Shown here: piece by piece, positions 1 through 64,000 of the stretch
Position numbering within the stretch: the stretch's first letter is position 1
Layout of the letters: each line of letters starts with the position of its first letter
Assembly: GCA_030390025.1 (NCBI GenBank)
Contig: CM059432.1
Location: 82,338,001-82,402,000, forward strand
Source of the DNA: Squalus acanthias
Lineage: Eukaryota
DNA: 64,000 bases
Direction: 5' to 3'
Notes under the pieces: generated by a model
What the model saw: the letters and a program-made list of their open reading frames with translations, nothing else
Database searches by the model: none
What the model was told of the DNA's origin: nothing
Position numbers and translations under genes: made by a program

Positions 1-506
1 ACAGTGAGTTCGAAAATGTATCATATCTGTTATTATGGACGAATCTGATCATAGCACCTTTAGAGGTAAACATTTCCCCCATAATATTTGATCTAATGTT
101 CTAACAATAAAGATACCTACATAACATTTCAAAAATTATTTCCAAGATATTGGGGGAGATTTTCATTTTCTTTTGCCTGGGCACAGCGAATAGAGGAAAA
201 TTTGTCAGGGTGGATCACATATCTTTAAGAGTGCCGCTTGACTTTCTGTCCATTTAAATCAATGGATGGAAAATTGGATAAGTTTCCTTATGGGTGTGCA
301 AATCTCCACGCCTGATCAAATACACGCAGGCACAGGGACAGGACAATATGCCCCATTTGGTCACATGTGAGGTACGGGTTCATAATTCAACCTGATCCAT
401 GAAGGGGTAAAATCATCACAAAGTTTGCACCTATTCTATGGCATAATGCATATTTCTGTTGCTAAAAATAACTTCACGACCCAAAAGGTTAATGTACACA
501 TCTTAC

Positions 507-671
507 CAGTGTAAATGCTTGCATTAGATGCTGGGATGCCAAACTGAGATTCAATGAACTTGGGAATGAAGGTAATAAAAGCGGTGACGATGGCACTTTC
601 TGCTGTGTATGACAAGCTCACAAACAGGAATGTCATGTTGCTCAAGATCCTGACAGCTGCTTTGGGAATGT
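507..671 (-). CDS. SLCO5A1: SLCO5A1 (OATP5A1) internal coding exon, 165 bp
   Basis: Translates (D)IPKAAVRILSNMTFLFVSLSYTAESAIVTAFITFIPKFIESQFGIPASNASIYT(G), which I recognise as OATP5A1. Acceptor ttgtcatttttatAG (673-672) and donor GTAAGA (from 506). Joins in phase 1 to the exon at 50135-50352 (G+AC = Asp). Confidence 0.95.
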
Positions 672-1308
672 CTATAAAAATGACAAGAGAAACACTTTCA
701 CCATGAATGAACCACAATGGAGAGGAGCACCTACAGACACGGAGAAACTCTACAGCTAATGTAAAGAGGCCCATTCGTACATTGTAAATGGCAATGTGTG
801 TATTTGTTCTTAAAACAGGTGGAGCATGTAAGCTAGGCAATGTGTGTACTGTTCTCAAAACAGGTGGGACATTTGTACTTTAGCATACAGTTCTATGGAA
901 TTCTTTTCGAAAGGATACCTCATTCAAACCAACTAAACCAACTAACAACAGACAGTACACACAGGAAACACATTAACTATACTTAGACAAGAGATGGGCT
1001 TAGTCAGATAACATGAGTAGGCAATCACAAGCGTGTTATGTTGGGCCTGCACATTGTCTAAATAATGGTTGTGTTTTCCATTAATATGAATATCAACAAA
1101 CATAACCAGTCATGTTTAGAGCTTAGAACAAGTCAAAAAATAGAACCAGAAATGAAGCAGACTTACCAAGGTTCAAGATAACTTAGCATCTTGTGACATC
1201 TCTGCACATCACTGTATAAAAAGTCATTAGTTCTGTATTATTACCATAGTTGTGTATCAACTGTTCTAATTGAACAATTTAGATCAACCGTTCAATGATG
1301 ATGTTGTG

Positions 1309-1322
1309 GTTGCTATGGCAAC
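1309..1322. promoter_or_regulatory. Candidate RFX X-box
   Basis: GTTGCTATGGCAAC, one mismatch from the perfect palindrome GTTGCCATGGCAAC, in non-repetitive intron about 640 bp from an exon. Confidence 0.4.
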
Positions 1323-1974
1323 ATTTGATGTTGGGCATGGATTTTAGCAGACCATAGATAAATGGAAAGCAGTTTCTGGAGATCAAACATTCAGTATATG
1401 CTATCACACCTATTTAAGTAATTGAAATAGTTCTACAAAAATCATTTGTGATGGGCTGAATATTGCAACCCATGATGTAAATTAACATGCTATTTTATGA
1501 CCAGATCACCTTTTACATTAAACAGAAAGGGTTTAATGTTTTAGGCAACTAGTCAACCAGCAGTGAAATATACTCCATTGGAGCATTATTGACAATACAA
1601 ATCAAATTCCTGGCATGGAGGACACTGTTTCCTTTAGACCTGGAACTCTTTCACAATGAAATGAAAAGAGAAATAACTCACTTTTACACATAACATTCAA
1701 AACTCTTTGAATAAAGATATTCTCTACATATCATGGGTGCGAAGGCAGTCTAACACACAGAAGTCAAAATAAATGTCTACCTTTTTAAGAGATCTCGTAC
1801 CTGCACTACAGTTCCCTTCTAGTGCTGCATACTTTGTGCCCCAAGTGGCTATCTGACTTTTCAACCAGCCTCCGTCACACAAGGATAAGTGAAATCTACC
1901 CACCCTGTTTAATCCAATCAGGGATAAACAATTGAATCTTGTTCACCAATAAGCTACTTTTTTATTGACACATT

Positions 1975-2670
1975 GGCCTCGATATTAACACCCCTAAGAC
2001 AGGCGGGAGAAGGTCAGGGTATGATGTTCAACTGTCAAACGCGTGAAACGCAACCCTAACCCGTCGCACACGTTGTCGTTTATACAGCGCGGGTTTCGTG
2101 GCGTCCGAGTGGAGAAGCAGGACACTTCATTAATACAGTGCAAGTGGGAGCCCAATTTAAAATTCACTATTAATGCACGGATTTCCCAGGGGTCGGGAAA
2201 TCCGGCAGTGAAAGGGAGGTTGAAGCTGCTGACTTCACAAGGTAAGTGCCTTTACCAGCACTCCTTGTCAGCCAGGAGGAGCAGGAGTGTTCCCCCCAGG
2301 GCCTTCAAGAAAGCCTTCGGCCTCCCCTCTGCCGATCGCGGCCTCTCTGTCCCCCCCCCTTCCGCGGACGCTGACCTCCCCCCCATCCTCCAGCCGTGAT
2401 ATTCTTTCTTCCACCCCCTGCTGTGTTGACCGACCTTCCCTGCTCCCGTTTGCCAGGGCCTATCCCAAGGGTTCCCGGCTGTGGCCTGCTGCTGCTGGTT
2501 TTCCCTCCTGGCCACCAGCCAGGCTGTCAATTTGGCTGGCTGCCGGGCGGGAAACGTATCCATAAAATGTTAATGAGGTCCTGCCAAACCGCGTCCTCAG
2601 CCTTGCCGGGTTCTTCTGCTGTTTTTGGCCTTCCCCAAACCCTCACCGCCTCCCCGTAAATATCAGGGCC
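1975..2670. mobile_element. Harbinger-type MITE, 696 bp
   Basis: TIRs GGCCTCGATATT / AATATCAGGGCC and ATT 3-bp TSD on both sides. Confidence 0.8.
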
Positions 2671-3439
2671 ATTATATTATGTCCCAAAGGCACATATATA
2701 CCTGATTAACAATTCAAGTATACCAAAATGCAAAAGTCCATTTGGAAAATCCCAATTAACACTAGATCAAGGTTCAGAAGGAGAGGGAAAGATATGATTT
2801 AAGAATGTAAATACCACACTTAAAAGTGAGCAAACTGCGGTTCCTTTTGATGCGTTATCCTACAGGTACCATAGCTCATTTTCCTAATGTAGGAAGAAGG
2901 CAAACTTATCAGCTTAAAACCATACAAGCATAAGTCAGAGTTCCACCAAATGCATGTCCTTCTTTACAGCCAAATCTAAATGATAACATTTGGTGTGAAT
3001 GTGAAGGTTACTTGTAGCTGTCATGCAGATGTCCTTCAATACAACATGTTTAAAACTAATCCGCTACACATTAATCTATCACTTTGCAGGGAAGAAATTC
3101 TACCTATTAACTAGTTAGAATGTAAAATGCAGCCTACTGATCACTGAGCTGTCCTTTGGTGACAGATTTACCCAAAACCTTATTGACAAATTACTTTTTA
3201 ATCCGATTTTCATAGTAACAAGCAGCTCACAACACTGTCATACAAAAGGGCTCGTGTTCATTTTAGATGTATAAGGAACAGAAAAGATGGATTCTGAAAT
3301 GATTTCTTGAGAAATGTAATTTAAATAACCTCATGTTGGTAAGGGTTTGTGGATGTGGATAAATATTGCACGATACTTATCCTGTATGAGAGAGATGGTA
3401 TTCATTTTTCTCATGGTTAAGAACAAAGATTTTTTAATT

Positions 3440-4015
3440 TTATTTATTCATTCACAGGATTTGGGCTTCGCTGGCAAGGCCAGCATTTATTGCCGATTCC
3501 TAATTGCCCTTGAGAAGGTGGTGGTGAGCCGCCTTCTTGAACCGCTGCAGTCCGCGTGGTGAAGGTACTCCCAAGGTGCTGTTAGGGAGGGAGTTCCAGG
3601 ATTTTGACCCAGCGATGATGAAGAAACGGCGATATATTTCCAAGTCAGAATGGTGTGTGACTTGGAGGGGAACTTGGAGGTGGTGGTGTTCCCACATGCC
3701 TGCTGCCCTTGTCCTTCTAGGTGGAAGAGGTCGCGGGTTTGGGAGGTGCTGCCGAAGAAACCTTGGCGAGTTGCTGCAGTGCATCTTGTAGATGGTGCAC
3801 ACTGCAGCCACAGTGCGCCGGTGGTGGAGGGAGTGAATGTTTAAGGTGGTGGATGGGGTGCCGATCAAGCGGGCTGCTTTGTCTTGGATGGTGTTGAGCT
3901 TTTTGCGTGTTGTTGGAGCTACACTCATCCAGGTAAGTGGAGAGTATTCCATCACACTCCTTACTTGTGCCTTGTAGATGGTGGAAAGACTTTGGGGAGT
4001 CAGGAGCTGAGTCAC
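3440..4015 (-). mobile_element. 3' end of a CR1-Zenon-like LINE
   Basis: RT C-terminal peptide IYKAQVRSVMEYSPL...IQDKAARLIG...SKSWNSLP, followed by the 3' UTR GGGCAATTAGG...AATAAATGCTGGCC and a GAAT-type tail. Confidence 0.8.
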
Positions 4016-4471
4016 TCATGTCCTGAGATACAAAACCAGCTTGCTATACCACTATGTTTTACGTATTAACTCTTCTGTGGCACCATGGGAAAGAAATGCA
4101 TAAGTGAAAACATAGTTTTAGGATTTGTGCATACACTTAGCCAAATCAGTTACTGGTGTTAAAGCAAACATTTATACCACTGCAGAATATTGCTCAATGT
4201 GTCAAAACCAATTGCTTCCCGTTCTTGATACATCTTGGCTCATTGTCGCTTAAAGTAATGGACAGAGGTTCGGACAGAGGTTCTTTGCTAAACCACAAAA
4301 GGAGTTGTCACTTAAACAATCCTGGATCTCACTGTTCTAGAAGCTGCAGAAACCTATCATTTCATTTGGACTTTCCTTGAAACTCTGACACAACTTGCTC
4401 CAAATCCTGATATGATGCCTGGGTTTGAACTTTGCAGCATTTGTTTACAATTGAATGTTTTGTTTGGTCAA

Positions 4472-4730
4472 TTCAAGGGACATTAAGAATCAACCACACG
4501 GTGTGGGACTGGAGGAACATATAGACCAAATTGGCTAGGGGAGGCAGGCTTCTTTCCCGGAAGTGAGTCAATTGGTTGGGTGTTAATGGCAATCCAGAAG
4601 CTTTCATGGTTATTTTACTGGTGCTAGCCCACAAATTACCAGATTTATTGAACTCAATTTCACAATTTGCCATGGTGGGATTTGAACTCAACTTCTACGC
4701 TGCCAGTCCAGTACCATAGCCACCATGCTG
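4472..4730 (-). mobile_element. Diverged tRNA-headed repeat, homologous to the 5' end of the LINE at 43751
   Basis: The reverse complement resembles 43751-44060 and includes a B-box-like GAGTTCAAATCCCAC. Confidence 0.6.
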
Positions 4731-5224
4731 CAGTTCTCTTTCTGAAAAGGCCCGTACTATTCATTTTTCATGGGGAGACAGCCGACACGCTTTTGCTTGG
4801 AATCGTGTTATCCTCATAATTGAGGAGCCGAGAGCTGAACATTACTCATAAGGATCAGAAACTAATTACAGATGAGGAAAATCATTCGGCTCATCTTGAT
4901 TTATTCCTCTAGAGAGATCCTAACATCACCCCACTGTAGCATACAATAGTTCCTTAAATGATTCTAAGATTTTTACCTCCACTACTCTATCTGGATGTTT
5001 GTTCACACTATCTGGGAGTTTAAATCATAGCTTTAAGCTAACTACTTAATAGGAGAGGATTCGTGCACATCCGCTCGCAAGCAGGGAATTTTTAAGTCAA
5101 TTCAGTAAGCCTAAACCTGCTTCAATGTTGAAGAATGGGGGTATTCAGGGTCAGTACTGTGGGGCTGTCACATAATGTTAGTTGAGCACCACTGTACACA
5201 ATGGAGCACGTAATGTGACCCTCA

Positions 5225-5240
5225 CAGCGCCATCTACAGG
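5225..5240 (-). promoter_or_regulatory. Candidate CTCF site
   Basis: Minus strand reads CCTGTAGATGGCGCTG, close to the CTCF core CCASYAGRKGGCRS. Confidence 0.35.
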
Positions 5241-5273
5241 CGCAATGCCATTAGAATGCTCTGGCCGCTAACT

Positions 5274-7028
5274 GGCTGCGATTTTGCCTACCGAGGTGGG
5301 CTAAGTGCGGCTGAGGTAGGTGCCGGACGGCGACCCCGCTCCCAGCTCCATCCCGCTGTGTGAGAAGAATTTTCCGTTGATTGGGCTTGTTAATTCCGCC
5401 CTGCGAGGTTCCCAGCCAATTAAAAGCGGGTCTGATGACATCATTTGATGACGCGACATCAGCCGGTTTCCTTAAAGGGGCCATGTCCAAATTGATTTTG
5501 ACAGTTGTGCTGTCAGTGTTCTACAGCATTGAGGTGCTGCAAACACTAACAAGCACTGCACAGAGATGCAGGGCTGCACCCAGGCTCTCCCATGACTCCC
5601 TCCATATGCTTATGGGGGGAGTCACAGCACACAGGGAGGTTCTCTTCCCTTCCAATGGGCGGAAGAGACCTCCCCAGAAGACCAAGGCAGCCTGGTTGCA
5701 CATTGCACAGGACGGCACAAGCAGGGATGTCGTCAGGAGGACCTGGCTGCAGTGGCGCAAACCTTTCAATGATCTCACTCAACCTCATCCTGCTGTGTCA
5801 CTCATCACATCCCCATCACTCTGCCTTCCCTACACTACTCCTGCACATCCTTACTCACACCAACTTACCTTGCACCTCCGCCCATCCCTCTCTATCTACA
5901 TTATCACTTCCCCATCTCACTAGCCACCATTCACACTCACCCTCATCCTAGTGCAATCATACCAACTAAGAAGACACAAGGGTAGGCACTTGGGTGGTTT
6001 AGCCAATGTTCATGTGAAGTTTCTGGTAATGTGCTGTCAAACATTGAAATCTTTATTTTCAACACTTTGCGTTCTTGGACAGATTTGTGTGCACCTTTGG
6101 AAGTGTCTTAGTGAGTTGCAGTGAATGGTGAGACATAAGGGTACCCCCCGCAATGGTGGTGAGTGTGAAAGGAATGGCTTGGACATTGTAGGGATGCTTT
6201 ATGGTGTTGGTGTGGAGTGGTGCCAACCTGGCGCATTATGTGGCAGCCAGGGTGTACAGCGTCAAGTAAAGTAAATCTGGCCATGGTGAGGCCATCGCTG
6301 GTGTCCCGGGCAGCAATGTGGTCGGGTGCTGATGCCCTGTGTCCTGTGCAGCATCAGGTGATTGCGGAAAAGCTTGGTGTTGTTGTTGGTGCGGCTGCTG
6401 TGCCTGGTGATGTTGGTGTTGGGGCTGATCGTGGTGGGATTCTGAGGACCAAGGTAAGATTTTTTCTAGTGCACCGATGCTGATGAAATAGATGGCAGCT
6501 GAAGTTGAGAAGACAGAAGCAATCTGTCAATGATGAGTGAGGTTGCTCCAAGGAGGTGACAGTGAATAGAGAGTTTACTCCAAACACTTCCAAACTGCAT
6601 AAAGCTCAAAAGTGGGTTCCAAATCATGAAGGCTCCAGCTTCTAAGTTTGGGAAGTGAACAGCTGTGAAATGGTAGGTTTTATACCACCTTTGCAGCTGT
6701 CACCTATTCACAGCAATGGAGAGTCATTGAGAACCCGACATACTTACCTGACGTGATACCCGCTCTCCGGGAACCTCGTTAAAAACCTGGTAAAATGGTA
6801 AGTTCATGGGAAAATGGTGCTTAACTACCTTTTAACAAGCTTTTAAGTATCTAAGTTGGCTGACCCGCCGCTTGGTGTCGGGTCTGTTCAAGGATGACAG
6901 ACCCGACACTTGGGAAACTGACAAGGAGGCGGGTTTACAGCGGGATACCGACCCGCTGTCAATCTTTGTGATTTTGACAGTGGACCCGCCTCCAAACCTG
7001 CACTCTGCGCGCCGGAAAAATTCTGGCC
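5274..7028 (+). mobile_element. Non-autonomous Harbinger element (family A, copy 1) carrying a Myb/SANT exon-1 relic
   Basis: TIRs GGCTGCGATTTT / AAAATTCTGGCC and ACT TSD. Encodes AAPRLSHDSLHMLM...EVLFPSNGRK...AWLHIA...RTWLQWRKPFNDL. An inverted copy lies at 33168-34963. Confidence 0.85.
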
Positions 7029-7577
7029 ACTGTTTTTAATATGTAATAGATTAAACTGGGCTTTCACTTTGATTAATGACTCGCTGTCTATTTATTGCTG
7101 CTGCAATAATAAAAAACTGATCAGTAATACAGATCAATATCACTTGTTGTGACAAACAAGACAGAAATTCTTGGTTGTTCTGATAAATGTCACTGCTTCA
7201 GGAGCTGGCTGATTGTTTCAAAAACAAGAAAACAGCTGTTGAAGTTGAGTTATAATAAGGTATGTTGAAATTGTTGCATTCTTGTCAACGATTGAAGTCT
7301 AACCTAAAAAACCTGCTGTGCTCCCTGCTTCTTCAAGCTGTGAATATAGACTGAAAATGGATTTTGTACTTTAAATGACAGTTTTGTCTAGCTGAACTGG
7401 GACGATACTTTTAAGAGTAATTAAGAAAATCAATAAGTACTCAGGCAGAGATAAAGTAATTTGTGCTGGAAAACTGATCATTAACTGAGTTAAACCATGA
7501 ATGATTAGGGCTCATATTAAAATTGATGCCATTCAGTGAATGTAAACATTAGAAGAGTCTTAACTATTGAATTCACT

Positions 7578-8915
7578 GGGGGGGATTTTAACTCCCGAGA
7601 ACGGGTGGGTTGGGGTCGGGTACGTACTGAAAACAGAAGAAAAATGAGGCCTGACCGCAACCCAGATCCATCACGCCAACCTCCGGGTTTAACTGAGGCG
7701 ATTTTGGCTGCGTGCGAGTAACCTGCTCGCCGGAGTCAGCGCAATCATTAGCATGGGAGGGTCGGCAATTAAGACAGCATTTAACATCATAATTACATGA
7801 AAATGAGGGTTTTTCAAAATAATTTACTTCCTTTGCATTTAACGACTCCAGCAGATTTCCTGCGGATCGGGAAACTCCCCAGTGAAATGGAGGCAAGTTT
7901 TAGCTGATGTTCATGGGAGTCTTTAAACTTCAGATTTCCTGATCTCAATAAAGGCTCAGTTCTTACAGCTGCTTTATCAGTTGCCTCTGGCAAATGTTTA
8001 GCAGAGTTCTTGTCAGCAGAGAGGTTTTTGAGATGGTTGGGGCCTATCAAACAGACACCAGAAGGATGGGAAGCACCAGTGATGTTTTTGACAGTACATC
8101 CAAAGAGGAAGACATAGTGCTGCGGTGGGATCAGCAAGTGCAGAGGAGAGAGGTGCACAGGGGGAAGGTGCACAGGGGGAAGGTGCACAGGAGGAAGGTG
8201 CACAGGGGGAAGGTGCACAGGGCAGAGGTGCACAGGGGGAAGGTGCACAGGGGAGAGGTGCACAGGAGGAAGGTGCACAGGAGGAAGGTGCACAGGGGGG
8301 AGGTGCACAGGGGAGAGGTGCACAGGAGGAAGGTGCACAGGGGAGAGGTGCACAGGGGAGAGGTGCACAGGAGGAAGGTGCACAGGGGAAAGGTGCACAG
8401 GGGAGAGGTGCACAGGGGGAAGGTGCACAGGGGGGAGGTGCACAGGGGAGAGGTGCACAGGGGGAAGGTGCACAGGGGAGAAGTGCACAGGGGGGAAGGT
8501 GCACAGGGGAGAGGTGCACAGGGGGGAGGTGCACAGGGGAGAGGTGCACAGGAGGAAGGTGCACAGGGGGAAGGTGCACAGGGGAGAGGTGCACAGGGGA
8601 GAAGTGCACAAGGGAGAGGTGCAGAACAGCAGAGAGGAGACCAACAGAAGAGTTGAGGTTGCACAACAGAGTCTCAGCTTCCTTGTCCTCTCGGAACAGC
8701 AATGCTTCCACAGGCTGAGAGTGTCACATCAGGTGGTCGCAGACATCTGCAATCTCCTAGAAGACCACCTGCTACCTACTGGACCTGGCGGACACACATT
8801 GCCAGTGGCTGTGAAAGTCACCACGGATCTCAATTTCTTTTGCCTCTGGGTCCTTCCAGTGCCCTACCGGAGACATATCCAGGATCTCACAGTCTGCTGT
8901 TTCATGCTGCAGTGT
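7578..8915 (+). mobile_element. Harbinger left-end fragment with a HARBI1-like transposase N-terminal relic
   Basis: Begins GGGGGGGATTTTAAC. The peptide [30 protein letters not shown]...LPVAVKVTTDLNFF matches the transposase at 56218. Confidence 0.7.
8151..8623 (+). repeat. 15-bp minisatellite (AGGTGCACAGGGGAG variants), about 31 units
   Basis: Direct tandem periodicity. It generates the EVHRG/VHLPP ORFs in the track. Confidence 0.95.
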
Positions 8916-9077
8916 GTCACAGAACTAAAAGCAGTTTAACCCTCTGTAGTCCCTGTCGTTGCTATTAGGAGTAATGTAAGCATTTTGATCAGTGTCTTTT
9001 CTATGAGCATATGCTGTCTTACATTTGTTAATTATTTTCTCTGTAAATGTATACAAATATGTTATTTTTACGATATT

Positions 9078-9821
9078 GGGCCGAAAATTGATCCCGGGAC
9101 GCGAGAGTACACACTGCGTACTCTCGCGTATTCCCACTCCAATTGCCGGTTTTCTGCATGCCCTGCGCATGCGCTGAAAACCAGCAATTGCTCTTCAGAA
9201 AAGGGGGCGGGTCCTCGGTGCATCGCGTGCACGCTACAGGCTGCGCGCACGCTGTGCACTTCATGCTTTGGACGCGCAGGTAAGTACTGAAGATTTTGGA
9301 AATGTAAAAAGGAGGAGTAAGACCCGCTTTTAAGAAGGTAAGTAGTGAATTAAGTATTTTTTTTAATTTTTTTTTACAGGTATATCTTTTTTAGAGACTT
9401 TAAAGACAGGTAAGTATATTTTTAAAACTTTTTAAAAGATTTTAAATTTTTTCAAAAATTTAATTTTTTATTTAAAATGGTTAATTTAATTAACTATACT
9501 TATTTTATTAATGTGATGGTTTTTTTAAAAAATTTAATTGAGGTTTAGCTGTTATTTTGGGGGGGTGTAAGATTCATAGATTTCACAGCCATGCTGTGAG
9601 ATTTATGAATGGAAGATGGTGTGCTGCCATTGGCTCTAACTGAGTCACGTGATCCCACAGCTCGCACGAATTCACTACGCCGCTGGGATACGCAAGCCCA
9701 GCACAGCTGATGTCTAGAACATCAAGTTCGTGCGAGCTGGATCTGAAAAAGCATAAGCGAGGTGAGACATCGCGGGGAAGGCTTACCCCCGCGGGAACAG
9801 AGCGAGATCAATTTCTGGGCC
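9078..9821. mobile_element. Harbinger-type MITE, 744 bp
   Basis: TIRs GGGCCGAAAATTGATC / GATCAATTTCTGGGCC and ATT TSD. AT-rich core with an internal inverted repeat CAGCTCGCACGAA / TTCGTGCGAGCTG. Confidence 0.8.
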
Positions 9822-10029
9822 ATTGTGTCCTTCTGGTTTTGGGTCTAAAAACTGAAATTAACAGAACAAGTGTCTAATCAAATTATGAATGCTGGTTTTC
9901 TGTGGATGGCTACTACAGACAGCTACTTATTTAAACTATGTTGACATTCCTTGGGTATATGATTTGGGATTATCACGTAAAATTTGGCACTTTTGAGTTA
10001 ATCAACCCATAACAAGGAATCAATATTTT

Positions 10030-11610
10030 ATAGAACATAGGAACAGGAGTAGGCCATTCAGCCCCTCGAGCCTGCTCCGCCATTCAATGAGATCATGGCT
10101 GATCTGCGACCTAACTCCATACACCCGCCTTTGGCCCATATCCCTTAATACCTTTGGTTAACAAAAAGCTATCAAGCTCAGATTTAAAATTAACAACTGA
10201 TCTAGCATCAATTGCCGTTTGCGGAAGAGTTCCAAACTTCTACCACCCTTTGTGTGTAGAAGTGTTTCCTAATTTCACTCCTGTAAAGTCTGGCTCTAAT
10301 TTTTAGACTATGGCCCCATGTCCTAGAATCCCCAACCAGCGGAAATAGTTTCTCTCTATCTACCCTATCGGTTCCCCTTAATATCTTGAAAACTTCGATC
10401 AAATCACCCCTTAACCATCTAAATTCCAGGGAATACAACCCTAATTTGTGTAATCTCTCCTCGTAACTTAACCCTGGAGTCCGGGTATCATTCTGGTAAA
10501 TCTACACTGCACTCCCTCCAAGGCCAATATATCCTTCCTAAGGTGTGGTGCCTAGAACTGCTCACAGTACTCCAGGTGTGGTCTAACTAGGGTTTTGTAC
10601 AGCTGCAGCATAACTTCTACCCCCTTGTATTCTAGTCCTCTAGATATAAAGGCCAGCATTCCATTAGCCTTTTTGATTATTTTCTGTAACTGTCCATGAC
10701 ATTTTAATGATCTATGTACACGGACTCCCAAGTCTCTTTGGACCTCCACTGTTCTAGCTTTTCACCATTTAGAAAGTACCCTGTTCTATCCTTTTTAGGT
10801 CCAAAGTGGATGACCTCACATTTGCCTACATTTTAATCCATTTGCCACAGTTTTGCCCATTCACTTAATTTATCAATATCTCTTTGGTTCATCAGGGATG
10901 ACCTACCTTTTACAAATCCATGCTGGTTCTCTCTGATCAGCTGAAAATTTTCAAGATTTTCAGTCACCCTATTCTTAATTATAGACTCTAGTAATTTTCC
11001 GACAACAGATGTTAGGCTAACTGGTCTATAATTCCCTGGTTTCCCTCTCTCACCATTCTCAAATAGCGGAGTGACATGCGCAATTTTCCAATCTAAAGGA
11101 ACAGTTCCTGAATCGAGAGAACTTTGGAAGATTATAGTTAGGGCACCTGCAATGTGCTCACCTACTTCCTTTAAAACCCTGGGATGGAAACCATCTGGTC
11201 CTGGGGATTTATCACTCTTTAGTGGCATTCCTTATTATCATTGACAATATCACCATTATCAGTTTTCAAGGGGCCAACACTGCTCCTGACCACCTTCTTT
11301 TTCCTAATATAATTATAAATATTTTTTGTGTTGATTTTGATATCCCTTGCAAGTTTCTTTTCATATTCCCTTTGTGTAGCTCTTACTATCGGTTTTATCA
11401 ACCTTTGCTGTTCTTTGTATCTTTCCCATTCGCCAGGATCTGGGCTATTTTTTGCATTTTTGTATGCTTTTTCTTTTAGTTTTATGTTGTCCCTTACCTC
11501 TTCAGTCGTCCATGGCTGGATTTTTTTTTGCTAAGTAGAGTTCTTGTCCCTTAGGGGTAGAAACTGGGTCTGTATCATATTAAATTCTTTGTTGAACACT
11601 TCCCACTGTT
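10030..11610 (-). mobile_element. CR1 LINE, 5'-truncated and internally deleted
   Basis: ORF2 peptides KSPGPDGFHPRVLKE, NYRPVSLTSVVGK, LVRPHLEYC and YSLEFR..RGDLIEVFKIL, with a CR1 3' hairpin and tail near 10030-10100. Confidence 0.9.
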
Positions 11611-11829
11611 TTGTATTAAAAAGGTAAAACCAGCTTTGGAAAATTACAAAGTTACATTTTGAACTTTTTCAAAGCACTTTTTTATTATTGACTTAGCAGC
11701 AGTCTGCTATTGTGCTGGCTGACTCCTCCCAGACCCACAAGGGGTTTTCAAAGTGAGCAAGAAACTAACCCTTTCTATTTGCCACATTGCATTGCTGAAC
11801 GACAAGACATGCTGTATTTATTTTTTAAG

Positions 11830-12090
11830 TATCAGCTCGAAGTGATACCAGCACGCTCACGACCACGAAAGTTCTTCTGGAACAAGTTCTTTCGAGGTGG
11901 GGAGATTGAGGTGATCGATAGTGATAATGGAACATTATTTGTGGGGGAGGTCATGAAAGAAATGTGCACTTAGTTAGGGATAGAACATTAATTCCACATC
12001 CCATAGCACCCGCAAGTGTCAGGCTTGGCAGAAAGAACAAATAGAACGGTTAAAACTATCTTGAAGGAAGTAGTCAGTGAGACTGAGATC
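11830..12090 (+). pseudogene. Retroviral/Gypsy-type integrase core relic
   Basis: Frame reads EVIDSDNGTLFVGEVMKEMCT*LGIEH*FHIP*HPQVSGLAERTNRTVKTIL, containing the rve second Asp (SDNG) and the catalytic Glu (G.AER.N), with three stops. Confidence 0.75.
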
Positions 12091-12128
12091 TGAAAATCCC
12101 CCTGATTTTGATGCCAATTAGAGGTACA

Positions 12129-14103
12129 GGCCATGAAATTCAGCCCATCAGCACTGGCTGATAAAGCTGGTTTGGATGAAAAAAATGGCGGCTGCCTCAC
12201 TTCCGCCACCTTCCGACGCGGAATGCAGCGGCCACCATTTTGGGCAGGTTGGCAACGCTGCCGTTGCTTGCGCTCGCTCCAGATATGGAAATTAGTCAGA
12301 TCGTGACATCAATCAGCGTGCAACGCTGAATTGACGCATGACCTGCTATTTTGAACATCGCCTGCTCCTTTTAATGCCCTCTCAAAGCAGGCACAGCAGA
12401 ACATGTGTGCAGTAGTACGATGGACCCCCTACCAGCGCTTCTTAAAGGGACACAGGCAACTTTCAGGTAAGTTTAGATTTTTGCTTTTGTACTGGTTTCT
12501 TTACATTTTATTGGAGTAGTGGCTTGGTGTAAGACATTTAAAAAGTTGTTAATGTGTGCAGGGAGTGCAGGAAATGCTGCTGGACGTTTGCAAGACTTTG
12601 GCTCTTAAAGAAAGACCTCTGTGAACACCACTTGCTCCCAGTCCTGGGGGCTCTTGTTGCAGTCAACCTTGGGCTGCAGCATGACATGGAGATGGAGTAG
12701 AGGCAGCAAAGGGGACAAGCTGCTGCAGAGGGAGGAGGAAGAGGAGGAGGAGAAGGAAGAAGCAGACGAGGAGGAAGCAGAGAGGAGGAAGCAGAAGAGG
12801 AGGAAGCAGCAGGAAGGAGGTAACCCAGACAGCCCCTTTCTGGCCGGGATATCCAGGATCGAATCATCTACCTGCGGTACCATTGAACACAACCCCAATT
12901 CCCCTTTCAACATTAGTCCCACACCTTACCTTCCCTCTGTTACTGACCATCACAGCAGTCCTCTTGGCCACGATGCTGGAATAAAAGTCACCACAAAGCA
13001 AACATTCCAACCCAACTTTATACATCTATCCATCCAATATGACATCAAGAAATCAACTCATCACTGTTATGCATTCCCTTAGTGACTGTCTTGTGTGTGC
13101 CTTTGCTTATCCTACTGATGTCACACAGTGCTACCCCAGTGGCTGCAGCAGGGCTGGTGGAAGGCTGCTGATTTCAGTGGGGGACACTGCAAATGGCCTT
13201 GCAGGACGGCCTCGAGGAGCTGGTGGCTGGGAGAGTGAAATCGAGTGACAGCGTTTCTTCTTCACTTTTCTCTCCCTCTTCTTGGTCAACCACTGGTTGG
13301 GCAGGCTGGATTTCTTGGAAATGAGAAAGGCACAAGGGTAGGGTTGTGGTGAAAGAGAGTGGTAATGCAAAAGGTGCAGCTCGTAAATCAGAAGATATTG
13401 TGGGATGAGGATGATGTGGGATGTGAGAAGGAGGATAATGTATGAGGATACCGGCATCTTGTATTCTTTCAGCCCCGCCACTGGCCAAGGGCTCAGCCAT
13501 GTCCCTGCCAGGAATGGCCAGCACCGTCTCCTCCAAGTGGGTGAGGTGAACTAGGAATGCGAGATGTGCCTCGTGTTTGGTAGAGATTGTTGGTAGGTGA
13601 GTGGTGGGGGGCGCGGTCGTGCATTCATCAGTGTGTGAGGCTAGTGGTGCAGTTGGTAGGAGACGGCTTTTGAAGATGCATTCACTAATGTTGACCACTC
13701 GTCTTTGGGCACTGGAGCCAGGTCCTGGGGGCGACACTGCTGGCAGTGACTGCCTCGGCGATCTGGTCCCACATCCTTCTTTCTGGAGGGCCTCCTGGCC
13801 CCCTGTGGGTAGAGGACCTTTCTTCCAGTGTTCATCCCTGCACAAAGCTCGAGTGGTGCGTCCAAGACCCTGGGTGCTCTATCCCTGGCCTGTTGAGCCA
13901 TTTGGGTTGGTGCTGAAGCACTTTTACCATTTTTGATCAGTAGAAGGCAGCTCACCTTTAAGAGGCCCAGACTAGCTTTACTTAAAGCTAGCCTCACTCA
14001 AACTTCAAAGTTGACCTGCTGCCTGCACTCCTTGAACGGTCGCGGGCATATCGCACATCGTGGTGCCTGTGCCCGTTTTTCAGCGCTATGGAATTTCACC
14101 TCC
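12129..14103. mobile_element. Internally deleted Harbinger element
   Basis: TIRs GGCCATGAAATTC / GAATTTCACCTCC with flanks ACA/ACT. Holds the acidic transposase tail (about 12730-12820) and minus-strand Myb exon relics similar to those in 51518-55461. Confidence 0.7.
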
Positions 14104-14292
14104 ACTGTGTCTAAAGTACTGAACTAACATCTTTTGACTTTTGAAGCCATGACGCAGAATCATAGAAATTTACGGCACAGAAGGTGGCCATTTGACCCAT
14201 CGTGTCTTTGCCAGCAGAAAAAGAGCTATCCAGCCTAATCCCAATTTTTGTATCATCTGCAAACTGCTTAATCATGAAAGACCATTGAAAGT

Positions 14293-14605
14293 CGGAGGTG
14301 CTGTCTTTCAGTTGAGGTTTTAAACCCTCTAAGGTGGACAGAAAAGAACCCATGGCACTATTTCGAAGAAGAGCAGGGGAGTTGTCCCCTGTGTTCTGGC
14401 CAATATTTGTCCTCAATCAACATCACAAAAACAGATTATCTGGTCATTATCACATTGCTGTTTGTGGGAGCTTGCTGTGCGCAAATTGGCCCTATGTTTC
14501 CTGCATTACAACAGTGACTACACTTCAAAAGTACCTCACTGGCTGTAAAGCACTTTGGGACGTCCTGAGGTTGTGGAAGGCGCTATATCAATGCAAGTCT
14601 TTCTA
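14293..14605 (+). mobile_element. DeuSINE (SacSINE1/AmnSINE1-like), 5'-truncated
   Basis: Matches the 3' two-thirds of the full copy at 60669-61135. Confidence 0.8.
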
Positions 14606-14664
14606 TTTTTTTTCTTTACAGTTCATAAATTCGGTTAATTTCTGGTTAAATTCTAACCTGTATG

Positions 14665-16162
14665 TGTAAAGGAATGAGCCAAACCTATTCAGAAAAATAC
14701 ACCATCCTATAAACAGAATTTTGATTTTATTAAAACATGACAAACTGGGGTTAAAAATCTAAAAGCCTCAACAACACAAGCCGTAAACAGAAATACAGGC
14801 TTCTGAGATGAGATGAAGTGTTAACACAAATGTTGTAAACACCAGACAGGCTTTTGAGATAAAGAATGGTTGTAAATACTAAGACAATGACCTCATTGAA
14901 ACAGAGGGTTGTAGGTTCCAAGGAGTCTGCAGTTTGGAACAACACAATACCATTACCCAGTTTAAAGTGTTAAAAACTAACACGTCGAACAAGAAACACA
15001 GAACATTAAAAAAACAAGTGCCTTTGAAAAAATGACATCAAGTAAAAGAAATACCTGCTGTAAAATAGTTTTATGTTAAACTTAGAACAAGGAGACATAA
15101 TTCTTAATACAACCAATTGAAATAGATAAGAAATGCAAAGAACACCCTAGATGAAGCGTTTTTAATTTACAAGTTGTAAAAGATACCTACAGATGGCTTT
15201 GAAAATATTACATCAATAGATGCATCAAGCAATCACATTGTTTGTGTGTTGAACTTGGAACAGTTGGGAGACGCGAGGTCTGGAATGCAAGCGGCTAAAG
15301 GGAGTTAAGAATTCAATAGAAAGACTTCCTAAGAATAGCATCAAATAGATAAATCGATAATAACCATAAAAATGATAAGTTTTTGAAACACCTATACAGC
15401 AGACAGGATTCTGAGAGTTAGCAGCTGGGTTGACAGTAAGAATAGAAAGAAGTCAACAGAAATATGGCTATAGATAATTAGCTTACATCAGCAGAAAACT
15501 TCAAAGAATAAACCACTAAAAAAAGGTATAAAAATAGAGCTTTTCAGATAGAGAGTCAGAAGTCGCTGGGAAGGGGCAGAGCGATTCTCGCCTTCAGAAC
15601 CACTCTGTAGGCCTACAACTCTGAGTCTCGGGTAATCAAGGTATTTGATTTTGGTGGATATTCTGGATTAAGAAATAAGTAGAAGTGTGGAAATGTAACG
15701 AAGTTAAGATTTGAGAATAAGGATCTCTGATAAGAAATGTAAGCTATTTGTATTTTGGACTGTTAAAGTTGCGATGAAATCAACAGCTGTTAAACTACAT
15801 GTCGGTTCCTTAATAAATCGATATATTTTTAAAATTGTCTCACAGAGTATTTCTGTATCAACTCGCGAACTCAATTTCTGTACACTCTTCTGTAAGGAGT
15901 TGCAGAATTCTGGGGGGTTTTCTGGACCCTCATAATATCTGGAAGGTTACAGTCTAGTTAAACTTGTTAAAAGTGCTATCCGGAGGACGGTAACATCTTC
16001 AGGCCGTTAATTCCTTTAGGGAGAGATAGTCTTGAACCTTTAGACCCAATTAAGCATCTCTAGGATTCGGCTACCGCTAACTTTAGTTGAAGGTGAACGT
16101 CTGGGGAATACGCCTGATCTGGGGTAGCCCGAAAAGGGCTAGGACTTGTAATTATCTCTTCA
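14665..16162 (+). mobile_element. Solo LTR, 1498 bp (ERV/Gypsy-like)
   Basis: TG...CA termini and TATG 4-bp TSD (14661-64, 16163-66). TATA-like GGTATAAAA near 15526 and AATAAA near 15812. Homologous to 18368-19681. Confidence 0.85.
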
Positions 16163-16849
16163 TATGGAGAGGTTATTTTTAAGATTCAAAGGATGGCGTG
16201 GATGGTCCTTGCTGCTCTGATGGATTTCGTTGTTACGAGTAAGGAAGGAGATACCAGGGGTGCCTGAATAGTTCTCTTATCAATGACAATTGGCGGTGCA
16301 AGCTGTGCCGACATTTATCTTGATGACGACATGAAGGCAAATAAATTAACGTTCATCAATTGTGGTAAATTGTTTGAACTGCAGACTCATTTTAAAGGAT
16401 AAAGGCAAGATCCCAGAGGTAACAAAACTAAATTGGACCAGGATGAAGCAACGAAATCTGCGAAACAAGGCAAAGGCCCAAATAATGGACTGATAGTGAT
16501 TTGCGATTCGGAAGTTTTCCTACTCTATTAAATTTTTCTTTGGTATCTTTGCCTTCCAATTTATGTAATTGTATGTATGTAAAATTTAATCATGCGCTGT
16601 TAAGAGAAATGGTACACTATTTTACTACGCACAATTCGAGAAGAAAATCAGGTGAATTGACATAAAGTGAATGTGGGAACATGCTAAAACAATGCGCAAG
16701 TAATTAGGAAGTGATTGCCCATTTGGTACTGTGCATGCGCACTCGATTCGGTCAAGTAAGCGCAGTACCAAACGATGCGGTGGCTGCGGCCTGCTTTCCT
16801 CGGCTCCCTGTGGAGAAGGTCAGGTGATCAGATGGGGTGGGGAGGAAAA

Positions 16850-17641
16850 GGAGAGTGGATCGAAGGGGGGAGAGAGGGAGGTGAGGGGATCGGATGGGGG
16901 GGAAGTGGAGAGGGGATCAAAGGGGGGAGAGGAGAGCGGATCGAAGTGGGGAGAGAGGAGAGAGGATCGAAAGGGGAAGAGGAGAGAGGATCAAATGGGG
17001 AGAGGAGAGAGGATCGAAAGGGGGAGAGGAGAGAGGATCAAATGGGGGAGAGGAGAGAGGATCAAAGGGGGGAGAGGAGAGCGGATCGAAGTGGGGAGAG
17101 AGGAGAGAGGATCAAATGGGGGAGAGGAGAGAGGATCAAATGGGGGAGAGGAGAGAGGATCGAAAGGGGGAGAGGAGAGAGGATCAAATGGGAGAGAGGA
17201 TCAAAGGGGGGAGGGGAGAGCGGATCGAAGTGGGGAGAGGAGAGAGAATCAAATGGGGGAGAGGAGAGAGGATCAAATGGGGGAGAGGAGAGAGGATCGA
17301 ATGGGGGAGAGGAGAGAAGATCAAAGGGGGGAGAGGAGAGAGGATCAACTGGGGGAGAGGAGAGAGGATCAAATGGGGGAGAGGAGAGAGGATCGAAAGG
17401 GGGAGAGGAGAGAGGATCGAAAGGGGGAGAGGAGAGAGGATCGAAAGGGGGAGAGGAGAGCGGATTGAAAGGGGGAGAGGAGAGAGGATCGAAAGGGGGA
17501 GAGGAGAGAGGATCAAATGGGGGAGAGGAGAGAGGATCGAAAGGGGGAGAGGAGAGAGGATCGAAAGGGGGAGAGGAGAGAGGATCGAAAGGGGGAGAGG
17601 AGAGAGGATCGAAAGGGGGAGAGGAGAGCGGATCGAAAGGG
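16850..17641 (+). repeat. 24-bp purine-rich minisatellite (GGGGGAGAGGAGAGAGGATCGAAA), about 30 units
   Basis: Direct tandem periodicity, embedded in a GC/CpG-richer segment (about 16690-17810) that looks MITE-like. Confidence 0.95.
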
Positions 17642-17883
17642 GTAGCCTTGGGGAGTGCCCGAATTTGTTTCTAATTGCCGATGGCACAACGCCGGGCCAG
17701 GGGTGGCAGTGGGCCCGAAAACTTCCCGGGTTAGTGTTGCCGATGATGTTTTTATTCCTATTTCTGTTAATAAAACGCACAAAGCTCAAGCTTGAGAGTG
17801 CGAGTAATCAAAGGAGGAACGATGCTCAGAGGAGACTGAGAATGAGGCATATTTCCAACAGCGGCAGAGGAAACTGATATTGG

Positions 17884-19985
17884 TTGGGGAAATGGTGGAC
17901 AAGGAAAAACAGACAGGTAGAGTATTATTTAAATGGTGCTAGATTGGGAAATGCTGATGTACAAAGGGACCTGGGTGTTCTTGTACACCAGTCACTGAAA
18001 GCAAACATGTTAGGAAGGCAAATGGTATGTTGGCCTTCATTGCAAGAGGATTTGAGTACAGGAGCAAGGATGTCTTACTACAGTTATACAGGGCCTTGGT
18101 GAGACCACACCTGGAGTACTGTGTGCAGTTTTGGTCTCCTTGCCTAAGAAAGGATATACTTGCCATAGAGGGAGTGCAGCGAAGGTTTACCAGACTGATT
18201 CCTGGGATGGCAGGACTGTCGTATGAGGAGAGATTGGGTCGACTAGGCCTGTATTCACTAGAGTTTAGAAGAATGAGAGGGGATCTCATTGAAACATATA
18301 AAATTCTGACAGGGCTAGACAGACTGGATGCAGGGAGGATGTTTCCCCTGGCTGGGGGGTCTAGAACTGAAGGGATAATTACTAGTCCTAGCCCCTTTAG
18401 GGCTACCCCAGATCAGGCGTATTCCCCAGACGTTCACTTTCAACTAAAGTTTGAGGTAGCCGAATCCTAAAGATGCTTAATTGGGTCTAAAGGTCTGGAC
18501 CATCTCTCCCTAAAGGAAAGGAACAACCTAAAGATGTTACCGTCCTCCAGATAGCACTTTTAATAAGTTTAATTGGACTGTAACGTTCCGGATATTATGA
18601 GGGTCCGGAAAACTCCCCCAGAATTCTGCAACTCCTCACCAAAGAGTGTGCAGAAATTGAGTTTGTGAGTTTGATGCAGAAGTATTATGTGAGACAATTC
18701 TAAAAATATATAGATTTATTAAAGAACCGACATGTAATTTACAGTTGGTGATTCAATCGCAACATTAACAGTTCCAAAAACAGAAAGCTTACAATTCTAT
18801 CAGAGATCCTTACTCTCAAATCTTAACTTCGCTAGTTTTACAGTTCTTAGTTTATTCAGAATATCCACCAAAATCAAATACAGTACCTTGATCCCCGAGA
18901 TACAAAGAGTTATAGACTCACAGAGCCGCCTCTAAAGCCTGAGAATCGCTTTGCCCCTTTACAGCGAATCTATGATCCCATTTGAGAGCTCAATATTTAT
19001 ACCCTTTTCCAGTGGTATTCCTTTAAGGTTTTCTGCTGATGTAAGCTAATTATCTCAAGTCATTTTTCTGCTGACTTCTGCAATTCTTACAGTCACTTCA
19101 GCTGGTAGCAATACAGAATTATGTCTCTACCCTAGGTGTCCTAAGCTTACCATAAAAACGGTGTGACAGCAGGTGTTTCTATTTGATGTCATTTTTACTA
19201 AAGCCTTCTGTTTGTGCTCTTGCAATTAGAACACCTTAACTAGGGTGATCTATGCAATTCTTAGTCACCTCAGCTGGTTGCAATACAGAATTATGTCTCC
19301 TGTGTAGGTGTCTTAAGCTTAACACAAAAACGGTGCGACGGCAGGTGTTTCTTTTACTTGATGTCATTTTTACGAAGGCATATGTTTCTTAATTTTATGT
19401 GCCTGTTTACGAAGTGTAAATTACAACACCTTATACAGGGTGAACCATTGTCTGCTCCCAAAGATTCAGACCATCAACCTTCCGCTTCAATAAGTTTATT
19501 GATTCAGTTATTGATTCAGTATCAACAACTATCTTATCTCAATAGCCTGTATGCTGTTATAGCTTTAGAGTGTTGAGGGTTCCAGATTTCCAAACCCAGT
19601 TTGTCATGTTTTAATAAGGCCAGAATTCTTTCATAGAATGGTGTATTTTTCTGAATAGGTTATATGGCTTATTCCTTCACAGAACGAGGGGTCAGTCTCA
19701 GGATTCGGGGTAGGACATTTAGGACTGAGATGAGGAGAAATGTCTTCACTCAGAGGGTGGTGAACCTGTGGAATTCTCTACCACAGAAGGCTGTGAAGGC
19801 CAAGTCACTGAATATATTTAAGAAGGAGATAGATAGATTTTTAGACACAAAAGGCATCAAGGGGTATGGGGAGAGAGCGGGAATGTGGTATTGAGATAGA
19901 GGATCAGCCATGATCATATTGAATGGCGGAGCAGGCTCAAAGGGCCGAATAGCCTACTCCTGCTCCTATTTTTCTATGTTTCTAT
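17884..19985 (+). mobile_element. CR1 LINE 3' portion, split by a solo LTR
   Basis: Peptides MLAFIARGFEYRSKDVLLQLYRALVRPHLEYC...GSR|...SLRIRGRTFRTEMRRN resume after 19681. TTCTATG tail at about 19972-19986. Confidence 0.9.
18368..19681 (-). mobile_element. Solo LTR, 1314 bp, same family as 14665-16162
   Basis: TG...CA termini and GAAC 4-bp TSD (18364-67, 19682-85). Inserted in CR1 ORF2. Confidence 0.88.
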
Positions 19986-20629
19986 CCGTGCGTTTACCCC
20001 AAATATTGTAGCTCTGTAACCAGGGCTCAAAAGAACAAGAGAATAACGATTCAAAGCGGCTCTTTGGCAGTGCTGTTTTTCCAGCCTCACTATCTTATGC
20101 AGTCATAACTGAAACCCAACAGGAGTTTGTAATCCCAGTCAGATCCGCAATATCAGAGAGGAGAGGGGATTGAAGGGGGAAAGAGTAGCTCGCAGGGGAG
20201 AGAGGAGCTCAAAGCTGGGGGTGGGGGAGGGGGGCGGAAGAAGGTCAGGAACTTGGGGGGAGGTCAGAAACTCGGGGAGGCAGGGGAGAAGGTCAGGAGC
20301 TCGGGGAGAGAAGGTTTGGAACTTGTTGGGGGGGGGGAGCAGGATGAGAATAATGGGGAGGGGGGGAAGAGAGCAAGAATGTGATCAAGATGGGAAGATA
20401 GATCACGTTCTCCAGCCCTCTGTTAGGCCTGGATCACATTCTTCCACCCCCACCCCCTTTACACCTGCACCACGCTCTCCCTCTCCTCCCCATCCTAGAC
20501 CGCAGTGGTTCAAGAAAGCAGTTCACTACCACCCTCTCAAGGGCAATTAGGGATGGGCAATAAATTAATTAATTTTTAAAAATGAGAGCGTATTCCATGT
20601 TGGTCCAACAACATATATAACATTACATT

Positions 20630-21040
20630 TATGTGTTATTTGCCGGACTCGACTATTCCAATGTTCTCCTGGTCAGCCTCCCATCTTCCACCCTCAATAA
20701 ACTTGAGCTCATCCAAAACTCTGCTGCACGTATCCTAACACGCAGCAAGTCCCATTCACCCATCACCCCATGCTCGTTGAATTACATTGGCTCTTGGTCC
20801 ACCAACAACGTTCCGCTAAGCTGCACAGCCGCGCAACTGTCTGGAGACCCCGCGCAGGCCACTGACCAGCTTTTGAATGGGAGATTTTGCACATGCGTGA
20901 AATTTTAAATAGGCCGCGCAGCCCATTAAAGGGACCATGCACAAAAGAAATTAGGGGGAACATTGTCCACCAACACCTTGATTTTAAAATTCTCATCCTC
21001 ATGTTAAAATCTCTCACTGTCTCACCCTTTCCTATCTGAA
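20630..21040 (+). mobile_element. L2-type LINE RT C-terminal fragment
   Basis: Peptide LDYSNVLLVSLPSSTLNKLELIQNSAARILTR...HSPITP, continuing as FKILILMLKSL after the hAT insertion. Confidence 0.7.
20806..20965. mobile_element. hAT-type MITE, 160 bp
   Basis: TIRs CAACGTTCCGCTAA / TTAGGGGGAACATTG and a perfect 8-bp TSD TCCACCAA. Confidence 0.85.
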
Positions 21041-21304
21041 CTCAGCAGTTTGAATGCTGTGAGTGCTCCTAATCCGGGAGGGTGAGCCCTGTCTGTTCTC
21101 CGAAAGCAGTAGTGTTAACACTGTGAGCTCTGGAGCCTGGCTGTCACAATGAATAGATCAAATTACACATTGCAAAGATCTTGATTACTCCAGCAGGCAG
21201 GATCAAATTACACATTGCAGACAAACGATTAGGTGTGTCTTGTCCTTCAAGGGGATCAATCAGAAATCTGGGCTTGTCCTGCACGGGGACCAATCAGAAA
21301 TTTA

Positions 21305-22062
21305 GGGCTGGATTTTGTCTTGGGGTCGGGTTGGGGTCGTGTAATCCGCATTTCGTGTTTCCCCCCCGACTCCAGATTAATGTGGATGAATGATGCAATT
21401 TTCACTTAATTGGGCAATTGAGTTCCAGCATGTGGGAACCCATGAAACAATTAGTGGTTTCAGTCTGAAAGTCGCCTCTGATGATGTCATCATTGCTGAC
21501 TGCCTAGTCTCAGAGACTGTTGGTGAGAGAGGACCTGCCTGGCTTGCTTTTGATGTGAGTGGACCTGGATGCAAAATATGGGGAGGGGAGGAGAGAGAGA
21601 GAGAGAGAGAGAGAGAATTTTTTTTTGCATCCAAGTCCTCTCACAGCAAAGGCCAGGCAGTCTCTGAACACATTCAATGCAGCAGTGGCGACTTTCAGAC
21701 CTAATACTACTACTACCTTCATCACATCTCCGTTGTAATAGTGGACCTGCAGCTGATAGTCAGCTATCCACTTGTGCTCCCGCCAGGTTTCACTGGAGTG
21801 TTTCACATCAGGCGTACTTCACGTCAGAAAAGGGTTAAACTAGCTAAAACGTTTCAAAATGGCATTACAGAGCCAATTTAGAGCTTGTTAAGGGCTTTAA
21901 TGGCCTCTCCCGCCTCTTGGAGGCGGAACAGAGTCGGGAACCCCGCGACTGATTTTGTCAAAATTGCGTGGAGGCGGGATGGGGTCGGAAACCCCGACCC
22001 CGCAAATTTAACCCCCCACACGCCTCCAAACCCGACTCCATGGGTCATTCAAAATCCAGCCC
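21305..22062. mobile_element. Harbinger-type MITE (family B, copy 1)
   Basis: TIR GGGCTGGATTTT at both ends and TTA TSD. An inverted, highly similar copy lies at 30297-31040. Confidence 0.88.
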
Positions 22063-22274
22063 TTAGTGTTGCAAATAGACACAACCAAGTAATTAAAGAG
22101 TCTGTTTAAAGGAATAAATAGGCAGACCGGGGAACAACAAATACTATTAAGAACAACTGATCTCAAAGGTAGTATGCATGGTGGTTTTTTCTAATTAAAT
22201 CTGATCCAAAAAGGGGTTAAATGATACAGAAACAATCGGAAACTAAATTTTATATTGGGCGAATAAATGAGAAT

Positions 22275-24314
22275 CGGGAGCCCAGGAGAGCGCGAGAGTT
22301 CGGCAGTACAAAATACAGCGGGAGCCTCAGAGAGCGCGAGAGTTCGGCGGTACTAAACACAGCGGGAGCCTCAGAGAGCGCGAGAGTTCGGTGGTACTAA
22401 ACACAGCGGGAGCCCAGGAGAGCGCGAGAGTTCGGTGGTACAAAACACAGCGGGAGCCCAGGAGAACGCGAGAGTTCGGCGGTACTAAACACAGCGGGAG
22501 CCCAGGAGAGCGCGAGAGTTCGGCGGTACAAAACACAGCGGGAGCCCAGGAGAACGTGAGAGTTCGGCGGTACTAAACACAGCGGGAGCCCAGGAGAGCG
22601 CGAGAGTTCGGCGGTACAAAACACAGCGGGAGCCCAGGAGAGCGCGAGAGTTCGGCGGTACAAAACACAGTGGGAGCCCAGGAGAGCGCGAGAGTTCGGC
22701 GGTACAAAACACAGCGGGAGCCCAGGAGAACGCGAGAGTTCGGTGGTACAAAACACAGCGGGAGCCTCAGAGAGCGCGAGAGTTCGGTGGTACAAAACAC
22801 AGCGGGAGCCCAGGCGAGCGCGAGAGTTCGGCGGTACAAAACACAGCGGGAGCCCAGGAGAACGCGAGAGTTCGGTGGTACAAAACACAGCGGGAGCCTC
22901 AGAGAGCGCGAGAGTTCGGTGGTACAAAACACAGCGGGAGCCTCAGAGAGCGCGAGAGTTCGGTGGTACAAAACACAGCGGGAGCCTCGGAGAGAGCGAG
23001 AGTTCGGCGGTACAAAACACAGCGGGAGCCCAGGAGAGCGCGAGAGTTCGGTGGTACTAAACACAGCGGGGGCCCAGGAGAGCGCGAGAGTTCGGCGGTA
23101 CTAAACACAGCGGGAGCCCAGGAGAGCGCGAGAGTTCGGTGGTACTAAACACAGTGGGAGCCTCAGAGAGCGAGAGTTCGGTGGTACAAAACACAGCGGG
23201 GGCCCAGGAGAGCGCGAGAGTTCGGCGGTACAAAACACAGCGGGGGCCCAGGAGAGCGCGAGAGTTCGGCGGTACAAAACACAGCGGGAGCCTCAGAGAG
23301 CGCGAGAGTTCGGCGATACAAAACACAGCGGGAGCCCAGGAGAGCGCAAGAGTTCAGTGGTACAAAACACAGCGGGAGCCCAGGAGAGAGCGAGAGTTCG
23401 GCGGTACAAAACACAGCGGGAGCCCAGGAGAACGCGAGAGTTCGGTGGTACTAAACACAGCGGGAGCCCAGGAGAGCGCGAGAGTTCGGTGGTACTAAAC
23501 ACAGCGGGAGCCCAGGAGAGCGCGAGAGTTCGGTGGTACTAAACACAGCGGGAGCCCAGGAGAGTGCGAGAGTTCAGCGGTACTAAACACAGCGGGAGCC
23601 CAGGAGAGCGCGAGAGTTCAGCGGTACTAAACACAGCGGGAGCCCAGGAGAGCGTGTGAGTTCGGCCTTACTAAACACAGCGGGAGCCTCGGAGAGAGCG
23701 AGAGTTCGGCGGTACTAAACACAGCGGGAGCCTCGGAGAGAGCGAGAGTTCAGCGGTACTAAACACAGCAGGAGCCCAGGAGAGCGTGAGAGTTCGGCAG
23801 TACTAAACACAGCGGGAGCCCAGGAGAGCGTGAGAGTTCAGCGGTACTAAACACAGCGGGAGCCCAGGAGAGCGCGAGAGTTCGCCGGTACTAAACACAG
23901 CGGGAGCCTCAGAGAGCGCGAGAGTTCGGTGGTACAAAACACAGCGGGAGCCTCAGAGAGAGCGAGAGTTCGGCGGTACAAAACACAGCGGGAGCCCAGG
24001 AGAGAGCGAGAGTTCGGTGGTACAAAACACAGCCGGAGCCCAGGAGAGAGCGAGAGTTCGGTGGTACAAAACACAGCGGGAGCCTCAGAGAGAGCGAGAG
24101 TTCGGCGGTACAAAACACAGCGGGAGCCTCGGAGAGAGCGAGAGTTCGGCGGTACAAAACACAGCGGGAGCCCAGGAGAGCGCGAGAGTTCGGCGGTACT
24201 GAACACAGCGGGAGCCCGGGAGAGCGCGAGAGTTTGGCGGTACTAAACACAGCGGGAGCCCAGGAGAACGCGAGAGTTCGGCGGTACTAAACACAGCGGG
24301 AGCCCAGGAGAGCG
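22275..24314 (+). repeat. 44-bp CpG-rich tandem array, about 46 units, at the 5' end of a CR1
   Basis: Unit CGGGAGCCCAGGAGAGCGCGAGAGTTCGGCGGTACTAAACACAG. It runs directly into the sequence upstream of CR1 ORF1. Confidence 0.95.
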
Positions 24315-26480
24315 GCTACAACAGTGTAAAGAAGTAAAAAGTAATAGAAGTGTGACGTCACCAGAAAGCAGGTAAGTGATTGGTTGGTGAGTATTTCTAT
24401 ATTTCTCGCTTTTTTTTCCAAATTTGGGCTTCTAAATTTAAGTGTCTTGGTGTAGATTAAAAGATATACCTGTTCCAAATTTTAAAACTAATGAATTAAT
24501 TAATTCAGATGGGAGACCAGGCAATGTGTTGTTGTTGCATGTGGGAGCTGGTGGACACCATTGAGGTCCAAGGCAACCACATCTGCAGCAAATGTTGGCT
24601 GCTCGAGGAACTTCGGCTCAGAGTTGATGAGCTGGAGTCCGAGATTCAGACACTGCGACACATTAGGGAGGGGGAGCGTTACCTGGACACTAAGCGTTGT
24701 GTGAAGGAGTTTTGGGTACTGAGCAGCACTTTGCAGGTTCATTTTGATTTGCCCTTCCTTGTATCGATTTAGCAGAGACTGTGGGAGCTGCACTCTGAGC
24801 TCTTTGCCTGGTACTCTCCATTGTTCTTTCCAGCACATTTGATGTGCAAGTCTCTCCAGGCCGAGATTCAAGGCTGCAATGAACAGGATGTGGATGGAAA
24901 GCAAGATTAACCATCCCCTTTAAGAACTGGCCCGTGCCATTGTGTGTGTGTTCCATTGCTGACTGACATTACATGAGCTTCGCCAGCGCTCTGAGTTAGC
25001 GCCTCACTGCTCGGCCTTTGCGCCTTAAGACAGGTGTGCAGCGCCTGCTTTAGCGCTCCACTCACCTCCCGGGGCGGTAAAAGTGAAGTTTCCAGTCAGT
25101 GCCGATAATTAGCGCCAGGCGCTAATATTTGCGTCCAGACGATATTTGCGCCCCAAATGGGGCGCGACCTAATTTCTACCCCTAAGTTCCAGGAGGCAGT
25201 CACACCCACTAGAGTATTTACTTCTAATTTGGCCCATGGTCAGGGACAGGAGGGTGTGACTACAAGCGAGGCAGGTATTGGGATCCAGGAGATAGTGATG
25301 GAGGAGCCTCTGCCCTTGGCCTTGTCCAACAGGTACGAGATTCTTGCTCCCTGTGTGGACGAGGGCAGGGACTGCAGGGTGGATGAGCAATCTGACCACA
25401 GCACCATGGTACAGGGAGCCATTCAATTGGTGGGGGTAAAAAGAAATGTTGTAGTGGTAGGGGATAGTATAGTTAGGGGGATAGACACTGTTATCTGCAG
25501 CCGAGAGCGTGAGTCCCGAAAGCGGTGCCAGGGTTAAGGACATCTCCTCTGGGCTGGAGAGAAACTTGGAGTGGGAGGGGGAGGATCCAGTTGTCATGGT
25601 CCACGTAGGCACCAATGACATAGGTAGGACAAACAAAGAGGTTCTGCTGACAGAGTATGAGCAGCTAGGGGCTAAATTAAAAAGCAGAACCACAAAGGTA
25701 ATAATCTCTGGATTACTACCTGAGCCACGAGCGAATTTGCATAGGGTAAATATGATCAAAGAAATGAACGAGTGGCTCGAAGACTGGTGTGGGAGAAATG
25801 GGTTTCGATTTGTGGGGCACTGGCACCAGTACTGGGATAAGAGGGAGCTGTTCTGTTTGGACGGGCTTCACTTGAACCATGCTGGGGCTAGAGTCCTGGC
25901 GAATCGAAAAACTAGGGCTGTAGAGAGGGCTTTAAACTAAATAGTGGGGGGGAGGATCCAGGTGAGCGGAAATTTAAAAAGTCAATGATAAATGAGAAAG
26001 CAATAATTCCAGAGAGGAGGGGGTTGACTTATGAGGAAAGGTTGAGCAGGCTGGGCCTATACTCATTGGAATTTAGAAGGATGAGAGGTGATCTTATTGA
26101 AACATATAAGATACTGAGGGGGCTAAACAAGGTAGATGCAGAGAGGATGTTTCTCCTCATGGGGAAATCTAGAATGCGGGGGCACAGTTTTAGAATAAAG
26201 GGTCGCCCTTTTAGAACTGAGATGAGGGGGAATTTCTTCTCTCAAAGGGTCATAAATCTGTGGAATTCTCTGCCCCAGAGAGCTGTGGAGGCTGGGTCAT
26301 TAAATACATTTAAGGTGGAGATAGACAGATTTTTGCAAGATAAGGGAGTGAAGGGTTATGGGGAACGGACGGGGAAGTGGCTTTGAGCCCAAGATCAGCC
26401 ATGATCTTATTGAATGGTGGAGCAGGCTCGAGGGGCCAAGTGGCCTATTCCTGCTCCTATTTCTTATGTTCTTATGTTCA
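24315..26480 (+). mobile_element. CR1 LINE with 5' UTR, ORF1 and 3' end, lacking most of ORF2
   Basis: ORF1 relic 24509-25940: Cys-rich zinc finger and leucine zipper (CCMWELVD...ICSKCWLLEELRLRVDELESEI), then an SGNH esterase (VGDSIVRGID, VHVGTND, DGLHLN). It jumps at about 26005 to GLTYEERLSRLGLYSLE and ends in a (TTCTTATG)n tail. Confidence 0.85.
24694..25182. mobile_element. One-ended Harbinger fragment (right end of the 55707-59924 family) inside CR1 ORF1
   Basis: 24851-25182 is highly similar to 59586-59924. Flanked by TAA at 24691-93 and 25183-85. Confidence 0.85.
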
Positions 26481-26566
26481 AATGGGAATATGGATTGATG
26501 GAAATTGTGAAGTTTCAGATTGGTTTATTATGCCAGGAAGCTTGCAAGCAGAGTGATATTATTTCA

Positions 26567-28770
26567 TAAGAACATAAGAAGTAAGAGCAGTAGTAGGCCA
26601 TACAGACCCTTGAGCTTCCTCCGCCATTCAATAAGATCATGGCTGATCATCGACCTCAACTCCACTTTCCCGCGCGATCTCCATATCCCTTGATTCCCCT
26701 AGAGTCCAAAAAACTATCTATCTCAGCCTTGAATATTCTCAAAGACTCAGCATTCACAGTCCTCTGGGGCAGAGAATTCCAAAGGTTCATAACCCTCTGA
26801 GTGAAGAAATTCCTCCTCATCTCAGTCTTAAATGGCCTACCCATTATCCTGAGACTATGCCCCCTAGTTCTAGACACTCCAGCCAGGGGAAACAACCTCT
26901 CAGCATCTACCCTGTCAATCCCCTTCAGAATCTTGTATGTTTCAATGAGATCGCCTTTCATTCTTCTAAACTCCAGAGAGTATAGGCCCATTCTACACAA
27001 TCTCTCATCATAGGACAGTCCTCTCATCCCAGGAATCAATCGAGTGAACATTCGTTGCACCGCCTCCAAGGCAAGTATATCCTTCCTTAGATAAGGAGAC
27101 CAAAACTGTGCACAGTACTCCAGGTGTGGTCTCACCAAGGCTTGTACAATTGTAGCCAGACTTCTTAAACTCCAAGCCCCTTGCAATAAAGGCCAACATG
27201 CCATTTGCCTTACTTATTGCTTGCTGTACCTGCATGCTAGCTTTCTGTGTTTCTTGCACGAGGACACCCAAATCTCTCTGAACACCAACATTTGAAAGTT
27301 TCTCACCATTTACAAAATATTCTGTTTTTCTATTCTTCCTACCAAAGTGAATAACCTTATATTTCCCTACATTATATTCCAACTGCCACCTTACTGCCCA
27401 CTCACTTAGTCTATCTATATCCCTTTGCAGACTCTTTGACCGCGATTTTTCCTATCGATGTGGCTTGGGGGCGTGACAGCTGCATTCCGGGTTCCAGTCC
27501 CGCCCCCAACGATATCAGATGCGCAGATGCGATTTTGCGTCAATTGGCCTTGTTAAGCCCACCCTGTGGGCTTGCCGGCCAATTAAGAGGAAGCCGGTGT
27601 CAGATGACGTCAGTTGATGACGCGTCATCTGCCGGTTTTCTTAAAGAGGCCACGCACAATTTTTTTTGACAGATGATTTTTCAGTGTTTCACAGCATTGA
27701 GGTGCTACTAACACTGACAATCACTGTACAAAGGTGAGCCCTTGCACCCAGGCTCTCCAGTGACTCCCTCCTTAGGCTAGAACAGATGGCAGCTGCAGGT
27801 GAGGTTACAGAAGCAATCTGTCACTGGTGAGAGAGATTCGCCTAATGAGGTGGGACTGCACACACAATCCAAAACTTGTCACCTACAGAAAAGTGTAAAT
27901 GCATTAAAAATGATTTTCCCAACATTTTCTTACCTCTGAAACTTACCAGTGCACCGTTGGATCCTTCACACCACTTCTGCAGCTGTCATCAATGCAGAAA
28001 CATTACAGTAGACCCACAGCACGCCACACTTACCTGGTGTGGTGTCCAGACATCGGGAAGCCCGCAGTAGACCTGTCAAAATTGCAAAAAGCCTCTTAAA
28101 CTGCCTGTTAACAACCTGTTAACAATTTGCGCATGGACCCGACACCTGGGAAGATTAAATGGAGGCGGGTTGACAGCAGGTTTCCGACCTGTTGTCAATA
28201 TTTGCGATTTTGCCGGACGTCCCGCCTCCAAAACCGCCCCCTGAGCGCCGGCAAAATTCCAGCCTTCGTGTTCTCCTCACAGCTTACTGTCCCATCTAGC
28301 TTTGTATCATCAGCAAACTTGGATACATTACACTCAGTCCCTTCATCTAGGTCATTAATATAGATTGGAAATAGCTGAGGCCCCAACACTGATCCTTGCG
28401 GCACCCCACTAGTTATAGCCTGCCAACCTGAAAAAGATCCGTTTATCCCTGCTCTCTGTTTTCTGTCCGTTAACCAATCCTCTATCCATGCGACTATATT
28501 ACCCCAACTCCATGAGCCCTAATCTTGTGTAATAACCTTTTATGTGGCACCTTATCGAATGCCTTTTGGAAATCCAAATATACTACATCCACTGGTTCCC
28601 CTTTATCTACCCTGCCAGTTACATCCTCAACAAACTCTAATAAATTTGTCAAACACGATTTCCCTTTCATAAAATCATGTTGACTCTGCCTAATCATGTT
28701 ATGATTTTCTAAGTGACTTGATAACACTTCCTTAACAATGGATTCCAGCATTTTCCCAATGACTGATGTC
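26567..28770 (-). mobile_element. CR1 LINE RT/3' portion, split by a Harbinger derivative
   Basis: Peptides [28 protein letters not shown] and LVRPHLEYC. A (CATAAGAA)n tail near 26567 faces the upstream CR1 tail. Confidence 0.9.
27438..28264 (+). mobile_element. Shorter relative of Harbinger family A
   Basis: Ends GACCGCGATTTT / AAAATTCCAGCC with flanks TTT/TTC. The left part resembles 5380-5600. It interrupts the CR1 cleanly. Confidence 0.75.
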
Positions 28771-28892
28771 ATTTCTGACTAATAATAATACTGTTGATGT
28801 AAGACTGATGGAAATATTTAATGTGGACGCGATAGACTTGTTGGAAGATGACATATGCAAGGGGTTTGTATACTATCCAAGGATACTAGTTA

Positions 28893-29353
28893 GAAAAAGA
28901 AAAAAGAAAGACTTGCATTTATATAGAGCCTTTCACGACCTCAGGAAGTCCCAAAACACTTTACAGCCAATGACGTACTTTTTGAAGTGTCGTCACTGTT
29001 GTAATGTAGGAAACGCAGCAGCCAATTTGCGCACAGCAAGCTCCCATAAACAGCAATGTGATAATGACCAGATAATCTGTTTGTGATGTTGATTGAAGGA
29101 TTAATATTGGCCAGGACACCAGGGATAGCTCCCCTGCTCTTCTTTGAAAGAGTGTCATGGGATCTTATACATCCACCTTAGAGAGCAGATGGGGCCTCTT
29201 ATAATGTCTCCAAAAGACGGCACCTCCAACAGTGCAGCACTCCCTCAGTACTGCACTGGAGTGTCAGCCTAGAGTTATGTTTCTGGAGTGGAACTTGAAC
29301 CCACAACCTCCTGATTCAGAGATGAGAGTGCTACCAACTAAGTCACGGCTGAC
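28893..29353 (-). mobile_element. DeuSINE (SacSINE1/AmnSINE1-like), full length
   Basis: Reverse complement of 60669-61135, including the tRNA-like head. Confidence 0.85.
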
Positions 29354-29521
29354 ACAGGGAACGAAGGAGTCTGGAGAGCCCCAGATACCTCTTGCTGTTT
29401 CAGGAAAAGTGGTGTCTGGCTATGCGGCTGTGATGTTCTACAGATCTCACTGTCAGCATGTGGCTTCATCCTGGATGAAGAATTCCTTAACAGGTTGATC
29501 GATGGAACACAAAGAGAACTG

Positions 29522-30256
29522 GGGGCAGAGTTTCCACTTTGGGCGCAATTGGCGTAAAGGGCGCAAATTGTGTCCAAAATTGCACCCATTTTGAAAGCTG
29601 TTTTTCTTTCTCTCTCTCTCTCTCTCTCTCTCGAGTTCCCGCTCAAACTCATTTGCATATCACCGAACGCAAAATCTGCCATGAACCAGCGCAATCGGGC
29701 AGCGTTTTAAAACTTTTTTTTAAAAAAGCTCTTACTTCAAAACAATGTCCTGATATATTTAAGCGGGATAATTGGTACAGTCTGATTAATACAGCTGAAA
29801 ATGGGTTTATCACAGGAAAAGAAGCAATTTTAATCACAGTGTCAATCCACCACCTATGAGTAACCCGACTTTAAATTACTGAAGTTACTGGGGTACAGCA
29901 GTCAGTTTCTTTGTAATTTAAAAAAAATTATATTCAAAAGCTTTGAAAATGTTCCTGTTAGTGTCCTTGCATTCAGAAGAACGAGCTTAATTTTTAGAGC
30001 CTCCTCAAAGGCCTGCAAACGAGCGCATTTAGCGGAAACTCTCAATGGTGATTAATTCACCCTGGGGGCGTGGCCAGTTTTGTGGGCAGGGCCAGCTTCT
30101 AGCACGATGTTTTTAAACTTGCGCAAAAGAGCGCGGAAACTTGAGTTACGCCGAACGTAATTTGTGCGTAAAATTCCGCGATCTTTTGCACCGGTTACAT
30201 CAATTTAGGCCAAATTACACCGAAAAACCAGCTCAACTGAGCGGAAACTCCAGGCC
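29522..30256. mobile_element. Harbinger-type MITE
   Basis: Imperfect TIRs GGGGCAGAGTTTCC / GGAAACTCCAGGCC and CpG-rich subterminal regions. No clean TSD. Confidence 0.55.
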
Positions 30257-30296
30257 GCAATGTTTGAAGAGAAGTAGGTATTGTGTTAAACACCTT

Positions 30297-31040
30297 GGGC
30301 TGGATTTTCAATGACCCGTGGAGTCGGGTTTGGAGGCGTGTGGGGGGGTTAAAGTTGCGGGGTCGGGGGTGCCTACCCCATCCCGACTCCATCCCGCCTC
30401 CACACAATTTTGACAAAATCAGTCGCGGGGTTCCCGGCTCCATCCCGCCTCCAAGAGGCGGGAGAGGCCATTAAAGCCCTTAACAAGCCCTAAATTGGCT
30501 CTGTAATGCCATTTTGAAACATTTTAGCTAGTTTAACCCTTTTCCGACGTGAAGTACGCCTGATGTGAAACACTCCAGTGAAACCTGGCGGGAGCAAGTG
30601 GATAGCTGACTATCAGCTGCAGGTCCACTATTACAACGGAGATGTGATGAAGGTAGTAGTAGTATTAGGTCTGAAAGTCGCCTCTGATGCTGCTGCATTG
30701 AATGTCTTCAGAGACTGGCCTTTGCTGTGAGAGGATCTCTCTCTCTCTCTCCTCATTTTTGCATCCAGGTCCACTCACAGCAAAAGCCAGGCAAGTCCTC
30801 TCACCAACAGGCAGTCAGTCTCTGACCTGCAATGCAGCAGCAATGATGACATCATCAGAGGCGACTTTCAGACTGAAACCACTAATTGGTTCATGGGTTC
30901 CCACATGCTGCAACTCAATTGCCCAATTAAGTGAAAATTGCATCATTCATCTACATTAATCTGGAGTCGGGGCGGGGGGGGGGGTAACACGAAATGCGGA
31001 TGACACGACCCCAACCCGACCCCAAGACAAAATCCAGCCC
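30297..31040. mobile_element. Harbinger-type MITE (family B, copy 2, inverted)
   Basis: TIR GGGCTGGATTTT and CTT TSD. Confidence 0.88.
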
Positions 31041-31116
31041 CTTATGTATGGTTTGGCAAACAGCATTTTTTCTTAAACCAACCAAATGAATAAAATTGGG
31101 GAGAAAATATTGGTGC

Positions 31117-32703
31117 CTGTTAGGGAGGTAGACATGTTGGCATCCAAAATCTGTATGGCCATAGTCATGGCCTGCATGGACTCATTTAAGAGCCGTGCTT
31201 GAAGCTTCATTGGGGTGGCCATTCTGTCCATGGTGAACATTCTCGCAATTACCTGCGCCACTCCTCCATCCTCTCCGCTATTGTGGAGAGTGTGCGTCGC
31301 ACATCTGTCAGTACCTCGCAAAGTTGCTGATGCACCTCTAGTGTTCTCCTTCTCAACGATGGCCCCCCACGATTCAGCATCTGTGTCCAGCTGAGGTTGG
31401 AGAGGATTAGGCCTCCTGATGCAGACTCTCCACAGCTGTTCCTGCCACTCGTGCCTGCTCGAGCTCACTTGTGAATTGTGAATCTCCAGGCGAAAACCCA
31501 ACTAATTCTCTCCCACTGAGGTGCAAGTATTTGTGCTTATGCATGGCTGTACGTCATGTGACGGTGCACCTTCAGAAGGAATGATGTCCTCTGAGGAATC
31601 GTCTCATACATCTCCAGCAACACTTACTGTACACATGTAAGCCCTGGAAGACAAAATAACAGGATGTGAATTAGTCATGGCAAAGTAACAATACTGACAA
31701 TCAACATACTCAGGCTTCTCATAGTTCAGTCATTGATGAAGTAAAGTCAGCATATGTGTGTCAGAGATATTTTTAATTCTGTCACCAGCTATCTGTGAGT
31801 TCCCAGTTTCTCCATCTCCGATTGAGAGGAACGCCGATGTGCCACTTATCTCCATGGCCTCCTCCTCTGCACCTGTGAGCTGCACAGTTTGTGGCGGCCC
31901 ACCTCCAGTCCTCTCCCTTTCCCTCTCCTTTGTGTTTTGCGATCTCTTCTCCTACAAGGGATGAAAAAACAGACCTGTGAGTGAGTGAAGGTGAGGTTGT
32001 TGTTGTTTTTGTTGTATTCACCCAATGGATGCATCACATTGCATAAGGATTGGTGTGAGTGGCAGTGGTGGAGAATATATGTGGAAGTGCACAGAAAGTG
32101 AAGGCTGGGTGATGCTGAAAGATGAGAAGGTGTGAGGAGTGATGTGATGGAGAACGCTTACCAAGACAGAGTGAAAGGAGGCAGTCGCTTAAACCGCAGC
32201 ATGTAGGTGAATCAGCAAATATCTTACTTTTCCTGACCTGGTTAGGTCATTAAACCGCTTCCTGCACTGCATCCAAGACTGAGGCATAACACGCCTGCTG
32301 CTCACCTCCTCAGCTACCTCAACCACGCCTTCTTGGTGAGAGCCGCAGATTTCTTCCTCCCATTGCTGGGGAAAAGTATGTACCTTCTGCTCCTGACTGC
32401 ACCCAGCAGTAATTCCAGGGATCCATCATTAAATCTGGGTGCTGCCCTCGCTCTCTGCGCATCCATCCGAACACCGCCTGGCTCCTCCAAATTCCATTTC
32501 TGCATTAGCCCTTCAAATAGTGGACTTCAGATCGCATCATGTGGGTGCGCATTATGTCCACTGTGCAGCTTGGAGACACAAAACTTATTACCTCAATCAA
32601 TCTGAAATTGCAGATTCCGACCCGGTGACATTACTTCCAGGTTTCGCGCACGCATTTCCCACTTCCCCTGCTCGGAATTCACCTTTACATTAATATCGGG
32701 GCC
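31117..32703 (-). mobile_element. Harbinger right-end fragment with a decayed Myb/SANT gene
   Basis: Peptide MDAQRARAAPRFNDGSLELLLGAVRSRRYILFPSNGRK...KKAWL with downstream exon relics. Terminus TAATATCGGGGCC. Confidence 0.7.
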
Positions 32704-32864
32704 ACTACGTCTGAGTTCACCATAAGCAAATATGATTTATGTCCAACTTAAACAGTTCTCTTTAAACAAATTCACATTCACTGTTTAAAATTGCCACAGT
32801 AGTTGAATTTGGACCAGGACATTAAGTAATGTCTTCTGGATTTGATAATCACATTCCTAAGGTA

Positions 32865-35750
32865 AAAGTTGGAATTACTCAGCAGGTCAGGCAGCATCTG
32901 TGGAGAAACACAAGTCAGTCAATTGATGTTTCTAGTCTAAGACCCTTCCTCAGGACCGGAAGGTATTACAGATGAACAGCATTTTCAAAGGAACAGAATA
33001 GGGAAAGGGGGAAGGGGAAAAAATAGAGAGAAATAAATAGAATGACTTGTGAAGTGCTTAGGCAGAGAACAGGAGATGGTTAAATGGCAGAAGTGATATT
33101 AGCATGAGACAAACGAAGGCATAATGAGGGAAATCAAAAGAAATAAAAGATATGTACGAGACACAGAGGCTGGAATTTTGCCGGCGCTCAGAGTGCGGGT
33201 TTGGAGGCGGTTTGCTGTCAAAATCACAAAGATTGACAGTGGGTCAGTAACCCGCTATAAATCCGCCTCCTTGTCAGTTTCCCAAGTGTCGGTCTGTCAT
33301 CCCTGAAGTGGCGGGTCAGCCAATTTAGATAGTTAAAAGCTTATTAAAAGGTAGTTAAGAACCATTTTCCCATGTACTTACTATTTTACCAGGTTTTCAA
33401 CGAGGTTCCCGGAGAGCAGATATCACGTCAGGTAATTATGTCGGGCTCTCAATGACTGTGGATTGCTGTGAATAGGTGACAGCTGCAAAGGTGGTATAAA
33501 AGCTACCATTTCACAGCTGTTCACTTCCCAATCTTAGAAGCTGGAGCATTAATGATTTGGAACCCACTTTTGAGCTTTATGCACTTTTGAAGTTTGGAGT
33601 AATCTCTCTATCCACTGTCACCTCCTTGGAACAACCTATCTCAACATTGACAGATTACTTCTGTCATCTCAACTTCAGCTGCCATCTATTCCATCAGCAT
33701 TAGTGCCCTTGAAAAAATCTCACCTTGGTCCTCAGAGTCCCAACACGATCAGCCCCAACACCAGCATCACCGGGCACACCAGCAAACCAACATCCACACC
33801 AGCTTTCTCCGCAATCAACTGATGCTACACTGGACACAGGGCAACAGCACCCGACCACATTGCTGGCCGGGAGGCCAGGGATGGCCTCACCATAGCCAGA
33901 TTTGCTTCACTTAACACTGCACACCCTGGCTGCCACATGATGCACCAGGTTGGCACCACCCCACACCAACACCATAAAGCATCCCTACAATGCCCAAGCC
34001 ATTCCTTTCACACTCATCACCATTGCGGGGGGGGGGGGGGGGGGGGGGTGTGGGGGGGGGAACGTTACGTCTCACCATTCACTGGAACTCACTAAGACAC
34101 TTTCAAAGGTGCACACAAATCTGTCCGAGAAGGCAAAGTGGTGAAAATAAGGATTTCAATGCTTGACAACACATTAACAGAAAGTTTACACAAATATTGC
34201 CTAAACACCCAAGTGCCTACCCTTGTGTGTTGTTAGTTGGTATGATTGGACTAGGATGAGGGTGAGGGTGAGGGGTGGCTAGTGAGATGGGGAAGTGATA
34301 ATATAGATAGAGAGGGATGGGTGGAGGTGCAAGGTAAGTTGGTGTGAGTAAGGATGTGCAAGAGTAGGGTAGGGAAGGCAGAGTGATGGGGAAGTGATGA
34401 GTGGTACAGGAGGATGAGGTTGAGTGTGGCTTTGCAGTAACGTTTCATGATCTATTGTGATCATTGAAAGGTTTGCGCCACTGCAGCCTGGTCCTCCTGA
34501 CAACATCCCTGCTTGTGTCTTCCTGTGCAATGTGCAACCAGGCTGCGTTGGTCTCCTGTGGAGGTCTCTTCCGCCCATTGGAAGGGAAGAGAACCTCCCT
34601 GCGTGCTGTGACTCCCTCCATAAGCATATGAAGGGAGTCATGGGAGAGCCTGGGTGCAGCCGTGCACCTCTGTGCAGTGCTGGTCAGTGTTTGCAGCACC
34701 TCAATGCTGTAGAACACTGACAGCACAACTGTCAAAATGAATGTGGACATGGCCCCTTTAAGGAAACTGGCTGATGACGCGTCATCAGATGACGACATCA
34801 GGCCCGCTTCCTTTTAATTGGCCGGGAACCTTGCAGGGCGGGCTTAACAAGCCCAATCAGGGTAAAATCACTTGGAGGAGGTGGGATGAAAACGGGAGCG
34901 GGGTTTGAGGCCGCCGCCTACTCCGGCCGCACTGGACTCGCCACGGCTGGTGAAATCGCGGCCAGAGAGTGTATGATTGGCTAATGGGGATAGGTAGAAA
35001 GGAAAGCATGACAAAACAGAAAAACAGAGCAGGCTCCAGTGGCCTGGGAGCCTGGTGGAACAAAAAAAGCAGGTCAACACCAAGGGTGCAGGACACCCTG
35101 CAGTAATGTTCCGAAGGGGGTGTCCCCACCCAAAGTAACAACCTGCTCCCTATCCCACCAACCCCCATCCCTGAAAATGCCAGCACACACATCTCACTTT
35201 GCCAGAAACTACTGCCAGAGAAAAAATGGGAGTGTAATTAAGGTCTGAAGTTGTTAAAGTCAATGTTAAGGCCAGAGGGCTGCAAAGTGCCGAGTAGAAA
35301 GACGAGTTGCTGTCCTTCAAGCTTACATTAAAAGGCCAAGGACAGATGTGATCAGCAAAGCAATCAGCTAATCTACATTTGGTTTCCCCAATGTAGAGGA
35401 CATTGCATTGTGAATTGGAAATGCAGTCTACTTGGTTGGAGGAAGTACTTGTAAATTGTTGTCTCACGCAGAAGGAGTGTTTGGGGGCCCTGGACAGTGG
35501 TGTGGGAGGCGGTGAATAGGCAGGTTATCTCCAGCACTTGCATGGGAATGCGCCAGGGGAAGGACAGTGGATGGTAGGGATGATGGAAGATTGAACCAGG
35601 ATGTCACAGAGGGAACAGTCCCTTCGGAAAGTTGAGAGGTAGGGTAGGGGAGGGAAGAGGAGGGGAGGGAATAGGAGGGGAGGAGAGGGAAGAGGAGGAG
35701 AAAAAGTGTTTGATGGTGGGATTGCCTTGGAGGTGGTGGAAATGGCAAGG
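32865..35750 (-). mobile_element. Decayed Penelope-like retroelement, split by a Harbinger
   Basis: GIY-YIG-like peptide FTSTSSNQVDCI...CNVLYIGETKCRLADCFADH (about 35350-35460). The terminal sequence at 32865-32950 resembles Penelope ends as I recall them from sharks. Confidence 0.6.
33168..34963 (-). mobile_element. Non-autonomous Harbinger element (family A, copy 2)
   Basis: TIRs GGCTGGAATTTT / GAAATCGCGGCC and AGA TSD. Colinear with the reverse complement of 5274-7028. Confidence 0.88.
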
Positions 35751-36158
35751 AACATGAGAAAACAACGTTTGATAAAAAAACATTATTAAAGCTTAAAAAG
35801 TTATTAAATATTAACTTATCTGAGTATTTAAAAAAAAATCAAAATAGCACCAGAGAGGGGAGTGAAACCGGATTAATTTGTCCCTGCAGAGCGGCAAATA
35901 CCAGAGCCTCTGCAGTAGCACACGGTGGCCAAAATATAGAACTGCAGCATCACAGGTTGTCACATTAATGGGAAAATCCTATTAAAAAATGACGGGACAT
36001 AACATAACATATTTAATCATATACAGTATATATAGATTGATGTAGCTAATTTCTGCAGAAACTGAGCAGCCCACGCACAGTTACAGTTCTGCTGTAGCTC
36101 CTGGCAGATACACTGCTTTATGCCATGAAGCAACACAGTTTCCAGTTTGACCAAGCAA

Positions 36159-38623
36159 GGCATAGAAATTTGATTGCACAGTGCTCATTTTACGGGCAAG
36201 AAACGGGTGCTGAAGGGTCCAATAAGATGTGCAGCGTGTGCGTGTTCAGTCTGCGCTGGAAGTGCACCGCACACCATATTGGTTCAGGATCCCTTAGTCG
36301 AGCAGGAGGCCTGGCTGAAACAGGCGATAGGCCCATCGCCTATGCAAATCAGCGGCCTAATGACTGATTCAGGCCACTTTGCCAAATTGGAGCACAACTG
36401 AGTGACTCGTGCTCTCAGTTTTCTCGGGTGTACAACAGCCAAACTGGCAGACCTTAAAGGGACCGCTGGAAGCCGCCGCCAAAAAAGTAAGTAGGAAGAG
36501 CAGTCCTGGCTCCTTGCTAAAACCGCCGCGGGCTGCTATTGGCCTGTGCTCACCCCTCCTCCTATTGACTGCCTCACTCCCACCTCCCAGAATTACCTGC
36601 TGCAATCGGTCCATGTCCCAGCCAACTGATCTCTCCCCCCTGGTGATTGGTCAGTGTCCCAGCCAACTGATCTCTCCCCCTGGCGATCAGTCCATGTCCC
36701 AGCCAACTGATCTCTCCCCCTGGCGATCAGTCCCTGTCCCAGCCAACTGATCTCTCCCCCTGGCGATCGGTCCATGTCCCAGCAACTGATCTCTCCCCCT
36801 GGCGATCGGTCCATGTCCCAGCAACTGATCTCTCCCCCTGGCGATCGGTCCATGTCCCAGCCAACTGATCTCTCCCCCTGGCGATCGGTCCATGTCCCAG
36901 CAACTGATCTCTCCCCCTGGCGATCGCCCCGTGTCCCAGCCAACTGATCTCTCCCCCTGGCGATCGGTCCATGTCCCAGCAACTGATCTCTCCCCCTGGC
37001 GATCGCCCCGTGTCCCAGCCAACTGATCTCTCCCCCCTGCCAATCGGTCCATGTCCCAGCCAACTGATCTCTCCCCCCTGGCGATCGGTCAGTGTCCCAG
37101 CCAACTGATCTCTCCCCCTGCCAATCGGTCCATGTCCCAGCCAACTGATCTCTCCCCCCTGCCAATCGGTCCATGTCCCAGCCAACTGATCTCTCCCCCC
37201 TGCCAATCGGTCCATGTCCCAGCCAACTGATCTCTCTCCCCTGCCAATCGGTCCATGTCCCAGCCAACTGATCTCTCCCCCCTGGCGATCAGTCCATGTC
37301 CCAGCCAACTGATCTCTCCCCCTGGCGATCAGTCCATGTCCCAGCCAACTGATCTCTCCCCCTGGCGATCGGTCCATGTCCCAGCAACTGATCTCTCCCC
37401 CTGCCAATCGGTCCATGTCCCAGCAACTGATCTCTCCCCCTGGCGATCGCCCCGTGTCCCAGCCAACTGATCTCTCCCCCCTGCCAATCGGTCCATGTCC
37501 CAGCCAACTGATCTCTCCCCCTGGCGATCGCCCCGTGTCCCAGCCAACTGATCTCTCCCCCCTGGCGATCGGTCAGTGTCCCAGCCAACTGATCTCTCCC
37601 CCTGCCAATCGGTCCATGTCCCAGCCAACTGATCTCTCCCCCCTGCCAATCGGTCCATGTCCCAGCCAACTGATCTCTCCCCCCTGCCAATCGGTCCATG
37701 TCCCAGCCAACTGATCTCTCCCCCCTGGCGATCAGTCCCTGTCCCAGCCAACTGATCTCTCCCCCCTGGCGATCAGTCCCTGTCCCAGCCATCTGATCTC
37801 TCCCCCTGGCGATCGAACAGTGTCCCAGCCAACTGATCTCTCCCCCTGGCGATCGGTCAGTGTCCCAGCCAACTGATCTCCCTCCCCTGCCAATCGGTCC
37901 ATGTCCCAGCCAACTGATCTCTCCCCCTGGTGATCAGTCCCTGTCCCAGCCAACTGATCTCTCCCCCTGGCGATCGAACAGTGTCCCAGCCAACTGATCT
38001 CTCCCCCCTGGCGATCGGTCAGTGTCCCAGCCAACTGATCTCTCCCCCCTGGTGATCAGTCCCTGTCCCAGCCAACTGATCTCTCCCCCCTGGTGATCAG
38101 TCCCTGTCCCAGCCAACTGATCTCTCCCCCTGGCGATCGAACAGTGTCCCAGCCAACTGATCTCTCCCCCTGGCGATCGAACAGTGTCCCAGCCAACTGA
38201 TCTCTCCCCCTGGTGATCGGTCAGTGTCCCAGCCAACTGATCTCTCCCCCCTGGTGATCAGTCCCTGTCCCAGCCAACTGATCTCTCCCCCTGGCGATCG
38301 AACAGTGTCCCAGCCAACTGATCTCTCCCCCCTGGTGATCGGTCCCTGTCCCAGCCAACTGATCTCTACCCCCTGGCGATCGGTCAGTGTCCCAGCCAAC
38401 TGATCTCTCCCCCCTGGCCATCGGTCAGTGTCCCAGCCAACTGATCTCTCCCCCTGGTGATCGGTGAGCTGCCTCTGGGGCCATGCTTGGCGCCCGCCGC
38501 TCACCGCAAATATTCAAATGCAGCAGGCAGACCAACTTCCTATAGCTGTGCCACCAGCATCTTTCAGAGTGTGCCACTGCACCCAGATTACACCCGAATT
38601 CGAGCGTGTCCAATTTCTAGAGC
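36159..38623. mobile_element. Harbinger-type MITE inflated by an internal minisatellite
   Basis: Imperfect TIRs GGCATAGAAATT / AATTTCTAGAGC with flanks CAA/TAA. Confidence 0.55.
36603..38465 (+). repeat. About 40-bp minisatellite (GTCCCAGCCAACTGATCTCTCCCCCTGGCGATCGGTCCAT), about 46 units
   Basis: Direct tandem periodicity of 39-42 bp, with variable C-run length. Confidence 0.95.
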
Positions 38624-39696
38624 TAATTTTTACAAATCCCTCTCGCAGATTTCAAAACATATTGGTCCTTAATTATTCATTGATCAATATCTGCTAAAAA
38701 GCACCTTTACCCACCTCAGTTTTTAGCCCTTTTGCCTCCTCTCCTGAAGACACTAACTCATGTAGGAACCTTCTGGTAACATCTGACTATTCTTCATACT
38801 TGGATCTGGATGGTGAATTTTGGTGAGCTACTTAGTTGTGGGGGCATCACTCAGTGTCGACAATACAAACTTCCAATCGGGATCTCTGCATAGCAACCAG
38901 GAGCAGACGCCCAGGACATTTCCCCCTCCCTAGCTCAGACTAAGAACTCCGTTTTACTGCCCCACTCGCAGCAAACTCAGCACAGACTGGGGATTTTCCT
39001 GGTCTGAATAGGTTAGTTCCACTTCATGGAGTGCACTCATCAACTAAGCCATTGGGATGGCTGTCTAAAGCATATTTTCAATATAGATGTGAATTAGAAA
39101 GATCTAATGAAAAGCAAGTACAAAGAATATACGGGTGAGGGGCTAACAGGGATTAGCACATACATGTCCATCTGGAAAACTAACGCAAACTGTTCAAAAA
39201 GTTGACAAAGTACCAAAACATTGACAATTGAAGAACAACCCTGATTATGCACCCATGACATGTGAAAATAAGGAATTACATGGACTTTGTAACTTGCGTA
39301 TATGCAATGCTTCTTTACTTTCCCGTGAATGAATAAATAAAAAAAACTTCTACTGGATGGGAAAAGGAACACAAGTACTTTAAAGCCTGAAGGGGGAAAT
39401 CTGAATGTTAAAGGCACAAAATTGGTGGTGTTTCATGGGGGGGATTCAGGGGGCATGTGTCCTGGAAAATGCTGAACTTTTACATTTAAAATTAGGTATT
39501 CTGGTTAATTTTAAGTACTTTTACCTTTCACAATTGACACATTTTTAATCTAAACAATGGTTTATTTAGATTCTCAACCGACCAACCAGATTTCCCCAAA
39601 AGTTACCTCAACAGTCACTCTCCAAAATCCAAAACTTGCCCCAATTCAAAGAGACACTGTACCCCATCCAACAACCCACCCTTTCACAGAGACACT

Positions 39697-40100
39697 GGTC
39701 CCGATATTAACTTCGAGGCCCGTGCGAGGGGGGAGGGAGGGGTAGTCCGATATCGTGTGGCAATATTTATTGCTGTATTTGCCTGACTTTTAATGATCCC
39801 GTGAATTGCTGTTCTGTTCTCACCTTGGTTTCAATGGCACGTTTCAGGAAGCCTGGGAAACCCTTGGATGCACTGTTAAATTGGAATGTAGGTTAAAATA
39901 TCGCTGGAAATGATCGATCAACATGTTTAAATTGTTAACCCTCCTCTCCGGAAAGGGGTTATGTGCAACCAGCCAAGCGCACCTGAGTTAAACCCGGAAG
40001 TCAGCACGTTGGAGCCGGCTTTTGGACGCAAATGCATTTTCAGACACTTCAACGCCCCCCCACACCTAAACCCACACATTGCTCCAGGTTAAAATTCCCC
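39697..40100. mobile_element. Probable Harbinger-type MITE
   Basis: Starts GGTCCCGATATTAAC (similar to the end at 1975) and ends GGTTAAAATTCCCC. TSD not resolved. Confidence 0.5.
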
Positions 40101-40341
40101 TCAGGTTAAAAACGCTCTCCCCTTCAATTCAACCTGGCACTCTTCTCCAATTCCTTCCCCATTCAAGCTGACTATTCTTCTCTCCCTCCACCACCAGTTG
40201 AAGCTGGTACTCTTTTCCTCTTCTTTAGTTCTTACTGGCACCGTTCCCCACAGTTGATCGTGATACTCTCTACCTCAGCCTCAGTTCATTCGAGCTCTCT
40301 TCTCACCCTCTCAGTTAATGCTGAAACTCTGCGTCCCCACT

Positions 40342-41712
40342 TGGAAAGAGTAGACAAGGGTAATGTAGTAGATGTCACATGCTTGGATTTTCAAAGGCCT
40401 TTGATAAGATACTACGCAGTAGGCTCATGACAAAGGTTAGGGCATGTGGTGTCAGAGGAAAAATAGCTGAATCGATAGCAAATTGGCTAAAAAAATTAGA
40501 AAGCAGAGAGTAGGGGTAAAAGGTAGTTATTCAAATTGGAGGAAGGTAGAAAAAGGTGTTTCACAAGGATCAGTGCTGGGATCGCTGTTGCTCATAATTT
40601 ACATTAATGATTTGGGCTTAGGAACAAGTAAATCAATATCAAAATTTGCAGATGATACCAAACTGCTAACATTAAAGAAGAATGCAACATAATACAAGAA
40701 GCCATCAGAAAACTTGCAGATTGGGCAGTTAAGTGGCAAATGAACTTTGGTAGGAAAAATAGAAACATCACCTACACCTTAGAAAAGAAGAAACTGAATG
40801 GGGTGGAAGTGGTTAGGATCTGGAATGCACTGTTGAAAGGGCGGTGGAGGCAGATTCAATCATGGCTTTCAAAAGGGAATTAGATAAGTACCTGAAGGAA
40901 AGAAATTTGCAGGGCCGCGGGGAAAGGGCGGGGGAGTGGGACTAGCTGAAGTGCTCTTGCAGAGAGCCGGCACGGGCGCGACGGGCCGAATGGCCTCCTT
41001 CTGTGCTGTAACCATTCTATGATTCTAAGAGCAAAGGGATCTAGGGATACAGGTGAACAATTCATTAAAAGCAGCATCACAGGTTATCAAAGCACTGGGA
41101 TTTACTTTTAGGGGTATAGAATTCAAAAGTAGTGAAATTATGTTAAACTTGTATAGGAACCTGGTCAGGCCGCACTGTACTGTACACAGTCTGCTCTCCA
41201 TACTATAAAAAGGACATAGAAGCACTGGAGAAAGTGCAAAAATGATTTATAAGCATGGTGCCAGAACTGAGCGATTACAGCTATCGGGAAAGATTGAACA
41301 GGTCGGGGCTTTTTCTTTAGAAAAGAGAAGGCTTAGAGATGACCTGACAGAGGTCTTTAAAATTATGAATGGGTTGGACAGGGTAGATGTGGAGAAAATG
41401 TTTCCACTTGTGGGAGAATCCAAAACCACAGGCCATAAATACAAGATAGTTACCAATAAATCCAATAGGGAAATAAGGAGAAATTTCTTTACTCAGAGAG
41501 TGATTAGAATGTGGAACACGCTACCACAGGAAGTGGTTGAGGCAAATGGCTTAGATGCTTTCAAAAGGAAACTAGACGAGTACATGAGAGGATTAAAAAG
41601 TTATGCTGAAAAGATGAGGTAGATGCAATGGGAGGAGACTCGTGTAGAGTATAACACCAGCACAGACTAGTTGGGCCAAATGGCTTGTTTCTGTGCTGTT
41701 TATTCCATGTAC
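40342..41712 (+). mobile_element. Older CR1 RT/3' portion with a nested CR1-type 3' end at about 40810-41025
   Basis: Peptides KQRVGVKGS, QGSVLG, FADDTKL and FSLEKRRLRDDL. The nested piece ends ATTCTATGATTCTA. Confidence 0.8.
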
Positions 41713-42902
41713 TGCTGAAACTCTGCCTCCCCACTCCCTCTCAGTTAATGCTAGAACGCTCCTTCCTCGCCCACCAAAAACACTGCTGCAGCTTCTGATC
41801 CATTCCAACTCCCTTTCTTTCCCCCCTCCCTCACCCCTTCATTGCCATTTCCTTCTCTTCCTTCCCCGCTCAGCTTCCCTGCTGTTTCTACCTGACTGCT
41901 GTTGATAATGGAAGAGATTTTAGCCGCTGTTCTGTTCATAAAAGAATTCCCACTTACATTATGCAGCAGTGGGAATCATTTCCATTAGCAGCAGGAGCCT
42001 CATAAGAGTTTCACTGTCTGCGTGAACACTGACCAATGGTGTAATGAATAACAGTGCATATATGTGTGATTATAAACAGCCACCTAGATGGAAGATTTCC
42101 TTTGGTCACTATGGGTGATTTTAACAGTTAAAATGGCCCAGGTTACATACCTGTCCTAGAGCTACTGAGCAGGTGGCAAGGTCACGCGGCCAAAGTCAGT
42201 GGGGTAATTTTTTACATATGTCATCGGCACCCAACTGCAATTTTAACTCGACGGCTTGAGCGGTAAGCCGCTGTAGCTTTCCCGTCAGGTGAAGACAACA
42301 TGGAAGAGGATCAGGGCAAGAAGAGGCCCAAACAGGTACCTTTTTTACTTTCCTTATGGGGCCAGGAGGAGCATGAGCGTCCAACTGTAATAGATAAAGC
42401 TTAGACATTCCCTGTCAGGGACTCATCCCCTCTTCCAGATCCCGAGAGTCCCACAAGACGGCTCCAGCAGCCAATCTCACCACCTACCTGGTGTTGGTGC
42501 GCAGCCTCTGCGTAATTTCCTGCCGCTTCCCAACTGGTGGGATTTAAATAAGGCCCCAGAGTTAAAATAGCTCTGGTCTGACTTGTGAAGCAGAGGGTGA
42601 GTTTCTAACTCACACCACTACTCACTTGCCGAGAACTAGCCCGGAGTTAAATATAAGTGCAGCAAGAAGACTTCTTCTGACCATTATTTCTTATAAATCT
42701 TTCAGAACTCCTTTACAATTCTGCTACACATAGCAACCACAGGAAATCTCTCCAGTAGCAACAAGATTGTTTTTTAAAGTAGCTATGCCACGAAATAGTA
42801 GAATGCTGCTTCCATCTATGATTCCTCACATTGTGTGTTCCTCATTTCAGCCTAATCACCAGGAACGTGATAAGTTGGGCTCCCCTCCCAGCAAGGAATT
42901 GA

Positions 42903-43336
42903 AGGAGTGAAATTGGGTGCCTTTGCTCCTCCTAACGGGGCGCAAATGCTTACGATTGGGCGCGGCGCTGACATCAACTCCCGTCATATTCGGCGGGAGT
43001 TTGGCGGTGGCGCTACAGCATTGTGCCCCAATCTCCTTCGCCCGGAGATCATGACGTCATCACCATGCGCATCACCCCGGTAGCGCCCCGGACCCGAAAT
43101 TGACTTCCGCCCCCTGCAGCAGCAGCGGGCGAAAACACCGACACCTGCAGGAGGCGTGCTTCAGGCGGCCGGCTGCTTCGGGGGCGATGATTAAAGGCGA
43201 GGTGGCCGAGGTAAGTAAAAAAAATACTTACCTTTCTTGTTCCGCTTTTTTTCGCGGGTTTCTGCCCGCCTGGCACTAATTTTCCAAACTTTTAAGATTT
43301 AGCGCCCCAAACGGAGCTATAATGAATTTCTCCCCC
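42903..43336. mobile_element. Harbinger-type MITE, 434 bp
   Basis: TIRs AGGAGTGAAATT / AATTTCTCCCCC and TGA TSD. CpG-rich. Confidence 0.75.
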
Positions 43337-43750
43337 TGAGTCTTCCCAACATGGGAACTATGTGGAGAAATGCATGTACATTCCATTCATTTTATGAAAT
43401 TTCAAATCTGTTCACTATCTACATATGATTGAAAATAGATTTTTTGAACCAATTTCAATTGACTTAAAAGGTAAATTACTTAGGCATAGCAACAGCTTAA
43501 TACAATTTGAAATATTAATTTGCACATATCCAACATTTAACATTTTATGAAATATAGACTGAAACTTTACAGCAGTACAAAATCTTGAAACATTTAGTAA
43601 TATCCAATATTTTGGTTACATGATCTGTGCTTCTGACAATCTTTTTAAGCAAAAGAATGCTGAAATATTGGGCGTTACAAATGCAAATGAATCCAAAATC
43701 TTTACAAAATGAGCCTCAAAGATAAAATGTCATTTATTACAAATACAATA

Positions 43751-46262
43751 GGGAACGGTAGCACAGTGGTAATGTTACTGGACTAGTAATCCAGAGGCTT
43801 GGACTAATGATCTGGTAGATGTGAGTTCAAATCCCACGATAGGCAGCTGGGGAATTTAAATTCAGTTAATTAAATAAATCTGGAATAAAAAGTTAATATC
43901 AGTAATGGTGACCATGAAACTATCGAATTGTCGTAAAAACCCATCTGGTTCACTAATATCCTTCAGGGAAGGATATCTGCTGTCTTTACCCAGTCTGGCC
44001 TATATGTGACTCCAAACCCACAGCAATCTGGTTGACTCTTAACTGCCCTCTGAAATGGCCTAGCAAGCCACTCAATTATAACAAACTGCTACAAGAAACA
44101 ATAATAAGCACCACCCAGCAGTGGCTTCGGACACGAAAACGGCACGCCCAGTCCAGTTGACCCTGCAAAGTCCTCCTCACCAACATCGGGGGAACTGTGC
44201 CAATATTGGGAGAGCTGTCCCACAGACTAGTCAAGCAACATACTCACAGAATCAGACCTTTCAGCCAATGTCCCAGACTCCTCCATCACCATCCCTGGCT
44301 ATGTCCTGTCCCAACGGCAGGGGTGGCGGCACAGTGATATACAGTCAGGAGGGAATGGCCCTGGGAGTCCTCATTTGACTCTGGACCCCATGAAGTCTCA
44401 TGGCTTCAGGTCAAGCATGGGCAAGGAAACCTCTTGCTGATTACCACCTACTGCCCTTCCTCAGCTGATGAATCAGTACTCCTCCATGTTGAACACCACT
44501 TGGAAGAAGCACTGAGAGTAGCAAGGGCACAGAATGTACTCTGGGTGGGGGACTTCAATGTCCATCACCAAAAGTGGCTCGGTAGCACCACTGCTGGCCG
44601 AGTTGAGGTTAGATCAGATCAGCCATGATCTCGTTGAATGGCGGAGCAGGCTCGAGGGGCCGATTGGTCTACTCCTGCTCCTATTTCTTATGTTCTTATG
44701 TCCTGAAGGACACAGCTGGCAGACTGGGCCAGCTGCATGATGGCGAGGGAAAAACCTACTTGACCTCATCCTCCCCAATCTACCTGTTGCAGATGCATCT
44801 GTCCATGACAGTACTAGTAGCAGTGATCACCGCACAGTCCTTGTGGAGACAAAGTCCCGTCTTCACGCTGAGGACACCCTCCATCGTGTTGTGTGGCACT
44901 ACCACCGTGCTAAATAGAATAGATTCAGAACAGATGTAGCAGCTCAAAACTGGGCATCCATGAGGAGCTGTGGGCCATCAGCAGCAGCAGAATTATATTC
45001 CACCACAATCTGTAACCTCATGACCTGGCATATCCCCCTCACTCTACCATTAACATCAAGCCAGGGGACCAACTCTGGTTCAATGAGGAGTGTAGAAGAG
45101 CATGCCAGGAGAAGCACTAGGTGTACCTAGAAATGAGGTGCCAACCTGGGGAAGCTGCAACACAGGACTACATGCATGCTAAACAACGGAAGCAGCATGC
45201 TATAGACAGGGCTGAGCGATCCCACGACCAACGGATCAGATCAAAGCTCTGCAGTCCTGCCACATCCAGTCGTGAATGGTGGTGGACCATTAAAGAACTG
45301 ACGGGAGGAGGAGGCTCCATGAACATCCCCATCCTCAATGATGGCAGAACCCAGCACTCGAGTGCAAAAGACAAGGCTGAAGCGTTTGCAACCATCTTCA
45401 GCCAGAAGTGCTGAATGGATGATCCATCTCGGCTTCCTCCTGAGGTCCCCACCATCACAGAAGCCAGTCTTCAGCCAATTCGATTCACTCCACGTAATAT
45501 CAAGAAACAGCTGAGCACACTGGATACAGCAATGGCTATGGGCCACAACAATATCCCGGCTGTTGTGCTGAAGCCATGTGCTCCAGAACTAGCCGCACCT
45601 CTAGCCAAGCTCTTCCTGTACAGCTACAACACTGGCATCTACCCGACAATGTGGAAAACTGCCCAGGTATATCCTGCCCACAAAAAGCAGGACAAATCCA
45701 ATCCGGCCAATTACCGCCCCATCAGTCTACTCTCAATCATCAGCAAAGTGATGGAAGGTGCTGTCGACAGTGCTATCAAGCAGCACTTACTCACTAATAA
45801 CCTGCTCACTGATGCTCAGTTTGGATTCCGCCAGGTCCATGCGGCTCCAGACCTCATTACAGCCTTGGTCCAAAAATGGACAAAAGAGCTGAATTCCAGA
45901 GGTGAGGTGAGAGTGACTGCCCTTGACATCAAGGCAGTATTTGACCGAGTGTGGCATCAAGGAGCCCTAGCAAAATTGAAGTCAATGGGAATCAGGGGAA
46001 AAAACTCTCCACTGGCTGGAGTCATACCTAGCACAAAGGAAGATGGTTGTGGTTGTTGGAGGCCAATCACCTCAGCCCCAGGACATCGCTGCAGGAGTTC
46101 CTCAGGGCAGTGTCCTTGGCCCAACCATCTTCAGCTGCTTCATCAATGATCTCCCTCCATCATAAGGTCAGTAGTGGGGATGTTCGCTGATGATTGCACA
46201 GTGTTGTTGGAGCTGCACTCATCCAGGCAAGTGGAGAGTATTCCATCACACTCCTGACTTGT
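43751..46262 (+). mobile_element. CR1-Zenon-like LINE 5' portion: tRNA-like head, APE endonuclease and partial RT
   Basis: A-box-like TAGCACAGTGG (43759) and B-box GAGTTCAAATCC (43823). APE motifs LITTYCPSS and VLWVGDFNVHH. RT motifs NPANYRPISLLS, QFGFR and ALDIKAVFDRVWH. No ORF1 is seen. Confidence 0.8.
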
Positions 46263-48532
46263 ATCATAATATGATAGAATTCTTCATTAAGATGGAGAGT
46301 GAAGTAGTTGACTCAGAGACTAGGGTCCTGAATTTAAATAAAGGAAACTACGATGGTATGAGGCGCGAGTTGGGTAGGATTGATTGGGGAATGTCACTCA
46401 AAGGGTTGACGGTGGATAGGCAATGGCAAACATTCAAAGACCGCATGGATGAACTACAGAATTTGTTCATCCCAGTTTGGCATAAGAATAAAACAAAAAA
46501 GGTGACTAACAAGGGAAATTAGGGATAGCATAAGATCCAAGGAGAGGACATATAAATTGGCCAGAAAAAGCAGTAAACCTGAGGATTGGGAGCAGTTTAG
46601 GATTCAACAAAGGAGGACAAAGGGATTAATTAAGAACGGGAAAATAGAATATGAGAGGAAGCTTGCAGGGAACATAAAAACTGACTGTAAAAGCTTTTAT
46701 AGATATGTGAAGAGAAAAAGATTGGTGAAGTCAAGCGTTAGGTCCCTTGCAGTCAGAATCAGGGGAACTTATAATGGGGAACAAAGAAATGGCAGACCAA
46801 TTAAATACATATTTTGGTTCTGTCTTCACAAAGGAGGACACAAATAACCTCCCAGAGATGTCGGGGAATATAGGGTCTGATGAAAGGGAGGAACTGAAAG
46901 AAATCAGTATTTGCAGGGAAATGGTGTTAGGGAAATTGACGGGATTGAAGGCCGATAAATCCCCAGGGCCTGATAATCTACATCCTAGGGTACTTAAGGA
47001 AGTGGCCCTAGAAATAGTAGATGCATTGCTGATCATCTTCCAACATTCGATGGAATCTGGAACTGTACCCATGGATTGGAGGGTAGCTAATGTTACCCCA
47101 CTATTCAAAAAGGGTGGTAGAGAGAAAGCGGGGAATTACAGACCGGTAAGCCTGACATCGGTAGTGGGGAAAATGCTAGAGTCCATTATAAAGGATGTAA
47201 TAGCTGAGCACTTGAAAAACAGTGACAGGATAGGACAAAGTCAACATGGATTTACAAAAGGTAAATCGTGCTTGACTAATCTACTGGAATTTTTTGAGGA
47301 TGTAACTGGGAAAATAGATAAGGGAGAACAGTAGATGTGGTGTATTTGGACTTTCAAAAGGCTTTCGATAAGGTCCCGCATAAGAGATTAGCGTGTATAG
47401 TTAAGGCACATGGGATTGGTGGCAAGGTATTGACTTGGATAGAGAACTGGTTGGCGGACAGAAAGCAGAGAGTAGGAATTAATGGGTCTTTTTCCGAGTG
47501 GCAGGCAGTGACTAGTGGGGTACCGCAGGGATCGGTCCTTGGACCCCAGCTATTCACAATATACATTAATGATCTAGATAAGGGAACTAAATGTAATATC
47601 TCCAAGTTTGCAAATGACACAAAGCTGGGTGGGCGTGTGTGCTGCGAGGAGGATACCGAGAAACTCCAGGATGATTTGGACAGGTTGGGTGAGTGGGCAG
47701 AAGCGTGGCAGATGCAATATAATGTGGATAAATGCGAGGTTATCCACTTTGATGTCAAAAACAGAAAGGCAGACTATTATCTGAATGGCAATAGATTGGG
47801 AGAAGGGGAAGTGCAACGAGACCTGGGTGTCCTTGTGCACCAGTCGCTGAAGGTAAGCATGCAGGTGCAGCAGGCGGTGAAGAAGGCAAATGGTATGTTG
47901 GCCTTCATAGCGAAAGGGTTTGAGTATAGGAACAGGGATGTCCTGCTGCAGTTGTACAGGGCCTTGGTGAGACCACACCTTGAGTACTGTGTGCAGTTTT
48001 GGTCGCCTTATCTGAGGAAGGATGTTCTTGCCATGGAGGGAGTTCAGCGAAGATTCACAAGGCTGATACCACAAGGAATGACATATGAGGAGAGATTGGG
48101 TCGATTGGGCTTATACTCGCTGGAGTATAGAAGAATGAGAGGGGATCTCATCGACACATATAAAATTCTGACAGGTCTGGACAAACTAGATGCAGGAAGA
48201 ATGTTCCCGATGGTCGGAGAGTCCAGAACCAGGGGTCATAATCTAAGGATAAGGGGTAAGCCATTTAGGACAGAAATTAGGAAGAATTTCTTCACCCAGA
48301 CAGTGGTGAACCTGTGGAATTCTCTACCACAGAAGTTAGTTGAGGCCAAGTCATTAAATATATTCAAGAATGAGTTAGATATATTTCATAAAGCTAAGGG
48401 GATCAAGGGATATGGGGAGAAAGCAGGGACAGGGTACTGAGTTTGGATGATCAGCCATGATCTCATCGAATGGCGGAGCAGGCTCGAGGGGCCGAATGGC
48501 CTACTCCTGCTCCTATCTTCTATGTTTCTATG
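46263..48532 (+). mobile_element. CR1 LINE, 3' 2.3 kb of ORF2 nearly intact
   Basis: ORFs 46557-46847, 46747-47334 and 47337-48440 form a continuous tether plus RT with a few frameshifts. TTCTATGT tail. Confidence 0.93.
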
Positions 48533-48720
48533 TGGTGGAAGCAGATTCAATAGTAACTTGCAAAAGGGAATTGGATAAATACTTGAAGGAAATAGATTTA
48601 CAGGGCTATGGAGAAAGAGTAGGGGAGTGGATTTAGTTGGATAGCTCTACCAAAGAGCCGACATAGGCACGATGGGCCGAAAGGTCTCCTTCTGTGCTGT
48701 ATCATTCCATGATTCTATGA
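48533..48720 (+). mobile_element. CR1-type 3' end fragment of a second subfamily
   Basis: Similar to 40840-41025 and ends ATTCCATGATTCTATGA. Confidence 0.65.
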
Positions 48721-50134
48721 ATACACACGCAAACATACTTTTCACATACCTTGTTTATATTATAACACTTCCTGTGAAGGCAGCACTGTATTTGTATGAA
48801 GCAGTTTACATGCAGAAAAAAAGCAAAAATTAAATGAAGAAGAAACTAATAAAAATATCTGCAAGAGGGACGAAGGGAGTGAAAGAGAGTGGAAGCAAAG
48901 GACATAATGGGAGAAACAAAAGAGAATGAGATATGTGAGACAGAGAGAGAGAGCAAGAAAGGAGGAAAAGAAGCTAGGAAGAAAGAGAGTAAGGAAAGGC
49001 ACGAGAGAGAGAATGGAAAGTCATAGAACCAAAAATACAAAACAGTGAGAAAAAGACAAACAAGATTTTTTGTAGTCTGAGATTTTTCGGTCTTGGCAGT
49101 CATCGCTGGTGTTATAGTGGCCCAGCGTTCATCACAGTCAATTTCCTATATGCGGTAATGGAGGGTTCTGAGTCTCCATTTCCTGTAGGTGACTATATAT
49201 AGAATCGTGGAGATGCAGGCTTCAGATACTCAAAAATCCTGCATTGTCTGTTCTGACTAAGGATGATTCAAAACCAACGAAAGTCCTAAAAAATCATTTT
49301 ACACACTGAAATGTTCTTAGGAACATAGAAGTGTACAGGACAAGAAAACATTACTGCAGTCCATCTGACTGGTCCCAAAGTTCAAAAAATACCACACTAA
49401 ACTCCAACTCTTACAGCCCTCAATCACTTGTTCTGCCTGTCTAACTCCCTCTTGAATATGCCAATACAATATGCCTCTACTGTCTCCAATGTGCGGTCTA
49501 TTCCACATATTCACCACCCTCTGTGTGACATAGTACAGATTATACAGATACTATACCGATAGTGGTGTATAAATGGACTGACTTCACAAGACAAAGATCA
49601 TTCATGCCAGTGGTGATTCAGAACCATTTGTCTTTCTTACTTGTGAATCAAATCCAGTTATGTTTGTTACAGATGCAACAGTCTTCATTTAATTTATAAG
49701 GCATTTTTGCACTGCCCTTTCTTTTGAAAAAAATGGCTATACTTAAATATTTAGTCTCATAATTATGATTCCGTGCTGAGTAGAGGTCAGCTTACATCGT
49801 CTACATCAACATCTAACAAGCTGTTAATTATGCAATAATTTGTGTTTTAATTACTGCAGGATATTAAACAGCTAATTTTAAGCAATAATTAGTCATTTTT
49901 AATTATAAGAGGTTGTTAAACAGTTAATATTTATGTAATAATTAGTGATTTAGTGACATCAAGATATAACATTCTTGCAGTAAATCCAGCTACTACAGAT
50001 ATCTTTGTAATAAATTAATTACTAGATAAGTTTAATGAGAGATATGCATGTGAATTGTCAGTCACAAGAATAGAACCAAATTAAGCTAAACTTGCTTTGA
50101 TAAAGGCACAAAATAACATGCTGCGTACACCCAC

Positions 50135-50352
50135 CTTTAAAGTCCTTTCCAAAACCCATAGAGGAAGTGACGGCGCTCTTTCTATGTTCGCTGCTGCCAG
50201 ATTTCTCTTTCATCATCTCATCATCACTGTTTGAATTAGTCGAGCCCATTTTCTTTCTTTTCTTCTGTCGAGGTGGTAGTTTTTGGGGGAAAGTGAACAT
50301 TGGCACTATAACTAGAAGCATGGCAATCGCACAAAGCAAAAATCCACTCCAC
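50135..50352 (-). CDS. SLCO5A1: SLCO5A1 internal coding exon, 218 bp (upstream of the 507-671 exon)
   Basis: Translates WSGFLLCAIAMLLVIVPMFTFPQKLPPRQKKRKKMGSTNSNSDDEMMKEKSGSSEHRKSAVTSSMGFGKDFK, a TM helix plus cytoplasmic loop of OATP5A1. Acceptor ccttgcAG and donor GTGGGT. The spliced reading is FGKDFK-D-IPKAAVRIL. Confidence 0.95.
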
Positions 50353-50638
50353 CTGCAAGGTTTTTTTGGGGGGGGAGGAACAAGAAAAGAATACAAGGCA
50401 AAAACATGATGAGAATTTGTTTTTGGATTATTGTGAGACACAAATCAATTCTATAATAAATATTGTGTTGGATCTAGAATTTCATTAAAAACATAAGAAT
50501 AGGAAAATGTTATTGTATCAAAAGACACAAAGCTCAAATCTACATGATCAATATAGAATAGGCAAGGTCAAAAATAGATCATAAATAGCCTCCCTGCCAA
50601 AAGAAAATTGATACAGGAAGTTCTAGAAATTACATATT

Positions 50639-51482
50639 GGGCTCAATTTTCACCGGCCCGTGGAGGCGGGTTTGGAGGCGGGAGTGGTGTGAAAATAGCA
50701 GATTCGGGGGTCCCGAACCCATCCTGCCCCCAACCCGCCTCCATGCCAGTTTCGCTGGAGGCGGGTACCCGACCTGTGCTGGGACCCGCCTCCCCGAGGC
50801 GGGAAGGGGATTAGTGCCAATAAACTGCCTGTTAACAGGTAGTTAACAGGCAGTTTTTTGCCTAATCCCTATTTTTAGCCCTTAAGTGTGGGCTTCCCGA
50901 CAGGTCCGAACCACGTCGATTTAGCGAGGCGGACCGTCGGTCTGGAGGGCTTGGAGGGGTCGAGATGTCCGGTGTGCAGGTGAGTGATGGGTGCATGAGT
51001 GCAGAGGTAAGTGTGTTTGGCGTGTGTAAAGTGTTTTAAGAACTTTTACTTACCTTAACTTTGTCCTGCAGGCTAGCTTCCTTAAGGTGTCGGGAGTCCC
51101 TCACATCCACGGCACAGAAAGCAGAATGGCCGCGGAGCTGTTAAAAGCTGCAGTCTCTGCTTTCTGTGCTGGATTGATTTCTAACTGAGTCTAAGTACAG
51201 GGACTCAAGTTAGAAATCATATTGTCAGTGTTTGCCTGCTTCACAGAGCTGTCAAACGCTGAAATTTCATCTGTCAAAAGCTCTTGACAGATGAAATTTC
51301 AATGGCTGACGTCACCTGTATCCAAGGGACCCCTGATTGGCTTGCTGAGCCCGCTGGGCGGGCTTAACAAGGTCAATCAAGGGAAAATACAGTGGGTTGG
51401 CTACAAGTCAATGGAGGCGGGACGGCAACCCAAAAAGTGGGAGTCCCGCCTCCATCACGTCCCCATTGACAAAATCCAGCCC
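50639..51482. mobile_element. Harbinger-type MITE, 844 bp
   Basis: TIRs GGGCTCAATTTT / AAAATCCAGCCC and ATT TSD. Contains internal palindromes. Confidence 0.82.
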
Positions 51483-53259
51483 ATTATATCAATTCAATAC
51501 AGATAATAAAACACTGTGGGGGCAAAATTGGCCTCGGTAGCGCCCGTTCTTTGGCGCTAAGAGTATCGTTAGGGTTCAAAAATAGCGTCTACGCCACGCA
51601 TGCACACTTCTGACATGAAGCGCGCTGGATGCCATCTTGGTAAAGGGGTTAGTGCATGCACGCTTAATGCCTGCTGGAAGTATGCAGAGCAGGCAGACCA
51701 TGATGTCAATCAGCGTGTGCACTGATTTGACACCAGCGCTGCCATTTTGGAACTCCACGCTCCAGCCGACGCCCTCTCTTAACCTCGCATAGCTGAACAT
51801 GCGTTAAGCAGCATGAAGGACCCCCCACCAGCGCTATTTAAAGGGATTATCAACTTCTTACAGGTTAGTTGCTGGTTTATTTCCGCTGGCTGTTGCTACA
51901 ATTCTACACAGTTTTGGTGCTTTCCATACTTGTTGCAAGTTTCAAAAGTTACAGGGAGTGGTGTGGCAGGTGCTGAAGTACTTTTTGCTGACTTCAAGGC
52001 TTCCGCACAAACCAGGTGCTCCCAGACATTGGTGCACTTGGAGGCCTTCCTCTTGGAATTGAGAAAGACTGGGAGAATGAGCAGAGGCCACGCAGAGCAG
52101 GACAAGCAGCTAGAAGAGGGAGGGGGAGGAGGAAGAGGAGGACGAGGAAGAGCAGGAGGCGAAAGAGGATGAAGAGGAAGGGAGGCTACTACCTAGACAG
52201 CCACTTTCTGCCCAGGCTGTACGTGAAGAACTAATTCAAGTGCGATACCAGTAATCTCAACCCCAATTCAACCAACAGTCCCACACTCCTTACCTTCCCT
52301 CTGTTACTGACCATCACATCGTCCTCTTGGCCCCAATGCAAAAATAAAAGCCAACACAAAATACACATTCCAAACCAAATTTATGAATTAAATTATTGCG
52401 TATTGCTTACAAACTTAAACTAATCATCCTTCTGCATTCCCAAGAGCCTGTCTCCGTGTGCCTTTGCCTGTCTGAATGCTCTGACGCTGTGCTACTCCAG
52501 TGGCTGCAGCATGGCTGGTGGAAGGCTGCTGACTTTCAGTGGAGGAGACTGCAGATGGCCTTGGAGGACGACCTCGAGCAGCTCTGGGCCTAGAAGGCCT
52601 GGCTTCAGACTGTACCATCTCGGCCTGGGCGAGAGCAGTCAGGGCTGGCTGGCTGACAGGCAACCGCAAGGGCACTGGTGGAGTGGCAGGGGTGGCATCA
52701 CGAATGCTGTCATCTTGAGAGAGGACAGCAGGTTCGTGCTCCATGGGGCCACTGCCACTCCCCCAGGGTGGTGCCTCAGCAATGCTAGTAATCTGATGGA
52801 GGACAGATTGTTGGACTGCTGTGACACTCTGCAAGTCCCTTTGAACAATAGTATCCACAGCCATGATGGTCGGATTTTTGGTGGAAGCTGCTTGTGCTGC
52901 AATGGAAGCTGAGACATCGGCCATCAGATGGTGCATCATGCTTGGGTCCACAAGTGTGTTGATGGAGTTGACCACTAGTTCCTTGCTGGACAGGATCGGC
53001 TCGAAGCTCTAGGCAAAGCCCTATGCAAAGTTGCTGCCAGACTCCTCCATGCTCCTTGACATTGAATGCAGGCTTTCTGGCAGGCTTCCCAATACACAAA
53101 GCATTTTGTTGTGTACACCCATCAGCCTTCCCCATAGAAGTCCTCAACTGAGTTCTGTTCAGCAGAACTCGTGTGCGACCTCGCCCTCCGGCGAGCTGGA
53201 ATCTGACTATCCTTGCCCCTGCCCCGGCGGCAGCGCACTTGTGCCCGGTGTCTCACTAC

Positions 53260-53390
53260 CGATGTTCCCTACAAGCTGCGCTTTGGTCTGCGCGGCCTGT
53301 TTCTTTTCATTTAAATTTCTGTGCATGCGCGGTATGCAGTGAGCGGCCTGCGCAGGAGCTTTGAGATTACACACCTTAACGGGAACATTG
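53260..53390. mobile_element. hAT-type MITE, 131 bp, nested in the Myb exon-3 relic
   Basis: TIRs CGATGTTCCC / GGGAACATTG and 8-bp TSD CTCACTAC/CTCACCAC. Same termini as 20806-20965. Confidence 0.8.
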
Positions 53391-53965
53391 CTCACCACAT
53401 GCAGATCCTGCCTCTATGCTATCCTCAAAAATAGCGGACTGTCAGTATCTGAGCTGGTGAATGCGACTGTGAAATCGGGTGACGGTGTATCTTCATCATC
53501 ACTGTCTTCTTGGTCTTCCTCCACTGCCTGGGCAGGTTGCACTTCTTGGGTATCTGAAAGGAAAAAGGGACAAGGATAAGATTATGGTGAGGGGAGAGGG
53601 GAAAGTAAGAAGTGCATGGTTACACCATGTGCAGCTTGTAAGTCAGAAGAGATTGTGAGATGAGGGGGAAGTGGGATGTGAGAAGGAGGATTAGGTGTGA
53701 GGATACCATCATCTTCAATAGATTCAGCCCCGAGGCTGGCCACGGATTCAGCATTGGCCCTTCCCATTATGGCCAGCACTGTTTCCTCCATGGGGGTTAG
53801 AACACGCAGGTGCGCCTCTCCATGTCCGGTTAGTTCCAGCTGCCTCCGATTGCATGCCAGCTTCTCCTGCAAGAGAGAGGGAAGTGTGTCAGTGAGTGTC
53901 GTGCAATATGTTTGGGTGATGTGGCTGTCATAGCTGATTAGCTGGCAGTGTGTGCAAACTGTGAG

Positions 53966-54870
53966 ATTTGTTTTATTCGTTCCTGGGATGTGGGTGTCGC
54001 TGGCAAGGCCAGCATTTATTGCCCATCCCTAGGTGCCCTTGAGAAGGTGGTGGTGAGCCGCCTTCTTGAACTGCTGCAGTCCTTGTGATGAAGGTACTCC
54101 CACAGAAGAGATTGTGAGATGAGAGACTGTTAGGTAGGGAGTTCCAGGTTTTTGACCCAGCGACGATGAAGGAATGGTGATCTATTTCCAAGGCAGGATG
54201 GTGTGTAACTTGAAGGGTTGCTTGCAGGTGATGGTGGTGGAGGGAGTGAATGTTTAAGGTGGTGGATGGGGTGCCCTTCAAGCGGGCTGCTTTGTCCTGG
54301 ATGGTGTCGAGCTTCTCGAGTGTTGTTGGAGCTGCACTCATCCAGGCAAGTTAAGAGTATTTCATCACACTCCTTACTTGTGCCTTGTAGATGGCGGAAA
54401 GGCTCTAGGGAGTCAGGAGGTGAGACACTCGCCGCAGAATACCCAGCCTCTGACCCGGTCTTGTTGCCACAGTATTTATGTGTCTGGTCCAGTTAAGTTT
54501 CTGGTCAATGGTGACCCCCCAGGATGTTGATGGTGGGGGATTCGGTGATGGTAATGCCATTGAATGTCAAGGGGTGGTGGTTAGACTCTCGCTTGTTGGA
54601 GATAGTCATTGCCTGGCACTTGTGTGATGCAAATGTTACTTGCCACTTATCAGCCCAAGCCGGAATGTCGTTCAGGTCTTGCTACATGCAGGCATGGACT
54701 GCTTCATTATCTGAGGAGTTGCGAATAGAACTGAACACTGTGCAGTCATCAACGAACATCCCCATTTCTGACCTTATGATGGAGGGAAGGTCATTGATGA
54801 AGCAGCTGAAGATGGTTGGGCCTAGGACACTGCCCTGAGGAACTCCTGCAATGATGTCCTGGGGCTGAGA
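53966..54870 (-). mobile_element. CR1-Zenon-like LINE 3' portion, nested in the Harbinger Myb intron 1
   Basis: Peptides [30 protein letters not shown] and IQDKAARL. Same 3' UTR as 3440-4015. Confidence 0.85.
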
Positions 54871-56217
54871 TGACAATTGGTAGGATATGGCATTTGAAGC
54901 TGCATTCACTGATCTTGACCACTCGTGTGAGGTCATTAAACTTCTTGCGGCACTGCATCCAGGTCCTCGGGGCTAAACTTCTGGCATTGACCTCTGCGGC
55001 TATCTGTTACCACTGCCTTGTTATTATGTGTTTGGCGGGCCTCCTGCTCCCCCCCCCGCCCTGCGGATACAGGACATCTCTCTGCCTTTCCACCTCCTCC
55101 ACCAAGACCTCCAGTGCAGTGTCGGAAAACCTTGGTGCCCGCTCTCTCCCATGGTCAGCCATTGTTCTTTGTTGCACAACACTATTCCGAATGATCTCAG
55201 CACCTCCAGCAGCCACAATGCATCTTCCCTTTAAGAGGTGCAGGCTAACTTTAAGTAGTACTAGCAAGTAACAATATTGGGCCCCCTGCTGATGTGTGCA
55301 GCCAATGAACAGCGTGGTTAGCGTTGGCTGCATGCAGCAATAATTATAATGAGCAGGCAGCACGAAGTTGGTGAGCTGCCTGCATTACTTTGAACGGGCG
55401 CGGGGTAATCGCGCATCACAATCCCCACGCCCCTCTTCTGGGGCTATCCAATTTAGGCCCCACAGAGGCAAAAAGAATATTTATAGAAAGCAAGATTGAC
55501 TCAGGCTAGTTTCAAAGGTACGGTGGCCTACCTCAGGAGCAAGACACAGTATAACCCCATTCCAGTCAAATAGTCAATCCTAACAAAAGTTGGTTGGTAA
55601 TCAGTATCATTATTATCAATAAAAGAAATTAATTCAGCAGTCCTGTATCATGTTTAAACTGTGCAAAATGAGAGACAATCAACACTTATTACAAGTAAAA
55701 CACCCCGGGGTAAAAATTCAGTTGGTTGCGCCTCCCGTTAGCGCCTTAAGAGGGCGCTAATGGGGCGCAAAGCCGCTAGCGCCCGGGCGCAGCGATGTTT
55801 GCGCCGCTCGGGAACTTAACTAGAGATTGTGCGGCGGCGCTAAACTTTACCGCCGCGACCACCTGCGCGCGCAGATTGTGACGTCATTCCATGGTGCAAC
55901 GCCCTTGTGGCGCCCCGGAGCGGAAATTGAGTGGCGCCCCCTGCCTTACCGCCTGGCGCATCCAACGACCGGAAGACTGGAACGCTATCAATCGCTGTGG
56001 GGCTGTGGGGGGCGCTATTTAAAGGGGGCCTCTTCCTGTCTTTTTCTGTGGTTGACATTTATGCACCACTCGTTCTGAGAGAGAGAGAGAGATTCGGAGA
56101 GAGAGAAAGAGAGACTTCTGCATTGAGTCAACGCTTTGTGAGGTAGTTTTGCCTACTGATCCTAACTTCGCTGCCACTTTGGTTGCTGTCCTTCATTACT
56201 TTGCTTGCAAAGAGACT

Positions 56218-57373
56218 ATGGGGGCTGCACTGATTGGGGGCGTCGTCCTGCTCCAGCTGAATCGGAGGACACAGAGACGCAGAGAGTGGTAATGATGGCC
56301 AGACGGAGGAGGGCCAACAGGCGTATGTACAGGAGAGCTTACCCTCCCAGGGTATATCGTGAACAGCTCTCCTACATTCATATGTCTGAGGAGCTGTGTT
56401 TGCGAAGGCTGCGATTCAGCAAGGAGGTGGTCACTGAGCTCTGCCACCTGCTGCAGCCAGATCTGCAGCCTCAACTGAGGTCCAGGACGTCTCTGTCGGT
56501 GGCAGTGAAGGTCACAGTTGCTCTCAACTTCTATGCTACTAGCTCATTTCAAGCTGCTGCTGGGGACCTCGCCAATATCTCCCAGTTCGCGGTGCATTGC
56601 TGCATCCGGCAGGTCACAATGCCCTCTTTAAAAGGAGACGAGAGTTCATCTCTTTCCCCATGACCGCAGACAAGCAGCGTGACCGCGCTCTGGGCTTTGC
56701 GAGGATAGCGGGCTTCCCCATGGTGCAGGGCGCCATTGACTGCACGCATGTGGCTTTGCGTGCTCCACATGAGAATGCCGAGGAATTCCGGAACAGAAAG
56801 GGGTTCCATTCCTTGAATGTTCAGTTGGTCTGTGACCACAGACAGCTGATACTCGCTGTCAATGCCCACTATCCTGGCAGCTGCCACGATGCTTTTATCC
56901 TGCGCCAGACTACTGTGGCAGAACTTTTCGAGGCACCGCATCAGCCAGTTGGTTGGCTTCTCGGGGACAAGGGGTATCCATTGAGCACCTGGCTGATGAC
57001 ACCGCTCCGTACGCCCAATACCCCTGCTGAGCTGCGGTACAATGAGAGCCATCAAGCTACCAGGAACATCATTGAGCGCACAATCGGCGTGCTGAAGCAA
57101 CGGTTCCACTGTCTCGACCATTCTGGAGGAGCCCTGCAGTACTCGCCTGAGCGAGTATCCAACTTCGTAGTTGTGTGCTGCATGTTGCATAACATGGCAA
57201 TCGTCAGGACCCAGCCAATGCCACCAGGCCTTGGAGCACCACCAGAGGAGGAGGAGGAAGAGGAGGAAGAGGACGAGGAGGATGATCATCAGCAGCACCA
57301 AGGCGGGAGGGCGGCCCACAATGATGAAACTGCAAGGGCCGTCCGTCAACGGCTGATAGCAAGCCGCTTCTAG
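56218..57373 (+). pseudogene. HARBI1-like DDE transposase with two apparent 1-bp frameshifts
   Basis: Reads MGAALIG..., RAYPPRVYR...LRFSKEVV...AVKVTVALNFYA, GAIDCTH, NRKGFHSLNVQLVCD, PGSCHD, LLGDKGY and RNIIERTIGVLKQRF. Frame changes near 56290 and 56617. Confidence 0.92.
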
Positions 57374-57685
57374 GGCCCCTGCTGTGGAAATGGCTTCTGC
57401 CATTGCTAACAACATCAATGAACCCAGCACGCAACCCCTAAGCCGGCCAAGGCACCAATAATTCCAAACACCAAACATGTATATTTTGAATACAAAAACT
57501 TATTTATTTTACAAACTCTGTGTGTGTCATTTCCTCATGACAAACTCATAGAAATAAACACAAAAAAACAGTCAATAACATAACTGGTTCTCACAACCTG
57601 GAGATAATGTCCAAAACACTAAACAAAAGTTGGACCACGAACCTCGGCCTTTAATAAAAAAATGACCAGCATTTTGTCACACCTC

Positions 57686-59559
57686 CTACTTTTTGCCCTT
57701 CGAGGGTGATCTCCTTCCCTTGCGCACTTCCCCCCTTCTAACCCTACTGCTCCTCCGTAATGGGACCTCAGTGGCTGCAGCAAGGCTGGTGGAAGGCTGC
57801 TGATCGTCAGACCCTGACACTGCAGATGCCCCTGAAGGACGGCCTCGACCAGTTCTGGGCCTGGAGGGCCCGGCTGCAGACTGCACCAACTCTGCATGGG
57901 CGGCAGCAGTCTGTCCTACAGGCGGTGGCAAGTGCAGTGGAGAAGTGACAGTGTTGGCAGCAGGAATGCTGTCATCGTGAGAGAGGACAGCAACTCCCTG
58001 CTCGCCCGACACACTGGCACTCCCACGGGGCAGCACTTCAGCATCCGGAGCAATCTGCTGGAGCACAGATTGCTGGCCTGCTGCGGCGCGGTGAGAGCCC
58101 CGGGGACATGTGAACGAACCATCGAGGTTGGCAGCAGTCAGTGCTCGCGTGGCCTCAATCTGAGTCTGCATGAGAGCAGTCAGAGATGGGATCACGGCAG
58201 TCAGTGACTGAATTGCAGCACTAAGCGTTAGTGTGGCATCTGCCTGTGCTACAGCGAAGTGCTCCACACTCCTTGCCAGTGACTCAATGCATTTGGGCAC
58301 CCTTCCCACTGCACCCATGAGCTCAGTGTGCATGCCCACCGCCTGGGTGTTCATTTCTGCGATCAGCCGCTCCTCCTCTGCGTCCATTGCAGTAGGAGTC
58401 TCTGGCATACTCTCCCTCTGGGGAGAAGGCCCCCGTTCTTCCCTACCCCCATGGCGTTGCTGCAGCCCGCTGGGTCCTGGAGCTTCACCCTCATCAGACC
58501 CTTCCCCCCTGCTCCCCTCCAGGGAAGGCGTGTTCCCAGTGTGGGCATGGGCTTCCTCGGGAGAGGGTGGCACTGATGCTCCGGCTTCCTCTTCCTCCTC
58601 GGCTGCAGCTTCACTCTCAGTGGCAGCTTCAGGGCCCGTCTCCTCAGCTGGTGAATCACCATCTGAAAGCAGGGAGGTACAAGAGTGGCTTTAGCGTGAG
58701 GACAGGGTGGCAGTAAGGGAGGAATAAGTGCAGCGAGTTAGCAAGTTGGATTGAAAGTGTCAAAGGCTGGTGTTGTGAGGGACAAGTGGAAGGACAGAGG
58801 ACAAAAAGGTGATGACCTTACCATTGCTGTCCAGAACGGGGTCGGCGTCTCCAGTGGCGACGGGACCGATCACCCGGCTTGCCACAATCCTGTGGACGCG
58901 CTCCTCAAGATCGCTGAGGGGTTGCAACTGAGGCCGCCCTCCACCTGTCCGTTGCTGCTGTCTCCTATTATGCGCCAGCTTGGCCTGCAAGAAAAAGGAC
59001 AGCATCTGAGTAAATATACAGCCATGGTCTTGCCTGATGTGCCTCCCATAGGTGAATAGCCCTTACTGTATGCAGCCATGGTCTTGCCTGTTGTGCCTCC
59101 CATAGGTGAATAGCCCTTACTGTATGCAGCCATGGTCTTGCCTGATGTGCCTCCCATAGGTGACTAGCCCTTACTGTATGCAAAGTGTGGAATGTGTGTG
59201 TGTGTTTCATGAAAGGGCCATAGGTGTTGGATGAGTGTTGTGCATTGGGGTTTTAAGACCCTCTGGCCATAGAGTGAGGTTGAGATGGAGGGATGGAGAG
59301 GTATTGAGAAAAAGCCACTCACCCTGACGACCCGAGTGAGGTCGTTGAACTTTTTGCGGCATTGAACATGTGTCCTGGGCACCATGCTCCTGGAGGAGAC
59401 GCTCTGAGCCACCTCCCTCCACACTCTTCTGTACTCGCGTGGCAAAGGCCTCCTGCCACTCTCAGGGAAGAGTATACATCTTCTGCGCTCCACCGCGCCA
59501 ACCAGAGCATCCAAGGCCCGCTCGGTGAAGCGATGAGCTCGTTCTCTCACCCTCTCCAT
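57686..59559 (-). CDS. Harbinger Myb/SANT-like DNA-binding protein, three exons (59323-59559, 58822-58984, 57686-58662), 458 aa
   Basis: Exon 1 MERVRERAHRFTERALDALV...VWREVAQSV...RTHVQCRKKFNDLTRVVR is a Myb/SANT-like (MSANTD/NAIF1-type) domain. GT-AG introns in phases 0 and 1. The spliced 1377-nt ORF has no internal stop. Confidence 0.85.
59020..59181 (+). repeat. 3 x 54-bp tandem repeat in Myb intron 1
   Basis: AGCCATGGTCTTGCCTGATGTGCCTCCCATAGGTGAATAGCCCTTACTGTATGC starts at 59020, 59074 and 59128. Confidence 0.95.
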
Positions 59560-60319
59560 CCTTGGCAGCAAAATGGATTCACAGGTCTCTCCAGGCCGAG
59601 ATTCAAGGCTGCAATGAGCAGGGTGTGGCTGGGGAGCAAGTTGCCCCCCCCCCCCCCCGCCTTAAGAACTGGCCGGCGCCAGTATGTCTGTGTTCCCTCG
59701 CTAACTGGCAGCACCTGCGCTGCGCTCGCGCGCTGAGTTAGCGCCTCACTGCTCGGCCTTTGCGCCTTAAGACAGGTGTGCAGCGCCTGATTTAGCTCTC
59801 CACTCACCTCCCGGGGCGGTAAAAGTGAAGTTTCCAGTCAGTGGCGATAATTAGCGCCAGGCGCTAATATTTGCGTCCAGACGATATTTGCGCCCCAAAC
59901 GGGGCGCGACCTAATTTTTCCCCCCCCAATTCTTACAATAATGGTATGCTTGAAGAATACAAAATGTCTGATTTTCATATGGGAGCATCTCTATAAAGGA
60001 TGTGCTGCATTAGCCTTTTCAAATCTAACATCAATGAATGATTGCAATGGACAGTTTCAATGTTTGCTAAGAGTCAGCAGGTTCCTCTCTCCCAAACAGA
60101 AATTGACAACAATGAGCCTTTAACTGGGTCAGGAATTAGGACTGTAACAAGTGTAAGACAGAAACAATCAACTCTGTTAAACTCTCTGCCACAATGTGCC
60201 TCCCACTGACCCTAATTGTTCCAACAGTTTGCATTGACTTGGGTTTTCCCAAATCATTTCATCTCCTGAGGGACACACATTACCACAAGTAAAAACAAGG
60301 AGCCTTGGATTTAAACAGC

Positions 60320-60530
60320 AACAACTCATATTTATATAGCGCCTTTAACATAGTAAAACGTCCCAAGGCGCCTCAAAGGAGCACTATAAAACAAAATTTG
60401 ACACCGAGCCACACAAGGAGATATTGGGGCAGAAAAGAGGTAGGTTTTAAGGAGCGTCTTAAAGGAGGAAAGAGAGGTAGAGAGGCGGAGAGGTTTAGGG
60501 AGGCAATTCCAGAGCTTAGGGCCTAGGAGC
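60320..60530 (-). mobile_element. L2-type LINE 3' end
   Basis: ATTTATATAGCGCCTTT...CGTCCCAAGGCGC is the reverse complement of the tail shared with the DeuSINEs. Confidence 0.6.
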
Positions 60531-61629
60531 TAACGAGAGCGATGAATTTAAAGTAATTAAGATCACTAGAGAAAAAGTACTTCAGAAACTAATGGGACTA
60601 AAAGTTGACAAATCCCATGGACCTGATCGCCTACATCCTAGGGTTCTAAAAGAGATAGATTTTTACAGAGTCAGCTGTGGCTCAGTTGGTAGCACTCTCT
60701 CCTCTGAGTCAGAAGGTTGTGGGTTCATGTTCCACTCCAGGGACTTGAGCGCAAAAATTTAGGCTGACACTCCAATGCAGTGCTCAGGGAGTGCTGCACT
60801 GCCGGAGGTGCTATCTTTCGGATGAGATGTTAAACCGAGGCCCCGTCTGCTCTCTCAGGTGGATGTAAAAGATCCCATGGCACTATTTTGAAGAAGAGCA
60901 GGGGGGTTATCCCTGGTGTCCTGGCCAATATTTATCCCTCAATCAACATAACAAAAACAGATTATCTGGTCAGTATCACATTGCTGTTTGTGGGAGCTTG
61001 CTGTGTGCAAATTGGCTGCTGCGTTTCCTACATTACAACAGTGACTACACTTCAAAAGTACTTCATTGGCTGTAAAGCACTTTGGGACGTCCGGTGGTCG
61101 TGAAAGACGCGATATAAATGCAAGTCTTTCTTACTTTCTATTTTTAGATTTTTGGACTCTAGAGGAATCAAGGGATATGGGGATCGGGCGGGAAAGTGGA
61201 GTTGCGGTCGAAGATCAGTCATGATCTTATTGAAAGGCGGAGCAGGCTCGAAGGGCCATATGGCCTACTCCTGCTCCAAATTCTTATGTTCTTATGTAAG
61301 AGTTGGCTGCAGATAGTGGATGCATTGGCTGTGATCTTCAAAAATTCCCTAGATTCTAGAACGGTCCCAGCGGATTGGAAGGTAGCAAATGTAACCCTGC
61401 TATTCAAGAACGGAAAGAGAGAGAAAATAGGGAACTAGAGAGTAGAGATAAACGGGTCGTTTTCAGGTTGGCAGGCTGTAACTGGTGGGGTGCCGCAAGG
61501 ATCAGTGCTTGGGCCTCAGCTATTTACAATCTATATTAACGACTTAGATGAAGGGACTGAGTATAATGTATCCAAGGTTGCTGGTGATAGAAAGCTAGGA
61601 GGAAAAGTAAGCTGTGAGGAGGACACACT
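60531..61629 (+). mobile_element. Fragmented CR1 with a nested DeuSINE and a CR1 3' tail
   Basis: Peptide LMGLKVDKSHGPDRLHPRVLKE resumes at about 61300 as IVDALAVIFKNSLDS. A separate CR1 tail lies at about 61147-61297. Confidence 0.7.
60669..61135 (+). mobile_element. DeuSINE (SacSINE1/AmnSINE1-like), full length
   Basis: tRNA-like head TGGCTCAGTTGG...GGGTTCATGTTCC, central Deu-like domain GGATGAGATGTTAAACCGAGGCCCCGTCTGC, and L2-like tail TATAAATGCAAGTCTTTCTT. Confidence 0.85.
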
Positions 61630-64000
61630 GGGCTAAAATTTCGGGGGTTTAAAGCCACCCGTTACACCAGATTCGGGGGGAAAAATGGCGGCCGCCACTC
61701 TTCCGCCTGCTGCCAGCGGTTCCCGTGACGGCCACCGTTTTTGTGTGGCCAGCAGCGCTGCCGATGTCGGTGCTCGTCAAAATTATGTAGATGATGCAGA
61801 TCGTGACGTCAGTGAGTGTGCAATGCTCAACTGACGCCCGATCTGCGAGTTTTGAACTTCGCCGCTCCACTTACCGGCATGCCTTAAGTGCGACCAGCTG
61901 AGCAAGCGTTGACCAGCAGGAAGGAGGCTCCAGCAGTGGTATTTAAAGAGATCATTAGCAACCACTTGCACCTGACATGTTTCTGCAGTTTGACTGGCTC
62001 TGGGCAACTTTCTGCAACTCCAGCAGCTTTATTAACTTCTTTCAAGGTTCTAAGGTAACAGAGAGTGTTGGGGAAAGTGGAGAACACCTTCATTCTGATT
62101 TAATGGCTTCTGCTCACAACACTTGCTCACATTCATGGGGGCTGTACTGGTAGTCCCCCTCGCACCCGAGTATCTTAGCGAGAGGGAGCGGAGGCAGCGA
62201 CGAAGAGATGATGCGCGCAGAGGGAGGCGGAGGAGGGCTCTCAACAGGAGGCCTTACCCACCTAGGGTCTTCTGAGAGCACTTCTCTTATATCCACTTAA
62301 GCAAGGAGCCGTGTATTAGGAGGCTCCGCTTCACCAAGGAGGTGGTCCTAAAATTCTGCCACCTCCTGCAACCAGACCTGCAGCCTGAGAGCAGGGTGAC
62401 CACGGCTCTCCCAGTGGCAGTCAAGGTCACCGTGGCCCTCAATTTCTTCGCCAGCGGATCCTTCCAGTCTGCAGCAGGAGACATAGCTAACATCTCACAG
62501 TTTGCCGCCCATTGCTGCATCCAGCAGGTCACCGCGGCTCTCTACACCAAGAGAAGGGACTACGTTTTCTTCTCTCTGAGCAGAGAAGCAGGACTAGCGC
62601 GTATGTGGCTTTGCCAGGATAGCGGGCTTCCCCATGGTGCAGGGCGCCGTCGACTGCACCCACGTGGTTTTGCAGGCGCCACATAACAATCCTGAGATTT
62701 TCCGTAACCGTAAAGGCTACCACTCACTTAATGTGCAGTTGATGTGTGACCACGCCCAGTGCTTCCTGATGGTCAATGCCCACTATCCTGGCAGCAGTCA
62801 TGATGCCTTCATCCTACGTCAGTCCGGTGTGCCAGCAATCTTCCAGCCACCACATGAAACTCGAGGGTGGCTGCTTGGAGACAAGGTCTATCCGCTCTGC
62901 ACCTGGCTGATGACTCCCCTCTGCAACCCCACCACTCGTTCCCAGCACTCTTCTGATAAGAGCCATGCTGCCACCAGGAACATCATCGAGCAGACTATCG
63001 GGCTACTGAAGCAACGGTTCCGCTGCCTTGACTGCTCGGGGGTAGCCCTCCAGTACTCACCGGAGCGGGTGTCTCATTTCGTGGTGGGCTGCTGCATGCT
63101 TCACAACTTGGCCATCATGAGGGCACAGCCCTTGCCAGCAGGGATTGCGGGACCACCTCAGGAGGAGGACGAGGGAGAGGAGGAGGAGGAAGAGGAAGAT
63201 GAGCAGGAGGAGGAGGACGAGGAGGGAGGAGGCAGGTAGCCAAACCCATTTCCAGACAGGCTGTCCGTCAACACCTCATCAGACTCCGATTCCAATAAAT
63301 GAAACCCCAGATCCCCGTTGCTCACCACATCCCCATCATACCATCCCTCTGTCACGAAATATCACAGCGTCCTCCTGGGCACAAAGCTGAAATGAGAGAC
63401 ACCACAAAAGGTTCCAAACAAAATTAATAAATTTATCAAAAAACAGTTTACACATATGATATCAACTAATCACCCTTGTGCAATCCTTAGTGCCTGTCGT
63501 TCGGGTGCCATTTCCTGATCTAGTGCTCCTACGAAGTGCTCCCCCAGTGGCTGCAGCATGGCTGGTGGAAGGCTGCTGTGTTTACGTGGCCAAGACTTCA
63601 GATGGCCTTGCAGGATGACCTCGAGCAGCTCTGGCCCTAGAAGGCCCGGCTGTAGACTGCACCACCTCGGCATAGGCAGAAGCAGTCTGGGCTGGCTGGC
63701 TGACAGGCAGCAGCAAGGGCAATGGTGGAGTGGCAGTGGTGGGAACAGGAATGCTGTCATCCTGAGAGAGGACAGCAGGGTCCTGCTCCACTGATCCACT
63801 GCCACTCCCCCGGGGCAGCACCTCAGCATCCCTAGCAATCTGTTGGAGCACGTATTGCTGGGCTGCTGCGACACCCTGCAAGCCCCGGTCGACACTGGTA
63901 AACCCAACCACAATGGCAGCAGTCTGATCTTGGGTGGCAGCAAGCTGAGACTGCATTAGAGCGGTCTGCGCTTCCGCTGCAGCACTAAGACGTTGGGCCG
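61630..64000 (+). mobile_element. Second Harbinger transposon, running off the window edge
   Basis: Left TIR GGGCTAAAATTTC, a transposase relic, and the convergent Myb exon-3 tail at 63470-64000 on the minus strand. Confidence 0.88.
62135..63300 (+). pseudogene. HARBI1-like transposase pseudogene
   Basis: MGAVLVV...RRPYPPRVF* with TGA at 62273-75 (likely CGA>TGA), a frameshift near 62600, then GAVDCTH, LLGDKVY and NIIEQTIG. Confidence 0.88.

Follow-up and report, generated by a model that had tools for sequence, protein, structure and literature searches.

Structure and boundaries of the element

Positions 55707-59924 of the analyzed window, a 64,000-nucleotide stretch of Squalus acanthias DNA, hold a two-gene PIF/Harbinger copy at full length, with frameshifts that break its transposase gene. 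The element is an ordinary new addition to the well-known Harbinger class. Contigs from four sequencing runs (X3, X8, X9, and X17) were compared to the window, and organisms are given by the coded labels A to E. X8 and X9 are called RNA-like here, a status that is a guess; neither run covers the unique flanks (55462-55703 and 59928-60300), which says nothing either way there. About 55% of the X3 run was read, and alignments of its short contigs stop at gaps, which limits what X3 says about the indels of this locus itself. The substitutions used below are 40 of 229 and the joints 15 of 55, and a common family stop or the first Myb junction may sit in the remainder. The terminal features are as follows:

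55704-55706, unstranded: left copy of the target site duplication (TSD), CCC, preceded by AAAACAC; its end is set by loose ends of other copies
55707-55720, plus strand: left terminal inverted repeat (TIR), beginning GGGG and matching the right end at 11/14 letters
55707-56026, unstranded: left subterminal region, CpG-rich (o/e 1.15), with five TAGCGCC copies in either orientation
59605-59924, unstranded: right subterminal region, with three TAGCGCC copies in either orientation
59911-59924, minus strand: right TIR, whose position 5 agrees with neither the left TIR nor the sibling end (25182); an X17 loose end marks it
59925-59927, unstranded: right copy of the TSD, CCC, read from the sequence

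Loose ends of other copies in X8 and X9 begin exactly before 55707, a loose end of another copy in X17 sits behind 59924, and a joint in X3 connects 59924 to 55707. The two CCC copies lie inside C-runs; since the element ends are fixed by other insertions, the site is consistent with a 3-bp duplication. These ends, together with the Pfam domains found in both genes, confirm the original prediction of a two-gene Harbinger with both TIRs and a CCC TSD. The TIRs are short and imperfect (11/14 and 15/25 letters matching), and the pair is absent among the 25 of 32 inverted repeats listed. Short TIRs with a first base of A or G and a 3-bp TSD are features of the PHIS superfamily, and both are found here, as the GGGG start and the CCC flanking both fixed ends.

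The CWG TSD of NuwaI is not found, with CCC here and TAA, ATA, and TCT at the ends of other copies. The NuwaII target C/TNA/G fits the site at 25183, the right side of the X3 joint, and the X9 consensus, but not X17 (ATA/G), the X8 consensus, the left side of the X3 joint, or the insertion at 55707-59924. In both subterminal regions TAGCGCC is enriched: 0 of 300 shuffles reached five copies on the left or three on the right, and the element interior has 0 copies. Judging from the sequence, these repeats are candidate Myb-binding sites.

The transposase gene and its lesions

56016-56023, plus strand: TATA-like box upstream of the transposase, a putative promoter element by its sequence
56218-57373, plus strand: intronless DDE transposase gene with two frameshifts; a read-through that puts placeholders at them gives about 386 aa
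56280-56281, plus strand: lesion 1, four letters fewer than in other copies, in an AG-rich stretch
56541-56543, plus strand: codon 110, Ser here and Gly in 93% of 56 homologs
56617-56618, plus strand: lesion 2, one letter fewer than in other copies; the alignments to 8/8 homologs change frame at this point
56738-57076, plus strand: codons of the catalytic triad (D 56738, D 56966, E 57074), none of them lost

The encoded domain matches Pfam DDE_Tnp_4 (PF13359) with an E value of 3e-40 over 158 of 158 profile positions, and the D/D/E motifs are kept, as originally claimed. The best protein match is 65% identical across the whole 250-aa query; because identity never exceeds 67% among the 120 proteins listed, the family is unrepresented among them. 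In a quick tree built from search hits only, the transposase groups with sawshark copies (set of 22, support 95). A PDB sequence search with a transposase piece returned 0 matches.

Other copies carry four extra letters behind 56280 (391.8/391.8 in X8, 35/35 in X17, 230.5/599.2 in X9, and one contig in X3) and one extra letter behind 56617 or 56616, and the transposase frame is open at both lesions in those copies. It had been proposed that two single-base corrections would restore the gene. A one-base model does open the frame arithmetically, but lesion 1 comprises four letters according to other copies. The copy also departs from the conserved Gly at codon 110; this is the one deviating position among 55 highly conserved columns. 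Autonomy requires both ORFs intact, and the assembled transposase has two frameshifts.

Were both frameshifts assembly errors, the locus would hold an intact autonomous element. Each lesion is indeed a small deletion in simple sequence, one in an AG-rich stretch and the other beside AA, where long-read errors are common; the catalytic triad is intact, and DNA runs of organism A contain just 0.79-0.82 of the words. We nevertheless consider such errors improbable. Many substitutions of this copy, among them the Ser at a 93%-conserved Gly and the altered right TIR, are missing or nearly missing from all four runs compared, and this fits real decay. Moreover, the share of words in organism A DNA exceeds that in the RNA-like or other-organism runs by about 0.3, of which about 0.1 may be flank, and many of the rarer letters are therefore real. 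We read the transposase as probably decayed in the genome itself.

The Myb/SANT gene

57503-57658, unstranded: A/T-rich intergenic spacer with poly(A)-like hexamers (plus strand 57553 and 57653; minus strand 57503 and 57650)
57686-58662, minus strand: Myb exon 3, encoding an acidic stretch, a conserved middle region, and a basic C-terminus
58663-58821, minus strand: Myb intron 2, GT-AG, phase 1; other copies' RNA-like contigs skip it
58822-58984, minus strand: Myb exon 2, from sequence and homologs
58985-59322, minus strand: Myb intron 1, GT-AG, phase 0, predicted and homology-supported
59323-59559, minus strand: Myb exon 1, encoding a Myb/SANT trihelix domain (PF13873, E 2.7e-9)

This gene is convergent with the transposase gene, and the spacer hexamers may serve both as poly(A)-like signals. 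The three exons joined give 458 aa and a stop, in agreement with the ORF predicted from GT-AG introns, and the product is colinear with homologs at 38% over residues 5-455. Its Myb_DNA-bind_5 domain (PF13873) scores 37.3 bits vs a cut-off of 21.7. For exon 3, an exhaustive search found 13 homologs and a word-index search 0 among 8000 candidates, and a PDB sequence search with the Myb exon gave a single chance match (E 0.92).

The gene is likely spliced: removal of intron 2 is seen in RNA-like runs, and homolog colinearity alone suggests that of intron 1. The junction 58822/58662, which the original prediction had offered for checking, was found in X8 (depth 210.8, one contig, with a short side of 18 letters) and X9 (depth 90.2, two contigs), with depth 0 in X3 and X17. 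Four homologs cross the junction 59323/58984 without gaps; it does not occur in the 15 joints listed of 55, and record 31 of X9 runs unspliced across the intron 1 donor at depth 382.9. Three 54-bp tandem repeats (59015-59182) lie in intron 1. The family indel table, complete with seven rows, contains no indel in the Myb coding exons.

Abundance, divergence, and age of the family

The family is highly repeated: summed X3 contig depth, which is not a copy number, is 126,163-1,864,193 over the element vs 8.67-17.4 over the flanks, and a run of just 9 million letters contains 0.51 of the words. A domesticated gene would be a single conserved locus without mobile ends; here the depth is thousands-fold over the flank. 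Among 38316 aligned X3 contigs, 7955 are at least 99% alike. Differences to the nearer long pieces amount to 27/2202 letters in X17, 14/1275 in X8, and 20/1824 in X9 (the nearer pieces being six of the eight listed per run, with the other two 7-8% away), and the distance to other copies is about 1.1%. The 19 coding sites listed include 12 that alter a residue, seven silent ones, and 0 that alter a stop.

The family had been described as young. Its low divergence, about 1.1%, agrees with this, but its age in time does not: at the published epaulette shark mutation rate of 7e-10, a divergence of 0.5-1.1% equals 7-16 million generations. The word "young" thus holds only in a relative sense, as 1% means millions of generations at the shark rate. 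At this divergence the chance that the Myb frame stays intact is the product of two terms, 0.63-0.81 for escaping a stop and 0.27-0.52 for escaping an indel, or about 0.2-0.4 combined if 2-4 indels are assumed. An intact Myb frame is therefore expected by chance at such an age.

The family might still be mobile, with intact source copies elsewhere producing the two proteins and jumping in the present-day germline, which would be compatible with our preferred account of this copy. In its favor, the X8 contigs across the transposase list no indels except the frame-opening ones, intron 2 is spliced in two organisms, many X3 contigs are at least 99% alike as given above, and ongoing Harbinger accumulation is reported for coelacanth in the part of PMC5381603 cited here. 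Present-day mobility is possible but rather unlikely, considering that majority letters common to A, B, and E suggest a burst before their split, if these are distinct species, and that the divergence spans 7-16 million generations. In addition, RNA-dominant letters stand at 56154 and 56541, the dominant RNA variant has Cys at the conserved Gly of codon 110 (X8 280/409, X9 181/181), and two letters are missing at 56928 from the X9 contig, at full depth.

In runs with the labels B, C, D, and E, 0.49-0.62 of the words are present. A near-identical family across labels A to E could reflect horizontal transfer, for which passages of PMC9179366 and PMC8437027 offer Harbinger precedents in fish and sea kraits. 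We regard this as very improbable. Another organism C run of the same study has 0.00 of words, and sharks evolve slowly. X17 also covers the neighbouring Harbinger end and contains both subfamilies, a pattern expected of shark DNA present in traces or at low coverage. The right flank in X17 resembles what we take to be a shark CR1 tail.

The host gene

507-671, minus strand: next host OATP/SLCO-family exon, given for context
50135-50352, minus strand: host OATP/SLCO-family exon, on the downstream side of the element with respect to the host gene

The Atlas annotation of the host exon is "OATP", and the gene is presumably the SLCO5A1 paralog. A weak search with a few motifs gave no upstream host exon in 50353-64000. 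The OATP-family exons lie on the minus strand, so the Myb gene does have the orientation of the host transcript, as predicted. Five more Myb-bearing relics in the window are also sense to the host. A possible bias in how Harbinger relics are oriented to the host gene (6/7, P 0.125) was dropped once a fuller search had added a second opposite relic at 27660.

The Myb gene of this copy could be used by the host, either under selection or as a gene trap in the OATP transcript. Its frame is intact and sense to the host, with two acceptors and poly(A)-like hexamers, and Harbinger Myb genes have been domesticated repeatedly (PMC9392472, in the passages cited). Such use is highly unlikely, however, for an intact frame is expected by chance, the five other relics share the sense orientation, and the TIRs and TSD are kept in a highly repeated family. 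The RNA-like contigs of X8 and X9 carry a non-window letter at full depth at no fewer than 13 sites, and these are letters of other copies; the suggestion that this copy is expressed or spliced into host RNA was accordingly not borne out. Nothing shows host exonization or current mobility of the copy at 55707-59924.

Relationship to known Harbinger systems

The zebrafish element Harbinger3_DR was reconstructed in 2008 (Sinzelle et al., as cited in PMC3016246, PMC2836001, and PMC9392472). According to the passages available in PMC2836001 and PMC9392472, Harbinger transposition needs both proteins, and the Myb protein binds the ends and the transposase. The shark element resembles Harbinger3_DR/Harbinger3N_DR in having a DDE transposase with a Myb-like partner, short TIRs, and a 3-bp TSD, and it shares the left target arm AAACAC. 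Its reconstructed empty site matches the 15-mer at 9/15, equalled at 0.8% of window positions, and the comparison uses a single site and one loose-end consensus with an agreement of 0.5. It differs in the TSD (CWG there, CCC in the shark and TAA-like in other copies) and in the right target arm, the two being likened by description.

NuwaII, also of the PHIS superfamily, shares two ORFs and TIRs starting GG, with a mean length of about 4.7 kb vs 4.2 kb here (PMC4482050, in part). Other copies show TAA/G and C/TAA flanks, which would fit NuwaII, whereas the insertion studied here reads C/CCC/A against the C/TNA/G consensus and its TIRs match at just 11/14. Pristiophorus japonicus, Heptranchias perlo, and other sharks and rays have Harbinger copies annotated as "putative nuclease HARBI1" or uncharacterized Myb proteins, with 65% (best) identity for the transposase and 38% for Myb, and none listed above 67%. 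High-copy Harbingers with transcribed Myb and transposase genes are likewise described in passages on Pleurodeles waltl (PMC5741667), coelacanth, and teleosts (PMC9179366, PMC5381603), but these form a separate clade in the quick tree, and the shark host is a cartilaginous fish. HARBI1, NAIF1, and MSANTD1-4 have the same protein domains (PMC9392472, in the part cited), yet they are conserved single-locus genes, whereas the shark element is repeated and has ends, a TSD, and a broken transposase.

Our literature search, mostly of non-subscription sources and without Repbase or Dfam, found no study devoted to shark Harbinger families. Harbinger is listed for whale shark (PMC8455134) and was not detected in elephant shark (PMC9179366), as far as the passages cited go, and the main text of the spiny dogfish genome paper, whose repeat table is in the supplements, mentions it 0 times.

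Proposed history and significance

Taken together, the locus very probably holds a full-length copy of a highly repeated Harbinger family that, with its transposase broken, likely entered an OATP-gene intron in a shark and has presumably decayed there without selection; the substitutions are too few for a test of neutrality. The Myb frame is likely open merely since too little time has elapsed to break it. By analogy with Harbinger3_DR and Ping/Pong, a spliced Myb protein from source copies would bind the element ends, with TAGCGCC as the candidate site, and would help the transposase enter the nucleus and reach those ends. The DDE enzyme would then cut the element and paste it into a loosely palindromic 15-bp target with the left arm AAACAC, with 3 bp being duplicated. 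As written, the present copy could not encode a whole transposase; it might be mobilised in trans, provided that recognition of the imperfect right end persists. A tentative extension, which we judge unlikely, is that a few intact source copies common to two related species supply full-length transposase RNA as well as spliced Myb RNA and mobilise both full-length and deleted copies to this day.

The element had also been put forward as a good reconstruction template. This holds for the family majority, not for this copy with its frameshifts and Ser, and a vertebrate Harbinger has been reconstructed before. The present work adds one well-defined family to a known class, with its gene structure and a candidate Myb-binding motif. 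If the extension were true, this shark would offer a natural vertebrate Harbinger usable without ancestral repair; the central triplet of its target would be relaxed, and TAGCGCC would be a Myb site open to testing. Mobile source copies would provide a natural vertebrate two-component transposon for the Myb choice of ends and targets, and they might be a driver of shark genome size.

Structure of the two-gene Harbinger copy

The examined feature is real and mostly matches the original prediction of a near-autonomous two-gene PIF/Harbinger element. The element, its genes and the nearby host exons are as follows.

Features of the focal element and its host gene (window positions)
55707-59924, focal Harbinger element, ends aligned, flanked by CCC on both sides
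56218 (ATG) to 57373 (stop), + strand, Harbinger-type DDE transposase gene (PF13359)
59559-59323, 58984-58822 and 58662-57686, - strand, Myb gene exons, GT-AG introns, 458 aa when joined
50352-50135 and 671-507, - strand, OATP-family exons, canonical splice sites and matching phase

In a Pfam search, the 3' piece of the transposase matched PF13359 over the full profile length (E 3e-40). A total of 226 relatives were found; among the 120 listed, most belong to sharks and rays, with identities of at most 67%. Read through with placeholders, the transposase has 386 aa and retains the predicted D/D/E motifs (D176, D252 and E288, all intact). Compared with 56 homologs of ≥340 aa out of these 120, it deviates at one of the 55 columns that are ≥85% conserved (Ser110, where Gly accounts for 93%). 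The reading frame had been thought to need two single-base corrections. A one-base model does open the frame arithmetically, but at the first lesion other copies carry four extra letters behind 56280; at the second the surplus is one letter, behind 56617 or, in another variant, behind 56616, and the frame changes at 56618 in all eight homologs compared. In a quick tree of 68 rows, the focal transposase groups among sawshark copies. The same tree contains short-branch, one-per-species transposase clades across sharks and rays with support of 99-100 (proteins P0041, P0043, P0047, P0048; P0012, P0036, P0038, P0044; P0010, P0011), which look like domesticated Harbinger transposase genes.

Splicing of the Myb gene

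Exon 1 of the Myb gene matched PF13873 in the Pfam search (E 2.7e-9), and exons 2 and 3 received no Pfam annotation. The intron 2 joint (58662/58822, ends CT..AC) is present in sequencing runs X8 (depth 210.8, one contig, short side 18) and X9 (depth 90.2, two contigs, short side 42), and absent from runs X3 and X17. Because of this canonical intron skip and a letter spectrum unlike that of the other runs, X8 and X9 are favored as RNA, which is a guess. Of 55 joints, the 15 shown do not include junction 1 (59323/58984); at the intron 1 donor, X9 record 31 reads through unspliced at a depth of 382.9. Among 14 Myb-side relatives, P0123, P0126, P0128 and P0133 align without gaps across junction 1, and P0121 spans it but has a gap immediately behind; the alignment of P0122 begins only at residue 72, and the others start later. 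The alignment of P0123 covers residues 5-455 of the Myb protein (E 6e-92), and the relatives with names (nine of 13 looked up) are shark gene models. An acceptor lies at the same place in two diverged relics of the window, one of which also has intron 2 in the same phase. For the predicted 458-aa protein, the frame joins and the intron 2 skip is seen in the RNA-like runs; homology supports junction 1.

Intron 1 contains three 54-bp tandem repeats (59015-59182, 97% alike), and raised X17 depth there suggests that other copies share them. P0128 is a sawshark gene model of 682 aa with three Myb-like Harbinger units in tandem.

Element ends and target site

The terminal inverted repeats match imperfectly in an end-to-end alignment (11 of 14 letters, 15 of 25 over a longer stretch), and the pair is too weak to be one of the 25 inverted repeats shown out of 32. 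The predicted ends and CCC duplication nevertheless hold: the ends are independently fixed, because contigs of other insertions leave the element precisely ahead of 55707 (four contigs in X8, eight in X9) and precisely behind 59924 (one in X17). One X3 contig links 59924 to 55707 with 11 letters between, representing either two copies inserted head to tail in close succession or a circle that carries filler sequence.

The motif TAGCGCC occurs five times in the left 320 bases, three times in the right 320 and never in the 3578 between; none of 300 shuffles reached either count, the motif having been picked post hoc from the data. By analogy with Harbinger3, as described in PMC2836001 and PMC9392472, it is the best candidate Myb site. 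The reconstructed empty site matches the Harbinger3_DR consensus given in PMC3016246 at nine of 15 positions, including the whole left arm, a level reached or exceeded at 1028 of 127,970 window positions. Other copies' ends are flanked by TAA|G, C|TAA, ATA|G and C|TCT. These come near the target C|TNA|G described for NuwaII (PMC4482050), from which the focal insertion, C|CCC|A, departs. It also differs from NuwaI, which has a CWG duplication.

Other Harbinger copies and arrays in the window

Harbinger relics are numerous here, about ten in the 64 kb. A second element (51518-55461), 245 bp upstream of the focal one, has similar ends, a mostly deleted transposase and a Myb gene whose introns are arranged as in the focal copy, with a mutated first donor and a retroelement-like insert of ~0.9 kb within intron 1. 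The flanks of this element (TGT/ACA) match in inverted rather than direct orientation, so there is no clear target duplication. A two-gene element at 61630-64000 extends past the window, with stops, frameshifts, 72% DNA identity over the transposase and, at the protein level, 84% identity to one from sawshark. The relics at 5272-7033 and 33163-34965 form an inverted pair (86% alike) with a Myb exon, and others lie at 8625-8919, 12.1-14 kb, 27660, 32.2 kb and 42.9-43336.

A deleted sibling (24700-25182) shares the focal right end gap-free over 24796-25182. Its last ~190 bases are ~97% identical to that end, its inner parts only ~70%, and TAA follows; the end may thus be chimeric or under strong constraint. 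Two long tandem arrays were also observed, at 22275-24314 (44/88-bp periodicity) and 36596-38468.

Family size and putative expressed copies

Summed X3 contig depth, which gives no copy number, is 126,163-1,864,193 over the element vs 8.67-17.4 on the flanks. This thousands-fold gap, together with a run of 9 million letters holding 0.51 of the short sequence words, indicates a highly repeated family. Among the eight long pieces listed per run, six differ from the focal copy by 1.1-1.2% and two by 7-8%, hence at least two subfamilies exist; both appear in X17, along with the neighboring element's end. Runs of organisms B-E hold about half of the words, as expected for the family majority, except one organism C run with none. 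Horizontal transfer is unlikely for B-E, since close relatives or mixed samples account for this content without it.

In the complete indel table, no indel reached the 10% threshold in the Myb coding exons of other copies; in their transposases the listed indels are confined to the two that open the frame and a gap of two letters at 56928 (253.6/253.6 in X9, 5071/604984 in X3, 0 in X8). The 40 substitution rows shown, out of 229, include 19 coding sites; none changes a stop, 12 alter a residue and seven are silent. As far as these 40 rows go, both genes seem to read open in most of the family.

At least 13 sites carry a non-window letter at full depth in both X8 and X9, so these contigs must derive from other copies; as rare variants are lost from contigs, this does not establish silence of the focal copy. 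The letters dominating X8 and X9 at 56154 (X3 451/363,940; X8 391.8/391.8; X9 359.6/379.8) and 56541 (T; X3 137/51,229; X8 280/409; X9 181/181) make up <0.5% of DNA depth. That both runs share these DNA-rare letters points to a few loci, shared by organisms A and B, as the main source of RNA. The T at 56541 places Cys at a conserved Gly, whereas the DNA majority letter, its codon read by hand, gives Gly; the transposase made from this RNA could therefore be defective too.

Host gene, age and family activity

The two OATP exons together cover profile positions 217-341, so earlier host exons are expected past the right window end. We infer that the element is intronic in this OATP-family gene, which we take to be SLCO5A1, and that its Myb gene runs in the sense orientation of the host; in other relics this gene is sense in five cases and antisense in two.

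At the epaulette shark rate of 7e-10 per site per generation (PMC10587355), 0.5-1.1% divergence corresponds to 7-16 million generations (3.5-79 million across the confidence interval), a range that uses another species' rate, which CpG-rich repeats may exceed, and a distance to which subfamily differences and any assembly error contribute. This dates the focal insertion, not the family's last jump. Selection is not needed to explain the intact Myb frame, because the chance of intactness is 0.63-0.81 (no stop) x 0.27-0.52 (no indel).

A zebrafish Harbinger element has reportedly been reconstructed. Intact two-gene Harbingers are common, as 88, 11 and 22 potentially active families are counted in three PHIS groups (PMC4482050). 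Expanded, expressed Harbingers are described in newt (PMC5741667), teleosts (PMC9179366) and coelacanth (PMC5381603), and PMC8455134 lists the whale shark with PIF-Harbinger. The focal element is one decayed member of a shark Harbinger family with abundant copies, and we consider it unlikely that intact source copies of this family still move.
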